Virus record (IMG/VR): IMGVR_UViG_3300017971_000185 | Coordinates: 433,195 to 497,194 of that record | Reading direction: 5' to 3' (one strand) | DNA length: 64,000 nucleotides | Part shown: positions 1 to 64,000 of the stretch, piece after piece | Position numbering within the stretch: the first letter of the stretch is position 1 | Layout: each line of letters opens with the position of its first letter | Position numbers and translations under genes: made by a program | Notes under the pieces: model-generated | Told to the model about the DNA's origin: nothing | Databases searched by the model: none | The model's input: the letters and a program-made list of their open reading frames with translations, nothing else

Positions 1-255
1 ATCAAGGGCGACACGCCGCAGGGACACGAAGATCTGGTTCCGCTCATCGAGGGCGTCTCCGGCATAGCTCTCATGACCGGCGAGTTTTACGCCAAGAAAC
101 TCAAGCAGCACGACTGCAAGAAGGGGGTCGCCGCGCTGGGGGCCATTGCGTACATTCGGGGGTTGATCAAGCCCATCACCGATCAGGTCGCCGAGCCCGG
201 TAGCATGATCTCGGTCCCGGCTGTCGAGATCACGTTTGACGAGTGTAGACGCTAG
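1..255 (+). CDS. Hypothetical protein, 5'-truncated by the window edge
   Basis: Frame is open from base 1 (IKGDTPQGHEDLVPL...) to TAG 253-255 and is followed by a hairpin. Confidence 0.6.
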   Translation: MKGDTPQGHEDLVPLIEGVSGIALMTGEFYAKKLKQHDCKKGVAALGAIAYIRGLIKPITDQVAEPGSMISVPAVEITFDECRR

Positions 256-271
256 TTCCGCCCACGGCAGC

Positions 272-308
272 CAGAAACCGGGCTCTGGGCTCCAGGGTCC
301 GGTTTCTG
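272..308 (+). terminator. Long stem-loop, probable terminator
   Basis: CAGAAACCGG 272-281 pairs with CCGGTTTCTG 299-308; inner GCTCTGG/CCAGGGT pairs with G-U; lies directly after a stop codon. Confidence 0.6.
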
Positions 309-384
309 CGTTTCTGGGCCTTTCAGGGGCTCCTGGGCCGGTACTCCGCCTATCCGTCCCATTTGAGTAGGACTCCTCTACCTC

Positions 385-711
385 ATGGAAAAGAAACCAT
401 CTGAGCGGCGGATCATCATGGCTAAGAAGGTGGCCCGTGATTGGCTGCTGAAACGTGCCAAACCAGAGTATCGATTCCGGGTTTACCACAACCAGGATTC
501 GGCGCCTTATGTGAGTTTGTTGCGGAGCTTTCGGGATGGTCGTTTCAAGCTCGCGGGTGTGGACCAGCTTCCCGATTTGGGGGTGAAGGAAGAGGTCGGC
601 GGTTTCACAGTATGGTCGTCAGACTGGAAGGCGATCATGTCGCTCAAGACCTTCTTTGAGAAGAAGGGGATGGATACGTCGTGGATTTGGACCCGAGATG
701 GTGATCGATGA
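385..711 (+). CDS. Hypothetical protein (KKVARDWL motif)
   Basis: 108-aa ORF; stop overlaps next start (ATGA). Confidence 0.6.
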   Translation: MEKKPSERRIIMAKKVARDWLLKRAKPEYRFRVYHNQDSAPYVSLLRSFRDGRFKLAGVDQLPDLGVKEEVGGFTVWSSDWKAIMSLKTFFEKKGMDTSWIWTRDGDR

Positions 712-1136
712 CCCTCTCACTGATCGAGTCAGCGTTCACGTACCGCTCGGAGAGCGGCGGACAGTCGTGGTACTACACCATCGTCCAGAACATGAATGGT
801 GTGCTTGGGATTCGAGACATCCTCTCGCCCTACGGTCCTCTCTGCGATTCCAACACACAGATTCCGCAATTCGTTCTCGATGATCAGCAGACGGCCATCG
901 GCCAGGTGGAGAATATCTTGGCTACCACAAGTGCGATCAATGGCATTCTGACGTTCACGAACGATACGAGTCAAACGGTGACGTTCGCGACACCCCTTTC
1001 CAACACGAGCTATCGCGTCCAGATTGCTCAACAAGACCCGGTGTACTTCTGGACGACAAACAAAACTCTCACCGGCTTCACCATCAACGCGAGCATCTCG
1101 TTTACGGGGTTCGTGGGCTTCGATCTGTTCGTGTAG
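708..1136 (+). CDS. Putative virion structural protein with C-terminal beta-sandwich (fibre-tip-like) module
   Basis: T/S/N-rich; C-terminal TSQTVTFATPLSNTSYRV...KTLTGFTI resembles the C-terminus of ORF 2207-3835. Confidence 0.45.
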   Translation: MTLSLIESAFTYRSESGGQSWYYTIVQNMNGVLGIRDILSPYGPLCDSNTQIPQFVLDDQQTAIGQVENILATTSAINGILTFTNDTSQTVTFATPLSNTSYRVQIAQQDPVYFWTTNKTLTGFTINASISFTGFVGFDLFV

Positions 1137-1144
1137 GAGGACTC

Positions 1145-2197
1145 ATGTCGCTACGCAAGAGAGTCTTGAAGCTGGCTTATCAACGGGAGGATCTGCGGTC
1201 CTATCTGTTGCCTTTGATCGAGAAGGATGCGGGCGCTCTGGGTAGTCTTTCCAAGCAGATTGAGAAGCTACAGGGTGTCGATAGCGTCAAGGTGATTTCG
1301 GACAAGCCGACTTTGAACGGGAAACGAGAGGTTATCCTTGGGATCTACATGGACGCTGAGATTGGAGCTACGAAAGGTCGTCAACACCTAACGAGGCTCG
1401 TCCGCAAGGAGCTAGACCGCGCGGTATCGAAGTATCCAGTTGTCATGATTCGAATGTTGTCCCCAAGCCCTGGTCTAGATCCCTTCGGTCGTCCGGGGGT
1501 GGGGTGGGACACGCATCGCGAGAGGTTCCAGAAATACTACTCGGAACATCCCTACAAACTCATTTTGGAGACAGAGCCGGGAGTGTTGCGGACGGCCAAG
1601 GACTTTTGGGTGGAGCTTCGCGAGTTGCCTCCGGTGCTTCAGCGGGCTCTCAAGTCCGTGGGATACCGGCGCAAGGACATTCGAGTCGAGCCGGACACGA
1701 CCTACAGTCCGAGCGAAGGGTCGGCCAGTGCTTCGGGACAGCGCGGCTACGTCATCGTCGTCAACATGCAGACGGGTCAGATGAAAACGGAGATGGGCTC
1801 GTGGGGCGGCCCCAACCCCTTCGAGCGCAAGCAGGTTGATCTGGATCGGCGCAACTACCCCATCCCGGCCAACGGAGCTGTGGTTGTTGGCGAATCGGGT
1901 GGTCGTGGCTCCTTTGCCCGCATCAAAGTCAACCCATCCAACCTGTCGGCCATTCTTCCGTCTGGGGATGAGGACAAACTTCCTCCCGATGAGCAGAAGG
2001 CTCTCAACATCATCGGCGGGATCAAGGGCGGTCACCGGGTCCGCTACTTCGAACGCAATAACCTTGGCCCCTACGACTTTCGGGCTAACCCCCTTCTCCA
2101 GTCGCTCGCCAAGAAGGGGATGATCAAAGCCAACCGGGCTGGGGCGATGAAGATCACCACGAAGGGGCGCAACGCCATGACGCGGGAGATCCTCTAG
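1145..2197 (+). CDS. Hypothetical protein with N-terminal LRxxxxxLA tag (putative internal head protein)
   Basis: GGAGG RBS; MSLRKRVLKLAYQREDLRSYLLPLI resembles the N-termini of three other ORFs. Confidence 0.65.
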   Translation: MSLRKRVLKLAYQREDLRSYLLPLIEKDAGALGSLSKQIEKLQGVDSVKVISDKPTLNGKREVILGIYMDAEIGATKGRQHLTRLVRKELDRAVSKYPVVMIRMLSPSPGLDPFGRPGVGWDTHRERFQKYYSEHPYKLILETEPGVLRTAKDFWVELRELPPVLQRALKSVGYRRKDIRVEPDTTYSPSEGSASASGQRGYVIVVNMQTGQMKTEMGSWGGPNPFERKQVDLDRRNYPIPANGAVVVGESGGRGSFARIKVNPSNLSAILPSGDEDKLPPDEQKALNIIGGIKGGHRVRYFERNNLGPYDFRANPLLQSLAKKGMIKANRAGAMKITTKGRNAMTREIL

Positions 2198-2206
2198 GAG
2201 CAACTC

Positions 2207-3835
2207 ATGGCACAGCCCCCGCTCAAACTCGATGCTCTGGAAATCGTCGGCGATAGTGGCGTTGGTGTTCGGCTAATCGAGTCGGACGCGACAACCGGAG
2301 AGCTTCTCTTTTCGGATGCTGTTGTAAGCGCTCGCAAGCTGGCCGAAATCATCGGTTTGCAGGGTGTCGATGGTGTGATCGTTTGCGGCTCTGGCGATGG
2401 CGTGAGCAAGGACGCGGACAACAACCCGATCACGACCCTTCAGGCAGCCTTTGCGGCGGTTCCCACGTCAGCGAGCGCCTCGAATCCCTGGCTCATTCTT
2501 CTAATGCCGGGGGTCTACATCGAGGATGTTTACGCTGATCGTGACGGCGTCCAGGTCCGGGGACTCGGAAACGTCATCGTTCGGAACGCCACTGCGAACG
2601 ATACGCTCACTATCTTGGAGGGACCTTTCTCGGTGCCTCGGCGTGTGACCTTTGAAGGCGTGCGCTTCGAGAACACCGACGTGTCGAGCGCTTGTGTCAC
2701 GGTGACTTCTGCGCTCTACGCGACAGGCACGATCACGGTATCCGATGTGACGCTTGCGGGAGACACGGTTTCCATTGCCGGGATCACGCTCACGGCGATT
2801 GCGTCCGGTGTTCCGGTAGCGGGAGAATTTCTGCTTGGAGCCACGTTCATCGACACGGCCACGAATCTCACGACGGCAATCAACGATCCAATCAACACGC
2901 CGCTTGACACGACGGTTAAGGCATTTTCCAGCGGTCCGGTGATCACGCTTCGAGCGCAGGTACCTGGGTTGGCTGGAAATGCGATTACGATGGCAACTTC
3001 TGTGCCGGCAACTTTTGTGCTTTCGGGAGCCACGCTGGCTGGTGGGGTAGATTCGGCTGCCGGTTCTACGGTTGCGAACGATCATATCGCGTTTCTCAAC
3101 TGCGACTTCGTTCCGGCCGGAGTGACGGGCCAGTACATGAACCTGGCGTCGATCAACAACATCTACGTGCAGGGCGGCGACTGCGCCGGATCGAGCACCG
3201 GAGCTACGTTGATCTGTCACGAGTGTGCTCGGTTTGAGGTTGTCGGACTCGGCAACGTTTCTCGAATCGACCTTCGTTACGATTCAGGCGGCACGTTGCC
3301 GTCCATCGCGACATCCACCTACACGTTGCGCGACATGACGGTTTCGACGGCGGTCACGGCAACGTTTGTTGGGGTGGTCGGGAGCCTAGATGTTCGCTCG
3401 TCTCGGCTAAGCGCAGCGTTTACGTTGTCTGGCGGGACGGCTTTGATTGCCAATTCGGACGTGAGCACTTCCACGACGGTGGGTGGGGGAGGCGCTCTCA
3501 CGGCGCAAAACTCGTCTCTGGGTGCTCTGGATGTGACGGGTTCCTCGGCGGCTACACTGACGAATTGCACACGCGGCACCCTGACTGGAGACGGGACTTC
3601 CACCGTAGCGGAGACTCTCTCGGTTGGGTCGCTCGCATTCGCCGCTGCACCAGCAGCGACATTCACGTTCCCGGTTCCCCAGCCAGATGCAGCCTACACC
3701 GTGCATCTCGATTCGGCCATCTTGCCTGGGGCGGTTGCGGACATTCCGGTTGTGACTTCTCGATCGGCAGCCAGTTTCACGGTGACGTTCGGCGCACCAC
3801 AGACGACCACGGTCGGTTTCACGGTAACGAGGTAA
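2207..3835 (+). CDS. Putative fibre/appendage structural protein, beta-helix-rich
   Basis: 542 aa, A/G/T/S/V-rich, few charged residues; PITTLQAAFAAV...ILLMPGVYIE start typical of beta-helix domains; TATNLTTAIN module. Confidence 0.5.
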   Translation: MAQPPLKLDALEIVGDSGVGVRLIESDATTGELLFSDAVVSARKLAEIIGLQGVDGVIVCGSGDGVSKDADNNPITTLQAAFAAVPTSASASNPWLILLMPGVYIEDVYADRDGVQVRGLGNVIVRNATANDTLTILEGPFSVPRRVTFEGVRFENTDVSSACVTVTSALYATGTITVSDVTLAGDTVSIAGITLTAIASGVPVAGEFLLGATFIDTATNLTTAINDPINTPLDTTVKAFSSGPVITLRAQVPGLAGNAITMATSVPATFVLSGATLAGGVDSAAGSTVANDHIAFLNCDFVPAGVTGQYMNLASINNIYVQGGDCAGSSTGATLICHECARFEVVGLGNVSRIDLRYDSGGTLPSIATSTYTLRDMTVSTAVTATFVGVVGSLDVRSSRLSAAFTLSGGTALIANSDVSTSTTVGGGGALTAQNSSLGALDVTGSSAATLTNCTRGTLTGDGTSTVAETLSVGSLAFAAAPAATFTFPVPQPDAAYTVHLDSAILPGAVADIPVVTSRSAASFTVTFGAPQTTTVGFTVTR

Positions 3836-3838
3836 TCA

Positions 3839-4402
3839 ATGAGTGGTGACCCCTTCGATCCCTATGCCAGCATTACGCTGGGCCCCGACACCGATGTGAT
3901 GGACTCCCACATCCAGGGCAAAAAGTTGGATGGGGGTCAGTTTGTTGCGGTTCGGAGCCTGACTGATCGTGAGCGTGAGAAGAATGCGTTGGCGGTTCCG
4001 GCGGTTGCGGGTACGCGCGTTGCTTTCGTGGCAAACATTGGTTCGGTTCTTCACTATGACTACATCCCTGATGAGGGCGTCGAGGGATCGGTTATCATGG
4101 TGCGGACGGCAGAGGGTGACTGCACGAGCCTGGGAGACAATGTGTTCGTGAGATGGGATGACGGGTACTTCATGCCCGTCTCTCGCTACCACCTTCGGCC
4201 AGGAACCTCCGAGGACGCAAACCCTCCCACCATGCGCTTCGCCAGCCTTGGTGACTTGCACGGAACCTTCATTAGCTCGGACGACAAGACAAGTGAGTTA
4301 GTCCACAAGAGCACGAAGGACCTGTGGAGCTTTGAGGAGAAGGACGGCGAGTATGTGATCAGCCGTTTGTTTGATGACACGGGAGAGCCCTTGAAAGGCT
4401 AG
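3839..4402 (+). CDS. Hypothetical protein
   Basis: 187-aa ORF closely spaced within the operon, GC3-rich codons. Confidence 0.65.
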   Translation: MSGDPFDPYASITLGPDTDVMDSHIQGKKLDGGQFVAVRSLTDREREKNALAVPAVAGTRVAFVANIGSVLHYDYIPDEGVEGSVIMVRTAEGDCTSLGDNVFVRWDDGYFMPVSRYHLRPGTSEDANPPTMRFASLGDLHGTFISSDDKTSELVHKSTKDLWSFEEKDGEYVISRLFDDTGEPLKG

Positions 4403-4405
4403 GCC

Positions 4406-4738
4406 ATGACGCTTCGCAAGAATCTCATCCGCCTTGCACACGAGAATCCCGGCATGCTTCGGGAAGCGTTGCTTGATGTATTGGCCGCCAAGCTGACGCT
4501 TCGCCAGGTCAAGGCTCTGATCAAGAAACACAATCTTCCGGGGGAGGTGAGCGGTCGCGGGACGGATTGGGAGATCGAGGTCGCGAACGAGAACCAGAAG
4601 CGGAAGGTGGAAAAGGTGATCAAGGGCCTGGGAGGCTTCAAGACCGGGTATGGCGGCTGGGGTGTTGCGCCAGGGCTACAAGGGCAAAGGCGAGTGGAGC
4701 GATCCCGCGTCGAAGTGGCACTACTAGGCTGTAAGTAG
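4406..4738 (+). CDS. Hypothetical protein with LRKNLIRLA tag; possible +1 frameshift at 4659-4662
   Basis: MTLRKNLIRLAHENPGMLREALL; the alternative frame gives VLRQGYKGKGEWSDPASKWHY*, stop 4725-4727. Confidence 0.6.
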   Translation: MTLRKNLIRLAHENPGMLREALLDVLAAKLTLRQVKALIKKHNLPGEVSGRGTDWEIEVANENQKRKVEKVIKGLGGFKTGYGGWGVAPGLQGQRRVERSRVEVALLGCK

Positions 4739-4774
4739 CGAATCCTCCTATAGAAAAACCCCCTACGGACCCCC

Positions 4775-5443
4775 ATGACTCAGCCCGACCCACAGCGTGT
4801 AGCAGCCATTTACCAGGCTAGGTGCTTGTATTCACGGGCAGAAAGCCTGTTGGCGTCAATGGACCGGATCGCGAGCCAGGAGACGGGAGGCCGCATCAAG
4901 ACGGCTGGAGAGGTCATCTTCAGGAAGGATCGCGGCGGAGACGAGAATCAGTGGGCCTATGCTGATGTTGGGCCATCCGAGCGTGTCATAGGGGATTTCA
5001 ACTATTCGCCCAAGAACCTCAAGCCTCTGGCGCGGGCGCTACGCTCGACGCTGGCTGGATTGGGGCATGTTCTCTCGGCCTACAACGTGTTTGCCAAAAC
5101 CAAGTCGGCGCGTGTGAGCCCGGACGGAAGTCTGGGTGGCAAGGGATTCATCCAGAAGATCTCGGACATGAGACGGCAGTTTATGAATTGTGTCGAGTCC
5201 TTGTCGGCTCTGTCGGACACGCTCTATGACGAAGTGAATGCTCCGCACTGGTCCGTGCTCTCGCGTCAAGAAGACTCCGAGCAGAAACGTGAAGTGCAGG
5301 AGATGATCGAGGACGTGGAGGAGATCCGCAGCGATCCCGAGGAGTGGGCCGAGGAGCAGATCGAAGAAGAGTTTGAGGAAGGCAACGAAGGGGTTGCCAA
5401 GACCGCGAGCCGACTAGCGAGCCGTTGGTTGGAAGGTGCCTAA
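4775..5443 (+). CDS. Hypothetical protein (RVAAIY, KTAG, KTAS motifs)
   Basis: 222-aa ORF; stop overlaps next ATG. Confidence 0.65.
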   Translation: MTQPDPQRVAAIYQARCLYSRAESLLASMDRIASQETGGRIKTAGEVIFRKDRGGDENQWAYADVGPSERVIGDFNYSPKNLKPLARALRSTLAGLGHVLSAYNVFAKTKSARVSPDGSLGGKGFIQKISDMRRQFMNCVESLSALSDTLYDEVNAPHWSVLSRQEDSEQKREVQEMIEDVEEIRSDPEEWAEEQIEEEFEEGNEGVAKTASRLASRWLEGA

Positions 5444-7398
5444 TGGGTTCCAAGATGCCAAGTGACGATCTCACGCCCACCATGGGATACAACTATCTCT
5501 TGGAGGGGTACGACTTCGATGAGCAGTATGGGGATGGTGTTGTCGATGGCGCCAGGCTTCCCGAAGCCTATGGTCTCGGCGGACTGCCCGATGGCATCGT
5601 TGATGCGGACGATAAACTCGCGATTCCCGAGGGAGTCGAGCGTACGGAGGAAGAAGGGTTCGATCTGACCAGCACGGATCTGGTAGCCGACAGCGGTCTG
5701 CCGCAGCCGGAGTATCAGGAGGATGAGGCCCATACGGATTCGGTACCTGATGTCACGGACTTCTCCTGGTTAGAGGATGCTGAGCAAGATCCCAATCGGC
5801 TTCCGAGCTTGGCGACCAATCGAGTGATCCCAGAGCTAGTTGAAGCATGGGGCAAGAGAACGGATGGTATTCGTCGGATCGAGGCAGTCGATCGTGACGC
5901 AGCCCCAACCGAAACGAAGGTTTCCGATGCTGACCTTCGGCGTGTTCTGGCTTCGGCAATGCGCAAGTCCGCTTCCGGCGTTTCGGTTGCTCAGATCAAG
6001 GAAGAGGTCGTTCAAGCTCTCGGCCATGAAGCAGCACGGCTGGCGAAGCCCATGAAGGCTCTGGAGAATGAGCATGGGCTCGTTGGGAATGTGTACTTGC
6101 GTCCAAGCGCTTTCCCTGGACTGCTCCGGGGGAAGTGGGCCAAGGAGATCAAGAAGAATTACAAGACCGCACGCTATCTCATAGCGTGCGGACAATGCAC
6201 GGCGTGCAAGGGCGGCAACAGCTCGGAGTGCGCCTGCAATGCTCTGCTGGGCCTGAAAGTGGTTACGGCGGTTGACTGGAATCAGGCATACGCCCACTAC
6301 GCGCCGCGTCTGGAGGCGACAGGGCGACTGGACCGTATGGCTACGGTCATGGACAAGCGCCTGGCGCTCCAACAAGCATTCCTGCGTCACGAGCGGAACG
6401 TGGTGCCGGTGACGCGGCAGCAATTCCCCAAGGATGTGGTGCCCGAGCCGGAGATTTCGCCAGAGGAGGCGCGTCGGGCATTTGCGGAAACTGGCCCAGC
6501 GAAGCGTGAAGTGGTCGATCCGGCCAAATTGGCCGCGAAGCACCAGAGCAAGAAGGTGCAGGCGAAGATTGGACAATGGGTCAACGCTCGTCTCCTCACA
6601 GAAGGTGAGGCGCGTACTCTCCTGGAGTCCGGTGGACATCCAGACGCCATGCTCAAGAAAGCAGCGCGTATCATTACAGCACGCAAGGAGAGTGGGGTCT
6701 ACAGAGGGGATGGTCGTCTGCCGCCAATGGCGACGGCGAAAGAAGCATTCGAGGCGATGCGGGGTCAGGGTGCGGAGCTACAGAAGCGTGTGGCTTCTCA
6801 GCAAGTCCCAGAGCCAGAGGGTGAGAATGTCCGTCAGGTCACACAGATGATGCGGTGGGCCAGGCGACAGATGACAGAAGGATTCGCAGGCAAGGGTCTG
6901 ACCGATCTGCTCAGAGGGAAATTCTCTCCGCGGTTGCTCTCGGCAGCCAGCAAGCAACTGACTCAGATCCGCAAGAAGCATGAAGGGCTTTCGGGGCGCG
7001 TGTATGTGGATGCCGCTGCCTATGCTTCATCGAGCGGGACAAAAGGCTGTGAGGAAGGCGCTCTGATTCACCGCGCGAACGCACTACCTACCGTTTTGGC
7101 TATGTCACGTTGTAGCTCGTGCGTGTCGCGGAGTCAGTTGGAAGATGGCACGATGCGGTGCCAGAAGTACAACAAGATGTTGGTGGATGCGCCGCCGGTC
7201 GAAAACCCACTCGTGTATCAGGCTGAGCAGATACGGCTGGCCGATGCTTCGGATGCCGAGATAACGGCTTCGATTTTCTCGCCATCCGAGTTTGATCTCT
7301 GCAACGATAACCTTGAAGGCTTCGACATCGATGAGGGGCCGCCTTTGTCCAAGTTGTCAGAGTACACCTTCGGAGGCATGGAGTGGAATGATGAGTAG
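5443..7398 (+). CDS. Large hypothetical protein with duplicated EHGLxGxVY + Cys-cluster module
   Basis: TAATG coupling at 5441-5445; EHGLVGNVY..CGQCTAC and KHEGLSGRVY..CSSC..CQKY. Confidence 0.65.
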   Translation: MGSKMPSDDLTPTMGYNYLLEGYDFDEQYGDGVVDGARLPEAYGLGGLPDGIVDADDKLAIPEGVERTEEEGFDLTSTDLVADSGLPQPEYQEDEAHTDSVPDVTDFSWLEDAEQDPNRLPSLATNRVIPELVEAWGKRTDGIRRIEAVDRDAAPTETKVSDADLRRVLASAMRKSASGVSVAQIKEEVVQALGHEAARLAKPMKALENEHGLVGNVYLRPSAFPGLLRGKWAKEIKKNYKTARYLIACGQCTACKGGNSSECACNALLGLKVVTAVDWNQAYAHYAPRLEATGRLDRMATVMDKRLALQQAFLRHERNVVPVTRQQFPKDVVPEPEISPEEARRAFAETGPAKREVVDPAKLAAKHQSKKVQAKIGQWVNARLLTEGEARTLLESGGHPDAMLKKAARIITARKESGVYRGDGRLPPMATAKEAFEAMRGQGAELQKRVASQQVPEPEGENVRQVTQMMRWARRQMTEGFAGKGLTDLLRGKFSPRLLSAASKQLTQIRKKHEGLSGRVYVDAAAYASSSGTKGCEEGALIHRANALPTVLAMSRCSSCVSRSQLEDGTMRCQKYNKMLVDAPPVENPLVYQAEQIRLADASDAEITASIFSPSEFDLCNDNLEGFDIDEGPPLSKLSEYTFGGMEWNDE

Positions 7399-7705
7399 TC
7401 TGCGAAGTCACCTCATCCGACTCGCTCATGAGAACCCTGGCGAAGTGCGCGACGCCATCCTCCCGCTGCTCAAGGAGGCCGCCAAGAAGTTGGGCAAGCC
7501 AGAGATCATCCACGGGATGAAGTACGGAGGAACGCGCTACAAGTACAACTACGGGATCTTCATCGATCACGTAGAGAAAGACGGAGATTTTCTCGTGGCT
7601 CAATCCGGCAAGAGGACCAAGAAACACGGAAAGGCCAAGAGTCTGAAGGAAGCTGAGAAACTCGCACTGAGAAAGTGTGAATTCACCACGAAGCCTTCGC
7701 ACTGA
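7391..7705 (+). CDS. Small basic protein with LRSHLIRLA tag
   Basis: GGAG RBS before ATG 7391; SLRSHLIRLAHENPGEVRDAILPLL. Confidence 0.6.
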   Translation: MSSLRSHLIRLAHENPGEVRDAILPLLKEAAKKLGKPEIIHGMKYGGTRYKYNYGIFIDHVEKDGDFLVAQSGKRTKKHGKAKSLKEAEKLALRKCEFTTKPSH

Positions 7706-7732
7706 GAAACGGCTACTACGGACGGTGATCTG

Positions 7733-9412
7733 ATGACTGCTCTAGCTCTTCAAAGCTGGATCGTTGCTCCCGAGGTAGAGCGGGTGGCGCGGGAGTTTTC
7801 CCCCGAGGAGTGGGAGACGTACAAGAAGGATCACCCTGGCGCAAAGCGGGAGCGTCATACGATCCGTGAGCGCAAGAGGGAGCGTGGGAAGGAAGAGGAG
7901 AAGGCTGAGAAGCCGAAGGGGAAAGCGAACGAGACCAAGGAGGCGCTCAAGGCCGCGAAGCCGAAGATCGAGAGCAAATTCAAGGAGGCGATCGGCGAGC
8001 AGTCGCAGAAGATCGCGGATGGTGTCGATAAGCTCCTGAGTATCTCTGAGGGCTCGACAAGCAAGTTTCTCAAGCATCTACCTACAGCGGGTATCGCTGT
8101 TGGCGCTGCGGTAGGCGCTGCTCTGGGGCCTGAGTGGCTTGATGCTCTGGGTTCTGGCGATCTCGCAACGATGTTGCCAGGGATCAAGGGCACACTGCTC
8201 GCAGGAGCGGCAGGAGCGGCGATGGGAGCTATTCCCGGTAGTGCAACGGTGTTGGCAGGTCTCGGGGCGTTGGGAGTGCTCGCCAAGAAACTTGCCAAGT
8301 GGGCTGGCGGTAAGGAAGGCAAGACAGCCGCCGATTTGGCCGACATGCCTGATGATCTCAAGCAAGCATTGCTCGACTACTTTACGAACGTGACGGATGA
8401 CGAGATGGCGCTAGTCGGGAAGGCGAAGTCCAAAGAGAACGCAGCCAGCCTTGCCGCTGCGGTTCTCAAACAAGAGGAAGAGAAAACAGAAGGTGGGGAG
8501 AAGCAGGCTGCTTTGATGAATAGGTGGTCCTCAATGGAGAACACTAAGCAAGCATGCGTCAACCTCAGAGCGCTGATGGCGTTGTTGCAGGCAATGTATC
8601 AGCACTACTACACAGCACACTGGACAACGCGTGGGGAGCCTTTCTACGGTAAGCATCTCATGTTCCAGCGCATTTATGAGGCAATCGATGAGGAAGTCGA
8701 TTCTCTTGCTGAGAAGTTGGTTGCCTTCTTCGGTGCGGAAGCTGTTGAGCCTGTGGCGCTGGCTTCTTTGATGCAGGGATGGTTGCAGCGTTGGTCTTCG
8801 ATTGAGGATTTACGTCGTAGGTCTCTTCAAGCTGAGAAGGATTTTCAAGAGAGTCTGCGTCTGATCTACGATCAGTTAGAGAAGGAAGGCTCTTTGACGT
8901 TGGGGCTTGATGATTTTTTGGCCGCCATTGCCAATACCCATGAGACTCACACGTATTTGGTGCAGCAGTCACTTGGTGGTGTGTCGCGGGTAGCTACGTT
9001 GGTTGAGGCATGGGGACGAGGATATGGACCAGGACGTGGATATGAGTGTGGATATGGGCCGGGGCCGGGCCGGGGGCCAGGACCGGGCTGGGGTGGATAT
9101 GGGCCGGGGCCGGGATACGGGCCAGGATGGGCAGGATTGCCTGGCGAGATGACGCCTCTCGAAAAGTCCTGGGGTGGCTATTCGTCCTTCCGGCCGATTC
9201 GCCGTGGCGAGGAGGATGAGGACGAGGAAGTCGATGCCGATGACCTGGATCTCGATGCTTCATGGGAAAGTCTCGCGGACGATGAGGGCTATTTCCATTC
9301 GGTTCCGCAGTGGAGCGAGCTACGTGAGCTAGCAGAATCCGGCGAACGAGAGAAGATGCCGAAGACGGACCAAGAGCCCTTTGAAGGGTGGACTCTATCC
9401 GCGACCGGATAG
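7733..9412 (+). CDS. Multidomain protein: PEEW-HP module, Gly/Ala hydrophobic helices, Dps/ferritin-like domain, GYGPG repeats
   Basis: AHWTTRGEPFYGKHLMFQRIYEAIDEEVDSLAE matches the Dps HW..H..F..Y..D..AE signature. Confidence 0.7.
   Translation: MTALALQSWIVAPEVERVAREFSPEEWETYKKDHPGAKRERHTIRERKRERGKEEEKAEKPKGKANETKEALKAAKPKIESKFKEAIGEQSQKIADGVDKLLSISEGSTSKFLKHLPTAGIAVGAAVGAALGPEWLDALGSGDLATMLPGIKGTLLAGAAGAAMGAIPGSATVLAGLGALGVLAKKLAKWAGGKEGKTAADLADMPDDLKQALLDYFTNVTDDEMALVGKAKSKENAASLAAAVLKQEEEKTEGGEKQAALMNRWSSMENTKQACVNLRALMALLQAMYQHYYTAHWTTRGEPFYGKHLMFQRIYEAIDEEVDSLAEKLVAFFGAEAVEPVALASLMQGWLQRWSSIEDLRRRSLQAEKDFQESLRLIYDQLEKEGSLTLGLDDFLAAIANTHETHTYLVQQSLGGVSRVATLVEAWGRGYGPGRGYECGYGPGPGRGPGPGWGGYGPGPGYGPGWAGLPGEMTPLEKSWGGYSSFRPIRRGEEDEDEEVDADDLDLDASWESLADDEGYFHSVPQWSELRELAESGEREKMPKTDQEPFEGWTLSATG
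9013..9135 (+). repeat. Low-complexity G(Y/P/R)GPG coding repeat
   Basis: GRGYGPGRGYECGYGPGPGRGPGPGWGGYGPGPGYGPGW; repeated GGGCCGGGGCC. Confidence 0.85.
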
Positions 9413-9421
9413 GAGGACTGC

Positions 9422-10015
9422 ATGGGTCAACTCAGGATCACACCGTTGCTCATAGCGCCGCAGTCGGCACAGCCGCCCTATCAGCTATTGGTAGCGAATT
9501 TCTCCAAGCCGCACACGCCCGAGTTTGGCACGACGGGAAGCAATCCCATTCGCACGAGGTCTGGGTTCGAGTGGCAGAACACGAGCTACCTGTCGTATGG
9601 ACACGACGCTGCTCGCAATACGGTCGTGGCAACAGGGACGGGTTCCCTTCTGACGAATCCTCCGTGGACGGGCCAGACGGGAGCTGTCACGATCAACGAC
9701 AACGACTTCACCACCGGGCGCGCGTTCGTTTTCATCGGTAGGTTTGTGCTGGAGGCAGGAGAGGACTTCGCCGTTGGGGCCAACGTGGGGGCCACGGCAA
9801 CGAACCTGGCGTTAGCGATTAGCAATCTGCCAGGCTACACCGGTACGCCCGCGGCAGCAGTTGTCAATGTCGTTGGGCCTCTTGGTAGCCAGGTGCTCAC
9901 GTGGCGAACACAAGTGTTTGGCGCCAAAGCCAACTTCTCGAATATCACGCCAGACAGTGGGTTCTTGGCTCCGGGCGATCCGCAACGTGGCGGCAACGTG
10001 ATTCTCCCCGCGTGA
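9422..10015 (+). CDS. Putative virion structural protein
   Basis: GGAGG RBS; GATATNLALAISN module resembles ORF 2207-3835. Confidence 0.5.
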   Translation: MGQLRITPLLIAPQSAQPPYQLLVANFSKPHTPEFGTTGSNPIRTRSGFEWQNTSYLSYGHDAARNTVVATGTGSLLTNPPWTGQTGAVTINDNDFTTGRAFVFIGRFVLEAGEDFAVGANVGATATNLALAISNLPGYTGTPAAAVVNVVGPLGSQVLTWRTQVFGAKANFSNITPDSGFLAPGDPQRGGNVILPA

Positions 10016-10022
10016 GGTCGTT

Positions 10023-10760
10023 ATGAGCCTTCGTAAGAGCGTCATCCGTCTTGCCTATGAGAAGCCAAATCTTCGGTCGTTTTTGCTTCCGCTCGTGACC
10101 CGCAAGAAGGTCGCGCGGGAAATTCCAAAGATTCTTGAGGGCAAGAACATCCGTGTCTATGCGGATCGTTTTATGATCAGGGTGGTCGAAATTCCTCAAA
10201 AGCCGCTCAGGCGTCGGAGTGTTCGCACCCTGTCGATTCCTATCAACGCACCGGGTAGTAGGCCCTTCGATGCGTTCATTGTGGACAACCTGCTTCACCA
10301 TCGCGATGGCGCCAAGATTGGCAAGAACGACACCTACGATCAGGCTCTCAAGAAACTCCAGAAGGCTCTCAGCAAAGCCGAGGAGTTGACGACCAAGGAG
10401 TGGGAGGAGCAGAAGATCGACGGCAAGCCTGATCCCTGGTTTCCTCGCATCAGCCAAGACGAAATCAACTACCTGTTGGTCGAGCCCTCGGACTACAAGC
10501 CGCTCAGCATCAAGGGCAAGGACTTCACTCTTCAAAGTACGTGGACCGACTTCAAGGCATACGACCCAGGTGCGGATTTCCAATCGCACGATCCAACATA
10601 CACGGTGATCGTATCGAAGTCTCCGACAGGAGCGCGGAAACTCTACAAGATGCTCAAGGTCAACCCTGACGCGCTCAAACGGGTGTCTTGGTATCAGCTT
10701 ACGGACTGGTTGCGCAAGAACAAGATCAACTTCGACAGCCATGGAAGCGTGTATCGCTAG
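10023..10760 (+). CDS. Hypothetical protein with LRKSVIRLA tag
   Basis: MSLRKSVIRLAYEKPNLRSFLLPLV...KKVAREIP. Confidence 0.65.
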   Translation: MSLRKSVIRLAYEKPNLRSFLLPLVTRKKVAREIPKILEGKNIRVYADRFMIRVVEIPQKPLRRRSVRTLSIPINAPGSRPFDAFIVDNLLHHRDGAKIGKNDTYDQALKKLQKALSKAEELTTKEWEEQKIDGKPDPWFPRISQDEINYLLVEPSDYKPLSIKGKDFTLQSTWTDFKAYDPGADFQSHDPTYTVIVSKSPTGARKLYKMLKVNPDALKRVSWYQLTDWLRKNKINFDSHGSVYR

Positions 10761-10766
10761 GTGTGA

Positions 10767-11453
10767 ATGCCGACGAAAGAACAGCTAGATCTCCTTGCTG
10801 ACAGTCCTCCAAATGCCACACGGGTCAAGGTCGTCACGGCCGAAGGGAAAGAGAAGTGGCGAATCCTTCCTGGTTTGGTTGGCCCCGAGGAGCAAGTCCT
10901 TCTCGATACCGACACGATTGCGCTGAGCAGCAAGAAGCGCAGGCCCATCTTCATGACGGGGAAGCCGGGGCGGAAGGTCCGTCCCAAGCGGGATCCCAAA
11001 GATGAGCTAGTCAAGGTCATCGTCAAGGACAAAGAAGAACACATGAAGAAGGATCCTCTTCTGGCTGCGGTTCGCGAGAACCCGGAGTCGGTGGAGGTTC
11101 TGCACGAAACGATCAAGGCCATAGCCAACGAGGTTTCCTCCCTGGAATTCGAGCGCATTGAGGCAGACCGCAAAGGCGAGGGCTCAGCCATGCTCTCGAA
11201 TCGTCGCATCGCGGCGTTGACCAAGATCGGTGACACATGGCTCAAGCGGATGGACCAGATCATGTCCAAGGGCATCGATCTGGAGAGCCCGGCTTTCAAG
11301 GGTGTCTACAACCTGATCATGGAGACGTTTCGCGAGGCCATGTCCTCTGCAAATATCCGTGAGGAGGCCATCAAGCTGACGTTCACCAAATTCAGTCACC
11401 GTGTCGAGGCTGATGATTGGTGGAACGAGGCTCGGATGAGGATGAAGCAGTGA
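10767..11453 (+). CDS. Helical protein, candidate terminase small subunit
   Basis: Directly upstream of and overlapping terL; assignment is positional only. Confidence 0.35.
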   Translation: MPTKEQLDLLADSPPNATRVKVVTAEGKEKWRILPGLVGPEEQVLLDTDTIALSSKKRRPIFMTGKPGRKVRPKRDPKDELVKVIVKDKEEHMKKDPLLAAVRENPESVEVLHETIKAIANEVSSLEFERIEADRKGEGSAMLSNRRIAALTKIGDTWLKRMDQIMSKGIDLESPAFKGVYNLIMETFREAMSSANIREEAIKLTFTKFSHRVEADDWWNEARMRMKQ

Positions 11454-13588
11454 CCCGGTCGAGCCTAGCGGAGATAGCCCGAACGGTCGGCTCCTTCTGG
11501 GACAACAACGCGGCTTCCGGGCAGACAGAGGTGGTGGATGTCATCACCTTCATCGAGGAGTGGGCAGGCCGCAGGCTTTTCCCAGCACAAAGAGTCATCC
11601 TCAAGGCCCACTACGGGCTGGCTCTCGATGACAGCCCGGCTGGCTTTTCAGAGGAGCTACTGGCGTCTTACTCGACCGTGGATCTCCTGGCTCTGGCGCT
11701 GGAGGAAGATCCCAAGGTCAGTGGTCAGGCAGATCGAGCGCAACTCATTCGGACCATCATGCGCAAGACCGTCGTCATCTATGATGACGATGCTCCTTGG
11801 CGCAAGACGCCAGCCTCAGCGAAGTGGCTGACTGAGCGCGAGTACCTGCACTATCTGTACGACAACCAGCGTGCGAACATTCGCGAGGTCATTCCCGGCG
11901 AAGAACGCCGGGAGATGATCCTGAGTGTCGGACGACGGTCAGGAAAGACTGAGTTGTCGGCCATCATTGCGGCTTACGAGACGTACAAGCTGCTGGCCAA
12001 GGGGGATCCGCAGCTTTTCTACGGGCTCCCAAACGGCGAGACGATTCAGCTTATCTCTGTTGCTACTGATCGTGATCAGGCGAGCATTCTCTACGGCAAG
12101 GTCAAGGCGATCTTCAACGACACGGACTACTTCGCGGCTCACCGGGCCAACTCGACCCAGACCTTTGCGAAGTTTCAGACGGCGAGGGACATCCAAGACT
12201 TCGGTCGGTTTGATGGCAATGCTCAGCAGGCGAGCATCAACGTCACTTTCCGTTCGTGCATCGCGAAGGGGCTGCGTGGTCCCGGTAACATCGTCGCCAT
12301 CCTAGACGAGATCGCTCACTTCACAGATGCAGGGCAGTCGTCGGCAGAGGAGGTCTACAAGGCGATCTCTCCGTCGCTCTCGACGTTTACTCCGAAGGAT
12401 CCCGACAACCGAACCAAGGCGCTCACGGAAACATCCGATGGGCGCATGATTCTGATCTCATCTCCGCTTGGTCGGCAGGGCAAGTTTTTCGAGTTGTTCC
12501 AGATGGCGATGAAGGGCGGCTCTGGGTCGGCCAACATGCTGGCGATTCAGGCACCGACGTGGGAGATCAACCCGACCATTCCGCCGGGAGAGTACGAGAA
12601 AGAGTACGCCAAAGATCCTATCCAATTCATCACGGAGTTTGGCGGCGAATTCTCCAGCCGGACGCTGGGTTGGATCGAGGTCCGCAAGGATCTGCTCGAA
12701 TGCGTGGACCCGACGCTTCGCCAGCGAACACGCGGGCTCCCTCGTGTTCCTCATTTCATGGGGATCGACTTCGCGTTGGCTCAAGACGGCACGGCCGTAG
12801 CCATCGGTCACATCGAAGGCCCCAAGGTCATCCTCGACTACATCGATGAGATCCGTGCCGGGACGCCAGGGCCCTACGAGAACCATGAGCGGCTCGACTA
12901 CGAGGAAGTGGCTGACTGGATTCGGGACTTGTCGAAGAAGTTTCTGATCGAGGAGGGGATGTTCGATCAGTGGGCCGGGATCATCTTTGAGCAAGCTCTT
13001 GCGAAGCGCGGACTTGCCCAGATCAAGACGCAACACCTGACGGGTCCTCTGTCGAGCCAGATCTTCAAAAACTTCAAGGATCTGATGTACGAGAGGCTTC
13101 CCGGCGGAGAGTCGCGGCTCGTTCTCTACGATGACATGCCCGATAAGGACAAGACGGGGATGAGCGAGGACGCGTACCGGGAGGCACTGGCGGCGCAGGA
13201 CGAGATGGGGGAGGGCGACGATCCGAAGGAGGAAGAAGGGCCTATCTCGTATCTCCAAGAGTTGCTGGAGCTACAGGCCACGATCAAGTCCAAGTACATC
13301 GTGGAGGTCAAGGCTCCCAATCTCGTTGGTAAGCATGACGACCGCTCGGATGCTCTGGTGCGCATGGTGTGGCTGGCTTCGCAGAGACTTGGAAACATCA
13401 AGTATATCTCAGGGCAGATAGCTCAGGGCGTTGGCCCCAATCGACACCGAATCTCAGAAGGTGCGGTTGTCAAGGCGCGAATGAGGGCGATGCAGAGTGG
13501 TAGCCATGAGCATCGGACTGTTCGCCAGCGCCAGGGTCACTATGTGCGTCCAGTGCTCGGGGTTCGCGGAGGAAGGCTAAAGGGGTGA
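11450..13588 (+). CDS. terL: Terminase large subunit
   Basis: Walker A VGRRSGKT, Walker B ILDEIAH, coupling motif LISSP, nuclease GIDFA..D and HDDRSDA; GTGA overlap favours start 11450 over 11417. Confidence 0.9.
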   Translation: MTRSSLAEIARTVGSFWDNNAASGQTEVVDVITFIEEWAGRRLFPAQRVILKAHYGLALDDSPAGFSEELLASYSTVDLLALALEEDPKVSGQADRAQLIRTIMRKTVVIYDDDAPWRKTPASAKWLTEREYLHYLYDNQRANIREVIPGEERREMILSVGRRSGKTELSAIIAAYETYKLLAKGDPQLFYGLPNGETIQLISVATDRDQASILYGKVKAIFNDTDYFAAHRANSTQTFAKFQTARDIQDFGRFDGNAQQASINVTFRSCIAKGLRGPGNIVAILDEIAHFTDAGQSSAEEVYKAISPSLSTFTPKDPDNRTKALTETSDGRMILISSPLGRQGKFFELFQMAMKGGSGSANMLAIQAPTWEINPTIPPGEYEKEYAKDPIQFITEFGGEFSSRTLGWIEVRKDLLECVDPTLRQRTRGLPRVPHFMGIDFALAQDGTAVAIGHIEGPKVILDYIDEIRAGTPGPYENHERLDYEEVADWIRDLSKKFLIEEGMFDQWAGIIFEQALAKRGLAQIKTQHLTGPLSSQIFKNFKDLMYERLPGGESRLVLYDDMPDKDKTGMSEDAYREALAAQDEMGEGDDPKEEEGPISYLQELLELQATIKSKYIVEVKAPNLVGKHDDRSDALVRMVWLASQRLGNIKYISGQIAQGVGPNRHRISEGAVVKARMRAMQSGSHEHRTVRQRQGHYVRPVLGVRGGRLKG

Positions 13589-13589
13589 C

Positions 13590-13868
13590 ATGGCAAAGAT
13601 CCTTCAGCCTTCAGATCTCCTCCGGGCTGACCATCGGTTGATCAAGGATCTCATCCGTACCATGGGGAAGGCGGAGAAGGTCCAGCACCTTCCCCAAGAG
13701 TACGAGTGGGTCTGTGGGTGCTTCTCTGGTCTGGGGGGTTCGTGGGAGGCAGCGGCGAAGGGGAGCGTTGCGCAGATTGATCTGCTCAAGAAGATCATCA
13801 AGAACGCGATCAAGACCAAACGAATCAGCCCTGCGCCAAAGTGGGGCGGGTACAGTGGGAAGGGATGA
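13590..13868 (+). CDS. Hypothetical protein
   Basis: 92-aa ORF between terL and portal. Confidence 0.55.
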   Translation: MAKILQPSDLLRADHRLIKDLIRTMGKAEKVQHLPQEYEWVCGCFSGLGGSWEAAAKGSVAQIDLLKKIIKNAIKTKRISPAPKWGGYSGKG

Positions 13869-14278
13869 CGCTACTCTCCGCGCGCGATCCCGCAGTCCGT
13901 GCCCTGCCCCCTCGGCAGCGCCAGGCATACCTGCGGTATCTAGATGAAGGGGACCAGGAACGGGCTGCCGCGGTGCTGGAGCGGTCTCCGACGTGGCGGG
14001 CCGCCAGGAGCCGCCAGGAGGCCCAGGAGGCCGAAAATACTGCCTTGTTGCAGCGGGGGACCGGTTCGCTGGAAGAGGCTGAGAGGGCTCTCAGGAGGGC
14101 TCTGAGGGCGTTTAGGAGCATTCGGATAGCCAAGCGCGGTCCAGAGCACCGGGAAATGAGGTTTTTGGTCGGGAACATAGGGGACGCGTTATCCGCAGTC
14201 AGGCGCGCAAAGCGTGGGTCGCTCGTTGACTACAGCGACCCGGATTTGGCTATCAGAGACAGAGACTTAGAAGGCTAA
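13865..14278 (+). CDS. Hypothetical R/A/E-rich protein
   Basis: ATGA overlap with the upstream stop; helical composition. Confidence 0.5.
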   Translation: MTLLSARDPAVRALPPRQRQAYLRYLDEGDQERAAAVLERSPTWRAARSRQEAQEAENTALLQRGTGSLEEAERALRRALRAFRSIRIAKRGPEHREMRFLVGNIGDALSAVRRAKRGSLVDYSDPDLAIRDRDLEG

Positions 14279-14280
14279 TT

Positions 14281-17200
14281 GTGGCGTCTCCAAGGAAACG
14301 CGTTCGCGCTCGGACATGCCTGCGGGTGACCCCCAAGCGACGGGTCATCGCGGGATCAGCGGATGTTCCGACCAACGGAGATGCTCAACTCGTGGGCCGA
14401 GTACCCACGCGGACAGACCGGCGAGAGGAGCTATCGGTAGGTAAGCCGCAGCCTCTCATTCGTGGCTCGATGAGGTCGAAGATCGCTACGTGTGGTGGGT
14501 CGGCTTTCAGCGGCTACGGAGGAGCCGGCGGCGTAGGAGGCATAGGTGTTTCTGGCGGCGGTTCGGGTGTTGGGTCGGCGGGATCATCCACGCTCGGAAG
14601 TGGTGGCAACTTCTATTCGCCCGAGCTATCCACCGATTTCCTTGAGCTACCGCAGAGCCTAGACGAGCAGCGAAACTACTTCCGGTTCTTCTACCGGGCT
14701 GATCCGTTTGTTGGTCAGGCCATCGATCTACACACGGAGCTACCGCTGTCCAAGATTCGTCTCGGTCGCCCCGAGGCCAAGAGCAAGGAGCTTGGCGATC
14801 AGTCATTGGACTTCATCAAACGTTGGTGCAAGAACATCGGGTTGTTGCATCGGCTGATCGAGATCGTTCACGAGTACAACCTCCTTGGTGAGGTCTTCAT
14901 CTTCTTTGAGGACCGCAACCCGGAGATGCCCGAGGATATCCGTGTCGAGCGGAAGTATGTCTTGCCGGATGAGGAGGGTGCGGAGCTGATCGAGCAAGCC
15001 GAGGAGCGCGACAACGCGGACGAGCGCGCTGCCGACTGGATGCAGGCAAACTACGAAGGATGGACGGCGATCCGCGTGCTTCCGCCGGAGCAGATTCATC
15101 TTGAGGGCTTTCCCTTTACGGATGAGAAACTCATCGAGCTAATCCCTGACTCCAAGACCAAGGCCATCATCGAGATGGCTGGCAACGGCGACGAACGAGC
15201 CAAAGAGATTGTGGAGTCGATGCCTGCGGATGTCGTGAGTGCGGTTACGGATGGCAAGAACATCCCGCTCAACACGAATCCGAAGGCAGGGTCGTTCTGC
15301 TACTACATGGCGAACAAGCGCAGCCAGTACGAGCCCCGCGGGCACTCTCGTCTGGAGCGCTGCATTCGCACGCTCGTCTATAAGGACAAGTGTCTGCTTC
15401 CGGGCTGCTTGGTTTGGGTGAGGAGAAAGGGTATCCCGCAGCAGGTCCGAGTAGAGACGATTCAAGACGGGGAATTCTTACTTACGCACAAGGGGAGATT
15501 TCGCAAGGCTATAACCGGGTCTCGGGAAATTGAAGAAGATATTGTTGCTCTGGCGGTGGAGGGAATCCGGCGTCCGCTTTGTGTGACGAGGGATCATCGA
15601 GTGTTGGTTGTGGAGGATGGTGTTGAGCGATGGATCGAAGCAGGTGAGTTGAGGCCGGGGCAGCAGCTTTGCGAGCCTTCGATTGATAACGGGGATAGGC
15701 GGAGGACGTTTGATCTTAGAAAGTGGTGGGGCAATCGTCATTTTGCGGTCCAACGAAGAAGTCTTTGCGGGGGGGAGACTTGTATTGTGGACCGTCACTT
15801 GAGTGTTTGTGAGGTAAGCGAAGAGGACAACACTCTATATGTAACATTTAGTTTTCCGCAGGATCATGTCAATCGTGTCGGGGCCGTACAAGGAATGAGG
15901 AAATTGCTAGAATGGCTCAGAGATTTGGAGAGACCTACTCAGGTTTCTTACAAGGCTCTTTCTGAGGTTACTGGCATTTCTCCTGTTCGCTTAAGGAACT
16001 ACGCGTTTACACTAAGAAAGCGTTTGGGTCTGCGGATGGATACAACTCCAGTAGGGGCAGGTCCGCGCAAGACTACGTGGCATCCCGCGCCCCCAGACGC
16101 CGAGGTTCCTGATGAGACTCAGTATCATACGTTGGCTTCGGGTCTTTGCGAAGTTCCTCTGACGGAAGACGTGTGTTATTTGCTTGGTGCTTTTTTGGGT
16201 GATGGGGCAATATGGCACAGCGATTGTAGATTTCTCAATACCTGCTATGTTGAGTGGTCGTTCGGCGGCGACGCCATTTCGTTAAAAGTACGAGATCGGA
16301 TCGCCCGCATTGCAGGAGATTTGATCAGCGATGAGAATCTGCATTTTACCCCTGTAATGGGGGAATACGACACGGAGAGTGCGATTCATTATGTTCGTGT
16401 TGAGGATGAATTGTTTGCACGATGGGTAGCCGAGGAGATGGGCGTTGACTGCTATACTAAGCGGTTGCCTTTTTGGGTGTTTGAGCTAGCAGATGAACAA
16501 ATCAAGGCGTTGCTGTGTGGCCTACTTGATACGGACGGATCGTTGAAGGTTGGATTGCCTTCTAACGATAAAACTGTCGAGATCTCTGTTGAGTTGGCAA
16601 ACGCTACATTAATTGATCAGTTACATCTCTTGTGCAATCGTGTGGGGCTTGTGTCGTATGTTGGGCAATGCACGAGGTCTGCAACTTCGATAACGCGCCG
16701 CTGGAAAACAAAATCCGGGATGCGGGAGAAGACATACACGTACCCGGAGGCAACATATTATTCGCTGAGAAGCACAGATTATTCTAGTGTTAGGGAGTGG
16801 AGTAGGGGTTCAGTTAAGGGAGAAGAAACAGAGTGGGTTGAGCGAAAGTATACTTGGCGTTCGCGGTTTGATCATAATAGGCTGACTCGAAGAATCACTG
16901 GAGTGGAGAGAATTCCATACACGGGTACGGTGTATTCGTTTGATGTAGAAGAAGATGAGTCGCATACAGGCGGTGGATTGCTTTTGCATAACTGTCGGCA
17001 AGCCCAGACATCGATCGCATCGCGTCATATGACTCCAATTCGCCTGGTCTACGCTGAGAATATGAACCAAGCGCAGACCGAGGCCCTCCGAGATCAGATC
17101 GATCTGGCGCTGCAAGATCCCGACTACAGCATCGTCACCAACTTCCAGGTGACGTGGGAAGAGATGACACCGCAGGGTCGTCTCTTGGAGCTTTCGGGAG

Positions 17201-17748
17201 AGTACGAGCTAATCAACCGGGAGCTTTACGCGGGGCTCGGGGTCACGGAGTCGTTGCTGTCTGGCGAGTCGAGCTACAGTGGCGACCGCATCAATCTGGA
17301 GGTCATCAACGTCCGCTACATGCTCATGCGTGAGATCGTTCAAGATCTCATCGAGGAGTATTGCTTCAAGCCCATGTGCGCGAGGATGGGCTTCATCGAG
17401 ACCGTCAATGGCAGGGATCAGGTCGTCTATCCGAAGCTGAGCTTTACTCGGCTTGCGCTTCGGGACAATCAGGACACCTACGACGCACTCTACAACCTCT
17501 ACTCGAAAGGCTCGATCCCGGTTTCGACCATTCTGGACCTTCTCAACATCGATCCAGAGTCGGCGGCGGAGGAGTTGGAGCGCGACTTCGCGACCTTCCA
17601 AGACGCGACGTTCAACGAGGTTCTCCGCGGTGCCTACTCCAGCGTGGGAACCAAGCTGGCTGACGATACCGACTTCACGGAGATGATCGCCAAGCGGCTT
17701 GGGCTCAAGTACGAGCCGAAGGAGGAAGGCGGCGGAGGACGGTTCTAG
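14281..17748 (+). CDS. Portal protein interrupted by an intein
   Basis: Position after terL; FFYRADPFVGQAIDLH, RGHSRL, LYAGLGV, FKPMCARMGF..YPKLSF are portal-like segments. Confidence 0.8.
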   Translation: MASPRKRVRARTCLRVTPKRRVIAGSADVPTNGDAQLVGRVPTRTDRREELSVGKPQPLIRGSMRSKIATCGGSAFSGYGGAGGVGGIGVSGGGSGVGSAGSSTLGSGGNFYSPELSTDFLELPQSLDEQRNYFRFFYRADPFVGQAIDLHTELPLSKIRLGRPEAKSKELGDQSLDFIKRWCKNIGLLHRLIEIVHEYNLLGEVFIFFEDRNPEMPEDIRVERKYVLPDEEGAELIEQAEERDNADERAADWMQANYEGWTAIRVLPPEQIHLEGFPFTDEKLIELIPDSKTKAIIEMAGNGDERAKEIVESMPADVVSAVTDGKNIPLNTNPKAGSFCYYMANKRSQYEPRGHSRLERCIRTLVYKDKCLLPGCLVWVRRKGIPQQVRVETIQDGEFLLTHKGRFRKAITGSREIEEDIVALAVEGIRRPLCVTRDHRVLVVEDGVERWIEAGELRPGQQLCEPSIDNGDRRRTFDLRKWWGNRHFAVQRRSLCGGETCIVDRHLSVCEVSEEDNTLYVTFSFPQDHVNRVGAVQGMRKLLEWLRDLERPTQVSYKALSEVTGISPVRLRNYAFTLRKRLGLRMDTTPVGAGPRKTTWHPAPPDAEVPDETQYHTLASGLCEVPLTEDVCYLLGAFLGDGAIWHSDCRFLNTCYVEWSFGGDAISLKVRDRIARIAGDLISDENLHFTPVMGEYDTESAIHYVRVEDELFARWVAEEMGVDCYTKRLPFWVFELADEQIKALLCGLLDTDGSLKVGLPSNDKTVEISVELANATLIDQLHLLCNRVGLVSYVGQCTRSATSITRRWKTKSGMREKTYTYPEATYYSLRSTDYSSVREWSRGSVKGEETEWVERKYTWRSRFDHNRLTRRITGVERIPYTGTVYSFDVEEDESHTGGGLLLHNCRQAQTSIASRHMTPIRLVYAENMNQAQTEALRDQIDLALQDPDYSIVTNFQVTWEEMTPQGRLLELSGEYELINRELYAGLGVTESLLSGESSYSGDRINLEVINVRYMLMREIVQDLIEEYCFKPMCARMGFIETVNGRDQVVYPKLSFTRLALRDNQDTYDALYNLYSKGSIPVSTILDLLNIDPESAAEELERDFATFQDATFNEVLRGAYSSVGTKLADDTDFTEMIAKRLGLKYEPKEEGGGGRF
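15391..16992 (+). mobile_element. LAGLIDADG intein (534 aa) in portal
   Basis: K|CLLPG N-terminus; TVYSFDVEEDESH..LLHN|C C-terminus; LLGAFLGDG and LLCGLLDTDG; AT-richer codons than the exteins. Confidence 0.92.
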
Positions 17749-17753
17749 GCTGA

Positions 17754-17786
17754 TAGATAGCCTATCTAAGCCCTCTATCGAGGGCT
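17754..17786 (+). promoter_or_regulatory. Palindrome plus RBS-occluding hairpin
   Basis: TAGATAG-C-CTATCTA followed by AGCCCTC-TATC-GAGGGCT, which abuts ATG 17787. Confidence 0.45.
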
Positions 17787-20700
17787 ATGTTCTCAGCCGC
17801 CAAAATCGCCAAACGTTACCTGCAACGGCAGGCGAATGGCAAGAAAACTGGCTACCGGGACAGCGTGGGATTGTTCATTCCGCTGCCCGCCGCTCTCGCC
17901 AGGCAGTTTCCGTCACTCGGCACTGAGGACCGTTCGCCACCGCACACCACTTTCCTGTTCGTAGGTGACGTTTCGGAGGACCGGGAAGCTGACTTTCTGA
18001 GGGTTTTGAGCGATGCGTTCCAGGGCGAGGGCTGGCCCAGGGTCAAGGCCACGCTGGGCGATCTCAACTACTTCCAGCACACCGACAAGGGGCGGATCGT
18101 TCCTCACGTGGCCGTGAAATTCGGTCAGCCGATGGCTGAGTTACGGGACCGGGTGAAGAATCGCTTGGAGGAAGCGGGTTTCGAGGTCAAGGACTCGTTT
18201 CCCGTCTACATGCCGCACGTCACGTTGGATTACACGCCTGGGTTTGACAAGCCGTACAAGGGGGACGTGCCGACCGGTACGTGGGAGTTTGATGAAATGG
18301 AAGTGTGGGGCTTGCCCAAGGTCCACAAAGTCAAGTTTGGGTCCGCACTCCAGAGCAAGCTGGGTGCTCAGAAAAGGAGTCCTCGGGACATCCCCACGAA
18401 GGCGCAGCTTGACTTTGATGGCACGTTCTCCCACTGGCAGAAGTCAGCGTTTGTCGCGGAGTCGGGTTGGGATGCAGCGGACAACCATCGATTTGTGCTC
18501 TGGCCGGACAACAGAGATGAGGAGACGTTTCTCAACGGGCCAGTGCGGTCGCTATTCGAGGACAGCGGGTACTTCACCGGGCGTGTCTGGAGCGACACAC
18601 AGAAGGAACAAGGTCGTCCGCTCGGAGTCGAGGTCCATGGGGAAATTGCCAAACGTGTTGCCAGGCAGTACTTGGCTCGCGTTCAGCCACTTGACCTACG
18701 GCAGATCGAGAAGTTTCGCAAGGACTTCTTGATGCTGATGAAGAACGCCAAGGTCGTGAAGGACTATAAACAGGCGTTGAAGTGGAAAGAGGCGGTCCAG
18801 ACTTGGAGTGATCGGTTTGAGCTTTTCGTTCTTGATCGTCTTCGCAAGGCAATCAAAGACCTGAGATTTCAGAGGCGAATTACCCAAGGTGATGCAGACT
18901 ATTGGGACAAGAAGATCGGGCACGAGGTCTGGGATTTGCATCTCGACTTTCGTGTTCCTCTAGAGCGCTACGAATTTGTGGTCAAGTATGATCCGAGGGC
19001 GTCTAGAGAGGGGCTGTTTGCGCAGCTACAGCGCGAGCTTCCAAAGTGGGAAGGGCGTGTGCGTCGCTCAGCGCGCAAAGCATGGCGTGTGCTCAAGGAC
19101 TTTGCGGAGTGGTACTCGCGAATCTCTGAAACACCGCTGGGCGTGGATATCCCTGAAGAGGAGCGGGTAAGCATTGAGGGTCTTCCGGTAACAATCAGAG
19201 GTTTTCCGACCGACTCCTCTGAGATGTACGCCGACTTTTTGGAACGATTTAAGGTAGGTCTGAAACGCTACAAACAGCGTGCCAGACAAGCGCTTCCGCT
19301 TCTGCTCCGCGGTCAGCTTCCGTTGGTTGTCGATTTCCGTGCGAGGCTCGATGAAGCGGGGGTCTACGAGCACGACCACATCTCCATCAATCCTACTTCG
19401 GCGGAGCGAAATCCAGGCGCGCTGGCTAAGACCATTGCGCATGAGATGGGGCACCACGTCTACAAGACGTACTTGAGCAAAACCGCTCAAGACTTCTGGT
19501 CTCGGGCGATTTCAGGAAACTACGGAACGCTTGATCTCAACGAAGTTGCTCGTAGGTACGGAGGCGACAAGTTTCTCTACGATAACGAACGGATCAAGAA
19601 AGAGAACCCGTTACTTTATCTTCAGATCCAAGGGCTGTGGCACATGCCGGAGACCAAGCGCGTATTCGATTACGTCTTGGGCATGGATGACTTGAAGAAG
19701 TACCTCGCAGAAGGCGGCACGGCCAAGTTTCGGGTCCACGGCAAGCCGATCACGGGATACGCCCACAAGAATAAGGAGGAAGCGTTTTGCGAGGCTCTGG
19801 GCATGCTCGTCGGTTACGGACCACGCACCGTACTGCCGGAGGTTCGGTTGTGGCTCAAGACGATTCTGCCCCAGATCAAGATCGCACGCCATTCCGTGAG
19901 CCAGTGCATGCACAAGGGCTGCAAGAAGGCTCCAGAGATCGAGTGTATCTGGGCTGAGGGCATCGGCCATGCGTGGTTTTGCAAGCCGCACTTCAAGGAG
20001 TGGTCCACCAAAGGGGACGGGAAGGGAGAGGTCTGTAGGCAATGGGAGATCGACGGAAAGGCGGGAGAGAAGAAGTGCGCTGGTGATGGAGAGTGTTTCT
20101 ATCCAGGCCAGCGCGTGAAGATCGGCCCTTATACAGACGGATCTTGGAAGGATGGCGTTGTCTTGAAGTTGGAGCGATACGACATCCTCAATCCAGATGT
20201 TCTGGTGCGAGATGACGAAGGCATTGAGGACTGGGAGGACCAGGACAGCTTGGTTCCCTTGGAAGGACCAGACGCTAGGGCAGATCCCTCTTTGAAGACA
20301 GCCAAGCCAAGCGATAGCTGGCTGGCGCTGAATCCCGACGTGCTCTACCGGGCCGAAGAGGAGGATGAGGAAGTGACGGCGGAGGATCTCGTAGCCGAAG
20401 CCGCGCGGTTGTTGGGAGTTGCCAAAGCCGGACCCGTTGTGGATAGCACGGAGTGGAACGAGGACGTGGCGTCGTTCCTGAAGATCGCTCCGCCCGTAAT
20501 GCGCGTGGCTTTCCAGTACAGGCTCAAGACGGCTGGATGGTGGGCGATTCAGCCGGGCAAGCCGGGCATCAACCCTCCGCCAGTCGACAAGGGTGGCTTG
20601 ATGAACGCCATCCCAGGCACGGACCCGAACGAAGGGGCGCTCTATGGCGGGGATCGTCCCGCGGACATCCTGGGTGACGCCATGCGGGATGTGGACCGAG

Positions 20701-22319
20701 AGTATCTGCTTGCCTGGGGCCGACCGGCGACCCGGACAGAGCTAGAAGAGGCATGGAATTTCGTGATGGGTCCGATTCTGGAGGACGGGAGCTTCAACTA
20801 CGGAAGCAAGTCGGAGCCGTTGAACCAGTGGCTCATCGAATTTGCCGAGTGGTTGGGGAAGAAACCCAACGAGATCATGTTCTGGAGCGACGATCTGTGG
20901 CATGCGTTGGCGCGGCTGTGGAAAGAAGGGAAAGGTCCCGCGCACCTGGAGGCATACCGCAAGGAGTTGCTGGGGGTCTGTGAGGACTCCAAGGGGTTCG
21001 GCGAGCACGCCACGCTTCGTTCAGAAGACCTGGCAGAGAGGCTCCAAGCTCGGGTCTCGGTCATCCATGATGAGACTTTCCGTGGTGAAGATACTTTGGA
21101 AGGAGACCAGGAGCCGGAGATCTTCATTGGTCGGGTGGCTTCCCAGCACTTGGCTCTGAGTGCGCACCGACGCTCGATCGCGTTGATGAAGTTTCTGTCC
21201 GAGACTGCGAGGAGCCTCGGCGTAGCGAAGCATGTCTACGTGGTGGGTGGCGCGGTACGAAACTTCGTCATCGAGCGGCCGATCAAGGATCTGGATCTCG
21301 TGATCGACTCCATGTCGGCCGGGCGCGACTCCGAGTGGTTTGCCAAGGAGTTAGCGCGTCGGATCCCAGCAGCCACAAACCTCAAGACGAATCAGTACGG
21401 GGTCGCCATCCTCACTGTGAGCGGAGATTGGGAGCTAGATGGCGACAACATGAAGGGTGAGGTCATAGAGATCGCCAACGCCCGTAGCGAGTCCTACGCC
21501 AAGGGTGAGGGGAAAGGCTACAAGCCTTCGGAGGTACAACCGGCGACCATCGAGCAGGATATACGAAGGCGCGACTTTACAATGAATACATTGATGTGGC
21601 GCCTGCTGGACTTGGCGAAGGGGCCAGACAAGGCCGAGATCATCGATCTTACGGGGTGTGGTCTGAAAGACCTGAAAGAGCGTTCGGTCAAATGCCCGGC
21701 CGACCCCAACAAGACGTTCTCAGATGACCCCACGCGCATGTTGAGGGTCATTAAGTTTACGGGGAAGTACGGCTTCAAGATCCCGCCAGACGTAGCGGCT
21801 TCCATCAAGCGCAACGCACGGAAGATGAAGCAGATGCCCTGGGAGGCCATCGGCAACATCTTGGTCGGAGACATTCTCAAGGAGCCTACCGCCCGCAAGT
21901 CACTACGTCAGATGAAGGAGCTTGGGCTGCTCGACGTGGTGAGCGAGATGATTCAGGAGAAGCGACCGTTCGCCACGTTCATGGCGAACCAACTCAAGCG
22001 CGACCGACGGGTGCAGCTTCTCCTCGATCTCATGGATCTCGGTCTCCCAGCGAACACACCGCTCCACTTCCTCACGCCCAAACAACGGCAGTGGCTTCGC
22101 GAGACCACGGTGAGGATGCCAGAGGATGAGGCGAGCAAGTTTGCAGACAGGCTGATCAAGCCTCCGGTGGACAACAAGAGAGTCATTGACGAGTTGATGC
22201 TGCCGCCGCCAGAGCGAAGCCGCATCAAACCGTTAGCTCGCGAGCTAATTCTGGCTGACCCGAAGCTGGCTGACGATCCCCGAAAGCTCACGGATCTGGT
22301 GGTCAAGAAGTGGAAGTGA
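17787..22319 (+). CDS. Polyvalent protein: 2H phosphoesterase + zincin metallopeptidase + Cys/His finger + class II tRNA nucleotidyltransferase
   Basis: PPHTTF and PHVTL (2H); AHEMGHH..YAHKNKEEAFCE (zincin); VGGAVRN..KDLDLV, RRDFTMN, DDPTRMLR (CCA/PAP family). Confidence 0.85.
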   Translation: MFSAAKIAKRYLQRQANGKKTGYRDSVGLFIPLPAALARQFPSLGTEDRSPPHTTFLFVGDVSEDREADFLRVLSDAFQGEGWPRVKATLGDLNYFQHTDKGRIVPHVAVKFGQPMAELRDRVKNRLEEAGFEVKDSFPVYMPHVTLDYTPGFDKPYKGDVPTGTWEFDEMEVWGLPKVHKVKFGSALQSKLGAQKRSPRDIPTKAQLDFDGTFSHWQKSAFVAESGWDAADNHRFVLWPDNRDEETFLNGPVRSLFEDSGYFTGRVWSDTQKEQGRPLGVEVHGEIAKRVARQYLARVQPLDLRQIEKFRKDFLMLMKNAKVVKDYKQALKWKEAVQTWSDRFELFVLDRLRKAIKDLRFQRRITQGDADYWDKKIGHEVWDLHLDFRVPLERYEFVVKYDPRASREGLFAQLQRELPKWEGRVRRSARKAWRVLKDFAEWYSRISETPLGVDIPEEERVSIEGLPVTIRGFPTDSSEMYADFLERFKVGLKRYKQRARQALPLLLRGQLPLVVDFRARLDEAGVYEHDHISINPTSAERNPGALAKTIAHEMGHHVYKTYLSKTAQDFWSRAISGNYGTLDLNEVARRYGGDKFLYDNERIKKENPLLYLQIQGLWHMPETKRVFDYVLGMDDLKKYLAEGGTAKFRVHGKPITGYAHKNKEEAFCEALGMLVGYGPRTVLPEVRLWLKTILPQIKIARHSVSQCMHKGCKKAPEIECIWAEGIGHAWFCKPHFKEWSTKGDGKGEVCRQWEIDGKAGEKKCAGDGECFYPGQRVKIGPYTDGSWKDGVVLKLERYDILNPDVLVRDDEGIEDWEDQDSLVPLEGPDARADPSLKTAKPSDSWLALNPDVLYRAEEEDEEVTAEDLVAEAARLLGVAKAGPVVDSTEWNEDVASFLKIAPPVMRVAFQYRLKTAGWWAIQPGKPGINPPPVDKGGLMNAIPGTDPNEGALYGGDRPADILGDAMRDVDREYLLAWGRPATRTELEEAWNFVMGPILEDGSFNYGSKSEPLNQWLIEFAEWLGKKPNEIMFWSDDLWHALARLWKEGKGPAHLEAYRKELLGVCEDSKGFGEHATLRSEDLAERLQARVSVIHDETFRGEDTLEGDQEPEIFIGRVASQHLALSAHRRSIALMKFLSETARSLGVAKHVYVVGGAVRNFVIERPIKDLDLVIDSMSAGRDSEWFAKELARRIPAATNLKTNQYGVAILTVSGDWELDGDNMKGEVIEIANARSESYAKGEGKGYKPSEVQPATIEQDIRRRDFTMNTLMWRLLDLAKGPDKAEIIDLTGCGLKDLKERSVKCPADPNKTFSDDPTRMLRVIKFTGKYGFKIPPDVAASIKRNARKMKQMPWEAIGNILVGDILKEPTARKSLRQMKELGLLDVVSEMIQEKRPFATFMANQLKRDRRVQLLLDLMDLGLPANTPLHFLTPKQRQWLRETTVRMPEDEASKFADRLIKPPVDNKRVIDELMLPPPERSRIKPLARELILADPKLADDPRKLTDLVVKKWK

Positions 22320-25300
22320 CGACTCCCATGCGTGTCGCCGGCATCTTGGCCTACCCGCCAAAGATGCGACAGGAGATCCTCGATTGGGTGAAGTCGCTAT
22401 ATGCCACATGGGCTGCAACGAGAGCCCGTGTGGAAATCAAGGGGCACAAGGAGGATATCAAGGAATTCAAGGCTGATCTCAAGGAGGCAACGACTCCAAG
22501 AGAGATTGAGCGGCTCAAGGATCGTATCGAGGTACGACAAGAAGGCATCGACAAAGCGAGCAAGATTCTGAAGGAAGCCATCCGCGATGGTGCGAAGGGC
22601 CGTGGTCGGAAAAAGTCCAAGCGTGACTTCGTGACGGACCTGGGGGGGATGCCGAAAAACTACCCGATCGAGCAGTTGCAGCAGGAGATACCCAAGATTC
22701 GCGTCGGGGTGGAGTTTACAGGCCAGCCCGCTCCGCGAGAACGCGCTGTCCACGGCACGTGGAACGGCAACACCAAGAAGTTGAGGATTCTGCTGCACGG
22801 TAGAGCGCCTGACCAGATCTTCAAGTACCGCGAAGCTGCTCGGACCATGGACACGATCATCAAGCATGAGCTTCGGCACATGGTCCAGCAGATGTTCTTC
22901 CAGTTTGAAGCGGAGTTGATGGAGAGGAAGATTCTGGAGCGCGGCAAGAGCTGGGAGAAGCTGAGCCCGAAAGAGCAAGAACACATCCGCAAGTCGCTGA
23001 GCCGAGGTGCGCCAAAGGAGTACGAAGTTGGCAGCTTTGCGCTCTATGAGGACGTTCCCAAGAATCTACAGTACTACCTACTGCCGCAGGAGTTTTTCAC
23101 GTGGCTCGGTCAGAGCGAGGAGACGTTCTTGGATGAGGTTCGCACCATGCGGGTGGTTGGTGGTGAGAAGGACCCCCGACCCAAGAAGAAGGAGTTTGAC
23201 CAGTTTGTAGGCAACCCGCGGCCGATCAAGTCGAAAGGCCGGGTTCTCAAGAAGGGCGACCCCATTGCCACGCATCCGTTCTTCGCGACTCTGTGGGAAT
23301 ACGACCGCAAGCGGTGGCAACGGGCAGTGCGTGAGTTGTGGAAGCGTGTGCAGAACAAGCTCGTCTTGCCGCCAACGAGATTGCCGTCTTCCAAGAGGGT
23401 AGCAGCGCGACACAAGACCGCCCGCATGGCAGAGCGGGTAGCGATTCGGCATCTGGTTGCCCGCGCTCCCATGAGCAAGCTGCTCGGGGACCTGATGGGC
23501 AAATGGGAGCTTCTCAACCGTAGCGTCGATGAGGATCTGCAAAAGGGCGGGGTATCGCGGGCCGATTTCCTGGCCAACAGGTTCAAAGGTCTGGACGAGT
23601 ACGACATTCGGTCGTTGCTCATGCGTCTCAAGTCTAGCGGCCGGGTCATTTGGCCGCACATGCTTCGGGCTGCCAAGCTCTGGGTCGAGTACCTGCTTCA
23701 AACCAAATCGATTCCGCGAGGCCAGGCGAAGAAGTTTGAGTTGTCGGCACGGCCCTTCTCTGCGGCCAAGCGGCCTCCACGAGACATCGTCGCGTGGCTT
23801 GAGAAGAACAAGGGCAAGTATCGCTACTTGGTAGACGCAGCCGGGTGGCCGGACAAGGTTGAGAATGGCATCGGGGGAGCAGAGGACTTGTTTACGGTCG
23901 GGCCGTTCAAGGTCCACAACACCGTGCGGGAGACGGGCGGTCAGCCGCGAACGTTGGCCTGGTACAACCCGAATGACGACAAGCTCTACCTACGACCGCA
24001 TATCAAGGTGGGAGAGGGCGAGCTTCACAATTTCCTGCATGAGTTGGGGCATCGCTATTGGGACAAGATCATGTCTCGCGATGTCAAGACGAAATGGGCG
24101 AATCACCACTCGATGATCAAGTACGGGCTTGGGCAGTACGAGCGGTCTAGACCCACAGATCTACCTGAGATTGGTGAGCCTCTTCCGATCCCCATGCAGG
24201 GCATGAGGCGCGGGGGTCCTCCGATAGTCACCGATATCGATGATCGCTTCATCCACGTCTTGCACAAGCCAACTGGACGTGACGCCAAGATCAAGAAGCG
24301 GGAGTACTGGAAGTTTTTGGAGCGCCGAGCCAAACGGGGGCAGTTTCCGACCCCTTACGCCAGTACGAATAGGGAGGAGCACTTCTGTGAGGCGCTTGCC
24401 ATGCACCTCCTCGGCAATCTGCCGGAGCCCCACAAGTCGATCTTCGACACGGTCGTGATCAAGGGTGAAGACCCTCCTGGGATGCCGGCAAAGGTCGCCC
24501 GGATGTACCTCGCCAAGCGGTTCACGCCGGAGGCGTGGAAAGAGTACAAGCGCAAGCACCCCAAAGCCGATCCGAAGCGACACGAGATTGTCCAGCCCGA
24601 GAAGGGGAAGGCTCCAAAGCCCAAGAAAACGGTCCGGCAGAAGCTCGACCACGTGTTCACGAGCATCAAGGGGCTCAGCAAGTCGGTCGCCAAATCGGTT
24701 CGCGAAGCTCCCGAGAAGGTCCAGAAATTCATCGTGGACAAGAGTTATCGCGATGACGTGACCAAAGCAGCCGCCAAGACGATCAAGGAAGCCCCTGGAA
24801 AGATCAAGACCGCGGTCATCCAGTCCGGCAAAGCCGAGTTGAAGGCAATCTTCAAGGAGACTCCGCGCATCCTCGCCACGCTGGCGAAAGAACGACGCGC
24901 TCCCACGAAGGCAGAGGCAAAGACTCTTTATGGAGTCGGTGTGTATGTGGCAGGGACGGTTCTAGCCATGACCACCGGAGGGCCGGCAGGCGGAGCGATT
25001 GGGCGAGTGGCCTTGGCCGGCGCTAAAGCGTTCGGGCATAGCCTGAGCCTGCACATCGGCATCAAGGCCATGAACCAGTTTGCTGATGAGGGATTCCTGG
25101 CCTACGAAGCAGCCGAAAGTGTTGCTCAGGCAGGAGGCATTTCGGCGGTGCTTCCAGTCAGCACGAGTGCTCTTCCTGGTCTGGGTCAGATTTGGGATGC
25201 CGTGAGTAAGGTGGTGATGGCTTCGGAAGAGAAGTCCAAGTCCGAATCCGCGATGGATAAGATGATTGAGCAGTTGATCAGGATCATCGGGGAGGAGTTG

Positions 25301-25357
25301 GATAAGGGGCTCACGGACGATGAGATTGTGAAGATTCTGAAGGAGGAACGGCCGTGA
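22310..25357 (+). CDS. Polyvalent protein with two HExxH zincin domains and a C-terminal hydrophobic module
   Basis: KHELRH..PQEF; LHELGH..YASTNREEHFCE; FTPEAWKEYKRKHP; Gly/Ala hydrophobic helices. Confidence 0.75.
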   Translation: MEVTTPMRVAGILAYPPKMRQEILDWVKSLYATWAATRARVEIKGHKEDIKEFKADLKEATTPREIERLKDRIEVRQEGIDKASKILKEAIRDGAKGRGRKKSKRDFVTDLGGMPKNYPIEQLQQEIPKIRVGVEFTGQPAPRERAVHGTWNGNTKKLRILLHGRAPDQIFKYREAARTMDTIIKHELRHMVQQMFFQFEAELMERKILERGKSWEKLSPKEQEHIRKSLSRGAPKEYEVGSFALYEDVPKNLQYYLLPQEFFTWLGQSEETFLDEVRTMRVVGGEKDPRPKKKEFDQFVGNPRPIKSKGRVLKKGDPIATHPFFATLWEYDRKRWQRAVRELWKRVQNKLVLPPTRLPSSKRVAARHKTARMAERVAIRHLVARAPMSKLLGDLMGKWELLNRSVDEDLQKGGVSRADFLANRFKGLDEYDIRSLLMRLKSSGRVIWPHMLRAAKLWVEYLLQTKSIPRGQAKKFELSARPFSAAKRPPRDIVAWLEKNKGKYRYLVDAAGWPDKVENGIGGAEDLFTVGPFKVHNTVRETGGQPRTLAWYNPNDDKLYLRPHIKVGEGELHNFLHELGHRYWDKIMSRDVKTKWANHHSMIKYGLGQYERSRPTDLPEIGEPLPIPMQGMRRGGPPIVTDIDDRFIHVLHKPTGRDAKIKKREYWKFLERRAKRGQFPTPYASTNREEHFCEALAMHLLGNLPEPHKSIFDTVVIKGEDPPGMPAKVARMYLAKRFTPEAWKEYKRKHPKADPKRHEIVQPEKGKAPKPKKTVRQKLDHVFTSIKGLSKSVAKSVREAPEKVQKFIVDKSYRDDVTKAAAKTIKEAPGKIKTAVIQSGKAELKAIFKETPRILATLAKERRAPTKAEAKTLYGVGVYVAGTVLAMTTGGPAGGAIGRVALAGAKAFGHSLSLHIGIKAMNQFADEGFLAYEAAESVAQAGGISAVLPVSTSALPGLGQIWDAVSKVVMASEEKSKSESAMDKMIEQLIRIIGEELDKGLTDDEIVKILKEERP

Positions 25358-28300
25358 GCGACTATTCCGTGCTTCAAGTTGCGGCCTTGTACCGAGCCTC
25401 TCAGGACACCAAGTACAAGGGCAAGAAGGTCGTCAAGAACCAAGACGGTGAAGATACGACCGTCTACGAGTACAGCGAACGGCAGGTTGCGTTGCGGGAC
25501 AAGGACAAGGCCGAGCGCATCCAGAAGCTCCGACAACGCCGGAGCGACCTGATCAAGAAGGTCAAGAGCGATCTCAAGAGCAAGGATGACAAGACCCGAC
25601 TGACCGCTCTGGCGGTCGCACTCATTGATCACACTTACGAGCGTCCGGGTAACGAGGACAGCGCCGACGATGGTCATTTCGGTGTTACTGGCTGGCTCAA
25701 GAAGCACGTCACGTTCTCTGGCAACAAGGCCACGCTGAGTTACGTCGGGAAGTCTGGCGTCAAGCAGAAGAAGATCGTGAACGACGCGGCTGCGGTCAAG
25801 CTGCTCAAGGAGATCACGAAGGGCAAGAAGCCAGACGAGCAGATCCTCACGACAGATGACGCGAGCATCACAGCCAAGGACATCAATGCCTATCTGCCCG
25901 AAGGCATCACGGCCAAGGATCTGCGAGGGCTCCATGCCAATGAGGAGATGCTTGGGCAGCTAAAGAAGGTCAGGAGCAAGGGATCGAAGCTGCCGAAGGC
26001 TCGCACGGAGCGTGACCGCATTCTCAAAGACGAATTTAATCGAGCGTTGAAGGAGACGGCCGAAATTGTCGGGCACGAGCCGAGCACGTTGCGAAGCCAG
26101 TATCTCGTTCCTCACTTGGAGGACGAGTACAGGAAGGACGGCACCGTTCTCACGAATCTGGACAAGACGGCAGCCGCCCCGAAATTCCGCAACTACGAAG
26201 AGGCTATGGCGTGGGTGAAGAAGAAAAGCCGGGAGTACGGCGGTAAGAACAAGTTTCTGTCGAGTGACGAGTACCGGGAAGCCTACCCGGTGATCAAACG
26301 GTTGTCCGACAAGGCGAAGAGTGAGGCGAGGAAGAGTCTGCGCGGAGATGCCGAGCGTGCCATGAAGGAAGTCGGGGTCCGGTTCGGAGATCGTGTGGAA
26401 TGGCATCAGGTGGGGCCGTTCATGACGGTGGACGTGTTCACCGGCACTGTGGTGGACAAGAAGGGCATCCCGTATGTGAAGCTGGATCGGCCAGTCCAGG
26501 GGAAGCGGACAGTGCGTTGGCACAAAGGGTTCCGGCGCGTTGCGGCCAAGACAGCGGCCGAAGTGGGCACGGATACCGGAACCATTTACGCGATTTCGCC
26601 CGAGATGCTTCATCGCGTGGTCTCACGCAGTGTTTGGCGTGACGCTGCGGATGAGGTTTGGAACGAGGGTGTTCCGGCTGACTTTAGTGCGTTGTGGGAG
26701 CGCATGAGCCGGGAGATTCGTGAACACGGCGGAGCCGTGTTGTCGCCGGGCGGTGATGGACGCTGGGATGTGACGATTCCCGAGGCGGCTCCTCACTTGC
26801 AGGAGCAGGGTTTGCTGCCTCCCTACGGGACGCCCGAGTTTGGGCGCGAGGCGACCAAGAGCAAGGCCGAGAAAGAAGAGGAGCAGATCAGGAAACTGCT
26901 CCGTCCCGATCCCAAGAAGAAGCCGCCCCGTCACGACCTTCGAAAACATCGCATCGAGGAAGAGGATGAGGATCTGAAGGGAGACCGGGCGGATGAGGAC
27001 AAGGATCGCAGCCTGAATTACAAACACGTGGCGGCTCTCTACCTGCAAGCCTGGCAGAAGGCCAAGAGCGAGGAAGCCGCCAAGAAGCTCTTTGACCAGT
27101 ACAAAGAGAAGAACCCGGACACGGAAAAGACCTGGCAGGAATTCCTAGAGGACCCCGAGCCCAAGGAAAAGAAGCCCGAGGAAGAGAAGTCGAAGAAGGA
27201 CAAGGCTGAGGTCGGGGAAGAAGGCGAGAAGCTCTGGAAAGACATAAAGGATGAGCCTCCGCCAGACAAGGGGAAGAAACCATCGCCCGACGCCGAAGCG
27301 GTCGCACGCAAGAAGATTGTCAAAGACACCGTGAAGGGCGTTGCGGATTCTCTGAAATCCAACATCGCAGGTGCTTCGCTCCCTCCAGCCGTGCGCAAGG
27401 AGATCACGACAGCGCTGGAGAACATGGACGCGGAGCAGATCAAAACGTTCAACAGCGCTCTCCAGAGCTACGGTTCACGAGCCAAGACGCTCGCGATAGA
27501 TGGGCCGAAGGCTGTCCAGAAGGCCGAGCGGGCGCTAGAGGATTTGGCCGACTATGACTTCGCGGGAGCGCTCAAAGCCGATGAGCTAGCTCAGAAAGTG
27601 GTCGAGCAGGCTCACGCGAACGCGGTGATCAAGAAGGACAAGCAGAAGCAACGCGGTAAGAAGCGCAAGGTCACCGACTCCATCGACAAGATGCAAGAAG
27701 TCGTGCGCGACCTGTCGGGCGACTCCAAGTACGTCATCCCGAAGAAGGTCAAGGACGTGCTCAAGAAGCAACTGGAGGGGATGGAAGAGGAGAAGTACGA
27801 GGATGTCATCGGTGCCGTCGAGCGCCATCTCCATCTCATGCAGCAGGAAGAGAACCTCGATGCAGCAACGGCTCTAGCTCCGGCAGAGGCGTCCTTGGAG
27901 GAATTCGAGGAGCGCATCGATGAAATGGACGATCCGCACGCGAAGGGAGACCAGATCGCGGAAGCCATCCAAGCCACGCGCGTCGTCCAGCGACATGAGC
28001 AACGTGAGAAGGCGAAGCATCAGGCGAACAAGGCAGCGGTGTCGTCCACTGCACGGATCTTCGGAACGAAGGAAGTCCCTTCGGATGTCATGGACAAGCT
28101 GGGCCCGGCCCTGGAAGGGCTCGATCTAGAGGAGAAAGAGAAGTACGTCGAGGCTGTCCAGGCCGAGTACCGAGACATCAAGAACCGCATCGAGACAGAT
28201 CCGGCAACCGGCGCACAACGGATTCCGCCCTTGCTTCTCAGGGAGTCCATGGAGGCGCTGGAGAAACCATCCTACGAGGGCAGCCCCGAGGACATCGGAC

Positions 28301-29925
28301 GCGCCACAGCACGCGCGATGGCGGCACAGACGTTGATCGCAGACCCGTTCACGATCGGCGGACAGAAGGTCGGCCAGGTTGCTCTGGACGACGCTGGAAC
28401 CCGTCAGCGAGGGCTCCAGGCTTTCGAGAAGTACCAGGAGTTGCCCCAGCAGATGAGGACGGCTGCTGCCTCCCAGATTCAAGAGCGGCTGGAGAACGTC
28501 GATCCCGAGAGCCCCGAAGCCAAGGAGCTAAACCGCATCCTCGATGGCATCGCCCTGGCTGCGCTCGTTGATGAACGCGAGGAAGACAAGCTGCCGCAGA
28601 TCCCGGGCCGCGAAGTGAATGAGGGATTCGCGGAGGTTGCGCGAGCGATGGCGAAGGCGGGCAAAATTGACTTGTTACTAGGTCCCGTCGAGGATTTCTA
28701 CAGCGCGGAGGGCCAGAAGTCGGTCCACTCTGCGATGCAGAGCCTCGATGACGCCAACCTGGCTCGGTCCGTCAAGGACACCATGCCGGGGATGGATGAG
28801 TACCTCGTAGGCACCGAGGAGACGCCAGCGCTCCCAGAAGAGAAGAAGCGGCATTTGCGCCAGGCCATCATCGACATGGCCGTAGACAACATGACCGTCG
28901 TGGACCGCCTCATCCGCTCCCGACTGGAAGAAGCCGGAGAGAAGAAGAAGGCCCGAGACGCCAAGTATGTGGCCGAGACGGCGCGAAAAGCTACTGGAAA
29001 GTCTTGGTGGCAGAAACTCATCGAGAAGTACCTAAAACCGGATGTTCCGATGGCGCAAACTCGGACTTCCTCCGGTAGTTTGAAACTTCCAGCGTGGACT
29101 CTCCGAGATGGAGAAAGGGTCCGACTGGCAGATTCAGATTCTCCCGAGGAAAGCCCTGTTTTGGACATGCGGTTGGAGTATTTGCGGGCTCTCAACGACT
29201 TTGTGACCAAAGAAATTGGGAAGCCTTCAAAGTCGCATGCAGACCGCGCAATTCAACGATTCTTGGAAACGAAGAACCCGAATTTCCTCCGATCCGAACC
29301 TGAAACTCCAGAAGGAGACTTTGAAAGTGCGGAACGGAAGAAAGAGGGACGAAATTCTCGTTTTTCGCTTGATAGTAGGCACGTATTAGCAGCGGGGCAG
29401 CCTTCTGTCCGCGCTGTCGAACCCTTTTTCGTCTCAAAGAGAGGAAAACAAATGTCAACGCTGACTCGTGAGGCTGCCCAAAAGGTCACGGATGACCTTG
29501 ATCGTATTGCCAATCTCTTCCAGCACAATCACGAATCCCTGGGGGTTCCGCAGAAGATTGCGCTCGACTTTGCCTATCGCTGTGATCTGCTCTCCGACGA
29601 GATTGGCCGTCTGACCGGCCAGGAGAAAGAGGCGTACCAGCAAGGCACAGGAGAGGGTACAGCGCCAGGTTCCGACGACAACACGAACAAGGGTCCGTCG
29701 CAGCCGTTCAACCCTGCCGAGATCGGCAAGCAGGACAACACGCCCCCGCAGACGGAGCCCGATGAGCCTTACATGAAGGGCAACTTTCTCCAGAAGGAGT
29801 ACAACGAGCTTCGCAACTGGCAGGAGCAAGGGTTGTTCTCCAATGCGAAGGCAGCCTCCGTAGTTGCCAGCCGGATGATCGCCAAGCTTCAGGGGCTTCA
29901 AGCTGCACTTGACGGCGCCGAGTAG
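25354..29925 (+). CDS. DNA topoisomerase IB catalytic domain fused to a long charged helical region
   Basis: Catalytic set ERPGN (R), YVGKSG (K), AKDLR (R), VGH (H), SQY (Y) within the first ~270 aa. Confidence 0.82.
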   Translation: MSDYSVLQVAALYRASQDTKYKGKKVVKNQDGEDTTVYEYSERQVALRDKDKAERIQKLRQRRSDLIKKVKSDLKSKDDKTRLTALAVALIDHTYERPGNEDSADDGHFGVTGWLKKHVTFSGNKATLSYVGKSGVKQKKIVNDAAAVKLLKEITKGKKPDEQILTTDDASITAKDINAYLPEGITAKDLRGLHANEEMLGQLKKVRSKGSKLPKARTERDRILKDEFNRALKETAEIVGHEPSTLRSQYLVPHLEDEYRKDGTVLTNLDKTAAAPKFRNYEEAMAWVKKKSREYGGKNKFLSSDEYREAYPVIKRLSDKAKSEARKSLRGDAERAMKEVGVRFGDRVEWHQVGPFMTVDVFTGTVVDKKGIPYVKLDRPVQGKRTVRWHKGFRRVAAKTAAEVGTDTGTIYAISPEMLHRVVSRSVWRDAADEVWNEGVPADFSALWERMSREIREHGGAVLSPGGDGRWDVTIPEAAPHLQEQGLLPPYGTPEFGREATKSKAEKEEEQIRKLLRPDPKKKPPRHDLRKHRIEEEDEDLKGDRADEDKDRSLNYKHVAALYLQAWQKAKSEEAAKKLFDQYKEKNPDTEKTWQEFLEDPEPKEKKPEEEKSKKDKAEVGEEGEKLWKDIKDEPPPDKGKKPSPDAEAVARKKIVKDTVKGVADSLKSNIAGASLPPAVRKEITTALENMDAEQIKTFNSALQSYGSRAKTLAIDGPKAVQKAERALEDLADYDFAGALKADELAQKVVEQAHANAVIKKDKQKQRGKKRKVTDSIDKMQEVVRDLSGDSKYVIPKKVKDVLKKQLEGMEEEKYEDVIGAVERHLHLMQQEENLDAATALAPAEASLEEFEERIDEMDDPHAKGDQIAEAIQATRVVQRHEQREKAKHQANKAAVSSTARIFGTKEVPSDVMDKLGPALEGLDLEEKEKYVEAVQAEYRDIKNRIETDPATGAQRIPPLLLRESMEALEKPSYEGSPEDIGRATARAMAAQTLIADPFTIGGQKVGQVALDDAGTRQRGLQAFEKYQELPQQMRTAAASQIQERLENVDPESPEAKELNRILDGIALAALVDEREEDKLPQIPGREVNEGFAEVARAMAKAGKIDLLLGPVEDFYSAEGQKSVHSAMQSLDDANLARSVKDTMPGMDEYLVGTEETPALPEEKKRHLRQAIIDMAVDNMTVVDRLIRSRLEEAGEKKKARDAKYVAETARKATGKSWWQKLIEKYLKPDVPMAQTRTSSGSLKLPAWTLRDGERVRLADSDSPEESPVLDMRLEYLRALNDFVTKEIGKPSKSHADRAIQRFLETKNPNFLRSEPETPEGDFESAERKKEGRNSRFSLDSRHVLAAGQPSVRAVEPFFVSKRGKQMSTLTREAAQKVTDDLDRIANLFQHNHESLGVPQKIALDFAYRCDLLSDEIGRLTGQEKEAYQQGTGEGTAPGSDDNTNKGPSQPFNPAEIGKQDNTPPQTEPDEPYMKGNFLQKEYNELRNWQEQGLFSNAKAASVVASRMIAKLQGLQAALDGAE
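29452..29925 (+). CDS. Probable in-frame internal gene (MSTLTREAAQ...)
   Basis: AGAGAGGAAAACAA-ATG RBS/start; preceded by an AT-richer linker. Confidence 0.55.
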   Translation: MSTLTREAAQKVTDDLDRIANLFQHNHESLGVPQKIALDFAYRCDLLSDEIGRLTGQEKEAYQQGTGEGTAPGSDDNTNKGPSQPFNPAEIGKQDNTPPQTEPDEPYMKGNFLQKEYNELRNWQEQGLFSNAKAASVVASRMIAKLQGLQAALDGAE

Positions 29926-29934
29926 GCGATCTGC

Positions 29935-30468
29935 ATGGAACGCAGGTCAGACGATGTGAATTGGCAGGAGACCACACGGGAATTCACCGTGGGGGATTCT
30001 GTCAGGCTATTCAACGGCGAGGATACCGATGTAGGCCGCGTCGTTGCCGTCTGGCCTGCGATCGGAATGCTCGATCTGCAATTTGCCACGGGGTGGACTC
30101 GTAAGCCGGTCGAGGATGTGGTCCGGCTGGACAAGTGGACTCCGTATGCGCCGCCGAAGACCGAGCACAGTCAAGTTCCAGGCGGTGCGGGTACGGTTCC
30201 TGTCAGCGCAGGCCCGGCAAACAAGCAATCTAGCGTGCGCCGGGTTGCGGAAGCATACGTCAAGAAGGCGCTCTATTGGGCCGCACGAGATCGCCAGTAC
30301 CGACCCACACAAGAGGAGATTGAGACTGGCGAATACATCTGCCCACGATGCAAAGGGTCGATGGGGATGGCTCGCTACAAACGACGCAACGGCATCACTG
30401 AAAGGCTTCTGGCCTGTCATAGGTGTCTCTTCTTGATCAAACCAATGGACGCCGGGTTGGAGGGCTAG
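29935..30468 (+). CDS. Hypothetical protein, SH3-like N-terminus and CxxC..CxxC zinc ribbon
   Basis: FTVGDSVR..GRVVAVWP; CPRCKG..ACHRC; RRVAEAY motif. Confidence 0.6.
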   Translation: MERRSDDVNWQETTREFTVGDSVRLFNGEDTDVGRVVAVWPAIGMLDLQFATGWTRKPVEDVVRLDKWTPYAPPKTEHSQVPGGAGTVPVSAGPANKQSSVRRVAEAYVKKALYWAARDRQYRPTQEEIETGEYICPRCKGSMGMARYKRRNGITERLLACHRCLFLIKPMDAGLEG

Positions 30469-33400
30469 GTGGCTTTCCTCAAGTACGCATACGCTCAGAC
30501 CGTCGAGCCCGCCATATCGGGACGCGGTTGGAGCAAGATCCGCACGGCAAGCGGCGGGTCTGATGCGAATTTGGTCGAGAAGGCCAGCGAGATCCTCGGG
30601 GAAAACTTCGACCCCCATCGGTATCTGCTGACACACGCCACGATCGTCGCGTCCGTGGACGTGGAAGAAGTCCCGAACGTCAAGCTCGGGTCAGTCCTCG
30701 ATCCCAACACGGGACGCCGGATCAACCGGAAGTGGACCGACTACCGGGTCATACCTGAGTGCGACAAATTCATCAACAACAACTGTTTCATTCCTGGGAC
30801 GCTCATCACAATGGCAGATGGCACGGTCAAGGCCATCGAGGACATCTGTGAGGGGGATGAGGTTCTGACGCATCTTGGTCGGCCGAAGCGAGTGACGGCC
30901 ACGATGCGGCGCGATGTCGTTGAGGAATTACGCGAGATCAAGCCGCGAGGAACAACGGAGCGGCTGTATGTCACGGCAGAGCATCCGTTCTATGTGTTTC
31001 GTGAGAACGCATGTGTGAATTGTGGAAGCCCGGCGCGGCAGCATGTCTCATGGAATGCACGCTGCATTTCGCATCTCATAGGGAAGTTTTACTGTTCCAG
31101 CGAGTGTTACTACGCGAAGCGGGTTCCGAAGCGCGAATTGTTGGAAGAGAAACGGGGAGAGTTTGTCGAGGCGAAGGATCTGACAGACCGCGATTTCACT
31201 GCTTCTCCCGTACTGAGAGGTGCAAAGGATGTTGGGCTGACGCTTGGGCAAGCCCGTCTGATTGGATTGTTCTTGGCGGAAGGCTACTACGAGCAGGATA
31301 GTAGAAACGATAATGAGCGAGTTGGGGCGATCTGGGCTTTTCACAAAGATGAAGCTCCTACGCTCGCGCGGCTCGTTCGGGATCTCATGAAGCGGGAGTT
31401 TGGGGTCGAGTGTGTCATACGGCCCCACAAGAACGACAACGGGATTCATGTCACGACAAGGACCCATCGTGACGCGGCGGCCTTCTTCACCAAGTGGGTT
31501 CGCGGAAGTGGATCTAAGACAAAGACTCTCCATCCTGATCTGCTGTTTGCTTCTGCCGACATACAAATGGAAATCGCGCGGGGGTGGCTGGAAGGAGACG
31601 GGTGTTTTCAGGACACACGCACTGAGAAAAAGCCTGGTGATATCCGGCTGACTGGCGATACCTCGAATCGTTCCCTTGCCAGTCAGATGCAGATCATCTT
31701 GCAGCGGCTCGGGATCTCTTCCCACCTGACACGCATAGAATCGCCAGGACGTAAACGGCTGATCGTTGATGGTGAAATCAAGATTGTCAACGATCCCGAG
31801 AAGCCGCGAAACGTATCGTGGGCGCTTGCTTGCGGGGGTGCTTGGGTTGAAGATCTCGTGCAGGATACGGTGTACGAAGAGCCGTATCTTGCAGCCGTCG
31901 AGGAGCGCGGAGGACTTCAAGCTGCGCCCAAGTTGCGCTTCTTGAATGGCTACCACCTGCAAATCATCGAGAACCTCGATACGATCGCTTACGCGGGCCC
32001 TGTCTACAACTTTGATGTTGAAGACGACCACTCGTATGTTGCTAACGGTGTCGCTGTTCACAACTGTGATGCTTGGGCTCGTCCGGTGTTGATGAAGTCG
32101 TACCGGACGTTCATCGGGGCACAAAACTTCTGCGAGCACTTGCAGAAGGAAGAAGAGTCGAAAGGCCGAATCATCGATGCCGTGGCTCGCGATATTGGAC
32201 CATCAGTCTACATTGACATTTTGCTCGCGACGGATCGTCGGCACACAGGTCTCGTGAGGGACATCGAGTCTGGCAAGATGAGCACTCTGAGTATGGGGTG
32301 CTTTCTGGCCGGGACGCAGGTGTCGTTGCAGGACGGCCAGCGGGTGGCGATCGAGGAGGTGGTCCCAGGGGATATGGTGCTGACCCACAAGGGTCGTTTT
32401 CGCGAGGTGCTCAACACGCAGATTCGGACGTATCGAGGAGAGTTGCGTCGGATCAAGGCGGTTGGGGTTTCTTCTACCATTCAGGCGACGGCGAACCATG
32501 GGTTTGAGGTTTTGCGGGCTCCGAAGACGTGCGCTTGTGGGTGTGGAGAGCCCCTTGGGGAGACAAGCTCTATAACGCGCCGCACGACACGTCGTTTCAA
32601 ACGAGGCCACGACAAACGGATCTACAACCCCAACAACACCTATTCGCTGGCGGAAGCCCGGCGGCGGAAGCAGCAGATTACTGATCTCAAAGCGCTTCGT
32701 TTCGAGAAAGTACGAGCGGATGAGCTTGAGGTTGGTGATTTCTTGTGCTTTCCCAAGGTTCGATTTCATCTACAGACTAAAGGCTGGACGGTTGGCAAGG
32801 CAAGGCTGGCTGGCTATTTCTTGGCCGAAGGTTCCTATCTCAAACACAAGGGTGAGCACGTTGAAGTGCAATTCAACTTCTCCATGGAGGAGAAGGACAC
32901 TTATGTTCGTGAGGTAGTCGAGCTTCTTAAGGAGGAGTTTCCCGAGGCTAACGAACCCTGGGTTCAGGACCGGCCTAGTCGGAACACCTGTGTGGTCCAC
33001 ATGACTGGCCGTGATGCCGTGGCTTGGTTCTATAAACACTGCGGTGAGTATAGCCACGGCAAGCGGGTGTCGTTTGAGGCGATGCACGTACCCGCGGAGT
33101 TACACCGGCATCTTGTTGGCGCCTGGATCAATGGTGATGGCACGTTGGGTAAGGACAACAAGACGCTTTCGGGGACGACGACTTCCTATGCCTTGGCGTG
33201 TCAGTTGCATCTGCTATTGACGCGATGCGGTGTTTTTGTGCGGATGGAATGCGCGCAAAATGGAAGAGCGATCGAGCTTGCGGAGGCTGTAGGCGCCGGT
33301 TGGATGCCCGATCCTGAAACGGGTAAGCGTCCGGCCATTACTCTCGCGGTTGGGCTGTCCTCTGCACAACAGCTTCGGGGGTATTCTGACAAGGTTGGCC

Positions 33401-34584
33401 GTCCGTCAGAGGCACAGCAGCAGCTTCGTGTTTTAGATGACCATGTGGTTTTCCCCGTCACCTCTGTTGAGTCGGGCTGGTACGAAGGGCCGGTCTACAA
33501 CATGGAAGTAGAGGAGGACCACACCTATGTGGTTGAGGGTGTGGCAGTTCACAACTGTTCGGTCACCGAGACGATCTGCACGAAGTGTGGAAATGTTGGC
33601 GCTGATGAAACAGAACTTTGCAATCATGTCCGATTTGAGAAGGGCAACTACTTCTACGATGACAAGGGCAACAAGCACAGAGTTGCTGAGCTTTGCGGCC
33701 ACCCCACGCTGGCCAACGGAGGCGTCAACTTCATCGAGGCTTCCTGGGTCGCAACCCCGGCCTTCGGTGGCGCTGTCGCTCGGAACATCCTGACGCCCAC
33801 GGGCATGAGCCCAGAGATGCTTCGCCAGGCTCAGAGGGTTCTGAGCGAGCCTCCGCCACAGTGGCTCGATGGGCTCGCGAAAGCAGCCAGCAAAGAACCA
33901 CCGTCAGACTTCAGCGAGGCTATCCAAGTTTCGCAAGCCGAGTCTCCCGCGAAGTCGCGGACTCGGGTTAGTGACTACTACGCTCCCGATGGTCCCGGAG
34001 CCATCATCGGAGAGCCCGGCAGTGCCCCAGAGGAGATTCTCGGATTCGACTTTGGTGACGATGAGGGCGGCGGCGAAGAGGAGAAGAAGCCGGAAGAGAA
34101 GCCGGAAGCGGGCCCGCTGGACCAGCTTACCGATGCTGTCTACCAGCAGGTTCTCGACCGCGTGACTCAGAAGGTTCAAGACGAGTTAGCAGGGCGGGGG
34201 GAACAGCCTTCCGTGCAAGAGCCTGCAAATTCGACTGGCGAAGACATCATCAAACAAGCCGCCCACAAGCGTGCGTATCGGCTGGGAATCGAGGCCATCG
34301 TGAAGTCGGCCTCAGGAGACGCCCATCTGATTGACGCCGTTGCGCGATTCAACTCGCGCATGGGCGTGAAGGTTCCCAGAGCGCTCTACATGGCCGCTCT
34401 GAGTTTAGGGCCGCTATCCAAACACGGCTCGATTGAGGAGTGGGCTGTGAATGCTCACAGCGCACTCAACCGTACACCGTCCTTGGGAGAGACCAAGACG
34501 CTTCTGCGCCTTGGAAAACTTCTCGATCAAATGGCGGCTTTCACCAACCACAACCACAAAGTCGAGGAATCTCGCAATGGGTAA
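30469..34584 (+). CDS. Prohead (maturation) protease with two inteins; ~525 aa after splicing
   Basis: Spliced LSMG-CSVTETICTKCG..LCNH..FIEASWVATPAF resembles Zn-finger-type prohead proteases; lies upstream of scaffold and MCP. Confidence 0.78.
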   Translation: MAFLKYAYAQTVEPAISGRGWSKIRTASGGSDANLVEKASEILGENFDPHRYLLTHATIVASVDVEEVPNVKLGSVLDPNTGRRINRKWTDYRVIPECDKFINNNCFIPGTLITMADGTVKAIEDICEGDEVLTHLGRPKRVTATMRRDVVEELREIKPRGTTERLYVTAEHPFYVFRENACVNCGSPARQHVSWNARCISHLIGKFYCSSECYYAKRVPKRELLEEKRGEFVEAKDLTDRDFTASPVLRGAKDVGLTLGQARLIGLFLAEGYYEQDSRNDNERVGAIWAFHKDEAPTLARLVRDLMKREFGVECVIRPHKNDNGIHVTTRTHRDAAAFFTKWVRGSGSKTKTLHPDLLFASADIQMEIARGWLEGDGCFQDTRTEKKPGDIRLTGDTSNRSLASQMQIILQRLGISSHLTRIESPGRKRLIVDGEIKIVNDPEKPRNVSWALACGGAWVEDLVQDTVYEEPYLAAVEERGGLQAAPKLRFLNGYHLQIIENLDTIAYAGPVYNFDVEDDHSYVANGVAVHNCDAWARPVLMKSYRTFIGAQNFCEHLQKEEESKGRIIDAVARDIGPSVYIDILLATDRRHTGLVRDIESGKMSTLSMGCFLAGTQVSLQDGQRVAIEEVVPGDMVLTHKGRFREVLNTQIRTYRGELRRIKAVGVSSTIQATANHGFEVLRAPKTCACGCGEPLGETSSITRRTTRRFKRGHDKRIYNPNNTYSLAEARRRKQQITDLKALRFEKVRADELEVGDFLCFPKVRFHLQTKGWTVGKARLAGYFLAEGSYLKHKGEHVEVQFNFSMEEKDTYVREVVELLKEEFPEANEPWVQDRPSRNTCVVHMTGRDAVAWFYKHCGEYSHGKRVSFEAMHVPAELHRHLVGAWINGDGTLGKDNKTLSGTTTSYALACQLHLLLTRCGVFVRMECAQNGRAIELAEAVGAGWMPDPETGKRPAITLAVGLSSAQQLRGYSDKVGRPSEAQQQLRVLDDHVVFPVTSVESGWYEGPVYNMEVEEDHTYVVEGVAVHNCSVTETICTKCGNVGADETELCNHVRFEKGNYFYDDKGNKHRVAELCGHPTLANGGVNFIEASWVATPAFGGAVARNILTPTGMSPEMLRQAQRVLSEPPPQWLDGLAKAASKEPPSDFSEAIQVSQAESPAKSRTRVSDYYAPDGPGAIIGEPGSAPEEILGFDFGDDEGGGEEEKKPEEKPEAGPLDQLTDAVYQQVLDRVTQKVQDELAGRGEQPSVQEPANSTGEDIIKQAAHKRAYRLGIEAIVKSASGDAHLIDAVARFNSRMGVKVPRALYMAALSLGPLSKHGSIEEWAVNAHSALNRTPSLGETKTLLRLGKLLDQMAAFTNHNHKVEESRNG
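30784..32064 (+). mobile_element. LAGLIDADG intein 1 (427 aa) in protease
   Basis: N|CFIPGT..; PVYNFDVEDDHSYVANGVAVHN|C; LIGLFLAEG and ARGWLEGDG. Confidence 0.92.
32299..33555 (+). mobile_element. LAGLIDADG intein 2 (419 aa) in protease
   Basis: G|CFLAGT..; PVYNMEVEEDHTYVVEGVAVHN|C; LAGYFLAEG and LVGAWINGDG. Confidence 0.92.
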
Positions 34585-35962
34585 TCGTCAACGACTGACC
34601 TGGGATAAGGGAGCCGCTGCATCGGACAAAGAAGCGTCCCCGCCACCGCAAATTCCGGCCAATGACCGGACCGAGAAGTCCGAGCATCCGGCGGCACAGC
34701 CCGATCCCGACTACGCGAAATACAAGGAAGGCGACCCGTCTGCCTGGGCCGAGGACGTACATCCTGGTCCCTACGACACGGCCGCTGCTCCTGCAACGCC
34801 CGGCTACAGAGAGCCAGCAGACCACCCGGCCGCCAAACCCGGCAAGCCCATGAGTGCGTCTGACCAGAGCGAGGAGGAGATTCGCAGGGCCACCGAGTTG
34901 AAGGCGGCGAAGTGCATTCGCGTCGCTGCCGTGATGCTCGGCGATGTCCCCGAGGGCGTCGATGAGGAAAAGCATGTCCTGGCCATCGAGAGCCAGGCTC
35001 TCGATCTCATGGACCTTCCCGACGATCACCTTCAGTCGACTCTGGAGCGTCTCGGAATGGCCGACGATGAGGAATCCGACAAGGAAGCCTCCATGGACAT
35101 CACAGCCCGTCTCGACAGGCTTGAGTCTGGCCTGGAGCGCATCGCAGAGAAGATGGGCATCGCCGGCAATCTGTTCGGCCAGATGGATGAGCCGATCATC
35201 GAAGAGCCCATGGAGGAAGACCTGCTGGAGACTCCACTGGAGGAAGAGGACGCGATGCTGGAAGAGATGCTGGCTCAAGATGAGCCGGTAGTCGAGGAAG
35301 ACGCCATGCTGGAGGAGATGCTCTCCCAGGATGACGACGATCTCGATGACGACGAGGAAGAGATGCTCGCGGCCATGCTCTGCGGACGTACCGCGGCCGA
35401 CGAGGAGGAGGAAAAGGAAGAGGACAAGGAGGGCGGCAAGAAGGCCAAGAAGGGTGAGGACGATGAGGATGAGGAGGCCGATGAGGACAAGGAGAGCGCC
35501 TGCAAGAAGGCCGAGGAGGAGGAGAAGAAGGAGGAGAAAGAGCCCGAGGAGAAAGAGGCTTCCCTCGACATCCAGCTTGAAGACCCAATGGGCCTGATGG
35601 ATACGTCAGCCCCAGACAGCGACACAGATCTGGAGCTTCTCTACCGCACTGCCGAGGACGATGAGGACAAGGGCGGCAAGCCCGAAAAGGGCAAGATCCC
35701 TTCGCAGTTTGAGAAGAAGGACAAGGACGAGGAAGAGGGCAAGAAGGAAGAGGACAAGGCCGAGGAGAAGGAGGAAGAGGCCCAGGATGAGGGTGAGAAG
35801 GAAGGCGGCAAGAAGAAAGGTACTGATCTCCGTCCGCAGCCGAAGGAGCCCAGCACAGGGGCTCAGGCTCTCGGCACCGTCCAGAAGTCGGCGTCGAGCG
35901 AGGTCAGCGATCTCAGCAGCCTGTGGGAGCACGCTCCCGACGTGTCCTCAGTGTTCAAGTAG
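34577..35962 (+). CDS. Acidic scaffold-like protein
   Basis: GAGGA RBS, ATG 34577; very E/D/K-rich; lies between protease and capsid genes. Confidence 0.65.
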   Translation: MGNRQRLTWDKGAAASDKEASPPPQIPANDRTEKSEHPAAQPDPDYAKYKEGDPSAWAEDVHPGPYDTAAAPATPGYREPADHPAAKPGKPMSASDQSEEEIRRATELKAAKCIRVAAVMLGDVPEGVDEEKHVLAIESQALDLMDLPDDHLQSTLERLGMADDEESDKEASMDITARLDRLESGLERIAEKMGIAGNLFGQMDEPIIEEPMEEDLLETPLEEEDAMLEEMLAQDEPVVEEDAMLEEMLSQDDDDLDDDEEEMLAAMLCGRTAADEEEEKEEDKEGGKKAKKGEDDEDEEADEDKESACKKAEEEEKKEEKEPEEKEASLDIQLEDPMGLMDTSAPDSDTDLELLYRTAEDDEDKGGKPEKGKIPSQFEKKDKDEEEGKKEEDKAEEKEEEAQDEGEKEGGKKKGTDLRPQPKEPSTGAQALGTVQKSASSEVSDLSSLWEHAPDVSSVFK

Positions 35963-35970
35963 GACTTTCG

Positions 35971-36027
35971 CCTACCTGCCCTTTTCATCGAGGGCAGGTA
36001 GGTAATCGGGTTCCACCATCGGTGGAA
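35971..36027 (+). promoter_or_regulatory. Two stem-loops upstream of the decoration/MCP genes
   Basis: CCTACCTGCCCT/AGGGCAGGTAGG 12-bp stem and TTCCACC/GGTGGAA; no U-tract. Confidence 0.5.
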
Positions 36028-36156
36028 TGACTATACGCACCCATATAAGTATCGGAGCTTGGTGAGGGTTGGTCTTTGACCACCATTCTGGGGGTCGCCC
36101 CGTCAAGCCGCAATCCACCAAACCTGTGAACAGGGAGCAAAAGGAGCCATAGAAAA

Positions 36157-36837
36157 ATGGCGTTGCTTGGACAGGCGAGTGGTGGTTTCACGGAGTCGTC
36201 CTCGGCTCTCCGAATTCTCCATGTGGGTGTGCGTAACACCGTGGGGGTTCTGACCGAGGATAGCTTCACGCAAACCAACCCTCCCGTAACTACGGTGGCT
36301 GCTCAGATTTCCACTCAGTGCGATACGTCAGTGCTGGGTGTTCTGTCTGGGTCGGTCGCTTTCACGCGCGTTGACGCGGGGGACAACTTCATCGGTGGTC
36401 CCGTTGAGCACGGTCTTGGCAATCAAGCATTCCAGATCAAGCCGGTCGGATGCTTCATCAACACCGCGGTCGGAAACGCATTCGAGAATCAGCCCGGTCC
36501 CGCAAGTGGGAAGGGCCCCTACGTCTCGGCTCAGGGAACCTACGGGAATGCCCTCTTCGAGAGCCAGGTCATCGAGGCAGCTACCGTTGGTGGTGGCGTC
36601 CTGGCGGCCGGTACGGACATCGTCTACTCGACTGGTATGCGCCTGTTTGCTTCACGCAACGGGTACTTGCAGCCAATGGAGTCGGCGCAAGCTGGCGCTG
36701 CAACCTCGTTCCTGAACGCGGCCCACTCGGTCGAGATCACGAACGGCATTGTGGTAGCAGATGTAACCCTCATCGGCATCCTCAAGATGCCCCCTGACGC
36801 AACCATGAATGAGTTGGTCTACGACCAGCGCATCTAG
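36157..36837 (+). CDS. Putative head decoration/cement protein
   Basis: Immediately upstream of MCP; small-residue-rich, beta-type composition. Confidence 0.55.
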   Translation: MALLGQASGGFTESSSALRILHVGVRNTVGVLTEDSFTQTNPPVTTVAAQISTQCDTSVLGVLSGSVAFTRVDAGDNFIGGPVEHGLGNQAFQIKPVGCFINTAVGNAFENQPGPASGKGPYVSAQGTYGNALFESQVIEAATVGGGVLAAGTDIVYSTGMRLFASRNGYLQPMESAQAGAATSFLNAAHSVEITNGIVVADVTLIGILKMPPDATMNELVYDQRI

Positions 36838-36851
36838 GGGAGGACAAAACG

Positions 36852-37724
36852 ATGACGGTTGACAACGCAGTCAAACAGCGCATCATCAGCGACTACATCA
36901 AGACCGCTGCTGGGCGTCACAAGCTGGCCGCGTCCATGACGCAGCCTCTCCGCACGCGGCGTGACTACACGTCTGTGGGTCGGCGCACGTTCCTCGTGGA
37001 GCAACTCCCCGATGGCGCACTGCCGATCTACGACAAGGATCCCGATGTCACGGCGTATGTCGTCGGCGAGGAAGGCGAGAACATTCTCGCTGTCACCAAG
37101 CCGCGGCGCGTGGTGTTCCCACTCTTCGAGATCGCGAGCTTGCCCGAGATCCCGCTGACCCAGATCAAGGAGCGGCGCTTCGACCTGATCGAGCGTGCGC
37201 AAGATCTGGCGAGGGCTCAGATCCAAGCCGCGGAGGACGAGAGGGTGTTCGCCATCCTCGACGCTATCGCCACTGTTGGATTCGACTCGCTTCCGGGCCA
37301 GTTGAACCCCGACGTGCCGGTGGTCGCTCCCATTTCTGGTGCCGTCCTGGCCGACGCATTCAGTCTCATCGAGCGTCACGACCTTCGGGTTGCTCGTGTG
37401 TACATGAATGCGCGCGACTATGCCGACATCAGGAAGTTTGGTCGGGACATCTTGGATATCGAGAGTCAGCGCGACTTGCTGAAGACCGGTCTCCAGGCAA
37501 CCCTGTGGGGCGCGCAGATCATCACCAGCCGGCTCGTTCCGGTTGGCACGGTCTATGTGTGCTGCGAGCCCGAGTTGTTCGGACGCATCCCGGTGCGTAC
37601 AGAACTCACGGTCCTCTCGGCCGACGACCCCCGCGCCCGCACCATCGGGTTCTCAGTTTTTGAGAATCTCGGAATCGGTGCCTACAACCCGCGTGGGCTC
37701 ACTCGACTGTCTGTCACCCGCTAG
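36852..37724 (+). CDS. Major capsid protein (HK97/encapsulin-like fold)
   Basis: GGAGG RBS; 290 aa; VEQLPDGALPIYDKD, FPLFEIAS.PEI, RAQIQAAED; strongly biased codons; followed by a terminator. Confidence 0.82.
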   Translation: MTVDNAVKQRIISDYIKTAAGRHKLAASMTQPLRTRRDYTSVGRRTFLVEQLPDGALPIYDKDPDVTAYVVGEEGENILAVTKPRRVVFPLFEIASLPEIPLTQIKERRFDLIERAQDLARAQIQAAEDERVFAILDAIATVGFDSLPGQLNPDVPVVAPISGAVLADAFSLIERHDLRVARVYMNARDYADIRKFGRDILDIESQRDLLKTGLQATLWGAQIITSRLVPVGTVYVCCEPELFGRIPVRTELTVLSADDPRARTIGFSVFENLGIGAYNPRGLTRLSVTR

Positions 37725-37746
37725 TAGCGGCTGAGAGGCAGAATGG

Positions 37747-37782
37747 AACCCCGGTGGCTTCGGCCTCCGGGGTTTTCTTTTT
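37747..37782 (+). terminator. Rho-independent terminator
   Basis: AACCCCGG-TGGC-TTCG-GCCT-CCGGGGTT followed by TTCTTTTT. Confidence 0.88.
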
Positions 37783-37826
37783 GCTTGTGGGGCGTATTTG
37801 GGGCGCGGTAGGATACCCAGGACCCT

Positions 37827-38810
37827 ATGCGTGCCATCCCGTGTCCTATTTCTCCACAGGAGCTTGAACAGCTTTATCGAGTAGAGAAACTCACTGACGA
37901 GCAGATTGTCGAACGCATCGGTGAGGAGGCGACGGTCAAGCGTGTTCGATCGTGGCGTAAGCGGTTTGGCATTCGCACGCTTCATCGATGGGAGCGTTAC
38001 GATGTGCCGCTGATTGAGGGGCGACTCAAGTCTTTGCTAGTTGGCTCAATGCTCGGTGATGGGAGGCTCGTTTACAGGACGCACGCAACCCACTACACGG
38101 AGAACCATGAGGAGGCTCAGAAGGCTTATCTTGAGTGGAAAGTCGCTCAATGGGGGTCGTCCTGGGTGCGTACGGAGCCCAAGCCCAGTGTCAAGAAGAA
38201 GGATGGGAAAACCTACCGTTCATGGCGATTCAACACGGTCGCCCATGCGATTCTGAATGATTGGCAAGCGCTTTTCTACGAACGGCGTGATCGCGGCTGG
38301 AAGCGTCTTGTCTCTGAGATCGTGGATCATGTAGACGAATTCGCGCTGGCCATCTGGTACCTCGATGATGGTTCTGCGGGATGGTGGCCTGACATCATAT
38401 TCGGTGCGGATGGGGAAAGCCGCAAGGTTGCGTGGGCCATCTTTGAAAAGTTCGGTCTCAAACCTCGGTGGCGGTTGGCGAAAGAGATGGCGGGTCGGGA
38501 GACAGGTACCTTTCACATGGAACGCGAAGACACTGCCGAGAAATTTCTCAACATTATCACACCACATGTCCCGGTCTGCATGGCGTGGAAACTCAGGGGT
38601 TTCGGTTACAACAGCGGTCGAAACAACATCATCAAGGGCAAGCTCGATTCCGAGGTCTTACGGGAGTTTGCGGCCGAGGGAATTCCAATTCGGCGCATAG
38701 CAAAGATTCTTGGGGTTGGTAGCTCCACGGTGGATCGCTATCTTCGGAAAAATGGGATCGAGCATCCCCGGACCAAGGGGAATCCAAACCATCGGAGAAC
38801 CCATGTCTAG
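37827..38810 (+). CDS. LAGLIDADG homing endonuclease with terminal HTH
   Basis: LVGSMLGDG and LAIWYLDDG; C-terminal IRRIAKILGVGSSTVDRYLRKNGI. Confidence 0.85.
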   Translation: MRAIPCPISPQELEQLYRVEKLTDEQIVERIGEEATVKRVRSWRKRFGIRTLHRWERYDVPLIEGRLKSLLVGSMLGDGRLVYRTHATHYTENHEEAQKAYLEWKVAQWGSSWVRTEPKPSVKKKDGKTYRSWRFNTVAHAILNDWQALFYERRDRGWKRLVSEIVDHVDEFALAIWYLDDGSAGWWPDIIFGADGESRKVAWAIFEKFGLKPRWRLAKEMAGRETGTFHMEREDTAEKFLNIITPHVPVCMAWKLRGFGYNSGRNNIIKGKLDSEVLREFAAEGIPIRRIAKILGVGSSTVDRYLRKNGIEHPRTKGNPNHRRTHV

Positions 38811-39597
38811 CTCGACTGACGCACTTCGAAAATATCGTGAGGGATTGCGTGGAACGGCTAAGTATCGTGAGATGCGGGAGTATGATTGGGATCGGGTCCG
38901 GGCCGATCCTGCCAAGCATGCCAAGCGAAGTAAGACCAAACGAATCAAGCATGCTCGACGGATGGAGGAAGACTCTGACTACAAGACCAAGGTGTTGGCG
39001 GGAAGTAAGAGAGCCAACGCTCGTTTGAGAGAGCTTCCTGAGCATGAACGCTCTGCCAAACTCCACAAGTGGCGTTTGAAGAGCAGCTATGGTCTTACGC
39101 CTGAAGACTACGAGGAGCTTTTGGCTTCTCAGGGGAATGCCTGCGCGATCTGCCAGACCAAAGAGCCTGGCGGTAAGCGTAAGGTCTTTTCTGTAGACCA
39201 TTGCCATGAGTCGGGAAAAATCCGGGGGCTTTTGTGTGCTGGCTGTAATCTGGGGTTGGGTAAATTCAAGGATGATCCTGAGCTGCTTTGTTCAGCCATC
39301 GCCTATCTGAAAGCAGCAGAAGGAAAGCCGTCTCCTGAGGATATGCTTCATACAGTCACCTGTTCTGATTGTGGGAAGCGGTGGAAGACCAGGAGAGTCA
39401 GAGGATTGGTTTGTCCAGAGTGCGAGGAAAAGCGGGCTCAGGAACGAGAGCGGCGTTGGAGGTTGCGTAGAACCAAACAGTGTCCCACATGCGGTGGTGG
39501 GTTTGTGGATGAAACGCAGGCCAACAACCGTAAGTACTGTTCTTCTCTGTGCTTGGCCAAGGCACAGGCTGTGCGTCGGAAGGAGCGGGATGCGTAG
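38803..39597 (+). CDS. Endonuclease VII-family His-Me nuclease with zinc ribbons
   Basis: YGLTPEDYEELLASQGNACAIC..VDHCHESGKIRGLLCAGCN. Confidence 0.88.
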   Translation: MSSSTDALRKYREGLRGTAKYREMREYDWDRVRADPAKHAKRSKTKRIKHARRMEEDSDYKTKVLAGSKRANARLRELPEHERSAKLHKWRLKSSYGLTPEDYEELLASQGNACAICQTKEPGGKRKVFSVDHCHESGKIRGLLCAGCNLGLGKFKDDPELLCSAIAYLKAAEGKPSPEDMLHTVTCSDCGKRWKTRRVRGLVCPECEEKRAQERERRWRLRRTKQCPTCGGGFVDETQANNRKYCSSLCLAKAQAVRRKERDA

Positions 39598-40765
39598 CAA
39601 GAGGCCACCGCGAGAAGTCTTGGAGAGCTTGGTCGCGGAGCTTTTGACGCAACAGCAGATTGCTGGTCGTTATGGTGTGGCTCAGGTAACGGTGAGTCGC
39701 TGGCTGCGGCATTATGGGATTGAGGCGTTGGGTAAGACGGGGAAGATTGATCGGGAGCTGCCGCCTCTGACCGCGATTCAGCAGGCGCTCGTCGTGGGAT
39801 CTTTGTTGGGGGACGGGACGATGAGTGCTCCCAGCTTTCGCACGGCACGGATTGCGGAGGGGCATGCGCTCAAGCAGCGGGAGTACACGGATTGGAAGGC
39901 CGGCATCATGGGATCTTACGTGTCCAATCAGTATGAGGCTACCAAACGGAAGGACGGCAAGACGTACAAGGCGTGGTGGTATTCGTCTCGGACGACGACT
40001 CGGCTGCGTCCTTTTTACGATATGTTTTACGGCAGCGGGCACAAGGTGTTTCCGAAGCAGTTACCTGAGTTGATGACGCCTTTTGTGCTTGCCGTGTGGT
40101 ACATGGATGACGGGAGCCGGTGGGGGAGGTACTACCCACGCATCTCCTACGGCCTGGATGCTCAGGGTCTAGACCGAGCTTTGGAGGCTTTGGCGATGTT
40201 GGGTTTGTCTCCAAAGGTATACACGAGCAAGAAGGGGCGCACGCTTCATTTTCCGGGGCAAGATGATCTTTTCTTTAGCTTGGTCCGAGAGCATGTGCAT
40301 TCGTGTATGGTTTACAAGCTGCCTCTTGAGCGTGTCCGAAAACGTTATGTGTTTGTTGCGGAGAGGCAGGATCGGAGGCCCGAGTTTATTTCTGCCCTGA
40401 CGCCGGAGCGTTTGCGGAAGATGTACGAAGGCGACCTGATGACGGATGGGGAGATTGCTGTTTGTGTTGCCAAGCGCTTTGGTGTTTCTCCGTTTCGTGC
40501 GGAGACTGTGCGGAGAGTCCGAAAGAAGTGGGGTATTCCGGCCATGACGAGTCAGGAACGGAAAGAGAGGAGGCGTGGGACTGCTCCGCGATTGACTGGC
40601 TTGACACGGAAGGTTTTGGAACGTTTGTACGTCGAGGATTTGCTAAGCGACACGGAAATTGGGAGAATCTACGGCGTGAGCAAGACGCCGATTCGGGCAC
40701 GACGCAGGGCATACGGGATTTTGGCCATTTCCAAGGCAGAACGAGCCAGGTTGAGGTTGGGTTGA
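39590..40765 (+). CDS. LAGLIDADG homing endonuclease with HTH modules
   Basis: VVGSLLGDG and LAVWYMDDG; TQQQIAGRYGVAQVTV; AGGAG RBS before ATG 39590. Confidence 0.85.
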   Translation: MRSKRPPREVLESLVAELLTQQQIAGRYGVAQVTVSRWLRHYGIEALGKTGKIDRELPPLTAIQQALVVGSLLGDGTMSAPSFRTARIAEGHALKQREYTDWKAGIMGSYVSNQYEATKRKDGKTYKAWWYSSRTTTRLRPFYDMFYGSGHKVFPKQLPELMTPFVLAVWYMDDGSRWGRYYPRISYGLDAQGLDRALEALAMLGLSPKVYTSKKGRTLHFPGQDDLFFSLVREHVHSCMVYKLPLERVRKRYVFVAERQDRRPEFISALTPERLRKMYEGDLMTDGEIAVCVAKRFGVSPFRAETVRRVRKKWGIPAMTSQERKERRRGTAPRLTGLTRKVLERLYVEDLLSDTEIGRIYGVSKTPIRARRRAYGILAISKAERARLRLG

Positions 40766-40807
40766 ACGGCATGCTTCAAAAAATCGTGAGGGATTGCGTA
40801 TGAGGAA

Positions 40808-42055
40808 GTGATGAGCGACGGATCGTTCAAGCGGTTTCTCGGGATTTCCGTTCTGGAGGCAGCGCGTCAGCGTATCTCTTGGACATTTGATGTGTTTGAG
40901 AAGATCTGCGTTTCGTTTTCGGGCGGGAAGGATTCGGGGGTCATGTTGCATCTTGTCATGGACGAAGCCATCAAGCGGGGTCGGAAGGTTCATGTCATGT
41001 TCATCGACTGGGAGGCGCAATACGATCTCACGATCAGCTACGTGCGGGATTGTTTCAAGCTGTATGAGGAGCACATCATTCCCTATTGGGTGTGTCTCCC
41101 GTTGACGACCACGAATGCGGTCAGCGTATACGAGCCCGAGTGGGTTTGTTGGGACCCGGCCAAGAAGGATTTGTGGGTACGTCCGCTGCCTGAGGGTGTG
41201 ATATCAGATCCTCGCGGGTTTCCCTTCTACGAAGACAAGATGACATTCGAGGACTTTGTCCCAGAATTCGGCGAGTGGTTTGGCCAGGATGCCGGCTCCG
41301 CCGCGTGTCTGATTGGTCTTCGGTCTGGGGAGTCGTTGAATCGGTTTCGGACGTTGATTAGCGATCGGAAGGTGACCAAGGATGGGAGGCAGTGGACGAC
41401 CAAGGTAGGGCAGCCGGGGACGTTCAATGTCTACCCGATCTATGATTGGCAAACGAAAGACGTTTGGACATATTACGGGGCGTTTGAGAAGCCGTACAAT
41501 CGGTTGTATGATCGGTTTTACCAGGCTGGGTTGTCGCTGCACCAGATGCGGATTTGCGAGCCCTATGGAGATGAGCAGCGCCGGGGCTTATGGTTGTTTC
41601 ACGTGATCGAGCCACAGACGTGGAGCCGCATCATGGCCCGTGTTGCGGGGGCGAATTCCGGCGCCTTGTATGCTGGCGAGCGTGGAAACATCTTGGGAAA
41701 TCAGAAGGTCACGCTACCTGATGGTCATACGTGGAAATCGTTTACGATGATGTTGCTCGATACGATGCCGCAGGCGACGGCTGAGCATTACAGGAACAAG
41801 TTTGCGGTCTATCTCAAGTGGTACAAGGACCACGAGGGTTTGGACGACGTACCTGATTCCGTGCCTGGTGATACAGGGTCGCGGGATGTGGGGTCTTGGC
41901 GTCGGATGGCGCGTTGCATCTTGAAAAACGACTTCTGGGCAAGTAGTTTGAGTTTCGGTCCTCAGAGAAATTCGGCGTACAAGAAGTATCAAGATCTCAT
42001 GAAACGCAGGCGCAGAGAGTGGGGTATTTTTGCAGAGACGGTGACAGATGAGTAA
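40808..42055 (+). CDS. ibrA: PAPS-reductase-family (DUF3440, IbrA/YbdN-like) protein
   Basis: VSFSGGKDS PP-loop, IGLRSGESLNR, YPIYDW, QMRICEPYGDEQR. Confidence 0.82.
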   Translation: MMSDGSFKRFLGISVLEAARQRISWTFDVFEKICVSFSGGKDSGVMLHLVMDEAIKRGRKVHVMFIDWEAQYDLTISYVRDCFKLYEEHIIPYWVCLPLTTTNAVSVYEPEWVCWDPAKKDLWVRPLPEGVISDPRGFPFYEDKMTFEDFVPEFGEWFGQDAGSAACLIGLRSGESLNRFRTLISDRKVTKDGRQWTTKVGQPGTFNVYPIYDWQTKDVWTYYGAFEKPYNRLYDRFYQAGLSLHQMRICEPYGDEQRRGLWLFHVIEPQTWSRIMARVAGANSGALYAGERGNILGNQKVTLPDGHTWKSFTMMLLDTMPQATAEHYRNKFAVYLKWYKDHEGLDDVPDSVPGDTGSRDVGSWRRMARCILKNDFWASSLSFGPQRNSAYKKYQDLMKRRRREWGIFAETVTDE

Positions 42056-42470
42056 CGTCCAATTGACTCTGATCGAGGGTGACCGGGATCGCGAGTTTTA
42101 CGCGGATATGGGTCCTTTCTTTGCGAGCGCCGAGGTAAGTAAAGAGCTTGGTTCGCCCCTTTATGATGAAGCGGGATCTTTTTGGGTGATTGCCCGGAAG
42201 GCCAAGAAGGTCGTGGGGTGGTCCGTGTTTCGGATTCGGAAGGACGGAGTTGCTGTGTTTGATTGGACCTACGTGGTGCCGGAATGGCGACAGGAGGGCT
42301 TGTGGGAGCGGCTTTACGATTTCAAGATGGACTGGTTGCGTGAGCGCGGGGTGGCGCGCGTGAATACCGCAACCAGTGATGAGGACATGCAGAGGGCGTT
42401 CAAGAAGCGCGGGTGGCGCGTCCGGCGCGAGAAGGGAGCTTGGTTGTTTTACGAGAGGGAGGTGTTCTGA
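42048..42470 (+). CDS. GNAT-family acetyltransferase
   Basis: TYVVPEWRQEGL (V.P..R..G. acetyl-CoA motif), FKKRGW. Confidence 0.7.
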   Translation: MSNVQLTLIEGDRDREFYADMGPFFASAEVSKELGSPLYDEAGSFWVIARKAKKVVGWSVFRIRKDGVAVFDWTYVVPEWRQEGLWERLYDFKMDWLRERGVARVNTATSDEDMQRAFKKRGWRVRREKGAWLFYEREVF

Positions 42471-43120
42471 TGTCTGAGACGCTTCTGGCGCGCGCGGAGG
42501 AGCTTTTTGCTGAGCTAGACGTCATGGGCCTTGAGGAGCGTGTGGAGGCTCTCAATGGTCTACGGAAGCTCCTACATGCTCATAGTCCGTTTCGAGAGGA
42601 GCCTGTGGACTGTCTCCAGTGGGTACCGGAGAAGGGGGTCAGGGCCAACTCTTACAATCCCAACGTCGTGTCTCCCGTGGAGATGGAGCTTTTGGCCCAC
42701 TCGATCAAGTCGGATGGGTACACGCAGCCAATTGTCGGCTTTTATACGGGGGGCGAGTATGAGGTTGTGGATGGGTTTCATCGGAATCGGGTGGGGAAGG
42801 AGGATGGTGAGATTCGGGAGCGCATTCACGGGTACTTGCCGCTGGTAGTGATCAACGAGGAGCGCAGGGGGATCAGGGATCGGATGGCGGCGACAATTCG
42901 TCACAATCGTGCTCGGGGGCGGCACCAAGTCAGCGGGATGGCTGAGATTGTGGTTGAGTTGTCACGACGCAAGTGGAAGGATGAGCGTATTGCGAAGGAG
43001 CTTGGTATGGACCCTGATGAGGTCTTGCGGCTCAAGCAGATTACCGGACTTGCTGAGGCTTTTCGGGATCGAGAGTTTTCCAAGGCGTGGGAGCCTGAGC
43101 TTGACGGAGGCGACACATAA
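42470..43120 (+). CDS. ibrB: ParB/Srx-like (IbrB/YbdM-like) protein
   Basis: ANSYNPN, SIKSDGYTQPI, VVDGFHR, TIRHNRARG; TGATG coupling. Confidence 0.82.
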   Translation: MSETLLARAEELFAELDVMGLEERVEALNGLRKLLHAHSPFREEPVDCLQWVPEKGVRANSYNPNVVSPVEMELLAHSIKSDGYTQPIVGFYTGGEYEVVDGFHRNRVGKEDGEIRERIHGYLPLVVINEERRGIRDRMAATIRHNRARGRHQVSGMAEIVVELSRRKWKDERIAKELGMDPDEVLRLKQITGLAEAFRDREFSKAWEPELDGGDT

Positions 43121-43354
43121 TGGGGTAAGATCTCGTTGTGGGGCAGAGCCTACCCAGACTCCTCACCCGTCAACAGATCGCGGCACTTCGCGATGGGGAT
43201 CTCATCAAGTGGTACAGGAAGTTGAAGTTTGTTCGGCAGGAGGGTTTGGACGGGAGTTTCTCGACGCCCAAGAGGGCGCGGTGGTGTTACCATGAGGCGC
43301 GGAGGGAGATTGGGCGGCGGGGTCTGCGAGAGTACGAGACGACGGAGAACGTGA

Positions 43355-43864
43355 ATGGCTGAGGTTGACGATCTCAGAGCGGAGAATGAGAAGCTCAAGG
43401 GCGAGCTTGCTGATGCCGTGGAGCGAGCGAAGTTGTTTCTGGCCCAATTGCACACGCGTTGCCCCGTGTGCCAACCGAACGGGACCCCGCAACTGCTTGA
43501 GATTGAGGAACAGTGCAGTCGCCTAGCGGCAGCGCTGAAAATGATGGCAACGGCGGCTGTGGCCGTACTCGCGGAACATGTCCGTCCTAAGATGACGCGC
43601 CAAGAGGCGCGTCGGGTTTTTGAGGACGCTCTCGCCGACAATCCTGTGCCGAAGGTGTGTGCCGTTTTCTCTGCTCCACACGACGTGGGGCTTTCCACGC
43701 GCGTCTTGCAGAAGTGGCTCGATTCAGGGGAGACTCCTGCTGATGCGCCTCCCGTGATTGAGGTTGTCCGTGAAGTCTTACGCCTGAGAATGATACTTCG
43801 GGACGCGCAGGAAGGTCTCTCCACTGAGATGCGGTCGTGGGGAGAAGCTCCTTACAGCGACTAA
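43355..43864 (+). CDS. Hypothetical protein (coiled coil + CxxC)
   Basis: 169-aa ORF with RBS. Confidence 0.5.
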   Translation: MAEVDDLRAENEKLKGELADAVERAKLFLAQLHTRCPVCQPNGTPQLLEIEEQCSRLAAALKMMATAAVAVLAEHVRPKMTRQEARRVFEDALADNPVPKVCAVFSAPHDVGLSTRVLQKWLDSGETPADAPPVIEVVREVLRLRMILRDAQEGLSTEMRSWGEAPYSD

Positions 43865-43872
43865 GGAGATGG

Positions 43873-44115
43873 ATGATGCGATCCCTCGAAATCGCGGACA
43901 AGCTCAGCAGTCAGGACAAGGCGCTCTTGGTTTTCATGTGGAGTTTCGACGGCGAGTTTCGACCCGCAAGTGAGGCGCAATTCAGTAGCGTTGAGCGTTT
44001 CATGAAGTGCAAGTGTGTATGGGGCAGCGGCGAGCCTGTAGGTTCGCACTGTGAGATCAGCGATCTCGGGAAAGAGGTTGCCAGGGCCGTGCAGGAGAAA
44101 CACGATGTGCGATGA
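43873..44115 (+). CDS. Hypothetical protein
   Basis: AAGGAG RBS; coupled to the next ORF. Confidence 0.45.
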   Translation: MMRSLEIADKLSSQDKALLVFMWSFDGEFRPASEAQFSSVERFMKCKCVWGSGEPVGSHCEISDLGKEVARAVQEKHDVR

Positions 44116-44297
44116 GTGGCTGCCGGTTGATCTAGCCCATTTCGAGGGCGTGCAGGAGAGTCGAGACGTTTGGAAGAAGCGGGCAACGTGGTTTGAAAGG
44201 GCGTTGCGGAAGCTCAAAGCGTCAATGCCAGGCGATACGCCGCAACGCGGATTCCTGATCGCGATCATCGACACCGCGCTCGCTGTAGAAACGGGCC

Positions 44298-44840
44298 ATG
44301 AGCAACGAGATAATGAGGTATAGGGAGATGGACACAGACGAGAAAGTGACAATTGAGGAATCGCCGCGCCCGGAAACGGAAGAGGAAGAGAAAGCCTATT
44401 TTCTCAGAGCTTTTCGAGACGCGCTTGAGGAGATCTCGTATATTCTCCGGCTTCCTGGCTCCCCGGACTTGGTCGTTGATACAGTCGCGGGCGTGCGGAA
44501 GCTGGTTGCTGAAAACTCGGCTTATAGAGGTAAGAAGGAGGAGCATGCTCACGCTTCGACTCCAACGTGCCGTTTGTACGAACGAGTTGAGACGGGGATT
44601 GCTGCGGTCGATTCTGCTTTGGCTGGAGACATGATCGAGTGCAATCGCAAGACATCAACCTGGGAAGACGAGGCTCGGCGCGCGGTTAATGTCTTGGCTC
44701 GCGAGATCGTTGAGACGACGCGGTGGGTGGACATCATTGATCTCGTGAACGCGATTCGGCACATCCGGCGGGAGACGGAGCAGCACCAAGCGGAGGCAGA
44801 GCATCTATCCGCAGACGGGACTGAGAAGACCGATGGTTAA
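44298..44840 (+). CDS. Hypothetical protein
   Basis: 180-aa ORF overlapping its neighbours. Confidence 0.5.
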   Translation: MSNEIMRYREMDTDEKVTIEESPRPETEEEEKAYFLRAFRDALEEISYILRLPGSPDLVVDTVAGVRKLVAENSAYRGKKEEHAHASTPTCRLYERVETGIAAVDSALAGDMIECNRKTSTWEDEARRAVNVLAREIVETTRWVDIIDLVNAIRHIRRETEQHQAEAEHLSADGTEKTDG

Positions 44841-45234
44841 GCGCTACAGCATCAACCCGGTGGACGTTTGTTTGGTCGAGGATTCTGATGGGGACTATGT
44901 GCTCGCAACCGACTACGCTGCCGTGGAGGAGCGGGCAGAGCAGCTACGGCAGTGGGTTCACGATTGTCAAGCTGGCATGTACATCAACTGCGTCTACTGC
45001 GGACATCGCTATGGCCCGGATGATGAAGTGCCTGCGACGATGGCGGAGGTTCTCAAGGAGCACATCGAGCAGTGTCCTGAGCATCCGATGTCGGCGTTGA
45101 AAGCCGAACGAGACCAATTGGCTGAGGAGAATGCGTTGTTGCGTCGTGCGTTGTTGTCTGAGGAGGAGTTGACCAAGGAGGAGCAGGAGATGGTGAGGAA
45201 GCTGGAGGCCGTTATCGCGTCTCGGAAGGAGTGA
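44833..45234 (+). CDS. Hypothetical zinc-binding protein
   Basis: CVYCGHRY..EHIEQCPEHP. Confidence 0.55.
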   Translation: MVKRYSINPVDVCLVEDSDGDYVLATDYAAVEERAEQLRQWVHDCQAGMYINCVYCGHRYGPDDEVPATMAEVLKEHIEQCPEHPMSALKAERDQLAEENALLRRALLSEEELTKEEQEMVRKLEAVIASRKE

Positions 45235-45413
45235 ATGTCATGAAATCGACACCTAAGTGGTTGATTGTCTTGGCTATCGCATTGGTGGGACTGGTGGGGC
45301 TCATTGGCGACTGGGGGCTCGCGATTCATTTTGGGTTGCACATGATGTTGGCGGTTGTGGTCGTGATTGGGTTAGGTCTTGTGTGCCTGGACATCAGGAA
45401 GGGAGATAGGTGA
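45231..45413 (+). CDS. Small membrane protein
   Basis: Two hydrophobic segments in 60 aa. Confidence 0.5.
   Translation: MNVMKSTPKWLIVLAIALVGLVGLIGDWGLAIHFGLHMMLAVVVVIGLGLVCLDIRKGDR
45367..45392 (+). repeat. 26-nt direct repeat, copy 1 (copy 2 at 46521-46546)
   Basis: TTGGGTTAGGTCTTGTGTGCCTGGAC is identical at both sites. Confidence 0.85.
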
Positions 45414-45832
45414 TGCAGAAGCCATGTGCTGACGCGGGAGTCGGTTCGGAGAAACAGGCCGGCACGAGCTGGCGCGGCCGTCATTTCCTGACGGGGATGC
45501 CGCTGGAGGGCACGCTCTACCCGGACTTCCCGTCGCTCCTCGCGGCGTTGAGGTCGCTCTCCGTGGAGGTGTTTTCGCACGACTACCCGTCGCAGGATCC
45601 CGACGAGAGGTCCTTCGGGTTCGAGGAGGTGAGAGAGGGCTGGGAATCCGTGCTCCATCTTGTGCCCGTCGCCGCTCTCCGCGGAGAGGAGACGACGGGG
45701 CGCTTCAGGCCCGAGGCCGTTGAGGCCGACCCCACGGTTGACGGGCTGGAGTTTCTGATGGGGACGCCGGAGGGTCGGAGTCGCGTCGCGAAGATTCTCA
45801 ATCGGGACAAGAGGGGTAGACTGACGGTATGA
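45410..45832 (+). CDS. Hypothetical protein ending in an MCP-N-arm-like motif
   Basis: LEFLMGTPEGRSRVA versus MCP YIKTAAGRHKLA. Confidence 0.45.
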   Translation: MMQKPCADAGVGSEKQAGTSWRGRHFLTGMPLEGTLYPDFPSLLAALRSLSVEVFSHDYPSQDPDERSFGFEEVREGWESVLHLVPVAALRGEETTGRFRPEAVEADPTVDGLEFLMGTPEGRSRVAKILNRDKRGRLTV

Positions 45833-46113
45833 GGCGACCGCAGGTGCTTTTAGTTGGAGGTCTCTACGACGGAGATCCTTTGGATTACCTTCTCGCGAGC
45901 GACGCTTCGACACGTCTCGTGGACGCGCACGCGATTTTTGGGCGGAGTATGAAGGCATTGAGGGATGCGGGCTACGAACAGACCACGTTGGACCGCTACA
46001 CGCGGGAGGCGTTGGGTGTTGCTGCGTATGATGCCTCCGATTATCCGCGGCTTTTACGTGAAAACTACGAACGCCTTGTTCGGGTCACGGCCAAGTGGGT
46101 CGAAATCCGATGA
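45829..46113 (+). CDS. Hypothetical protein
   Basis: ATGA overlap, 94 aa. Confidence 0.45.
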   Translation: MRRPQVLLVGGLYDGDPLDYLLASDASTRLVDAHAIFGRSMKALRDAGYEQTTLDRYTREALGVAAYDASDYPRLLRENYERLVRVTAKWVEIR

Positions 46114-46520
46114 GCGTTGAGGCGGACGACCGGGGCAGCAGAAGCGGTAAGGTTTTGTATGGCACTCAAACGCAAACGCAAGCCCTCTGAGATCCTGGCT
46201 TCGACTAGCCGTCGATTCGGGGATCATACTGTTCGGTGTGTGCTTCGGCAGACACTCGATCAACGGGGCCGACCGACAGACGTTTTCCGTATCGAGGCCG
46301 ACGCCATGAGACCTGCAAAACGTGGGGACCGATGGCAGCCGATTCCGCTGTCGTGGAGACGCTTGTGGTTGGGAGATCGAGTAGAATGCCCATGACTCGC
46401 TACTTGGAGCCTTTTTTGCTCCCTCCTGAAGAGCGGGGTAAAGCTCCCGCGCGTGTCCAGGCCGAGATTTCTTCGATCAAAGGCACCGAGGCGAAATTGA
46501 CGGGGACGAGCGCGGCTTGG

Positions 46521-46546
46521 TTGGGTTAGGTCTTGTGTGCCTGGAC
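46521..46546 (+). repeat. 26-nt direct repeat, copy 2
   Basis: Identical to 45367-45392. Confidence 0.85.
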
Positions 46547-46727
46547 GAGAGGGGTAGGATAATGGCTCACGAGCAGCAGGACGAGCAGAAGCAGGTCGTG
46601 AAGCGGCTTCGAGAGATTGCTGAGACTGCCGAGGACGATCCCGTGAAGGCCGCGGAGGACGCCGTTGCTGTGCTCAGGGATTTCGCGTCCCGTCTCCGTG
46701 AGGTGCCTGACGGGGTAGGATGAGGGC

Positions 46728-47234
46728 GTGCTCCGGGTCGAGTCCTTTCCCCTTGGCGAGCCCGCCGCGTTCGGTTCCTTCTGGACCCGTCGTCCGGCTC
46801 GACGTGGGACGGTGAGGGTTTTCATTGACGACCGCAAGCTCGTCGAGGCCCCCACGGTGACCGCCTGTCGAAGCGGGATCTCGTTTCACTTCACGGTGAC
46901 GCGCAAGAGCTACAGCGACTCCTTGTGGGTCAAGTGGCATCCTGACAGGGAGTGGCGTACCACGTGGATGAGAGGGGAGACGGTGCGCGTCGTCTACGAG
47001 GAGCCCGAGGAGCCCGAGTGCCCCTATCTCCAGGATGGGCTGCCTTGTGATGGTGGGCCCGTCCATCCCACGGGAAAGACCAGGGGTGCCGGTTCTCTGA
47101 TCGAGCACGAGTGGGCCTGTTCGTGCAAATACCAGACGTGGTGGAGTTACCGGGACCCCGATCCCGTGCGTGGGACGCCTGAGGAGCGATCTGAGCGTTC
47201 GAAGTTGCCTTGGTGTAGACTACGTTACTGGTGA
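46728..47234 (+). CDS. Hypothetical Cys-containing protein
   Basis: 168-aa ORF, GTG start after GAGG. Confidence 0.45.
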   Translation: MLRVESFPLGEPAAFGSFWTRRPARRGTVRVFIDDRKLVEAPTVTACRSGISFHFTVTRKSYSDSLWVKWHPDREWRTTWMRGETVRVVYEEPEEPECPYLQDGLPCDGGPVHPTGKTRGAGSLIEHEWACSCKYQTWWSYRDPDPVRGTPEERSERSKLPWCRLRYW

Positions 47235-47251
47235 GGTTGATGAGGAATGGG
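47200..47251 (+). repeat. 52-nt direct repeat, left copy (right copy 59160-59211)
   Basis: CGAAG(T/C)TGCCTTGGTGTAGACTACGTTAC(T/G)GG(T/C)GAGGTTGATGAGGAATGGG; 3 mismatches. Confidence 0.9.
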
Positions 47252-47459
47252 TGACGATGTGAGCCAGAAGCCAGCGACCGATGACTTGCACTTCCGCGGT
47301 CAACAGAAGTGCCTCAAGTGTGGCCGTTTCATGCGAAAGACACCCGACTACCAGATCTGGACGTGCCGATGCGGGGGTTGGGCCGTTGGTCTGGCGGACT
47401 TGGAACACATGCAGATTGCGACCGAGGTTCTCTTGGCTCGCGGGTGTGCGTGAGGAATC

Positions 47460-47825
47460 ATGAACAAGACGGACAAGATCCCGACCAACCGACGATCTCC
47501 GGCTGCTACGCTGGCGTATTTGGCTCACGAAGCGTGGGATGGGCATTCCGCTCTGATCGTTCACGGCGGCATCCGAGGTTCGGGGCCCTCAGAGCATCGA
47601 GCGTCGATTCTCCGGTTCTTTTGGAAACAGCGTCGGCCGGGAGCTTTCATCGAGCAACAGTCTCCTGAGGTGCGCCAGCGTTTGCGTGAGCTTAGGTCTG
47701 ACGACATAGCGAACGTTGGTGCGTTTCCAGATTGGTACGCGGCGGACGAATCCCCCGTAGGACGGGTCTGGAAACTGCCGGGTTCCAGAGATCGAAGCGG
47801 AGGGACGTACAATGACGCGTACTGA
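47460..47825 (+). CDS. Hypothetical protein, paralog of 59219-59566
   Basis: About 84% aa identity by manual alignment (RRSPAATLA.LAHEAW..VGAFPDWY). Confidence 0.8.
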   Translation: MNKTDKIPTNRRSPAATLAYLAHEAWDGHSALIVHGGIRGSGPSEHRASILRFFWKQRRPGAFIEQQSPEVRQRLRELRSDDIANVGAFPDWYAADESPVGRVWKLPGSRDRSGGTYNDAY

Positions 47826-48767
47826 GCCAGACGAACCTGGGCTTTATTGGGCGCTCATCGATGGCCGCTGGGAGTGCGTGTTGCTCAAGGGGCCTGACTT
47901 CATCGTCAGGATGGGAATGTCGGGTGGCTATTCGTCATCTATGCTTGTCATCCAGTGGGGAGAGCCGATCCCCGCACCAGGGGCCACGCATGGGTGAAAC
48001 CATGAACACGATCGAGGACATCACTTCGCGCCCGAGCCGAGGAGCTTCGTTCCGAGGCCGAGGAGCTAGAGCGACAGGCCCACGATATTCAGTACAGCGC
48101 GCCAACGCGCCAATGGCCCGGTGGTCGCCCACGTCGCCTTGCCGTCCAGCTTACAATGACGGACGTTTTCTGGATCGAGCTTGAGCGCCTGTGCGATGCC
48201 GGTTGCGTCGAAGCGGCACGCGCTTGGTTGCAGGGCGAAGTCTTGCCGAGACGGGACGGAGTTGATCTGTTGGGATTCGGGGACGCAGGGACCCAGTGCT
48301 TCCGCATGTTGGATCGTCTCGCAGGGGAGCCATGAACCTGGGTTGCGATACGTGTGGGCACATCGCCTGCGTTTGCGAGATCATGGCCGCGCATGAGGAT
48401 GGGTGTCGTTTCCGTCTCGCTGCGACGTGTGCCGTTCCTATCGAGTGCGACCATGGCTACGACGTGTGTCCGCGGTGCGATCCTTGCACCTGCACAGATC
48501 GGAAACCACAGTGACTCAGCCCGGTCCTTACCGAAAGCCAGATTTCCGTTGTGAGGAATGCACCATCCATGGCGAGCGGTGCATCCTGCCTCTTGGGCAT
48601 CGTGGGATGCACATGTTGTCTGGGGGCGACTGTTGGGTCACGGCGGGCACCGCGGCAGAGAGCTACGAGGACTGCATCTGGGCGGGAAGCAAGCCAGAGG
48701 ATGCCTGACCTGACCGGTGTTTGGGGTATACGGGAATAGCCCAGATGCTCGAAAGGTTGGGTTTCTC

Positions 48768-49301
48768 ATGCGCAAGTACCTTCTGATTCTCGGTTGCCTC
48801 GCCTTCATCGCCTAGATCGGCGTCAGGGCGTATGCTGCAATCCAGTACGACCGGCAGGTTGGTGGTCACCTGAAGCTCGCTGCTGATGCGTCCAACATCC
48901 AGCTTGCACAGGATCGGCTGGCTCTCGGTCTTGAGGGCATGGACGACCGACTAGGCGGAGGCAAGTGGTGCCATGACCCCGACAAGCAGGAATTCTACAC
49001 GTCGGTGGTCTACACGACTCCAGATGAGAACGTGTCATTTTGGTGCCAGAATCTACTCCAAGCGCTCACCGATCTGCGTGAGCTACCGCCTGATTCCGAC
49101 GCGCTCACGGTGAGCAACACGTTGATGAAGGTGCGTGAGACGCTGCTCGATGAGGGCCAGAGCGTGAGGGTCACGAGTCCAGACGGCATTTCGGTCTACC
49201 CCCACAACACGCCTTTCTTCTTGTGGGGGTGGGGATCGTTTCTGCTGATTGGCCTCTGTGTGGGGTCGTGGGTGTGGGAGAACCGGGAGGACATCTTCTA
49301 G
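48768..49301 (+). pseudogene. Membrane protein gene with an in-frame TAG at 48813-48815
   Basis: MRKYLLILGCLAFIA*IGVRAY... continues in frame into ORF 48939-49301; hydrophobic N- and C-termini. Confidence 0.6.
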
Positions 49302-49471
49302 GGAAACCGGTCGGAGTTGCCGACGCTGAGGAGTGACGGCAAGGTCACTCTTCGCGTTCTCAAGAGAACCCAGGTTGTCCTGGTTTCTCTCGCGCTTGGC
49401 GCTTGACGAAGAGATCTCCTTTTCGCTTCGCTGAATTTTTCGTGGAAGGTTGTTCTCGGCCTGATTAGGGG

Positions 49472-49500
49472 TTGACTCGGCGCAGGTCTCCAAGTATGGT
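49472..49500 (+). promoter_or_regulatory. Sigma70-type promoter of the cas operon
   Basis: TTGACT-N17-TATGGT; GGAG RBS at 49550-49553. Confidence 0.7.
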
Positions 49501-49563
49501 GGCGGGTGGCGGCGCACGGGGCGCGGCTGTCTCAATCTACCACCAACATGGAGATCAGATCAG

Positions 49564-50532
49564 ATGAAAACACCAAGTCTCAAGAGACTCGATTGGATGG
49601 CTTTCTTCGAATCGGAGTTGGGCATCTGCAATGGAGACCCGGACAATCCGGGTTATCCGAGGATGACGGAGGACGGCTATCTGGTGATCAGCGGTCCTTT
49701 CCTGAATCGTCTGGGACGCAATCAGTACGAGCGCATGGTGGAGACGGGCGAGCTGCCCGCAAAGGGGAATGCGATCCACATTCAGCGTGGAGCCCGGCTT
49801 GCTAACGTTGCTGAGGAAGCCATTGCTGCGGCTGATCCCAAGGAAGCCGGGAAGATCTTGGAGGATGCCCGTAGTAAGCGCGACAAAGAGGCTGAGGAGG
49901 GGAAGAAAAAGACAAGAGCCCGGTCGAGTGTCAAGTATCCAGAGGAGAAGGTTCACGATGCGCTGACTCGCACGTTCATCGATGACGCGATGTACGGATC
50001 GGTCTTGACGAGCACAGTTTACACAGCCCCTTCCATTCACGGCGCCGTCACTACGCGTATGGGCATGTCTCTTCATCCTGTGGAGCTACACAACATGACC
50101 AACACGCGCATGGCGTCTGATAGTGATGCGGTGGACCGTTCTCGCGACTTCGCGCGCTCTAAACCGGTTCGCTACGCGCTCATTCGCACTGTGGGAACCT
50201 TTGATGCTTTTCGGGCTGAGAAGAACCATGTCGATGCTGAGCGTCTCAAGGATTTCTTTGCCGTCTATCTGACGATGTGCGACAACGCGACATCGAATGC
50301 GCGCGGAACCTTCGGCCTTCGGGAGTTGATTGTGGTCAAGCACAAGAGCCCCACAGGCAGCATGAGTCTGATCGATTTCAAGGATCGGCTCAAGGTGCGT
50401 ATGCGGAATGGGGAGTGCCCGCGCTCGTTTGCCGACATCGAGCTTGGCTATGATGACAAGAACCTCCCTCCGGGGGCTGAGATCATCCGACTGGCTGAGC
50501 TACGGGGGAACTTGGATTGGCTGGTTAGCTGA
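49564..50532 (+). CDS. cas7: Type I-C Cas7 (Csd2), divergent
   Basis: CNGDPDNPGYPRMTEDG, FIDDAMYGSV, GAVTTRMGMSLHPV..TNTR. Confidence 0.85.
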   Translation: MKTPSLKRLDWMAFFESELGICNGDPDNPGYPRMTEDGYLVISGPFLNRLGRNQYERMVETGELPAKGNAIHIQRGARLANVAEEAIAAADPKEAGKILEDARSKRDKEAEEGKKKTRARSSVKYPEEKVHDALTRTFIDDAMYGSVLTSTVYTAPSIHGAVTTRMGMSLHPVELHNMTNTRMASDSDAVDRSRDFARSKPVRYALIRTVGTFDAFRAEKNHVDAERLKDFFAVYLTMCDNATSNARGTFGLRELIVVKHKSPTGSMSLIDFKDRLKVRMRNGECPRSFADIELGYDDKNLPPGAEIIRLAELRGNLDWLVS

Positions 50533-51197
50533 TGCCAAGTGTTTACTTTCAGGGCGACTTCGCCCACTTTTCCAACCCGCTGCTGAAGGCCGAGGGGACT
50601 ACCTTTCCCGGCCCTCCGCCTTCGGCTCTCCGCGGAGCCATTGAAAACATCCTGTTCAAGATGGGCGTCTACGTGGATGTCCGCCGCATCACGTACCACC
50701 GGCCGATTCGGACGATGAACTTCAAGACGAACGGCCTCAAACATGCGGTAGGCATGTCGCAGATCACGCTCCCGGATGCCCATCAGATGAACAACACGTT
50801 GCTCTACGACGTGGCCTATACAGTGGACTTCGATCTGCGCTTGTGTTGGCGTGACCGAGAGACCCAAGAGATCGTTAAGTTCGATGAGAGGGTGCTGGAG
50901 AGCCAGGATCTTCGGAAGTACATGGCGATGTACGAGAAGTATATCCGCCTGGGTAAGTGTCAGCACCCGCCTTGGCTGGGGTCGAAATTCTGCGAAGCTC
51001 TGTTCAGGGCACCCCGGCCCGAGGACACGCCGATTCAGGAGTCGCGGGACTTGGGGATGATGACGCACGGCATCGAGTACCGTAAGGCGGGGAACATCAC
51101 CCATGTCTTTCATCCGGTGATGAGAGACGGGGTTGTAGAGGTGGACTCGTTCTTCGATGTTCTCAAGGCCCGCTACGGGTTGAGGGCGGGTCAATGA
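50532..51197 (+). CDS. cas5: Type I-C Cas5 (Cas5c/Cas5d)
   Basis: GDFAHFSNP..PPPSALRGAIENI, LLYDVAY, PPWLG, DLGMM, PVMRDGVVEV. Confidence 0.88.
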   Translation: MPSVYFQGDFAHFSNPLLKAEGTTFPGPPPSALRGAIENILFKMGVYVDVRRITYHRPIRTMNFKTNGLKHAVGMSQITLPDAHQMNNTLLYDVAYTVDFDLRLCWRDRETQEIVKFDERVLESQDLRKYMAMYEKYIRLGKCQHPPWLGSKFCEALFRAPRPEDTPIQESRDLGMMTHGIEYRKAGNITHVFHPVMRDGVVEVDSFFDVLKARYGLRAGQ

Positions 51198-52870
51198 TTC
51201 GTCTCGACACACTCGTTGCCTTGGGGCAACGGGAAAAACTCGGCTATCTGCTCGATGACCAGCGGCCCTATGGGGAAGTTGTGTTGGATGCGGAGGGCCA
51301 CATCATCACTGTTCGCAAATCCTCTGGGGCGGTTCCCGTCCCAGACTTGCCCAATCGCACCAACTCCGAGTTGCGCATTGGGATGTATGTCGAGAACGAG
51401 ATGTATCTCTTTGGGACGACTCCGAAGGAGTACAAGGACCCCACGAAGCCTAGGAAAGCGCTGGAGCACGCTGCTGAAGCCTATGCCAAGATCGCCAAGG
51501 AAGTGCGGATCAAAGCCACACAGGCGGTCGCGCGGTTCTACGACTTGTCTCTAAGGGGCAAGCACAAGGTGCCGAAGGGGTGGCGATTTCAGCGGTATGT
51601 GTTTGTCTATAAGGACCAATACCTGCCCAGCGTTCCGCAGCTTCGCCCTGTGATTGAGAAATTTGTAGATGCCATTCCTAGCGTGGACAGCATCGAAAGG
51701 CAGTGCTTGATTACGGGAGAGTGGGTGCGGTGTCAGACGACGCCCCACGCAAACACCAAAGGACTTAGCTCCAACTCCAGTGGAGCGTCCTTTGTGAGTT
51801 TCAATGGGACAAGTCAGTACCAGGGGCGTCCCGAGGATCGGTTCTTGACGGCTCCCATCGCCCCTGGTGTATCTCGACTCATGACTTCAGCGCTTTCGTG
51901 GTTGAGCCGGAATCGTAGAATCCAACTCACGCCCGATCTCAATGTCTTGGTCTGGACTGAGGAAGGCCACCCGCTAGAGGCTCTCGGGCCGAAGTTGTTT
52001 GCGCCAGAGAAGGAGTCCCGAGAACAGCGAACGAAACGCGAAGAGGAAGCCGTTGGTGACCTCTTCGCTCATCCTGAGTGGGATGAGAGCACGGAGGCCG
52101 CCTACCTCCTGACAACGACTGGGAATATGGGTCGCTTCGCGGTCCGTGAGTGGGAGGAAACGACTGTCGGCAGGCTCTCTGCCAATCTGAGGCGGTTCGT
52201 TCAGGACTTCACAGTCGAGATCACAGTTGGGGAAGAGGAAGTCCAAGCTCGTCACACGTCTCTCTCGCGGCTGTACGCAGCGTGGTCCGATAGGCAGGTG
52301 GTACACCGTGACATCCTTGCCCTAGCCAACATGGCGCTCAAAGGAATGCCGGTACCAGAGTGTGCGTGGCCCTCCGGTGCGCCAGAAACCATTATCCAGA
52401 AAGCCATCTTTCAAGCGTATAGGAAACGGAACATGGAGAATCCAGGAAATTTCACAGCGGACATCAGCGTAGACGGGCAGTCGAATGCTTACCGGATGGG
52501 ACGGGCTTGTGCCGTCATGGAGGACGCTCGGTACAGCGCGAACAGAGCCAACAGTCGGGGGGTGATCGCGCACAATGTGGTTGACAACCCGTCTGTTGGG
52601 TTTCACCGGGCGATGCAGTCCATCATCCACCATTTGCCCAAGCGCCCAGGCAATCAGTACGCTGAGAGTCTCAGCGTGTTCACCAGCGGGATCGAAATTC
52701 CTGATCGGTTTGCTGTTCGGGAGCAGAACGAGTTTTGGCTGGGGTATCTCTACGAGCAGGGCCGTCAAAGCTACTTGTATAGGCTGGGGCGCGATGCCAA
52801 GAGCGCCAAGAAGAGCGAGCAGGGCGCGGATGGCCAGGACGTAGACGCCAGGGCATTGCTTGATGATTGA
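51194..52870 (+). CDS. cas8c: Type I-C Cas8c (Csd1)
   Basis: CLITG..PH..KG..ASFVSFN, TSALSWL, VLVW, AYRMGR..FWLGY. Confidence 0.82.
   Translation: MIRLDTLVALGQREKLGYLLDDQRPYGEVVLDAEGHIITVRKSSGAVPVPDLPNRTNSELRIGMYVENEMYLFGTTPKEYKDPTKPRKALEHAAEAYAKIAKEVRIKATQAVARFYDLSLRGKHKVPKGWRFQRYVFVYKDQYLPSVPQLRPVIEKFVDAIPSVDSIERQCLITGEWVRCQTTPHANTKGLSSNSSGASFVSFNGTSQYQGRPEDRFLTAPIAPGVSRLMTSALSWLSRNRRIQLTPDLNVLVWTEEGHPLEALGPKLFAPEKESREQRTKREEEAVGDLFAHPEWDESTEAAYLLTTTGNMGRFAVREWEETTVGRLSANLRRFVQDFTVEITVGEEEVQARHTSLSRLYAAWSDRQVVHRDILALANMALKGMPVPECAWPSGAPETIIQKAIFQAYRKRNMENPGNFTADISVDGQSNAYRMGRACAVMEDARYSANRANSRGVIAHNVVDNPSVGFHRAMQSIIHHLPKRPGNQYAESLSVFTSGIEIPDRFAVREQNEFWLGYLYEQGRQSYLYRLGRDAKSAKKSEQGADGQDVDARALLDD
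52433..52870 (+). CDS. cas11: Putative Cas11c by internal translation of cas8c
   Basis: AGGA..CGGA RBS and in-frame ATG just before the SNAYRMGR segment, where type I-C Cas11 normally begins. Confidence 0.55.
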   Translation: MENPGNFTADISVDGQSNAYRMGRACAVMEDARYSANRANSRGVIAHNVVDNPSVGFHRAMQSIIHHLPKRPGNQYAESLSVFTSGIEIPDRFAVREQNEFWLGYLYEQGRQSYLYRLGRDAKSAKKSEQGADGQDVDARALLDD

Positions 52871-55070
52871 CGTGTGTCAATTCGTCACCGGCCTCTCCTC
52901 GGACAGAGGAGAGGCCGAATCTTCTGGCCCCGACTCTCTGTGGGAGCATCAGCAGTTTGGGTTCCTTGATGTAGTAGACCACATCCTGAATCGGAAGGAG
53001 AAGCAAGTTGGGCTGTCTGGCCAGCCAGGGTGTGGTAAGACGCGCCTTACGACGTATATTGCGGCTTACTTGGCCAAGTCTCCGGTGTCTCCTATCACTA
53101 GAGTAGTCGTTGTGGTCCCGACCCAGATCATTCGGGACCAGTACAGAGGACAGAAGTCTGTAGTCCGGTTTGGGGCTGTTGAGGACGTAGCTGGGGAGGG
53201 CCCGAACAACAAAGCTGTCATCTCGGTCCCTGACATTGACTTAGGGAAGCTGATAGACCCTATGGTGGCTGGTCCAAAATATCTCGTGGACCACGTCACA
53301 GGTGCCGGCAAGCCGAGAGTCATCCTTGCCACGACTATGGACACCTTTCGCAGAGCCCTAGATTGCATTGGCGACATGAGCCATGTGTTAGTCGTTCTCG
53401 ATGAGGCGCATCGGTTCCCTGTAGGAGAATTCAAAGCATGGGCAAAGGCCAGAGTCGCTTGTGAGGAGAAGAGTGCCACTATCCTTGCCACGACGGCTAC
53501 GATGTACCGAGCGGACGGGCTTCCGATTTGTCCTGGTGCGTACATACACCAAATTCCCCGGATCAAACTGATTGAGGCTGGCCTCTGCCCAAGTCGCTTT
53601 CCTGTAAAGGTTGTTCTCCTTCCCTCCGTCGCTAAGACAGCGACGGAGGTAGTGGATGTCCGTGTGAAAGGGGAAGGAACGGAAGGAACCCTTGTAGAGC
53701 TTCTGACCGATGACGATCTCCGTTTTGGGGTGCGGCATTGGGTTGGTCTGGGATGCCCGTTTGGCCTCATGCGATGCCAAACCCAGGCGTTGACCAAGCG
53801 CTTGAAAGAAATTGTCGAGGAGGAGTGTCCCCACCTGAAGGCTGAGGAGGTGGGGCGCCCCGTTGTGGATCTTTCGGGCAAAGAGGTAGACAAGATGTGG
53901 CCCGTTGTGGATCTTTCGGGTTCCAAGGTGAACAAGGCGTTGGAGGCCCAGATTGCGCATGATGGCCGTGTGCGGCATGCCAATGAGATACGGACACAGC
54001 TAGTTGTGGGCATTCGACGTGTTGAGTGTGGTTTCGACTGGCCTCCGGTATCTCATGTCTTCAACTTCGGGCTCATTTCGTCTGAGACCCTCCTGGCCCA
54101 GCTTCGAGGACGGGGTTGGCGTTCGAAGACGAGATACGAGGGCTACCCTGAGCGGTTTCGGGATGAGGCGTGGCTCATCATGTTTGTGCCGACTGTGTCA
54201 GAGGAAGCTCGAACGGAGTTTCTGAGGAGCCCTGATCATCTCAAGCTGTTGATGATCATCGCGGCGACCACGGTCAATGAAGAGGCAGGTACTCTGCTGT
54301 CGTTCATCCATGATGAGATCCAGAAGGGGTTGTCGCGGTATGTGCGTGGGTACCGGGACCAGTTGCAGGTCATCCGTATCCTGGGGGCCCTCAACCCTGA
54401 GCCCAGAGAGATGGACGAAATACGGGCTGATCTTGGAAAGATCGAGACTCGGCTCGGAGGCGATGTGTCCGTTTCGGACTACATCAGAGAGATTGTCTTA
54501 GAGTCGCGGGACGAGAAGAAGCGTGGGGTCGTGAAGAGAAAGTGGTCGAGACGACGGAAGCTCGGAGCCCTGATTCTTTTGTTGGGGCAGAAGGGTCAGT
54601 CCAAGAAAGAGACCGCGCGGCTGATTCGGGAGCTTCTGGACAAGAAGAAATCGGTTACGCTCGTGGAGAGTCCTGAGCAGGTTTCAGATGAGGTTCGCTC
54701 CGTGCTTGCAGATGCTCTCAATCAGTTGGTTGAGAAGCATGGCGACATTGTTACCTTCACGGACACATACGAGGAGATGGCGGCCACCATGAACACCGAT
54801 GTGGACACTATCCGTCGCATGCAGCGAGAGGTGGACCGTCTGACACAATTCAAGCCTCGCAGCTATCAGGTTGCTGTTGAGGCTGTTAGCCAAGAGTTGG
54901 TTCACTGCGGAAGGCGGTGGAAGGTTCTCCAGGACCTTTCCGGGCCTCTTGGCTTGGACCCAGGGACCTACACAATGCGTCATCTCGATCGCGATCTACG
55001 ACATCAGGTGTTGAAAGGCCAGCCAGAGGACATCAACAGTTTGAGAGACTTGAGGCATGCGTTTCGGTAA
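52860..55070 (+). CDS. SF2 (DEAH) helicase without HD nuclease domain
   Basis: LWEHQ, GQPGCGKT, LDEAH, TAT, VECGFDWP, QLRGRGWR; motif I starts ~50 aa from the N-terminus. Confidence 0.8.
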   Translation: MMIDVCQFVTGLSSDRGEAESSGPDSLWEHQQFGFLDVVDHILNRKEKQVGLSGQPGCGKTRLTTYIAAYLAKSPVSPITRVVVVVPTQIIRDQYRGQKSVVRFGAVEDVAGEGPNNKAVISVPDIDLGKLIDPMVAGPKYLVDHVTGAGKPRVILATTMDTFRRALDCIGDMSHVLVVLDEAHRFPVGEFKAWAKARVACEEKSATILATTATMYRADGLPICPGAYIHQIPRIKLIEAGLCPSRFPVKVVLLPSVAKTATEVVDVRVKGEGTEGTLVELLTDDDLRFGVRHWVGLGCPFGLMRCQTQALTKRLKEIVEEECPHLKAEEVGRPVVDLSGKEVDKMWPVVDLSGSKVNKALEAQIAHDGRVRHANEIRTQLVVGIRRVECGFDWPPVSHVFNFGLISSETLLAQLRGRGWRSKTRYEGYPERFRDEAWLIMFVPTVSEEARTEFLRSPDHLKLLMIIAATTVNEEAGTLLSFIHDEIQKGLSRYVRGYRDQLQVIRILGALNPEPREMDEIRADLGKIETRLGGDVSVSDYIREIVLESRDEKKRGVVKRKWSRRRKLGALILLLGQKGQSKKETARLIRELLDKKKSVTLVESPEQVSDEVRSVLADALNQLVEKHGDIVTFTDTYEEMAATMNTDVDTIRRMQREVDRLTQFKPRSYQVAVEAVSQELVHCGRRWKVLQDLSGPLGLDPGTYTMRHLDRDLRHQVLKGQPEDINSLRDLRHAFR

Positions 55071-55689
55071 GGCCAAGGAAGTTTCGCGGGAGAACAATCT
55101 CCTTCACGTGATGAACAGCTATTTGCTGTTCTCGGGCGGCAAGATGCGAGTCGATTGGCTGGAGGTGCCGGGCGAAGGCTCTCCGATGGTGAGAATCCTT
55201 CGATCCTATCTCGTACCGGGCGTGTCCAAGCTCGTTTGTTTGGATCGTAACGCCGAGTACGTCCGGGAGGGCGAGGAGCAATACGGGAGTGAGATCTGCG
55301 AGTGGGTTTTGGCCGATGACTTGTTTGCCGAGCTAGCTAATTCACCGGACAAGTACGCTAACGTAGGGGTTCTGAATGTCGATCTCTACAACAGCCTTCG
55401 TCTGCTCGAATTCCCCGAACAGATGCGGATCGTCATGGAGTTTGCCACACGCCAGTTCTGGGCGATCGGGGCCTTCATGGTGTTTCTGAACTACTCGATG
55501 CGAGGCAGTGTTCGCGAGGAGTTTGCTCAAGACGTGATCAAGACTCTGGAGCCTTATCTAGATTTGTCACAGGTTGATCTCACTGATGAGGGCTACCTGT
55601 ACAAAGGAGGAACGCCTGACCAACCAGGCAACCGGAGATTGAATCTTCGGATACACCTAGGACCAACAAGGACACCGAACAATGAGTAA
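55057..55689 (+). CDS. Putative class I SAM-dependent methyltransferase-like protein
   Basis: Rossmann-like order WLEVPGEGS (motif I), LVCLDRN (acidic end of beta2), VLNVDLY, VFLNYS. Confidence 0.45.
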   Translation: MRFGKAKEVSRENNLLHVMNSYLLFSGGKMRVDWLEVPGEGSPMVRILRSYLVPGVSKLVCLDRNAEYVREGEEQYGSEICEWVLADDLFAELANSPDKYANVGVLNVDLYNSLRLLEFPEQMRIVMEFATRQFWAIGAFMVFLNYSMRGSVREEFAQDVIKTLEPYLDLSQVDLTDEGYLYKGGTPDQPGNRRLNLRIHLGPTRTPNNE

Positions 55690-56020
55690 GAAGAACGATG
55701 ATCTGGAGGCGGTTCGTGTGATCGCTGATGCGCTTGAACCGTTTGATGATGTCGTCAGGGAGCGTATTCTGAAATGGGCATGTGAGCGGGTCGGGATGCA
55801 CCCCAAGGAGATCAAGATCATACATGAGACACAAACTGCCTATTCGGAAGACGGTGGGGGTGGGAAGAGCCCCGCCGAGAAGGCAGCCAGGACCAGGAAG
55901 GCCAATGCTGAGAAGCGCTCTGAGGCCGCCAGGAAAGCGAACAAGACCAGGGGGAAGAAGGGGCGATCCGAGGCCGCAAAGAAGGCAGCGGCTACGCGTC
56001 GTGCTTGTCAGGCTGCCTAG
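55682..56020 (+). CDS. Small protein with basic histone-H1-like AxKAxxTR repeats
   Basis: AEKAARTRK, EAARKANKTRG, EAAKKAAATRR. Confidence 0.65.
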   Translation: MSKKNDDLEAVRVIADALEPFDDVVRERILKWACERVGMHPKEIKIIHETQTAYSEDGGGGKSPAEKAARTRKANAEKRSEAARKANKTRGKKGRSEAAKKAAATRRACQAA

Positions 56021-56026
56021 AGGCAG

Positions 56027-56076
56027 AAAAGCACGCTACGGGTCGCGTGAGCGCCTCCTAGTTTTGCGTGCCTTTT
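56027..56076 (+). terminator. Hairpin closing the cas operon
   Basis: AAAAGCACGC..GCGTGCCTTTT inverted repeat after the last stop. Confidence 0.45.
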
Positions 56077-56229
56077 CCTGAGGTTTCCTTCTGCGGGGCG
56101 ATTGCGAGTACAACGAGCTTTCTGACATTCGCAGAGTAGAACACGTCAGCGCTGTTCAGGCGCGCGATTTCACCCCTCGTGCATAACCTGCGATTACGAG
56201 CAATGATTTCAGCAGGTTCTAAGCCAAGG

Positions 56230-56558
56230 GTTTCCGCCCTGTTACGGGGCGGTTGCGATTACAAGGAAGAGCCGCTGGACCTGAGCGCAGCCACCAAGCT
56301 GTTTCCGCCCTGTTACGGGGCGGTTGCGATTACAAGAGCCGTGAACGAGCAGGAATGCGCCCAAATCCTGGCCGAGTTTCCGCCCTGTTACGGGGCGGTT
56401 GCGATTACAAGGCCATGAGCTTGGCGCTCATTGATTCGAGGGCCGCTGCGTTTCCGCCCTGTTACGGGGCGGTTGCGATTACAAGATCGAGATTCTGCGG
56501 TGGACACGCGCCAGCATGTTGAGTTTCCGCCCTGTTACGGGGCGGTTGCGATTACAAG
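56230..56558 (+). CRISPR. Block A: 5 identical 36-nt repeats
   Basis: GTTTCCGCCCTGTTACGGGGCGGTTGCGATTACAAG at 56230, 56301, 56376, 56450, 56523; spacers 35, 39, 38, 37 nt. Confidence 0.97.
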
Positions 56559-56592
56559 GATTGCACGGCCTACGAGGGGTTTCCGCTCTCTC

Positions 56593-56836
56593 TTCCGTCT
56601 CCGGCCTCGAATCGAGGAGGCGGTTTCGATTGCAACGCACGCGGATGCGAAACTCCGTCTTCTCCAAGTCTGTCTCCGCGGGAGGCGGTTTCGATTGCAA
56701 CATGTCGTGCGTCGAGACATCCAGAGTGGGTTCCGTCTCCGCGGGGAGGCGTTTCGATTGCAACACCAACGGCGGTCAGGGAGTTGGAGCATGGGATTGC
56801 GTTCCGTCTCCGCGGGGAGACGGTTTCGATTGCAGT
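56593..56836 (+). CRISPR. Block B1: 4 variant repeats
   Basis: Consensus GTTCCGTCTCCGCGGGGAG(G/A)CGGTTTCGATTGCAAC at about 56593, 56668, 56730, 56801. Confidence 0.85.
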
Positions 56837-56863
56837 ATGTTGGTGGTGGAATCCTCGCCGAGT

Positions 56864-56893
56864 AGAGCCCCCTCAAACGAGGGGGCTCTTTTT
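56864..56893 (+). terminator. Intrinsic terminator inside the array
   Basis: AGAGCCCCCTC-AAAC-GAGGGGGCTCT (11-bp stem) followed by TTTT. Confidence 0.85.
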
Positions 56894-56939
56894 CCCAGTC
56901 TTCGATTACAACTACGCCATTCGGCCCCAAGGCGATCTC

Positions 56940-57345
56940 GTTTCCGCCCTCCTGCGGAGCGGTTGCGATTACAACGCTCTCACCGGCCTCAGTGTTCTCT
57001 ACTCCTTCTGGTTTCCGCTCCTCTGCGGAGCGGTTGCGATTACAACTACCGGACCGACAGCTACACCAATCTGATCAGAAAATCGAGCACCGTCGCATCG
57101 GACAGTGGTTTCCGCTCCTCTGCGGAGCGGTTGCGATTACAACTAATCGGTTTCCACCGCCGAGGGAGAACCCCGCACGTTTCCGCCCTCCTGCGGGGCG
57201 GTTGCGGTTACAACGTGACGGTCACAGGTCGAATTTCGTCTGCCCGGTCCGCCCTCCTGCGGGGCGGTTGCGATTACAACGCTACCGAGAGATCGCGGAA
57301 CGGTTGGGTGTTTCCGCCCTCCTGCGGGGCGGTTGCGATTACAAC
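56940..57345 (+). CRISPR. Block C: 6 repeats
   Basis: GTTTCCGC(C/T)C..TGCGG(G/A)GCGGTTGCGATTACAAC at 56940, 57011, 57108, 57179, 57247, 57310. Confidence 0.93.
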
Positions 57346-57376
57346 CTGCACGCTCAGCCGCCCACGAGGGTACGAG

Positions 57377-57841
57377 GTTCGTCTCCGAGGGAGACGGTTT
57401 CGATTGCAACCAGATGTGGGATGCAGTGTCCGTGTCCGCCTCTCACGGAGGCGGTTTCGATTGCAATTTCGTTGGCTCTCACTGATCGGTTTTTCGTGTT
57501 CCGTCTCCGAGGAGGCGGTTTCGATTGCAACCCCACTGACCTCAGCGCCATACGACGGTTCCGTTCCGTCTCCGAGGAGACGGTTTCGATTGCAACCTCC
57601 ACCCACGTCGTGTAGGTGCCGCCCCGTAGAGGGGCGGTTTCGATTATAACACGCGGGACTCGGGAAGAAGTTGAACCCGGATCGTTGGGTCCGCCCTTTT
57701 GGGCGGTTTCGATTACAACAATCAAGGTGGTACGTCATTTCGGGAGAGGGAGCGATTGCGATTACAACCGCATGATGTCCTGGATGGGCTTGATCGTTGA
57801 GGTTTCCGCTCTCTGCGCTACGGAGGGCGGTTGCGATCAAC
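57377..57841 (+). CRISPR. Block B2 plus hybrid/degenerate repeats
   Basis: B-type at 57377, 57434, 57498, 57563; hybrids at 57616, 57689; degenerate at about 57746 and 57802. Confidence 0.85.
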
Positions 57842-58016
57842 GATTTCGAACGGGTACGAGCCGGAGATTCAGCGAACGAAGAAATTGTTGGGTCCCCTCA
57901 TTCATCCCAAAATCGTGTGGGAAGTCAGACAGGGGGAAAGCCCCGTGTGGGAAACGGACGGCAACCCTCTCAAGGAAGCGTGGAAAACAATCCACGGATC
58001 GGGGTAGAATGAGCCC

Positions 58017-58526
58017 ATGCGTCGTCGTGAGATACTGACTGGTTTGGCTCTGGCCCCTTGTGTGGGCCTCCTGCCCTCCATCGCGAGAGGGTCCGAGGGG
58101 TTGAGCATTCCTGAGAAGCAAAGGCGCATTGCCAAACTCCTTAAGAGTCCTGAGGGGCGCCGTAGGCTGACTGCGAGCATGACTCACCCTCGACGTTGTG
58201 GGGGATTGGGCTATTCCACGGTGCCGCAGGGGCGACCGTTCCGTCCCGGTTACGAGTTTGTCCGAGGGGACCTGGCCCTGTTCACCGCGGGAGGGCCCGT
58301 CGAGTCGGTGACGTACACCTTGGTGGGTCCGTTGTCGTCCAAATGGAAATACGGTTACGCGATCGGCCCGGTGGATCGCGTTCCGGTCAACCCGGCACCG
58401 GGGGAGTACTACCCTGCGCTTCATGTTCCTTTGAGCGCGTTGCCGGGCGAGTACCAGATCCGATGGAAGGTGCGTTTGGAGAATGGCGAGGTTCGGGATC
58501 CCGTTCAGCCGTTTTGGGTAGGATAG
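58017..58526 (+). CDS. Protein with Tat-like N-terminus and MCP N-arm homology
   Basis: MRRREILTGLALAP; KQRRIAKLLKSPEGRRRLTASMTHP is 13/25 identical to MCP residues 8-32. Confidence 0.65.
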   Translation: MRRREILTGLALAPCVGLLPSIARGSEGLSIPEKQRRIAKLLKSPEGRRRLTASMTHPRRCGGLGYSTVPQGRPFRPGYEFVRGDLALFTAGGPVESVTYTLVGPLSSKWKYGYAIGPVDRVPVNPAPGEYYPALHVPLSALPGEYQIRWKVRLENGEVRDPVQPFWVG

Positions 58527-58883
58527 ATGCCTTTCGATCTGACCAAAGAGGAAGCGCAGGCGCTTCTCGACGTGATCGTTCACTTCCAGGTGTTGAGCCA
58601 CACTCCCGAACCCGAGTGTGGTCGCCTTCGTTCCGTGGAGCAGAAGCTCGAAAGGTTCGTGGGAGGCGAGCCGTCCGAGCCAGAGACGCCTCTCTCCGAC
58701 CAAGTGCTACTGCGTGTCCAGTTTGGGATGCTTGGTGTGATCGAAGCAGGTGAGTTGGCCGGACGGACGCGAGATCAGGTTCTCGATGAGTTTCCGATGG
58801 ACAGGTCCGTGTTGGAGCCGTTGTTGGCTGGGGACTTTGATGCGGTGCGGAAGGCTGCGCGGGCGCGGAAGGAAGTGGGCTAG
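58527..58883 (+). CDS. Hypothetical protein
   Basis: 118-aa ORF abutting the upstream stop. Confidence 0.55.
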   Translation: MPFDLTKEEAQALLDVIVHFQVLSHTPEPECGRLRSVEQKLERFVGGEPSEPETPLSDQVLLRVQFGMLGVIEAGELAGRTRDQVLDEFPMDRSVLEPLLAGDFDAVRKAARARKEVG

Positions 58884-58904
58884 AGGAACGGAAGGCGTGA
58901 CAGC

Positions 58905-59222
58905 ATGGAATGCACGTGCGAAATAGAGTGTTGTGACGGAGAGCCTATCCTCGACTACGAGGCTGTCCGGCTCACGGTGCAGGAGAGCCCTCTATGCGAT
59001 GAGTGCGGTGAGACGATTCCGAAGGGAGCGTTTGCGGAGCGCGTGACGGGGTTGTGCGAGGGCGAGTTTGTCTGCTGGTACACCTGCGAGGTATGCTTGC
59101 GGATCAGAGACGATCTCATGGGCCGGTGTTTCTGCCATGGCACGATGCGAGATGACCTGCGAAGCTGCCTTGGTGTAGACTACGTTACGGGCGAGGTTGA
59201 TGAGGAATGGGAGGCGGCATGA
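58905..59222 (+). CDS. Cys-rich zinc-finger protein
   Basis: CDECGETIPKG..TCEVC. Confidence 0.65.
   Translation: MECTCEIECCDGEPILDYEAVRLTVQESPLCDECGETIPKGAFAERVTGLCEGEFVCWYTCEVCLRIRDDLMGRCFCHGTMRDDLRSCLGVDYVTGEVDEEWEAA
59160..59211 (+). repeat. 52-nt direct repeat, right copy
   Basis: Matches 47200-47251 with 3 mismatches. Confidence 0.9.
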
Positions 59223-59566
59223 ACAAGATGGATGAGATCCCAACCAGCCGACGATCCCCAGCCGCCACCCTGGCACACCTAGCCCATGAAGCATGGGAGG
59301 GGCACTCGGCCCTGATCGTTCACGGCGGCATCCGAGGGACGGCGCCTCCGTCAGAGCATCGGGCGCGGATACTCCGCTCGTTTTGGAAGCAGCGTCGGCC
59401 GGGAGCGTTCATCGAGCAGCAGCCACCAGGGGTACGCCAGCGTTTGCGGAACCTCCGATCCGAAGACATCGCCAATGTCGGCGCATTCCCGGATTGGTAC
59501 GCTGAGGAAGAACCCCCAGTAGGCCGCGTCTGGAAACTGCCGGGTTTCCGAGACGACATCCTCTAG
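59219..59566 (+). CDS. Hypothetical protein, paralog of 47460-47825
   Basis: ATGA overlap; about 84% aa identity to the left copy. Confidence 0.8.
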   Translation: MNKMDEIPTSRRSPAATLAHLAHEAWEGHSALIVHGGIRGTAPPSEHRARILRSFWKQRRPGAFIEQQPPGVRQRLRNLRSEDIANVGAFPDWYAEEEPPVGRVWKLPGFRDDIL

Positions 59567-59898
59567 GGATCGTTCCGGTCACGTCTGCGGCGAGCGATGG
59601 CGGCTTCGACTGCTTCGAAGCAGGCACCATCTGCGTTCAGGAAGTCTCCACCGTCATCGTTCCACACTTCGACGGTGTAGCCTTCCTTGCTTGTGGCACA
59701 TACACGTTCTTCGCCTCCACTGAGGCGAAAGTTGTCTTCTTTTGACCACCATTCCCAGCCTTCCGGTAGCTTGGTGGCTTCGGCGGTGAGCGTTGCGCGT
59801 GCGTCTTTCTGTGCGTGATGCCATTCGTCGCTACCTGGGGTCGCATCTACGAGGTTTTGCAGCGCGGTTGTCAGGTTGGCGCAGCGTTTACAGGGCAT
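59563..59898 (-). CDS. Hypothetical protein
   Basis: MPCKRCANL...; TATATT 6 nt upstream of the ATG. Confidence 0.5.
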   Translation of the reverse strand: MPCKRCANLTTALQNLVDATPGSDEWHHAQKDARATLTAEATKLPEGWEWWSKEDNFRLSGGEERVCATSKEGYTVEVWNDDGGDFLNADGACFEAVEAAIARRRRDRNDP

Positions 59899-59979
59899 GG
59901 GGCTAATATACGCCCTTTGCTTGGATTTGGGGTATAGTCCTGTGAGGGCGACGATCCATCGCCTGACCTCCAAAGGCTC

Positions 59980-60092
59980 ACCCGCGCGGAGTCTGGGACG
60001 GAGGTAAAGGGGCTGCCGGACCTCGGGTCACGTCCTACGAATCTCTGACCGGCGAAGAAGTCGGAGCGCGGGTCCGCTTCGGAGCTAGCGGA
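59980..60092 (+). ncRNA. Candidate structured 5' leader RNA
   Basis: ACCCGCGC/GCGCGGGT closing helix, internal CCGGC/GTCGG stem, competing TCCGCT/AGCGGA hairpin near the RBS. Confidence 0.25.
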
Positions 60093-60103
60093 GATACGAG
60101 GAA

Positions 60104-61216
60104 GTGACCAAGGAAAGCAAATTCAAGCAACGCGTGCGTGATCGTATGGAGAGGACGGGCGAATCCTACGCTACTGCTCGACGCAACGAGAATGAGGCTG
60201 CGGGTTTGATCGAGGAGATGAAGGCAGTGGATGCTGAGCTTAGTGAGCTAGAGAAAGCTCAGCTAGAGCGCGAGAAGGTCAATCGTCAGTGGGTGAAGGA
60301 CAACCCAGGGCTCAAGGTTGTGACGCTGACGTTGACGCATAACGAGCACGGGACGCCGACGATTCACGTGTCGGGTCCTGAGCTTACGTCCATCCAGATC
60401 ACCCAGCCGCCTGACGTATACGTGGAAGCCATCCGACAGGCGTACCAGGACAACGAGTGGGCGAAGAACCCGAAGGACGATCTTGGTGATCTTCCCGAGT
60501 GTCGTTTGGAGGACTCCAAGCGCAAAGAGGACTTTGTCTACGAAAGCGGACCCGCGCCCGAGGGCACGATTCATGAGGACTTTGATGCGTTGGTGGCGGC
60601 GCTGTACAAGGTGAAGGGCCGTGTCATGTCTGTGGATCATCCGAACCATGGGCTTGTCGGGTTTGTGGAAACCGAGACGGACAAGTACCACTGGATACGG
60701 ATCAAGCCGACTCTTGCCTGGACTGAAACGGTCGCTTGGGAACATCTAGAGCTTTGGGGCCTGATGCAGACGCCGCGAGGGCGTTGCAAGGCCGCGGGTC
60801 TTTTCAGCCAGGAAGAGATGCTGGCGAAGGTGTCGTCGGCTCTAGAGGGCTGGTGGAAGAGTGCCTCTCCGTTTCCGACCAATCCTGATCCTGCGGAGAT
60901 CGTTGCTCCGCTTTCTGGAGAAGCGTTGGCTGATGTGTTTGCTCACGTCGAGAAATTCGATGTTTCGGTTGAGGCGATTGTGATGTCGGCGCGCAGTTTC
61001 CATGAGGTTTGTAAGCACGCAAGCGACAGCATCCGCTTGGAAACTCGTGCCCGGCTGATGAAGAAAGGGCTAATGGGTCGCCTGTGGGATGCTCTCGTGA
61101 TCACGACCCGAGAGATCGATGAGGATGAGATATGTTTCTTGGGTCGGGATCCCGAGGGGAAGTGGGTGTGTCACTCGCTTCGTGTGATTCGGCCATCTGC
61201 GCAGGGTTCAGAGTGA
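60104..61216 (+). CDS. Protein with C-terminal partial MCP paralog
   Basis: N-terminal KFKQRVRDRMERTGESYATARR; 60902-61111 is 28/70 identical, ungapped, to MCP 37323-37532. Confidence 0.8.
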   Translation: MTKESKFKQRVRDRMERTGESYATARRNENEAAGLIEEMKAVDAELSELEKAQLEREKVNRQWVKDNPGLKVVTLTLTHNEHGTPTIHVSGPELTSIQITQPPDVYVEAIRQAYQDNEWAKNPKDDLGDLPECRLEDSKRKEDFVYESGPAPEGTIHEDFDALVAALYKVKGRVMSVDHPNHGLVGFVETETDKYHWIRIKPTLAWTETVAWEHLELWGLMQTPRGRCKAAGLFSQEEMLAKVSSALEGWWKSASPFPTNPDPAEIVAPLSGEALADVFAHVEKFDVSVEAIVMSARSFHEVCKHASDSIRLETRARLMKKGLMGRLWDALVITTREIDEDEICFLGRDPEGKWVCHSLRVIRPSAQGSE

Positions 61217-63466
61217 CCTTCCGTGTTTTCGGAAGGCGATCCCGAGATTCCTTGCCCTGAGCTTGTCGTCTGCCCAGCACAGCCTGCATTCGCTACACGT
61301 CAACCCGGACAAGGTCTGCGCCGGGCAAGGGGCCAGCGACCAACCCGTCCCAGGTACCTGGAATACCTGACCGTCGGGAGATAGAGCAGGCACAATGACG
61401 GCAGGCGCGTACCCCATTGACACGACCCTCTTGATGTCTTCCACCGTGTCACAGGAGCCAAGGACGCTCGCCCGCCGAAACGCGGCGCGTGGGATCCACG
61501 CTGCCGAGTGAGTGTACGTCCACAGAGCCGTTCCCCTGTTCGCCAACCACCAGTCCGCGAGCCCAGCAACCATTTTTGCCTGACCGACCGTCGTCACGTC
61601 TCCACCACCATCGTGTAGACATAAGGCGAGCCCTTGGGGATCGGGAAATTTCTCCTTCGCAAGTTTGGCCTCAGCCGCGATAATTTCGTCGGCCGTCCAG
61701 TTTCCGTCTTTCGCTATTCGCTCAAGCCGCTTTGAGTTGCAAGGGTGTGCGTAGCATCCGTTGTCGCGCAGGGGGCAACTTGGCGGGCATGTTTGTTTGA
61801 TGGGAATCGAGGTTGAGATGATTTGAGAGATCGGCTTGGAGCCTCGGATCGGTGCATGTATTGCGACGGGTGGTTGGCGCGTTTTTGAAGAGATCCCGTG
61901 TTTGCGGAGATGGCAGATCACAGTTGATGGGGACACTTCCAGAGCTTGAGCGATGGTTTGATTGGTTGCTCCCTCTGCTACCATCTGTCGAAGAACATCC
62001 GCATCGAGGGGCTTGGGTTTCGGCCGCTCGATCCCATGTTTGCGGAGATGGTACGCCACAGTTGATGGGGACACTTCCAGAGCCCGAGCGATGGTCCGAT
62101 TGGTTGCTCCCTCTGCCACCATTTGTCGAAGAACATCCGCATCGAGCTTTCGAGCGGTGGTTTGGTTGGGTTTCTCTGCCACAACCTTCCGCTCGATCCC
62201 GTGTTTGCGGAGATGGTACGCCACAGTTGATGGGGACACTTTCAGAGCCCGCGCGATGGCCTGATCGGTTGCTCCCTCTGCTACCATCTGTTGAAGAACG
62301 TCCGCATCGAGAGTTTTCTGTTTCGGCCGCTCGATCCCGTGTTTGCGGAGATGGTACGCCACAGTTGATGGGGACACTTTCAGAGCCCGCGCGATGGCCT
62401 GATCGGTTGCTCCCTCCATCGTCATTTGTCGAAGAACATCCGCATCGAGGGGCTTGGGTTTTGGCCGCTTGATCCCGTGCTTGTGGAGATGGTACGCCAC
62501 AGTCGAGATAGACACTTTCAGAGCCCGAGCGATGGTCCGATTGGTTGCTCCCTCCATCACCATTTGTCGAAGAACATTCGCTTCTATGGTGGTTTTGCAG
62601 CGCTGCGATGGTGGAGGGGCGGCCTTCCAAAGCTCCTGTTGCCATTCGGAGAAACTGTCGAAATCGCGTCCGTTAGTGTAAGCCCATCGTTTGAGGAGAC
62701 GGCTGCGTTTGGGTTCGGGCGTCTTGCACCAAGCGATGTAATTCAGCAGCCATCGAAAGTTGGTCAGGGTTTTCGGAATCTCTGCGGGAAACCTTCGTGG
62801 GAAGATTTGTCGGAGGATTCTCTGAAGAGTCTCTTGTTTCCAGGCTCTAGTCTCGATCTGGAAAGGCGCGTACCACCCTGCCTTTTTTCCAGCAGACATC
62901 CAGGCTTGGATTTGAGCCTTGGTCTGGTCGGCCGATGCGTATTCTCTGCGGTACGATTTAGAGAAAAAATGCTTTCCGTCCGGCAGGCTTTCCAGCAAGC
63001 GTTTCTGTTTCGGTTCGATTTTTCCGAGAACGTATCGCCTGCGCCATGTTTCTAGCCACCATTTCCACTTTTTCTGGGAGCGTAGTTCCCAAAGAGATTG
63101 AGACTTTGTTAGGTGCTTGAGTCGGGTGATCCTGTCAAGCCATCGGGCGTGTGGGTATTTGCCGTCATTGTGGACTCGGTTGTTCCAGGTCCACCCGTCT
63201 AAGCTCTCAAGCAGCCGTATGCGATCTTGTGTTAGCTCTCCGTTGCGGTACATTCGGCGCTGATAAGCTATCCATTTCCCTATTGGTCGTCCGTCTCTTC
63301 GATCCGTGTAGCGGATTTGGTCGGCGCCACCACGTTCTTCCGATTCGGCAAGCACTTCGTAGTACGTCCCCATCCACTGGGCTGTCGAAAACGGTTGTGA
63401 TCGCTTCCGCCATCTTCGAAGGTCCCTCATCCAGTCTTTTTCGACGCACTGATCTCGGCTTGGCAT
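61208..63466 (-). CDS. Fusion: helicase-associated (HA)-like repeats + 5 HTH repeats + Cys-rich gp88-like domain
   Basis: IGKWIAYQRRMY..RIRLLESLDGWTW; 5x LDADVLRQM..HLRKHGI; TCPPSCPL..GCYA, LHDGGGD, WTYTH, CPAQT..CSECRLC. Confidence 0.75.
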   Translation of the reverse strand: MPSRDQCVEKDWMRDLRRWRKRSQPFSTAQWMGTYYEVLAESEERGGADQIRYTDRRDGRPIGKWIAYQRRMYRNGELTQDRIRLLESLDGWTWNNRVHNDGKYPHARWLDRITRLKHLTKSQSLWELRSQKKWKWWLETWRRRYVLGKIEPKQKRLLESLPDGKHFFSKSYRREYASADQTKAQIQAWMSAGKKAGWYAPFQIETRAWKQETLQRILRQIFPRRFPAEIPKTLTNFRWLLNYIAWCKTPEPKRSRLLKRWAYTNGRDFDSFSEWQQELWKAAPPPSQRCKTTIEANVLRQMVMEGATNRTIARALKVSISTVAYHLHKHGIKRPKPKPLDADVLRQMTMEGATDQAIARALKVSPSTVAYHLRKHGIERPKQKTLDADVLQQMVAEGATDQAIARALKVSPSTVAYHLRKHGIERKVVAEKPNQTTARKLDADVLRQMVAEGATNRTIARALEVSPSTVAYHLRKHGIERPKPKPLDADVLRQMVAEGATNQTIAQALEVSPSTVICHLRKHGISSKTRQPPVAIHAPIRGSKPISQIISTSIPIKQTCPPSCPLRDNGCYAHPCNSKRLERIAKDGNWTADEIIAAEAKLAKEKFPDPQGLALCLHDGGGDVTTVGQAKMVAGLADWWLANRGTALWTYTHSAAWIPRAAFRRASVLGSCDTVEDIKRVVSMGYAPAVIVPALSPDGQVFQVPGTGWSLAPCPAQTLSGLTCSECRLCWADDKLRARNLGIAFRKHGRSL
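61884..62587 (-). repeat. Five tandem HTH-coding repeats (period 138 nt, one 165 nt)
   Basis: Near-identical units, e.g. CATCCGCATCGAG recurring at about 61997, 62135, 62299, 62437. Confidence 0.92.
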
Positions 63467-63651
63467 CTCGGTTGGTCTACGCCAATTTTAGACAAATGTT
63501 TACTTCGCGGGGTTAGAAGCTATCAAAAACGGCCCGTAGGGCATTGTTTTCGCACTTTTGCGTCAGCGCGGCAATTGATCGCGCTGCTTGCGCGGTTTAT
63601 TTTGGGGGTTTGATGGCGTAGATGTCACAGACGAGGATCGAGAGAGGTTGC

Positions 63652-63999
63652 AAAATGGCTGAGAAACGAGTGATGGACAACGATTTCGTACCTGGGCGCA
63701 TGCTCGCCTTCGTGGAGCCGGAACTTGATCGCGGATCCATTCTCGATCCGGGCCCAGTGTTCCGCGAAGAGATCGAGAACAGCGGTTCGGACATTAGCGA
63801 CCACGACATTCCGAAGGCCCTTCGTGGGGGCCTGCTGATCTTTGAGGGATGGATGGAGTTCACGAGCGGGCCCGACCCGGACTGCTACTTTGCCGGCGAA
63901 TGGCGACCGCTGACGCACTGGGAGATGTGCCGGCTGCGTGCGGGCCTCGATCTTCAACTCCACGAGCCAGATCTAGAACCCGCCGAGGTTTCACCATGA
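63652..63999 (+). CDS. Hypothetical protein
   Basis: GAGAGG RBS before MAEKRV; divergent from ORF 61208-63466. Confidence 0.55.
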   Translation, partial: KMAEKRVMDNDFVPGRMLAFVEPELDRGSILDPGPVFREEIENSGSDISDHDIPKALRGGLLIFEGWMEFTSGPDPDCYFAGEWRPLTHWEMCRLRAGLDLQLHEPDLEPAEVSP

Positions 64000-64000
64000 G

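What the first reader, a model, noticed from the sequence alone, without database searches (positions are those of the whole stretch)
58017..58526. Tat-like signal fused to a copy of the MCP N-terminal arm
Seen: MRRREILTGLALAP.. followed by a 25-aa segment 13/25 identical to MCP residues 8-32, directly downstream of the array. Inference: an exported or membrane-anchored capsid mimic, a decoy for capsid-sensing defences, or an assembly modulator.
Basis: partly seen in the sequence, partly recalled or inferred. Interest (0 to 1): 0.62.

Follow-up and report, generated by a model that had tools for sequence, protein, structure and literature searches.

The report
Exported phage protein built from virion pieces
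A half-megabase phage encodes a small protein with a twin-arginine export signal, a short copy of its own capsid protein's N-terminal arm and an Ig-like domain copied from a likely neck protein; it is one of three such signal-plus-capsid-fragment genes in this genome, and their function is unknown.

Summary
In detail: ORF 58017..58526 (169 aa) starts MRRREIL + an 18-residue uncharged stretch, and residues 34-58 match MCP residues 8-32 at 13/25 (14/28 over 34-61).

The match is more than chance. Pairwise E is 5e-6, and an N-arm profile gives E 0.003 against all 5,718 ORFs of the 497-kb phage genome.

- Most of the protein (residues 72-169) is an Ig/macroglobulin-like beta-sandwich. It is a paralogue of the N-terminal domain of a highly conserved ~300-aa phage protein, probably the head-tail adaptor.
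- The signal and this domain are conserved in three homologue clusters under purifying selection. The N-arm stretch lies in a variable linker and is absent or vestigial in them.
- At least 9 of 69 distant family representatives also carry RR signals.

The resemblance is nevertheless part of a pattern. Of the four credible RR-signal ORFs in this genome, three carry MCP fragments, including a conserved 90-aa family made of signal plus MCP residues 7-64 (E 1e-17).

Best reading: a Tat-exported accessory protein built from virion-protein modules, acting at the envelope, possibly in superinfection exclusion. A decoy or assembly role is not excluded. Function is untested.

The parts
58017..58526 (+). 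P0001: 169-aa ORF plus stop codon (signal, linker, beta-sandwich domain)
   Evidence: Homologues are 45-51% identical over the full length. dN/dS in the domain is 0.18-0.22. A public gene caller started it at M55 (115 aa, P0003), but the upstream part is conserved at protein level in the homologues.
58017..58091 (+). Twin-arginine-type signal or anchor, residues 1-25 (MRRREIL, 18 uncharged residues, S-I-A then R-G)
   Evidence: Rule-based check. The family has invariant L7 T8 G9 P14 C15 P20 S21 G25. dN/dS is below 1. A variant contig shows three synonymous changes plus L12M. No TAT HMM hit.
58116..58199 (+). MCP N-arm-like segment, residues 34-61, inside the variable linker (residues 26-71)
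   Evidence: 14/28 identical to MCP residues 8-35, E 5e-6. Profile E 0.0028 genome-wide. Predicted as two short helices with pLDDT about 57. Absent from P0005 and P0006.
58230..58523 (+). C-terminal Ig/macroglobulin-like beta-sandwich domain, residues 72-169
   Evidence: AF2 pLDDT 82-94. Paralogue of P0002 residues 1-105 (E 2.4e-11; 2.2e-10). The family has 72 representatives at E<=1e-3. The equivalent P0002 domain matches macroglobulin domains at Z 8.5-9.4.
57981..58010 (+). Promoter-like site TGGAAA-18-TAGAAT; the -10 hexamer ends 6 nt before the ATG, which suggests a leaderless transcript
   Evidence: L004, L008 and the RR-signal ORF T42 have the same geometry, a TAnnnT hexamer 6 nt before the ATG. 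The geometry is not enriched genome-wide (19 observed against 10-18 in shuffles). Consensus match only.
36852..37724 (+). Major capsid protein gene; the N-arm that is copied is residues 8-35 (36873-36956)
   Evidence: phrog_2522 E 5.9e-48. About 89-100% identical in 586 matching stretches of IMG/VR, of which the best 80 were fetched as loci.
60104..61216 (+). 370-aa ORF; residues about 235-338 (60806-61117) are a diverged copy of MCP residues 127-229
   Evidence: tblastn 34/104 identical, E 6e-14 genome-wide. phrog_2522 E 0.0016.
58527..59222 (+). Two small downstream genes (118 aa and 105 aa) that appear to travel with P0001
   Evidence: The P0005 contig has 118-aa and 103-aa genes in the same positions. 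This rests on gene lengths only, because no DNA was available. The 105-aa protein gives weak zinc-finger-like PHROG hits.
56077..57840 (+). CRISPR array upstream of P0001 (context only, not part of the gene)
   Evidence: Type I-C cas genes lie at 49564-52870. Homologues of P0001 are not next to arrays.

Best explanation
P0001 is a real accessory gene of a ~0.5-Mb phage, under purifying selection. It encodes a small modular pre-protein with three parts:
1. A twin-arginine-type signal peptide, residues 1-25.
2. A variable linker, residues 26-71. In this phage lineage it holds a diverged copy of the MCP N-arm (MCP residues 8-35).
3. An Ig/macroglobulin-like beta-sandwich, residues 72-169. It is a paralogue of the N-terminal domain of the phage's strongly conserved ~300-aa protein P0002, most likely the head-tail adaptor.

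Shown:
- The architecture.
- Homology of both passenger modules to virion proteins.
- Conservation of the signal and the domain, and variability of the linker.
- The family's repeated use of RR signals.

Inferred:
- The domain descends from a virion protein that folds in the cytoplasm, so it is exported already folded by Tat. It is then either released after cleavage at S-I-A or left anchored by the uncleaved signal.
- It acts at the cell envelope by binding an envelope component. The most likely effect is to mask a binding site against superinfecting relatives or to protect progeny, as other phage-encoded exported accessory proteins do.
- The N-arm stretch is a captured module that the family's core function does not need.

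P0001 belongs to a wider set in this genome of RR-signal proteins whose passengers are MCP fragments.
For: Real gene:
- Homologues in three other clusters, with the stop codon at the same place and dN/dS 0.18-0.22 in the domain and 0.16-0.64 in the signal.
- A variant contig shows three synonymous changes plus one conservative change in the signal.

Signal:
- RR-x-(I/L)-L-T-G plus 16-21 uncharged residues in all members.
- At least 9 of 69 distant representatives of the domain family pass the TatP expression and have a long uncharged stretch.
- Among members with a short N-terminal extension I saw RR signals and no Sec-type signal.

Domain:
- Paralogy to P0002, E 2e-10 to 2e-11.
- Confident beta-sandwich model.
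- P0002 has more than 1,200 relatives at about 60% identity, and is hit by an intein and flanked by homing endonucleases, as essential phage genes often are.
- The helical part of P0002 resembles portal-tail adaptor proteins: Z 7.0-7.6 against 8i4m_G, 7qoj_D, 9k09_d and 6tba_2A.

Accessory and mobile:
- Absent from 80 MCP loci and from five related 290-618-kb genomes.
- The homologues sit in different genomic contexts.
- Own promoter-like site.
- It lies beside the phage's type I-C CRISPR-Cas locus.

Linker: the N-arm stretch is missing in P0005 and P0006.
Against: - No experiment or dedicated predictor (SignalP, TatP, DeepTMHMM) was available.
- The two TAT HMMs do not recognise P0001, and Ile replaces the usual F/L/V/M in the motif.
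- An envelope-binding or exclusion role is argued by analogy only. No ligand or host is known.
- The adaptor assignment of P0002 rests on middling structural scores (Z about 7) and a PHROG hit at E 0.23.
- Three of four RR-signal ORFs carry MCP pieces. This suggests the MCP fragments themselves are selected, which a pure 'Ig-domain adhesin' model does not explain.
Confidence: 0.45

Rival explanations
1. Decoy or sponge for host defences that sense conserved virion proteins. The MCP N-arm, MCP E-loop and adaptor-domain copies bind a sensor in the cytoplasm. The RR signal then parks the complex at the Tat receptor or membrane, or co-exports it by the hitchhiker route.
For: - Three of the four credible RR-signal ORFs of the genome carry MCP-derived segments: T314, E 1e-17; P0001, E 0.003; T42, E 4e-4.
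- The T314 family (signal plus MCP residues 7-64) is conserved, syntenic and under purifying selection.
- The same N-arm module is fused to a zinc finger in a 618-kb relative.
- Tat exports folded proteins and bound partners (PMC13673990).
- The gene lies in an accessory region next to the phage CRISPR-Cas locus.
Against: - No sensor is known.
- A capsid fragment could trigger a sensor instead of blocking it, as the Gol peptide of T4 does with Lit (my own knowledge).
- The N-arm stretch is dispensable in P0001's closest homologues.
- No binding evidence (one search gave no verdict).
Confidence: 0.17
2. Capsid-assembly modulator or membrane tether. The N-arm-like segment inserts into MCP or scaffold contacts and the hydrophobic N-terminus holds it at the membrane, which nucleates, places or inhibits procapsid assembly (the phage's own or a competitor's).
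For: - N-arms and E-loops are the extended elements that make contacts between subunits and with scaffold in HK97-fold capsids (established knowledge).
- In the P0005 contig the homologue lies about 1.3 kb from a LAGLIDADG gene, which follows a partial gene that is probably the MCP.
- T314 has a polybasic stretch right after its hydrophobic segment. By the positive-inside rule this would keep its N-arm copy in the cytoplasm (inference).
Against: - The family is sporadic. It is absent from most relatives whose MCPs are about 90% identical, so it is not part of the assembly core.
- The N-arm piece is not conserved within the family.
- Co-folding of the MCP with P0001 residues 26-169 gave no support; this is no evidence either way.
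Confidence: 0.1
3. Evolutionary by-product. The MCP-like stretch is a neutral scrap moved by the abundant homing-endonuclease and recombination traffic of this genome, and has no role of its own. The ORF survives only because of its Ig-like domain.
For: - The genome holds 121 paralogous ORF pairs, many of them partial.
- MCP and P0002 are flanked by homing endonucleases.
- Other MCP scraps occur without a signal: F288, and the 370-aa ORF.
- The segment is old and degenerate: 57% DNA identity, third codon positions 43%.
Against: The co-occurrence with RR signals (three of four such ORFs) is far beyond chance. The T314 family keeps its N-arm copy under purifying selection, dN/dS 0.17-0.39.
Confidence: 0.18
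4. The N-terminus is not a Tat signal. It is a Sec/YidC-inserted signal anchor, or a lipoprotein signal that uses the invariant Cys15.
For: - No TAT HMM hit for P0001.
- The hydrophobic stretch is fairly hydrophobic (mean KD 1.9).
- Cys15 is invariant in the close family.
Against: - The residue before Cys is always Pro (LAPC, VLPC, LVPC, VAPC). This does not fit the lipobox, which has G, A or S at -1 (my own knowledge).
- The RR-x-hydrophobic-L motif is conserved across close and distant members.
- Another RR ORF of the genome passes TIGR01409 (19.4 against a cut-off of 16.7).
Confidence: 0.1

Closest known systems
Ig-like domains displayed on phage virion proteins (T4 Hoc, T5 pb10, and Ig-like additions to tail and neck proteins)
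   Same: The C-terminal domain is a roughly 100-residue Ig/macroglobulin-like beta-sandwich. It is clearly homologous to a domain at the N-terminus of a conserved, probably structural, phage protein. Some relatives carry two copies in tandem (P0151).
   Different: Here the domain sits behind an export signal in a separate small accessory protein. Hoc and pb10 have no signal and bind capsids in the cytoplasm. No capsid-binding module was shown.
Phage-encoded exported superinfection-exclusion or receptor-masking proteins (T5 Llp, phi80 and HK022 Cor, TP-J34 Ltp)
   Same: It is a small, non-enzymatic, signal-bearing accessory gene with its own promoter-like site. It is sporadically distributed and sits in variable regions.
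   Different: Those proteins are mostly Sec-exported lipoproteins with a canonical lipobox, which P0001 lacks. None is known to be built from copies of the phage's own virion proteins. Function is untested here.
Tat substrates with cleaved (class I) or uncleaved anchoring (class III, Rieske-type) signals
   Same: An RR motif, a moderately hydrophobic uncharged stretch, and a basic residue after it (classes as in PMC13673990).
   Different: No cofactor-binding residues are conserved: the family has no invariant His or Met, and its only invariant Cys (C15) lies inside the signal. The origin is viral. The TAT HMMs do not score P0001.
HK97-fold major capsid protein N-arm (NF042927 / phrog_2522 type)
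   Same: Residues 34-61 align with MCP residues 8-35 at 50% identity. An N-arm profile detects the segment.
   Different: No E-loop, P-domain or A-domain follows, so the protein is not an HK97-fold protein.
Capsid-derived peptides or mimics that act away from the capsid (T4 Gol peptide with Lit; SaPI CpmB mimicking the scaffold)
   Same: A short piece related to a morphogenetic protein is expressed outside its parent protein.
   Different: Those cases act in the cytoplasm and have defined partners. Here there is an export signal and no known partner. The comparison comes from memory and is a lead only.

Membership tests
Twin-arginine (Tat) signal peptide | RR motif that fits the consensus within the N-terminal region (TatP default RR.[FGAVML][LITMVF]) | tested here: inconclusive
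   P0001 has RR-E-I-L, and Ile is outside the default set. The homologues (RRSLL, RRDLL), T314, T42, T156 and nine distant members pass strictly.
Twin-arginine (Tat) signal peptide | An uncharged, moderately hydrophobic h-region of at least about 12-13 residues after the motif | tested here: met
   18 uncharged residues, mean Kyte-Doolittle 1.92.
Twin-arginine (Tat) signal peptide | c-region with small residues at -3 and -1, and often a basic residue | tested here: met
   S-I-A followed by R-G at residues 21-25, read directly from the sequence. No cleavage predictor was available.
Twin-arginine (Tat) signal peptide | Recognition by the curated HMMs (PF10518, TIGR01409) | tested here: not met
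   No hit for P0001, its homologues or T314 at E<=10. T156 passes TIGR01409 (19.4 against 16.7). T42 is just below it (14.6).
Twin-arginine (Tat) signal peptide | Export that depends on TatABC and on the RR pair | not testable with these tools
   Needs reporter fusions in wild-type and tat-mutant cells.
HK97-fold major capsid protein | N-arm sequence similarity | tested here: met
   14/28 identical, E 5e-6. Profile E 0.0028 over 5,718 ORFs.
HK97-fold major capsid protein | E-loop, P-domain with spine helix, and A-domain | tested here: not met
   The rest of the protein is a beta-sandwich homologous to the P0002 N-domain. No capsid family hit.
Unnamed beta-sandwich domain family shared with the N-terminus of P0002 (putative head-tail adaptor) | Significant sequence similarity and the conserved motifs (G-x-E-L-G-R-G-D-L; P-V-N-P-x-x-G-E-Y-Y; G-x-Y-x-I-R-W) | tested here: met
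   E 2.4e-11 and 2.2e-10. Alignments A1 and A6. 72 representatives at E<=1e-3.
Unnamed beta-sandwich domain family shared with the N-terminus of P0002 (putative head-tail adaptor) | Ig/macroglobulin-like beta-sandwich fold | tested here: met
   pLDDT 82-94 for residues 72-169. The P0002 domain scores Z 8.5-9.4 against macroglobulin domains. The Atlas and BFVD rows are generic Ig-like folds.
Bacterial lipoprotein (as in the Llp- or Cor-type exclusion proteins) | Lipobox [LVI][ASTVI][GAS]C at the end of the h-region | tested here: not met
   Cys15 is invariant but always preceded by Pro, and ten more hydrophobic residues follow it. The lipobox consensus is from my own knowledge.
Capsid decoration protein (Hoc or pb10 type) | Binds assembled capsids and is present in virions | not testable with these tools
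   Co-folding with the MCP gave no verdict. The export signal argues against it.

The most novel reading that the evidence does not exclude
This lineage of huge phages has a previously undescribed class of small proteins. In them, a twin-arginine signal (or in relatives a zinc finger) is fused to copies of the contact elements of conserved virion proteins: the MCP N-arm, the MCP E-loop and the Ig-like domain of the adaptor. They would work as baits that capture a host or rival-phage factor recognising virion proteins, and then remove it from the cytoplasm through Tat or hold it at the membrane. P0001 would be a two-bait member of this class.
Probability: 0.15. Interest if true: 0.85.

Novelty: new variant of a known kind. 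Interest (0 to 1): 0.6.

Why it matters
Phage genes with export signals usually act at the cell envelope, for example in exclusion, lysis or host takeover. Huge phages are full of unassigned small genes.

This case shows a repeated building principle: an RR-type signal joined to copies of pieces of the phage's own most conserved structural proteins. I found no description of it in two literature searches.

If the pieces are exported, it would be a new route by which phages alter the envelope or block relatives. If they act as baits, it would be a new counter-defence logic that uses the ability of Tat to move folded complexes.

The work also gives a testable annotation for two large families of 'hypothetical' proteins: the ~300-aa putative adaptor with more than 1,200 members, and its free-standing or exported Ig-like domain.

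Tried and rejected
Searches that gave nothing useful
- Pfam, PHROGs and NCBIfam give no family for P0001 or for its residues 60-169.
- tblastn against INPHARED phages gave only one weak hit, in the 485-kb uncultured phage LR745208, covering the domain.
- A PDB profile search with the P0002 family found nothing meaningful.
- Foldseek on PDB and BFVD, and the Atlas search, gave only generic Ig-like folds. CopC and FetP appear among them.
- Two literature searches found no description of exported capsid fragments.

Ideas considered and rejected
- Metal binding: no His or Met is conserved, and the only invariant Cys lies inside the signal.
- Lipoprotein: Pro always precedes the Cys.
- Start at M55, as in a public gene call (P0003, 115 aa): the upstream signal is conserved in the homologues.
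- A recent duplication of the MCP N-arm: DNA identity is only 57%, and 43% at third codon positions.
- Derivation of P0001's N-arm piece from the T314 gene: by my count on alignment A4 it is 9/28 identical to T314 against 14-15/28 to MCPs.
- A conserved link to the CRISPR array: the repeats occur only in this phage's own loci.
- A conserved position beside the MCP: none of the 80 MCP loci (flanks of up to 10 kb) holds a homologue.
- A genome-wide leaderless promoter class: TAnnAT-N5-7-ATG occurs 19 times against 10-18 in shuffles.
- The N-arm-like motif in the small ORF upstream of the L008 homologue: not significant with the profile, E 0.49.

No verdict or no information
- Complex prediction of the MCP with P0001 residues 26-169 scored 0.00 and gave no verdict. 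It is no evidence for or against binding.
- Read laying was not informative on expression. The one RNA-library contig covers only 58890-59242, the neighbouring 105-aa gene, and comes from a diverged relative.
Full report
**What the window is.** The window is the last 64 kb of a 497,194-bp IMG/VR virus record, which CheckV estimates as 94% complete. A nearly identical copy lies on a 372-kb contig. The same DNA is present in sediment and seawater metagenomes. Going along the window, the genes are:
- a structural block;
- the major capsid protein (MCP) at 36852..37724 (phrog_2522, E 5.9e-48);
- two LAGLIDADG homing endonucleases;
- a type I-C cas set: Cas7 at 49564-50532, Cas5 at 50532-51197, Cas8c/Csd1 at 51194-52870 and a helicase at 52860-55070;
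- a CRISPR array at 56077-57840;
- the ORF in question at 58017..58526.

- The ORF gives 169 aa (P0001). It begins with MRRREIL, followed by 18 uncharged residues and S-I-A/R-G.
- Residues 34-58 match MCP residues 8-32 at 13/25, as reported. BLASTP gives 14/28 for residues 34-61 against 8-35, with pairwise E 5e-6.
- The match survives larger search spaces: E 0.002 against all window ORFs and E 0.015 for tblastn of the MCP on the whole genome.
- A profile built from 32 MCP N-termini and the five T314-family proteins gives E 0.0028. It ranks P0001 third of 5,718 ORFs, behind the MCP and T314.
- DNA identity over the segment is 48/84, with 12/28 third positions the same. The copy is therefore old.

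**The gene is real and starts at 58017.**
- The word search found three other clusters: P0004 (150 aa), P0005 (177 aa) and P0006 (127 aa). It also returned the window's own product, called from M55.
- Reading the DNA upstream of the called starts shows that the true N-termini are MHRRSLLTG... in L004-L007 and MRRRDLLTG... in L008.
- In the corrected alignment, L7, T8, G9, P14, C15, P20, S21 and G25 are invariant, as is most of residues 75-167.
- dN/dS is 0.18-0.22 in the domain and 0.16-0.64 in the signal, with dS near saturation.
- A variant contig covering 57889-58087 shows three synonymous changes and L12M in the signal.
- A promoter-like TGGAAA-18-TAGAAT ends 6 nt before the ATG. L004, L008 and another RR-signal ORF of this genome, T42, also have a TAnnnT hexamer 6 nt before their ATG. 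This hints at leaderless transcripts, but the geometry is not enriched genome-wide.

**Most of the protein is not capsid-like.**
- Residues about 72-169 are homologous to the first ~105 residues of a 320-aa protein encoded 45 kb away across the ends of the linear record (P0002; E 2.4e-11, 2.2e-10).
- The AF2 model of P0001 has a confident beta-sandwich at residues 72-169 (pLDDT 82-94). It has two low-confidence helices over the N-arm-like stretch and a disordered N-terminus.
- P0002 belongs to a family with more than 1,200 members at about 60% identity. The family has no Pfam domain or name and lies on contigs of up to 473 kb.
- P0002 is flanked by homing endonucleases, and in another phage its orthologue carries an intein. 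That is typical of essential, conserved phage genes.
- In the P0002 model, the N-domain matches macroglobulin/Ig-like domains (Z up to 9.4). Residues 116-222 match portal-tail adaptor proteins of cyanophages, crAss001 and the gene transfer agent at Z 7.0-7.6. There is also a faint PHROG connector hit (E 0.23).
- I therefore read P0002 as the probable head-tail adaptor carrying an Ig-like N-domain. This assignment is tentative.

**The family architecture is signal plus domain, and the N-arm piece is optional.**
- In the close family the linker between signal and domain varies from almost nothing (P0005) to 45 residues. The MCP-like stretch is absent in P0005 and P0006 and vestigial in P0004.
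- The N-arm profile hits no other member of the domain family.
- Because family scans left the protein open, I ran the exhaustive profile search. It returned 72 representatives at E<=1e-3, only three of them close.
- Across these representatives the domain occurs at the N-terminus of longer proteins, alone, in tandem, behind a zinc finger (P0188), and behind RR signals.
- Nine of the 69 distant representatives pass the TatP expression and have an uncharged stretch of at least 12 residues. A tenth (P0166) is a variant.
- Among members with short N-terminal extensions I saw no Sec-type signal.
- Two such proteins sit on phage-like contigs.
- A domain that evolved to fold in the cytoplasm as part of a virion protein would be a natural Tat passenger. 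This step is inference.

**How Tat-like the signal is.**
- By rule, P0001 fails the TatP default expression only through Ile at the fourth position, while its homologues pass (PMC1182353).
- The h-region and c-region fit.
- PF10518 and TIGR01409 do not detect P0001. They do detect T156 (above cut-off) and T42 (just below) in the same genome.
- The invariant Cys15 is always preceded by Pro, so a lipoprotein signal is unlikely.
- Whether the signal is cleaved or serves as an anchor (class I or class III in PMC13673990) cannot be told.

**The MCP resemblance is part of a pattern.** tblastn of the MCP on the genome finds several scattered fragments:

| ORF | Genome position | Makeup | MCP residues copied | Support |
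|---|---|---|---|---|
| T314 (P0127, 90 aa) | 313898-314170 | MKRRTFIG... signal-like start, a polybasic run, then the copy | 7-64 | 30/58 identical, E 1e-17; also hit by NF042927 |
| T42 (201 aa) | 42309-42914 | The clearest Tat-type signal, then the copy | 69-90 | Profile E 4e-4 |
| F288 (120 aa) | 288238-288597 | No signal | 69-92 | Profile E 1.6e-8 |
| 370-aa ORF | window 60104..61216 | No signal | 127-229 | E 6e-14 |

- A regular-expression scan of all six frames found seven hits, of which only four are credible RR-signal ORFs in the genome. Three of those four carry MCP-derived segments.
- T314 is a conserved family: four further members at 51-64% identity over the full length, all ending at the same MCP position.
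- The T314 family is syntenic and under purifying selection (dN/dS 0.13-0.39).
- A 618-kb relative fuses the same N-arm module to a CxxCxGxG zinc finger (profile E 6.5e-10).
- P0001's piece is closer to MCPs (14-15/28) than to T314 (9/28, my count on alignment A4), so it was probably captured independently.
- The genome also has many other partial duplications (121 paralogous pairs). Fragment traffic is therefore common, but its association with RR signals is not explained by that alone.

**Distribution.**
- The MCP is about 89-100% identical in 586 matching stretches of IMG/VR, of which the best 80 were fetched as loci.
- No P0001 homologue lies in those 80 MCP loci, which have flanks of up to 10 kb.
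- Five related 290-618-kb genomes have only the P0002-type domain and a few short stand-alone copies.
- The homologues lie in different backbone contexts. In the P0005 contig the gene and two small downstream genes sit between a LAGLIDADG gene and a PAPS-reductase gene. In this genome the same trio follows the CRISPR array.
- Adjacency to the array is not conserved.
- P0001 is thus a mobile accessory gene.

**Mechanism.** The steps that are shown are the modular build, the homology of both passengers to virion proteins, selection on the signal and domain, and the repeated pairing of RR signals with this domain and with MCP pieces. The steps that are inferred are export of the folded domain by Tat and action at the envelope. 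I consider receptor or binding-site masking (superinfection exclusion, or protection of progeny) the single most likely role, at roughly 0.45 including the architecture. The rivals are:
- a bait for sensors of virion proteins, possibly disposed of through Tat (0.17);
- a modulator or tether of capsid assembly (0.10);
- a neutral scrap in a protein kept for its Ig-like domain (0.18);
- independently of function, a non-Tat signal anchor (0.10).

Co-folding of the MCP with P0001 residues 26-169 gave no verdict and is not used as evidence.

**Comparison with known systems.**
- The protein is not an HK97-fold protein, not a canonical lipoprotein exclusion factor and not a demonstrable decoration protein (see the membership table).
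- It works most like phage-encoded exported accessory proteins, and its domain is of the kind displayed on virion proteins.
- Its construction from copies of the phage's own virion proteins behind RR signals was not found in two literature searches.

**Verdict.** I rate the finding a new variant of a known kind and give it interest 0.6. The wider pattern of three signal-plus-MCP-fragment genes, one of them a conserved family, is the most interesting part and deserves a systematic survey.

Noticed in passing
window 49564-57840: The phage carries a type I-C CRISPR-Cas locus: Cas7, Cas5d, Cas8c/Csd1 and a DEAD/ResIII helicase of 736 aa. It also has an array of about 24 repeats in at least three variants. 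The central palindrome of the repeat changes on both sides between variants (CCGCCC..GGGCGG, CCGCTCC..GGAGCGG, CCGTCTCC..GGAGACGG). No Cas1, Cas2 or Cas4 was looked for.
   Followed up: partly
G000:C1:313898-314170 (outside the window; L092:2899-3171): T314/P0127 is a 90-aa ORF between tRNA-Met and tRNA-Val/Arg. It consists of an RR signal-like start, a KRRKRKK run and a copy of MCP residues 7-64. It is a conserved, syntenic family under purifying selection, and every member ends at the same MCP position.
   Followed up: yes
G000:C1:42309-42914 and 288238-288597 (outside the window): Two more ORFs hold MCP E-loop-region copies (MCP residues 69-92). T42 has a clear Tat-type signal and lies just downstream of P0002 and a homing endonuclease. 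F288 has no signal.
   Followed up: partly
window 60104-61216: The C-terminal third of this 370-aa ORF is a diverged copy of MCP residues 127-229. Its N-terminus (K-x-R-V-R-D-R-M-E-R-T-G-E-S-Y-A-T-A-R-R) recurs in P0168, where it is fused to the Ig-like domain. This suggests shuffling of N-terminal tags and virion-protein pieces.
   Followed up: partly
L100:1477-1773 (-), a 618-kb relative (G001): A 98-aa ORF joins a DnaJ-like CxxCxGxG zinc finger to an MCP N-arm-like module (profile E 6.5e-10).
   Followed up: partly
L010:10007-12325: The P0002 orthologue of a 126-kb viral contig is interrupted by an intein. The N-extein ends ...RDN and is followed by CLGGDTLV...; the intein ends ...VVSN and is followed by C. 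A homing endonuclease follows the gene. In G000, P0002 is flanked by homing endonucleases on both sides.
   Followed up: partly
window 37827-38810 and 39371-40765: Two LAGLIDADG_2 homing endonuclease genes with HTH domains lie directly downstream of the MCP gene. A PAPS-reductase/DUF3440 gene follows at 40808-42055.
   Followed up: no
window 61208-63466 (-): A 752-aa protein with five tandem near-identical HTH (GerE/LuxR-like) units of about 46 aa, a helicase-associated domain and a C-terminal DUF7227.
   Followed up: no
window 59207-59566 and 47460-47825; window 58905-59222: The 119-aa gene two genes downstream of P0001 has an 83%-identical paralogue 12 kb upstream. The 105-aa cysteine-rich gene has a 41%-identical paralogue at G000 about 304 kb. 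The region is an island of duplicated accessory genes.
   Followed up: no
G000:C1:156190-157155 (outside the window): T156 is the fourth RR-signal ORF (321 aa) and the only one that passes the TIGR01409 cut-off. It has no detectable paralogue or virion-protein fragment.
   Followed up: partly

What the first reader, a model, noticed from the sequence alone, without database searches (positions are those of the whole stretch)
60104..61216. Truncated major-capsid paralog fused to an unrelated N-terminus
Seen: 40% ungapped identity over 70 aa to the MCP C-terminal half, plus an N-arm-like LMQTPRGRCKA at 60761, but the central MCP region is missing; it lies 23 kb from the head genes. Inference: a capsid-docking fusion, a dominant-negative inhibitor of relatives' capsid assembly, or a decoy for MCP-triggered immunity. 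With the 58017 and 45410 ORFs it suggests systematic reuse of capsid pieces.
Basis: partly seen in the sequence, partly recalled or inferred. Interest (0 to 1): 0.7.

Follow-up and report, generated by a model that had tools for sequence, protein, structure and literature searches.

The report
Stand-alone capsid A-domain fusion protein
A 497-kb phage carries an extra gene whose last third is a clean cut-out of only the central (A) domain of its capsid protein, joined to three unrelated modules. It belongs to a large family of phage capsid-domain proteins for which my searches found no description, and its role (most likely mimicking or binding free capsid protein) is untested.

Summary
The core observation holds. 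ORF 60104-61216 (370 aa) ends in a 136-aa segment homologous to the phage's own major capsid protein (MCP, window 36852-37724): 33% identity over 104 aa, E 4e-17, and 28/70 identical ungapped. AlphaFold2 models this segment at pLDDT above 90. All 50 best PDB matches are HK97-fold capsid or encapsulin chains. It is a precise A-domain: N-arm, E-loop and P-domain are absent.

The "N-arm-like" LMQTPRGRCKA is not capsid-derived. It is a conserved motif of an unrelated module that also occurs in the 45410 ORF.

The N-terminal 234 aa comprise three modules that occur elsewhere with other partners. An ortholog at 56% identity keeps all four modules (dN/dS about 0.4), so this is a real gene.

About 75 sequence clusters of small A-domain-only phage proteins exist in metagenomes. 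They are patchy in occurrence, evolve fast, lie outside head modules and, where checked, are lone-strand genes. They stay MCP-like on the two main A-domain helices, while the MCP itself is 83-90% conserved among close relatives.

Best reading (inferred, about 0.35): an accessory MCP mimic that competes for factors binding the free MCP A-domain face, such as host sensors. MCP capping or poisoning, an oligomerisation module, and a structural role remain open. Expression could not be tested.

The parts
60104..61216 (+). The gene: 370-aa four-module protein (P0001), GTG start. It is a lone + strand gene between two - strand genes.
   Evidence: ortholog P0006 has the same architecture; an identical copy lies in a 372-kb IMG/VR contig
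59925..60103 (+). Conserved upstream leader or promoter element of about 170 nt, shared with the upstream region of a second module-A gene at genome 3069-3240 and with two places on the ortholog's contig
   Evidence: no Rfam family; no sigma-70-like site
60104..60238 (+). Module A (aa 1-45): two-helix N-terminal motif KFKxRVR..TGESY
   Evidence: 12 sequences in the profile; a second copy in the genome lies in the ORF at genome 3091-5262; helices 3-18 and 22-42, pLDDT 88-97
60269..60517 (+). Module B (aa 56-138): beta-beta-beta-alpha domain ..NEHGTPT..DDLGDLPxC. In other metagenomic proteins it stands at the C-terminus or is followed by other domains (for example Multi_ubiq).
   Evidence: pLDDT 94-96; lowest dN/dS, 0.20
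60518..60805 (+). Module C (aa 139-234): beta-alpha-beta-beta-beta unit ending in LMxTPxGR.
   Evidence: paralog is the 45410 ORF; weak likeness to one half of a glyoxalase/VOC fold, Z about 5; the N-arm likeness is at chance level
60806..61213 (+). Module D (aa 235-370): end of the spine helix, the HK97 A-domain and the last strand (..LRVIR), with the P-domain hairpin deleted
   Evidence: BLASTP E 4e-17 to the MCP; phrog_2522 positions 190-264; pLDDT above 90; all top-50 PDB matches are HK97 fold, Z up to 10.0; the A-domain profile hits phage G gp27 residues 153-237, E 1.1e-22
36852..37724 (+). Major capsid protein (290 aa), the family from which module D derives; phage G gp27-like
   Evidence: profile against 6WKK E 4.7e-85; 83-90% identical to the 24 IMG/VR MCPs aligned
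45410..45832 (+). 140-aa ORF, a paralog of module C (not a capsid piece)
   Evidence: BLASTP 28% over 134 aa, E 5e-6; module-C profile E 2.6e-5
58017..58526 (+). 169-aa ORF with a signal-like N-terminus and a 28-aa MCP N-arm-like insert (nt 58116-58199) that its homologs lack

Best explanation
SHOWN. The gene encodes a modular accessory protein. Its C-terminal 136 aa are an excised HK97 A-domain derived from the phage-G-like MCP family. Its first 234 aa are three unrelated modules that also occur in other proteins. It is one member of a large family of phage proteins that carry only the MCP A-domain. I found no Pfam model or paper describing this family.

INFERRED. The A-domain is used as a molecular mimic of the capsomer-forming face of free MCP. 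It would be made from its own promoter, outside the head gene module. It would compete for factors that bind that face of unassembled MCP. The most likely such factors are host immune sensors of the kind shown to dock on the MCP A-domain (Avs7/8/10, Dsr1). The protein would then act as a decoy or sponge for an MCP that is too constrained to escape by mutation. The N-terminal modules A-C would add a second activity or control whose nature is unknown.
For: Fold and homology.

Real gene: the ortholog at 56% identity keeps all four modules, has only in-frame indels, and gives dN/dS 0.40 overall, 0.20 for module B and 0.44 for the A-domain.

Family: 97 hits among representative proteins. About 75 are A-domain-only proteins of 105-260 aa that start with M and often end in ..VTR. 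Two carry tandem A-domains, and one 771-aa protein has the domain at its N-terminus.

Accessory nature: only 1 of 5 large related phage records has extra A-domain copies. None of 80 MCP loci has an A-only gene within 5 kb. Cultured relatives (phage G, Tunturi_5) show only the MCP. In three further contexts the A-only gene is a lone + strand gene inside runs of - strand early or nucleotide-metabolism genes, as this one is. In two others (L006, L088) it lies among small hypothetical genes outside a head module.

Fast divergence with retained mimicry: A-only proteins have median 31% identity to each other and 38% to MCPs. In the same core segment MCPs are 87% identical to each other. The MCP-consensus residues they keep sit on the two main A-domain helices (LADAF..E and Y.DLRKFGRD) and in the beta-hinge. 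Those helices form the inter-subunit interface (PMC8346489).

[quoted passage not shown] MCPs also trigger CapRel, CBASS and Thoeris (PMC13728456).

One more weak context clue: the gene lies 2.3 kb from the phage's own type I-C CRISPR-Cas locus, and another A-only gene (P0027) lies about 1.7 kb from one.
Against: There is no functional or expression data: no RNA run was listed. No host sensor is known for this uncultured phage.

In P0001 and its nearest relatives the second helix motif has decayed (ARSFHEVCKHASDS where the MCP has ARDYADIRKFGRD). This particular member therefore mimics the MCP less well than typical family members.

A decoy that binds a sensor could trigger it rather than block it.

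Retained interface residues are equally expected if the partner is the MCP itself, or if the domain self-assembles.

The N-terminal modules have no recognisable function. The CRISPR proximity rests on two cases from related phages.
Confidence: 0.35

Rival explanations
1. MCP binder. The A-domain docks onto free MCP as a neighbouring subunit would. It would cap the interface (an escort that prevents premature assembly or hides the epitope) or poison capsomer growth (superinfection exclusion or dominant-negative against co-infecting phages).
For: The interface helices stay MCP-like. The MCP partner would be nearly invariant (83-90% identity among the MCPs aligned), which explains the conservation. 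The family is accessory and fast-evolving. The gene sits next to the phage's CRISPR-Cas locus, a system that may serve phage-phage competition.
Against: Related phages share an 83-90% identical MCP, and 87% in the A-domain core. A poison therefore could not tell self from relatives. The complex prediction gave no verdict either way. The gene is absent from most relatives, so it is not a required chaperone.
Confidence: 0.25
2. Oligomerisation module. The A-domain self-assembles into pentamer- or hexamer-like rings, as proposed for Family 4 A-domain encapsulins. It would serve only to multimerise or scaffold the N-terminal modules, with no link to the capsid or to immunity.
For: A-domains carry the main intra-capsomer contacts, and stand-alone A-domain proteins are proposed to form facets (PMC8346489). 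The domain is fused to many different N-termini and also occurs in tandem.
Against: Self-assembly alone would not require sequences to stay closer to the MCP than to each other. Self-assembly of Family 4 proteins is itself unproven: 2PK8 crystallised as a dimer. This was not tested here.
Confidence: 0.15
3. Minor structural protein. The A-domain docks the N-terminal modules onto or into the phage's own capsid.
For: Homology to the MCP. Huge phages package many extra head proteins (general knowledge).
Against: The gene lies 22 kb from the head genes, as a lone gene between opposite-strand genes. It is absent from most relatives with the same MCP. It lacks the P-domain and E-loop needed to sit in the lattice. 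Its A-domain dN/dS is 0.44 while the MCP is 83-90% conserved.
Confidence: 0.1
4. A non-functional chimera or decaying relic of an MCP duplication.
For: Other MCP pieces in the genome look like debris. One has a TGA inside the match.
Against: The frame is intact. The ortholog at 56% identity has all modules and only in-frame indels, with dN/dS 0.4. The excision follows domain boundaries precisely, and the fold is confidently modelled. Dozens of independent family members exist. The gene is identical across many metagenomes.
Confidence: 0.05

Closest known systems
Phage G gp27-type HK97-fold major capsid protein (PDB 6WKK; phrog_2522; Pfam Phage_capsid / Phage_capsid_4)
   Same: Module D is homologous in sequence to the A-domain of this MCP family and has the same fold.
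   Different: It lacks the N-arm, E-loop, most of the spine helix and the P-domain, so it cannot be a lattice subunit. It is fused to 234 aa of unrelated modules, is encoded far from the head genes, and is only 33% identical to its own MCP.
Family 4 'A-domain encapsulins' (Pfam PF08967 / DUF1884; PDB 2PK8; Andreas and Giessen 2021, PMC8346489)
   Same: Both are HK97 derivatives reduced to the A-domain of about 100 aa. Both have unknown function and a possible interaction or assembly role.
   Different: Family 4 proteins belong to cellular organisms (hyperthermophilic Euryarchaeota, Rhodothermus and Rubricoccus). They are stand-alone proteins in two-gene operons with enzymes, and their sequence likeness to MCPs is very low. 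Here the protein is phage-encoded and still plainly similar to a specific MCP family. It has no PF08967 match even at E up to 1, is fused to other modules and has no enzyme partner.
Full-length MCP paralogs with special roles (T4 gp24 vertex protein, PDB 1YUE; capsid-size-redirecting MCP homologs of phage satellites such as Ccm). The roles are from my own knowledge.
   Same: A duplicated capsid gene is put to a second use. 1YUE and a capsid-forming PICI (9GYI) are among the structural matches.
   Different: Those paralogs keep the whole HK97 fold and enter a capsid lattice. This protein keeps one domain only.
Small uncharacterised proteins of cultured jumbo phages with an A-domain-like predicted fold (BFVD: Erwinia phage Y3 125 aa, Achromobacter phage Motura 116 aa, Pseudomonas phages Noxifer 138 aa and PaBG 146 aa)
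   Same: Whole small proteins superpose on module D: TM by target 0.39-0.67, Foldseek probability 0.99-1.00. This suggests that stand-alone A-domains are a wider habit of large phages.
   Different: The likeness is structural only. tblastn with P0001 or P0027 does not find them. They are single-domain proteins. Common descent was not tested.

Membership tests
HK97-fold major capsid protein (phrog_2522 / PF05065 / PF25209) | A-domain (two helices around a beta-hinge sheet) | tested here: met
HK97-fold major capsid protein (phrog_2522 / PF05065 / PF25209) | N-arm and E-loop | tested here: not met
   No match to MCP residues 1-100. The LMQTPRGRCKA likeness is at chance level.
HK97-fold major capsid protein (phrog_2522 / PF05065 / PF25209) | P-domain (full spine helix plus beta-hairpin between the A-domain and the C-terminal strand) | tested here: not met
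   No match to MCP 235-290. About 40 residues are deleted relative to the MCP, as in the whole A-only family. Only the last turns of the spine helix remain.
HK97-fold major capsid protein (phrog_2522 / PF05065 / PF25209) | Assembles into capsomers and shells | not testable with these tools
   The complex prediction with two MCP copies gave no verdict.
Family 4 A-domain encapsulins (PF08967) | Sequence match to PF08967 / DUF1884 | tested here: not met
   P0001 has no Pfam family at E up to 1. Other A-only members have none at E up to 0.1.
Family 4 A-domain encapsulins (PF08967) | Stand-alone protein of about 100 aa consisting of the A-domain only | tested here: not met
   P0001 is a 370-aa four-module fusion. 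Many relatives of 105-170 aa come closer to this feature.
Family 4 A-domain encapsulins (PF08967) | Two-component operon downstream of an enzyme (hydrogenase, OsmC, GAPDH, DeoC), in a cellular genome | tested here: not met
   It is a phage genome. The neighbours are an unknown 136-aa ORF and a 752-aa multi-HTH protein on the other strand.
Phage A-domain-only proteins (family delineated here; no published name found) | MCP-like A-domain core with LAD.F..E, L.K.G and WGA positions, P-domain hairpin deleted, and a short C-terminal strand ending the protein | tested here: met
   P0001's nearest A-domains are P0006 and the 144-aa P0017.
Phage A-domain-only proteins (family delineated here; no published name found) | Second-helix motif ARDYADLRKFGRD kept close to the MCP | tested here: not met
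   It has decayed in P0001, P0006 and P0017.
Anti-defence decoy or sponge | Binds a host immune sensor and blocks its activation | not testable with these tools
   The host and its sensors are unknown. Only the literature precedent of sensors binding the A-domain face is available.

The most novel reading that the evidence does not exclude
Large phages with an MCP too constrained to mutate have repeatedly cut out its A-domain and express it as a separate, fast-evolving decoy. The decoy would occupy host pattern-recognition receptors (Avs7/8/10-, Dsr1- or CapRel-like) that sense the capsomer-forming face of free MCP. That would be a new anti-defence class: structural-protein domain mimics. P0001 would be a multi-module version that couples this decoy to further activities.
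Probability: 0.2. Interest if true: 0.85.

Novelty: new variant of a known kind. Interest (0 to 1): 0.6.

Why it matters
Capsid proteins are now known to be among the main molecular patterns that bacterial immunity senses. Several sensors grip exactly the A-domain face. A widespread family of phage proteins consisting of just that domain is a concrete candidate for how phages with immutable capsids answer such sensing. This family keeps the interface residues, diverges fast and sits outside the head genes. Alternatively, it may show how phages regulate or sabotage capsid assembly. Either way it defines a sizeable protein family (about 75 clusters at 50% identity) that has no Pfam model. It is also a second, independent case, after Family 4 encapsulins, of the HK97 fold being reduced to its A-domain. 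Similar small proteins in cultured jumbo phages (Erwinia Y3, Achromobacter Motura, Pseudomonas Noxifer and PaBG) could make the question testable at the bench.

Tried and rejected
- Complex prediction (two MCP copies plus the A-domain, own alignments): score 0.01, no verdict. This is evidence neither for nor against binding.
- Expression: no RNA run was listed for the gene.
- Population variation: four DNA runs are clonal, with a single T>G at 60747 (Leu to Arg), so there is no within-population signal of selection.
- N-arm idea: rejected by a shuffle test and by the conservation of the motif within module C.
- Function of the N-terminal modules: no Pfam hit and no usable protein-atlas feature hit. 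A separate model of residues 1-236 gave only weak matches: Z at most 5.3 to one half of glyoxalase/VOC folds for module C and to generic helical hairpins for module A, and AFDB clusters with TM below 0.35. One relative (P0012) has a Glyoxalase_8 N-terminal segment in place of module A. This is a lead, not a result.
- Context search with the A-domain alignment in IMG/VR: the first alignment was too diverse. The second returned only full MCPs, 80 of 80.
- PF25209 labels on some hits turned out to mark truncated full MCPs (Phage_capsid_4), not A-only proteins.
- Tree of A-domains: MCP and A-only labels cluster (3 changes against 45 in shuffles), but few branches are supported (96 columns). Single versus multiple origin stays open.
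- CRISPR spacers: no match in the loci held, and two 26-nt spacer cores hit only other assemblies of the same phage.

Full report
WHERE WE ARE. The window is the last 64 kb of a 497,194-bp IMG/VR virus record (CheckV completeness 94%). A 372-kb contig of the same phage runs from the record's end through about 1.35 kb into its start, so the genome is essentially complete and permuted or circular. The phage occurs nearly unchanged in sediment and seawater metagenomes. Its major capsid protein (MCP) is window 36852-37724, 290 aa. It matches phrog_2522 'major head protein' at E 5.9e-48. A profile of its family matches phage G gp27 (PDB 6WKK) at E 4.7e-85. The 24 IMG/VR MCPs I aligned are 83-90% identical to it, from contigs of 19 to 536 kb; four more distant representatives are 42-50% identical.

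THE OBSERVATION. ORF 60104-61216 (+) encodes 370 aa. Residues 235-338 align with MCP 127-229 at 33% identity over 104 aa with one gap, E 4e-17. PHROGs independently places residues 270-344 on positions 190-264 of the major-head-protein profile. A profile of the domain finds only two copies in the 497-kb genome: the MCP and this ORF. The 'N-arm-like' LMQTPRGRCKA does not hold up. It scores 0 to 4 against the MCP N-arm, and its best match anywhere in the MCP is reached by 14% of shuffles. The peptide is the conserved end (LMxTPxGR) of a module shared with the ortholog and with the 45410 ORF.

ANATOMY. The representative-library search splits the protein into four modules.
- Module A (aa 1-45, KFKxRVR..TGESY, two helices) recurs once more in the genome, at the head of a long ORF at genome 3091-5262. 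It is preceded there by the same conserved upstream sequence of about 170 nt.
- Module B (aa 56-138..NEHGTPT..DDLGDLPxC, three strands and a helix) occurs in about 17 other metagenomic proteins. It ends those proteins or is followed by other domains, including a Multi_ubiq domain.
- Module C (aa 139-234) has one paralog, the 45410 ORF.
- Module D (aa 235-370) is the capsid-like part.

AlphaFold2 with a 57-row alignment gives mean pLDDT 82.9, with module B at 94-96 and module D mostly 93-97. A Foldseek-independent comparison with 48,161 PDB chains returns only HK97-fold capsid proteins and encapsulins in the top 50. All cover model residues about 237-365, with Z up to 10.0; HK97, lambda, T4 gp24, phage G and several encapsulins are included.

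Alignments show what was kept: the last turns of the spine helix, the whole A-domain, and a final strand (..LRVIR) that matches the MCP's C-terminal ..LSVTR. The P-domain strands of about 40 residues that lie between them in the MCP are gone. So is everything before MCP residue 127. The deletion follows domain boundaries.

A REAL GENE. A 1.9-kb metagenomic contig encodes an ortholog (P0006) with 56% identity over 99% of the length. It has all four modules and only in-frame indels. Nei-Gojobori dN/dS is 0.40 overall, 0.20 in module B and 0.44 in the A-domain. This is one pair with substantial synonymous divergence, so it shows purifying but not strong constraint. Expression could not be tested because no RNA run was listed.

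A FAMILY. Of 97 representative proteins matching P0001, 17 match modules A and B. Of the 81 matching module D, about nine are full or fragmentary MCPs. About 75 are proteins of 105-260 aa that carry only the A-domain. They start with Met, have unrelated and mostly helical N-termini, and often end in ..VTR. Two have tandem A-domains, one of these with a module-A-like head. One 771-aa protein has the domain at its N-terminus.

None has a Pfam family. The PF25209 (Phage_capsid_4) labels belong to truncated full MCPs. The A-only profile hits phage G gp27 residues 153-237 at E 1.1e-22.

The genes are patchy. One of five large related phage records has extra copies. No A-only gene lies within 5 kb of any of 80 MCP genes. 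The cultured relatives (phage G, Tunturi_5) show only the MCP.

In three further contexts, the A-only gene is a single + strand gene inside runs of - strand genes of early or nucleotide-metabolism type. P0001 likewise sits between two - strand genes. In two others it lies among small hypothetical genes outside a head module: P0024 in a short + strand run, and P0027 about 1.7 kb from a type I-C cas operon. P0001 lies 2.3 kb past the phage's own type I-C locus and arrays.

In the shared core, A-only proteins are less like each other (median 31%) than like MCPs (38%), while MCPs are 87% alike. On a poorly resolved tree the two labels need three changes against 45 for shuffled labels. The MCP-consensus residues that A-only proteins retain lie on the two main helices (LADAF..E and Y.DLRKFGRD) and in the beta-hinge (L.K.G, WGA). 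Andreas and Giessen describe those helices as the main inter-subunit interface of a facet (PMC8346489). P0001 keeps the first helix and the hinge, but its second-helix motif has decayed.

HOW IT MOST LIKELY WORKS.

Shown: this is an accessory, separately transcribed, modular protein whose C-terminus is a stand-alone capsid A-domain.

Inferred: the domain acts through the surface that free MCP uses to form capsomers. Three partners are conceivable: host factors that read that surface, the MCP itself, or other copies of the domain.

I rank the mimic or decoy reading first (about 0.35), for four reasons.
- The family looks like conflict genes: patchy, moron-like, fast-evolving and shuffled.
- The MCP is so conserved that escape by mutation seems closed.
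- My literature searches found no such decoy described.

The MCP-binding reading (cap, escort or poison) explains the retained interface equally well. A poison aimed at relatives, however, could not spare an 83-90% identical self MCP, and a required chaperone would not be absent from most relatives.

A pure oligomerisation role, as hypothesised for Family 4 encapsulins, is possible. It does not explain why members stay closer to the MCP than to each other.

A structural docking role fits the location, patchiness and missing lattice elements least.

A dead relic is contradicted by the ortholog and by the family.

The complex prediction gave no verdict and is not used as evidence.

COMPARISON WITH WHAT IS KNOWN. 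The domain's source is the phage-G-type MCP. The nearest described concept is the Family 4 'A-domain encapsulin' (PF08967). Those proteins are cellular, mostly archaeal, partnered with enzymes and barely similar to MCPs in sequence. P0001 fails the sequence, architecture and context criteria for that family.

Full-length MCP paralogs such as T4 gp24, and satellite capsid homologs, reuse the whole fold. BFVD contains small uncharacterised proteins of cultured jumbo phages (Erwinia Y3, Achromobacter Motura, Pseudomonas Noxifer and PaBG) that superpose on module D with TM up to 0.67 by target. This hints that stand-alone A-domains are a wider feature of large phages and offers bench systems. Common descent was not tested.

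VERDICT. I rate it a new variant of a known kind: an HK97 fold reduced to its A-domain, here phage-borne, MCP-proximal and fused to other modules. The mechanism is unproven. Interest 0.6.

Noticed in passing
window 49564-57600: A phage-encoded type I-C CRISPR-Cas system: cas7 (49564-50532), cas5d (50532-51197), cas8c/csd1 (51194-52870) and a ResIII/DEAD helicase (52860-55070). It is followed by arrays at 56230-57596 with three repeat variants and spacers of 29-44 nt. Two 26-nt spacer cores matched only other assemblies of the same phage in IMG/VR.
   Followed up: partly
window 37827-38810: A LAGLIDADG homing endonuclease with a C-terminal HTH lies directly downstream of the MCP gene.
   Followed up: no
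window 36852-37724 and loci L008-L087: The phage-G-like MCP is 83-90% identical between this phage and the 24 IMG/VR MCPs aligned, from contigs of 19 to 536 kb. That is unusually strong conservation for a capsid protein.
   Followed up: partly
L002 1408-1680 (genome about 313.9 kb) and L004 1423-1785 (genome about 288.3 kb): Two more MCP pieces lie elsewhere in the genome. One is a 90-aa ORF with a twin-arginine-like signal followed by MCP residues 7-64 (52% identity), and the match runs on past a TGA stop. The other is a 120-aa ORF containing an E-loop-like stretch (MCP 69-92, 67% identity).
   Followed up: partly
window 58017-58526: A 169-aa ORF with a signal-like N-terminus carries a 28-aa MCP N-arm-like insert (aa 34-61, 50% identity). 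Its three metagenomic homologs lack the insert or have it much weaker. Their conserved part is the C-terminal 100 aa.
   Followed up: partly
window 59925-60103; L090 118-300; L005 about 470-560 and 1748-1917: A conserved non-coding element of about 170 nt precedes module-A genes in four places. RNAalifold proposes hairpins with a few compensatory pairs, but only four sequences are available. There is no Rfam match and no sigma-70-like promoter.
   Followed up: partly
window 61208-63466 (-): A 752-aa protein with a helicase-associated (HA) domain, five tandem GerE/HTH_38-type HTH repeats and a C-terminal DUF7227. Its stop overlaps the 3' end of the finding's gene by 9 nt, convergently.
   Followed up: no
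L007 9898-11251 versus the genome ends: A 372-kb contig of the same phage bridges the record's end to its start through about 1,354 nt that are absent from the record. The 497-kb record is therefore a nearly complete, permuted or circular genome.
   Followed up: partly
window 34451-35962 and 14281-34584: An extremely acidic 503-aa protein lies just upstream of the head genes and may be a scaffold. Five consecutive giant ORFs (1,015-1,523 aa) fill 14-34.6 kb. None of these was examined.
   Followed up: no
proteins P0007 and P0009 (metagenomic relatives of modules A and B): The same N-terminal modules are fused to a Multi_ubiq (PF14452) domain instead of a capsid A-domain. This suggests a shuffling set of C-terminal 'heads' on a common N-terminal chassis.
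   Followed up: partly
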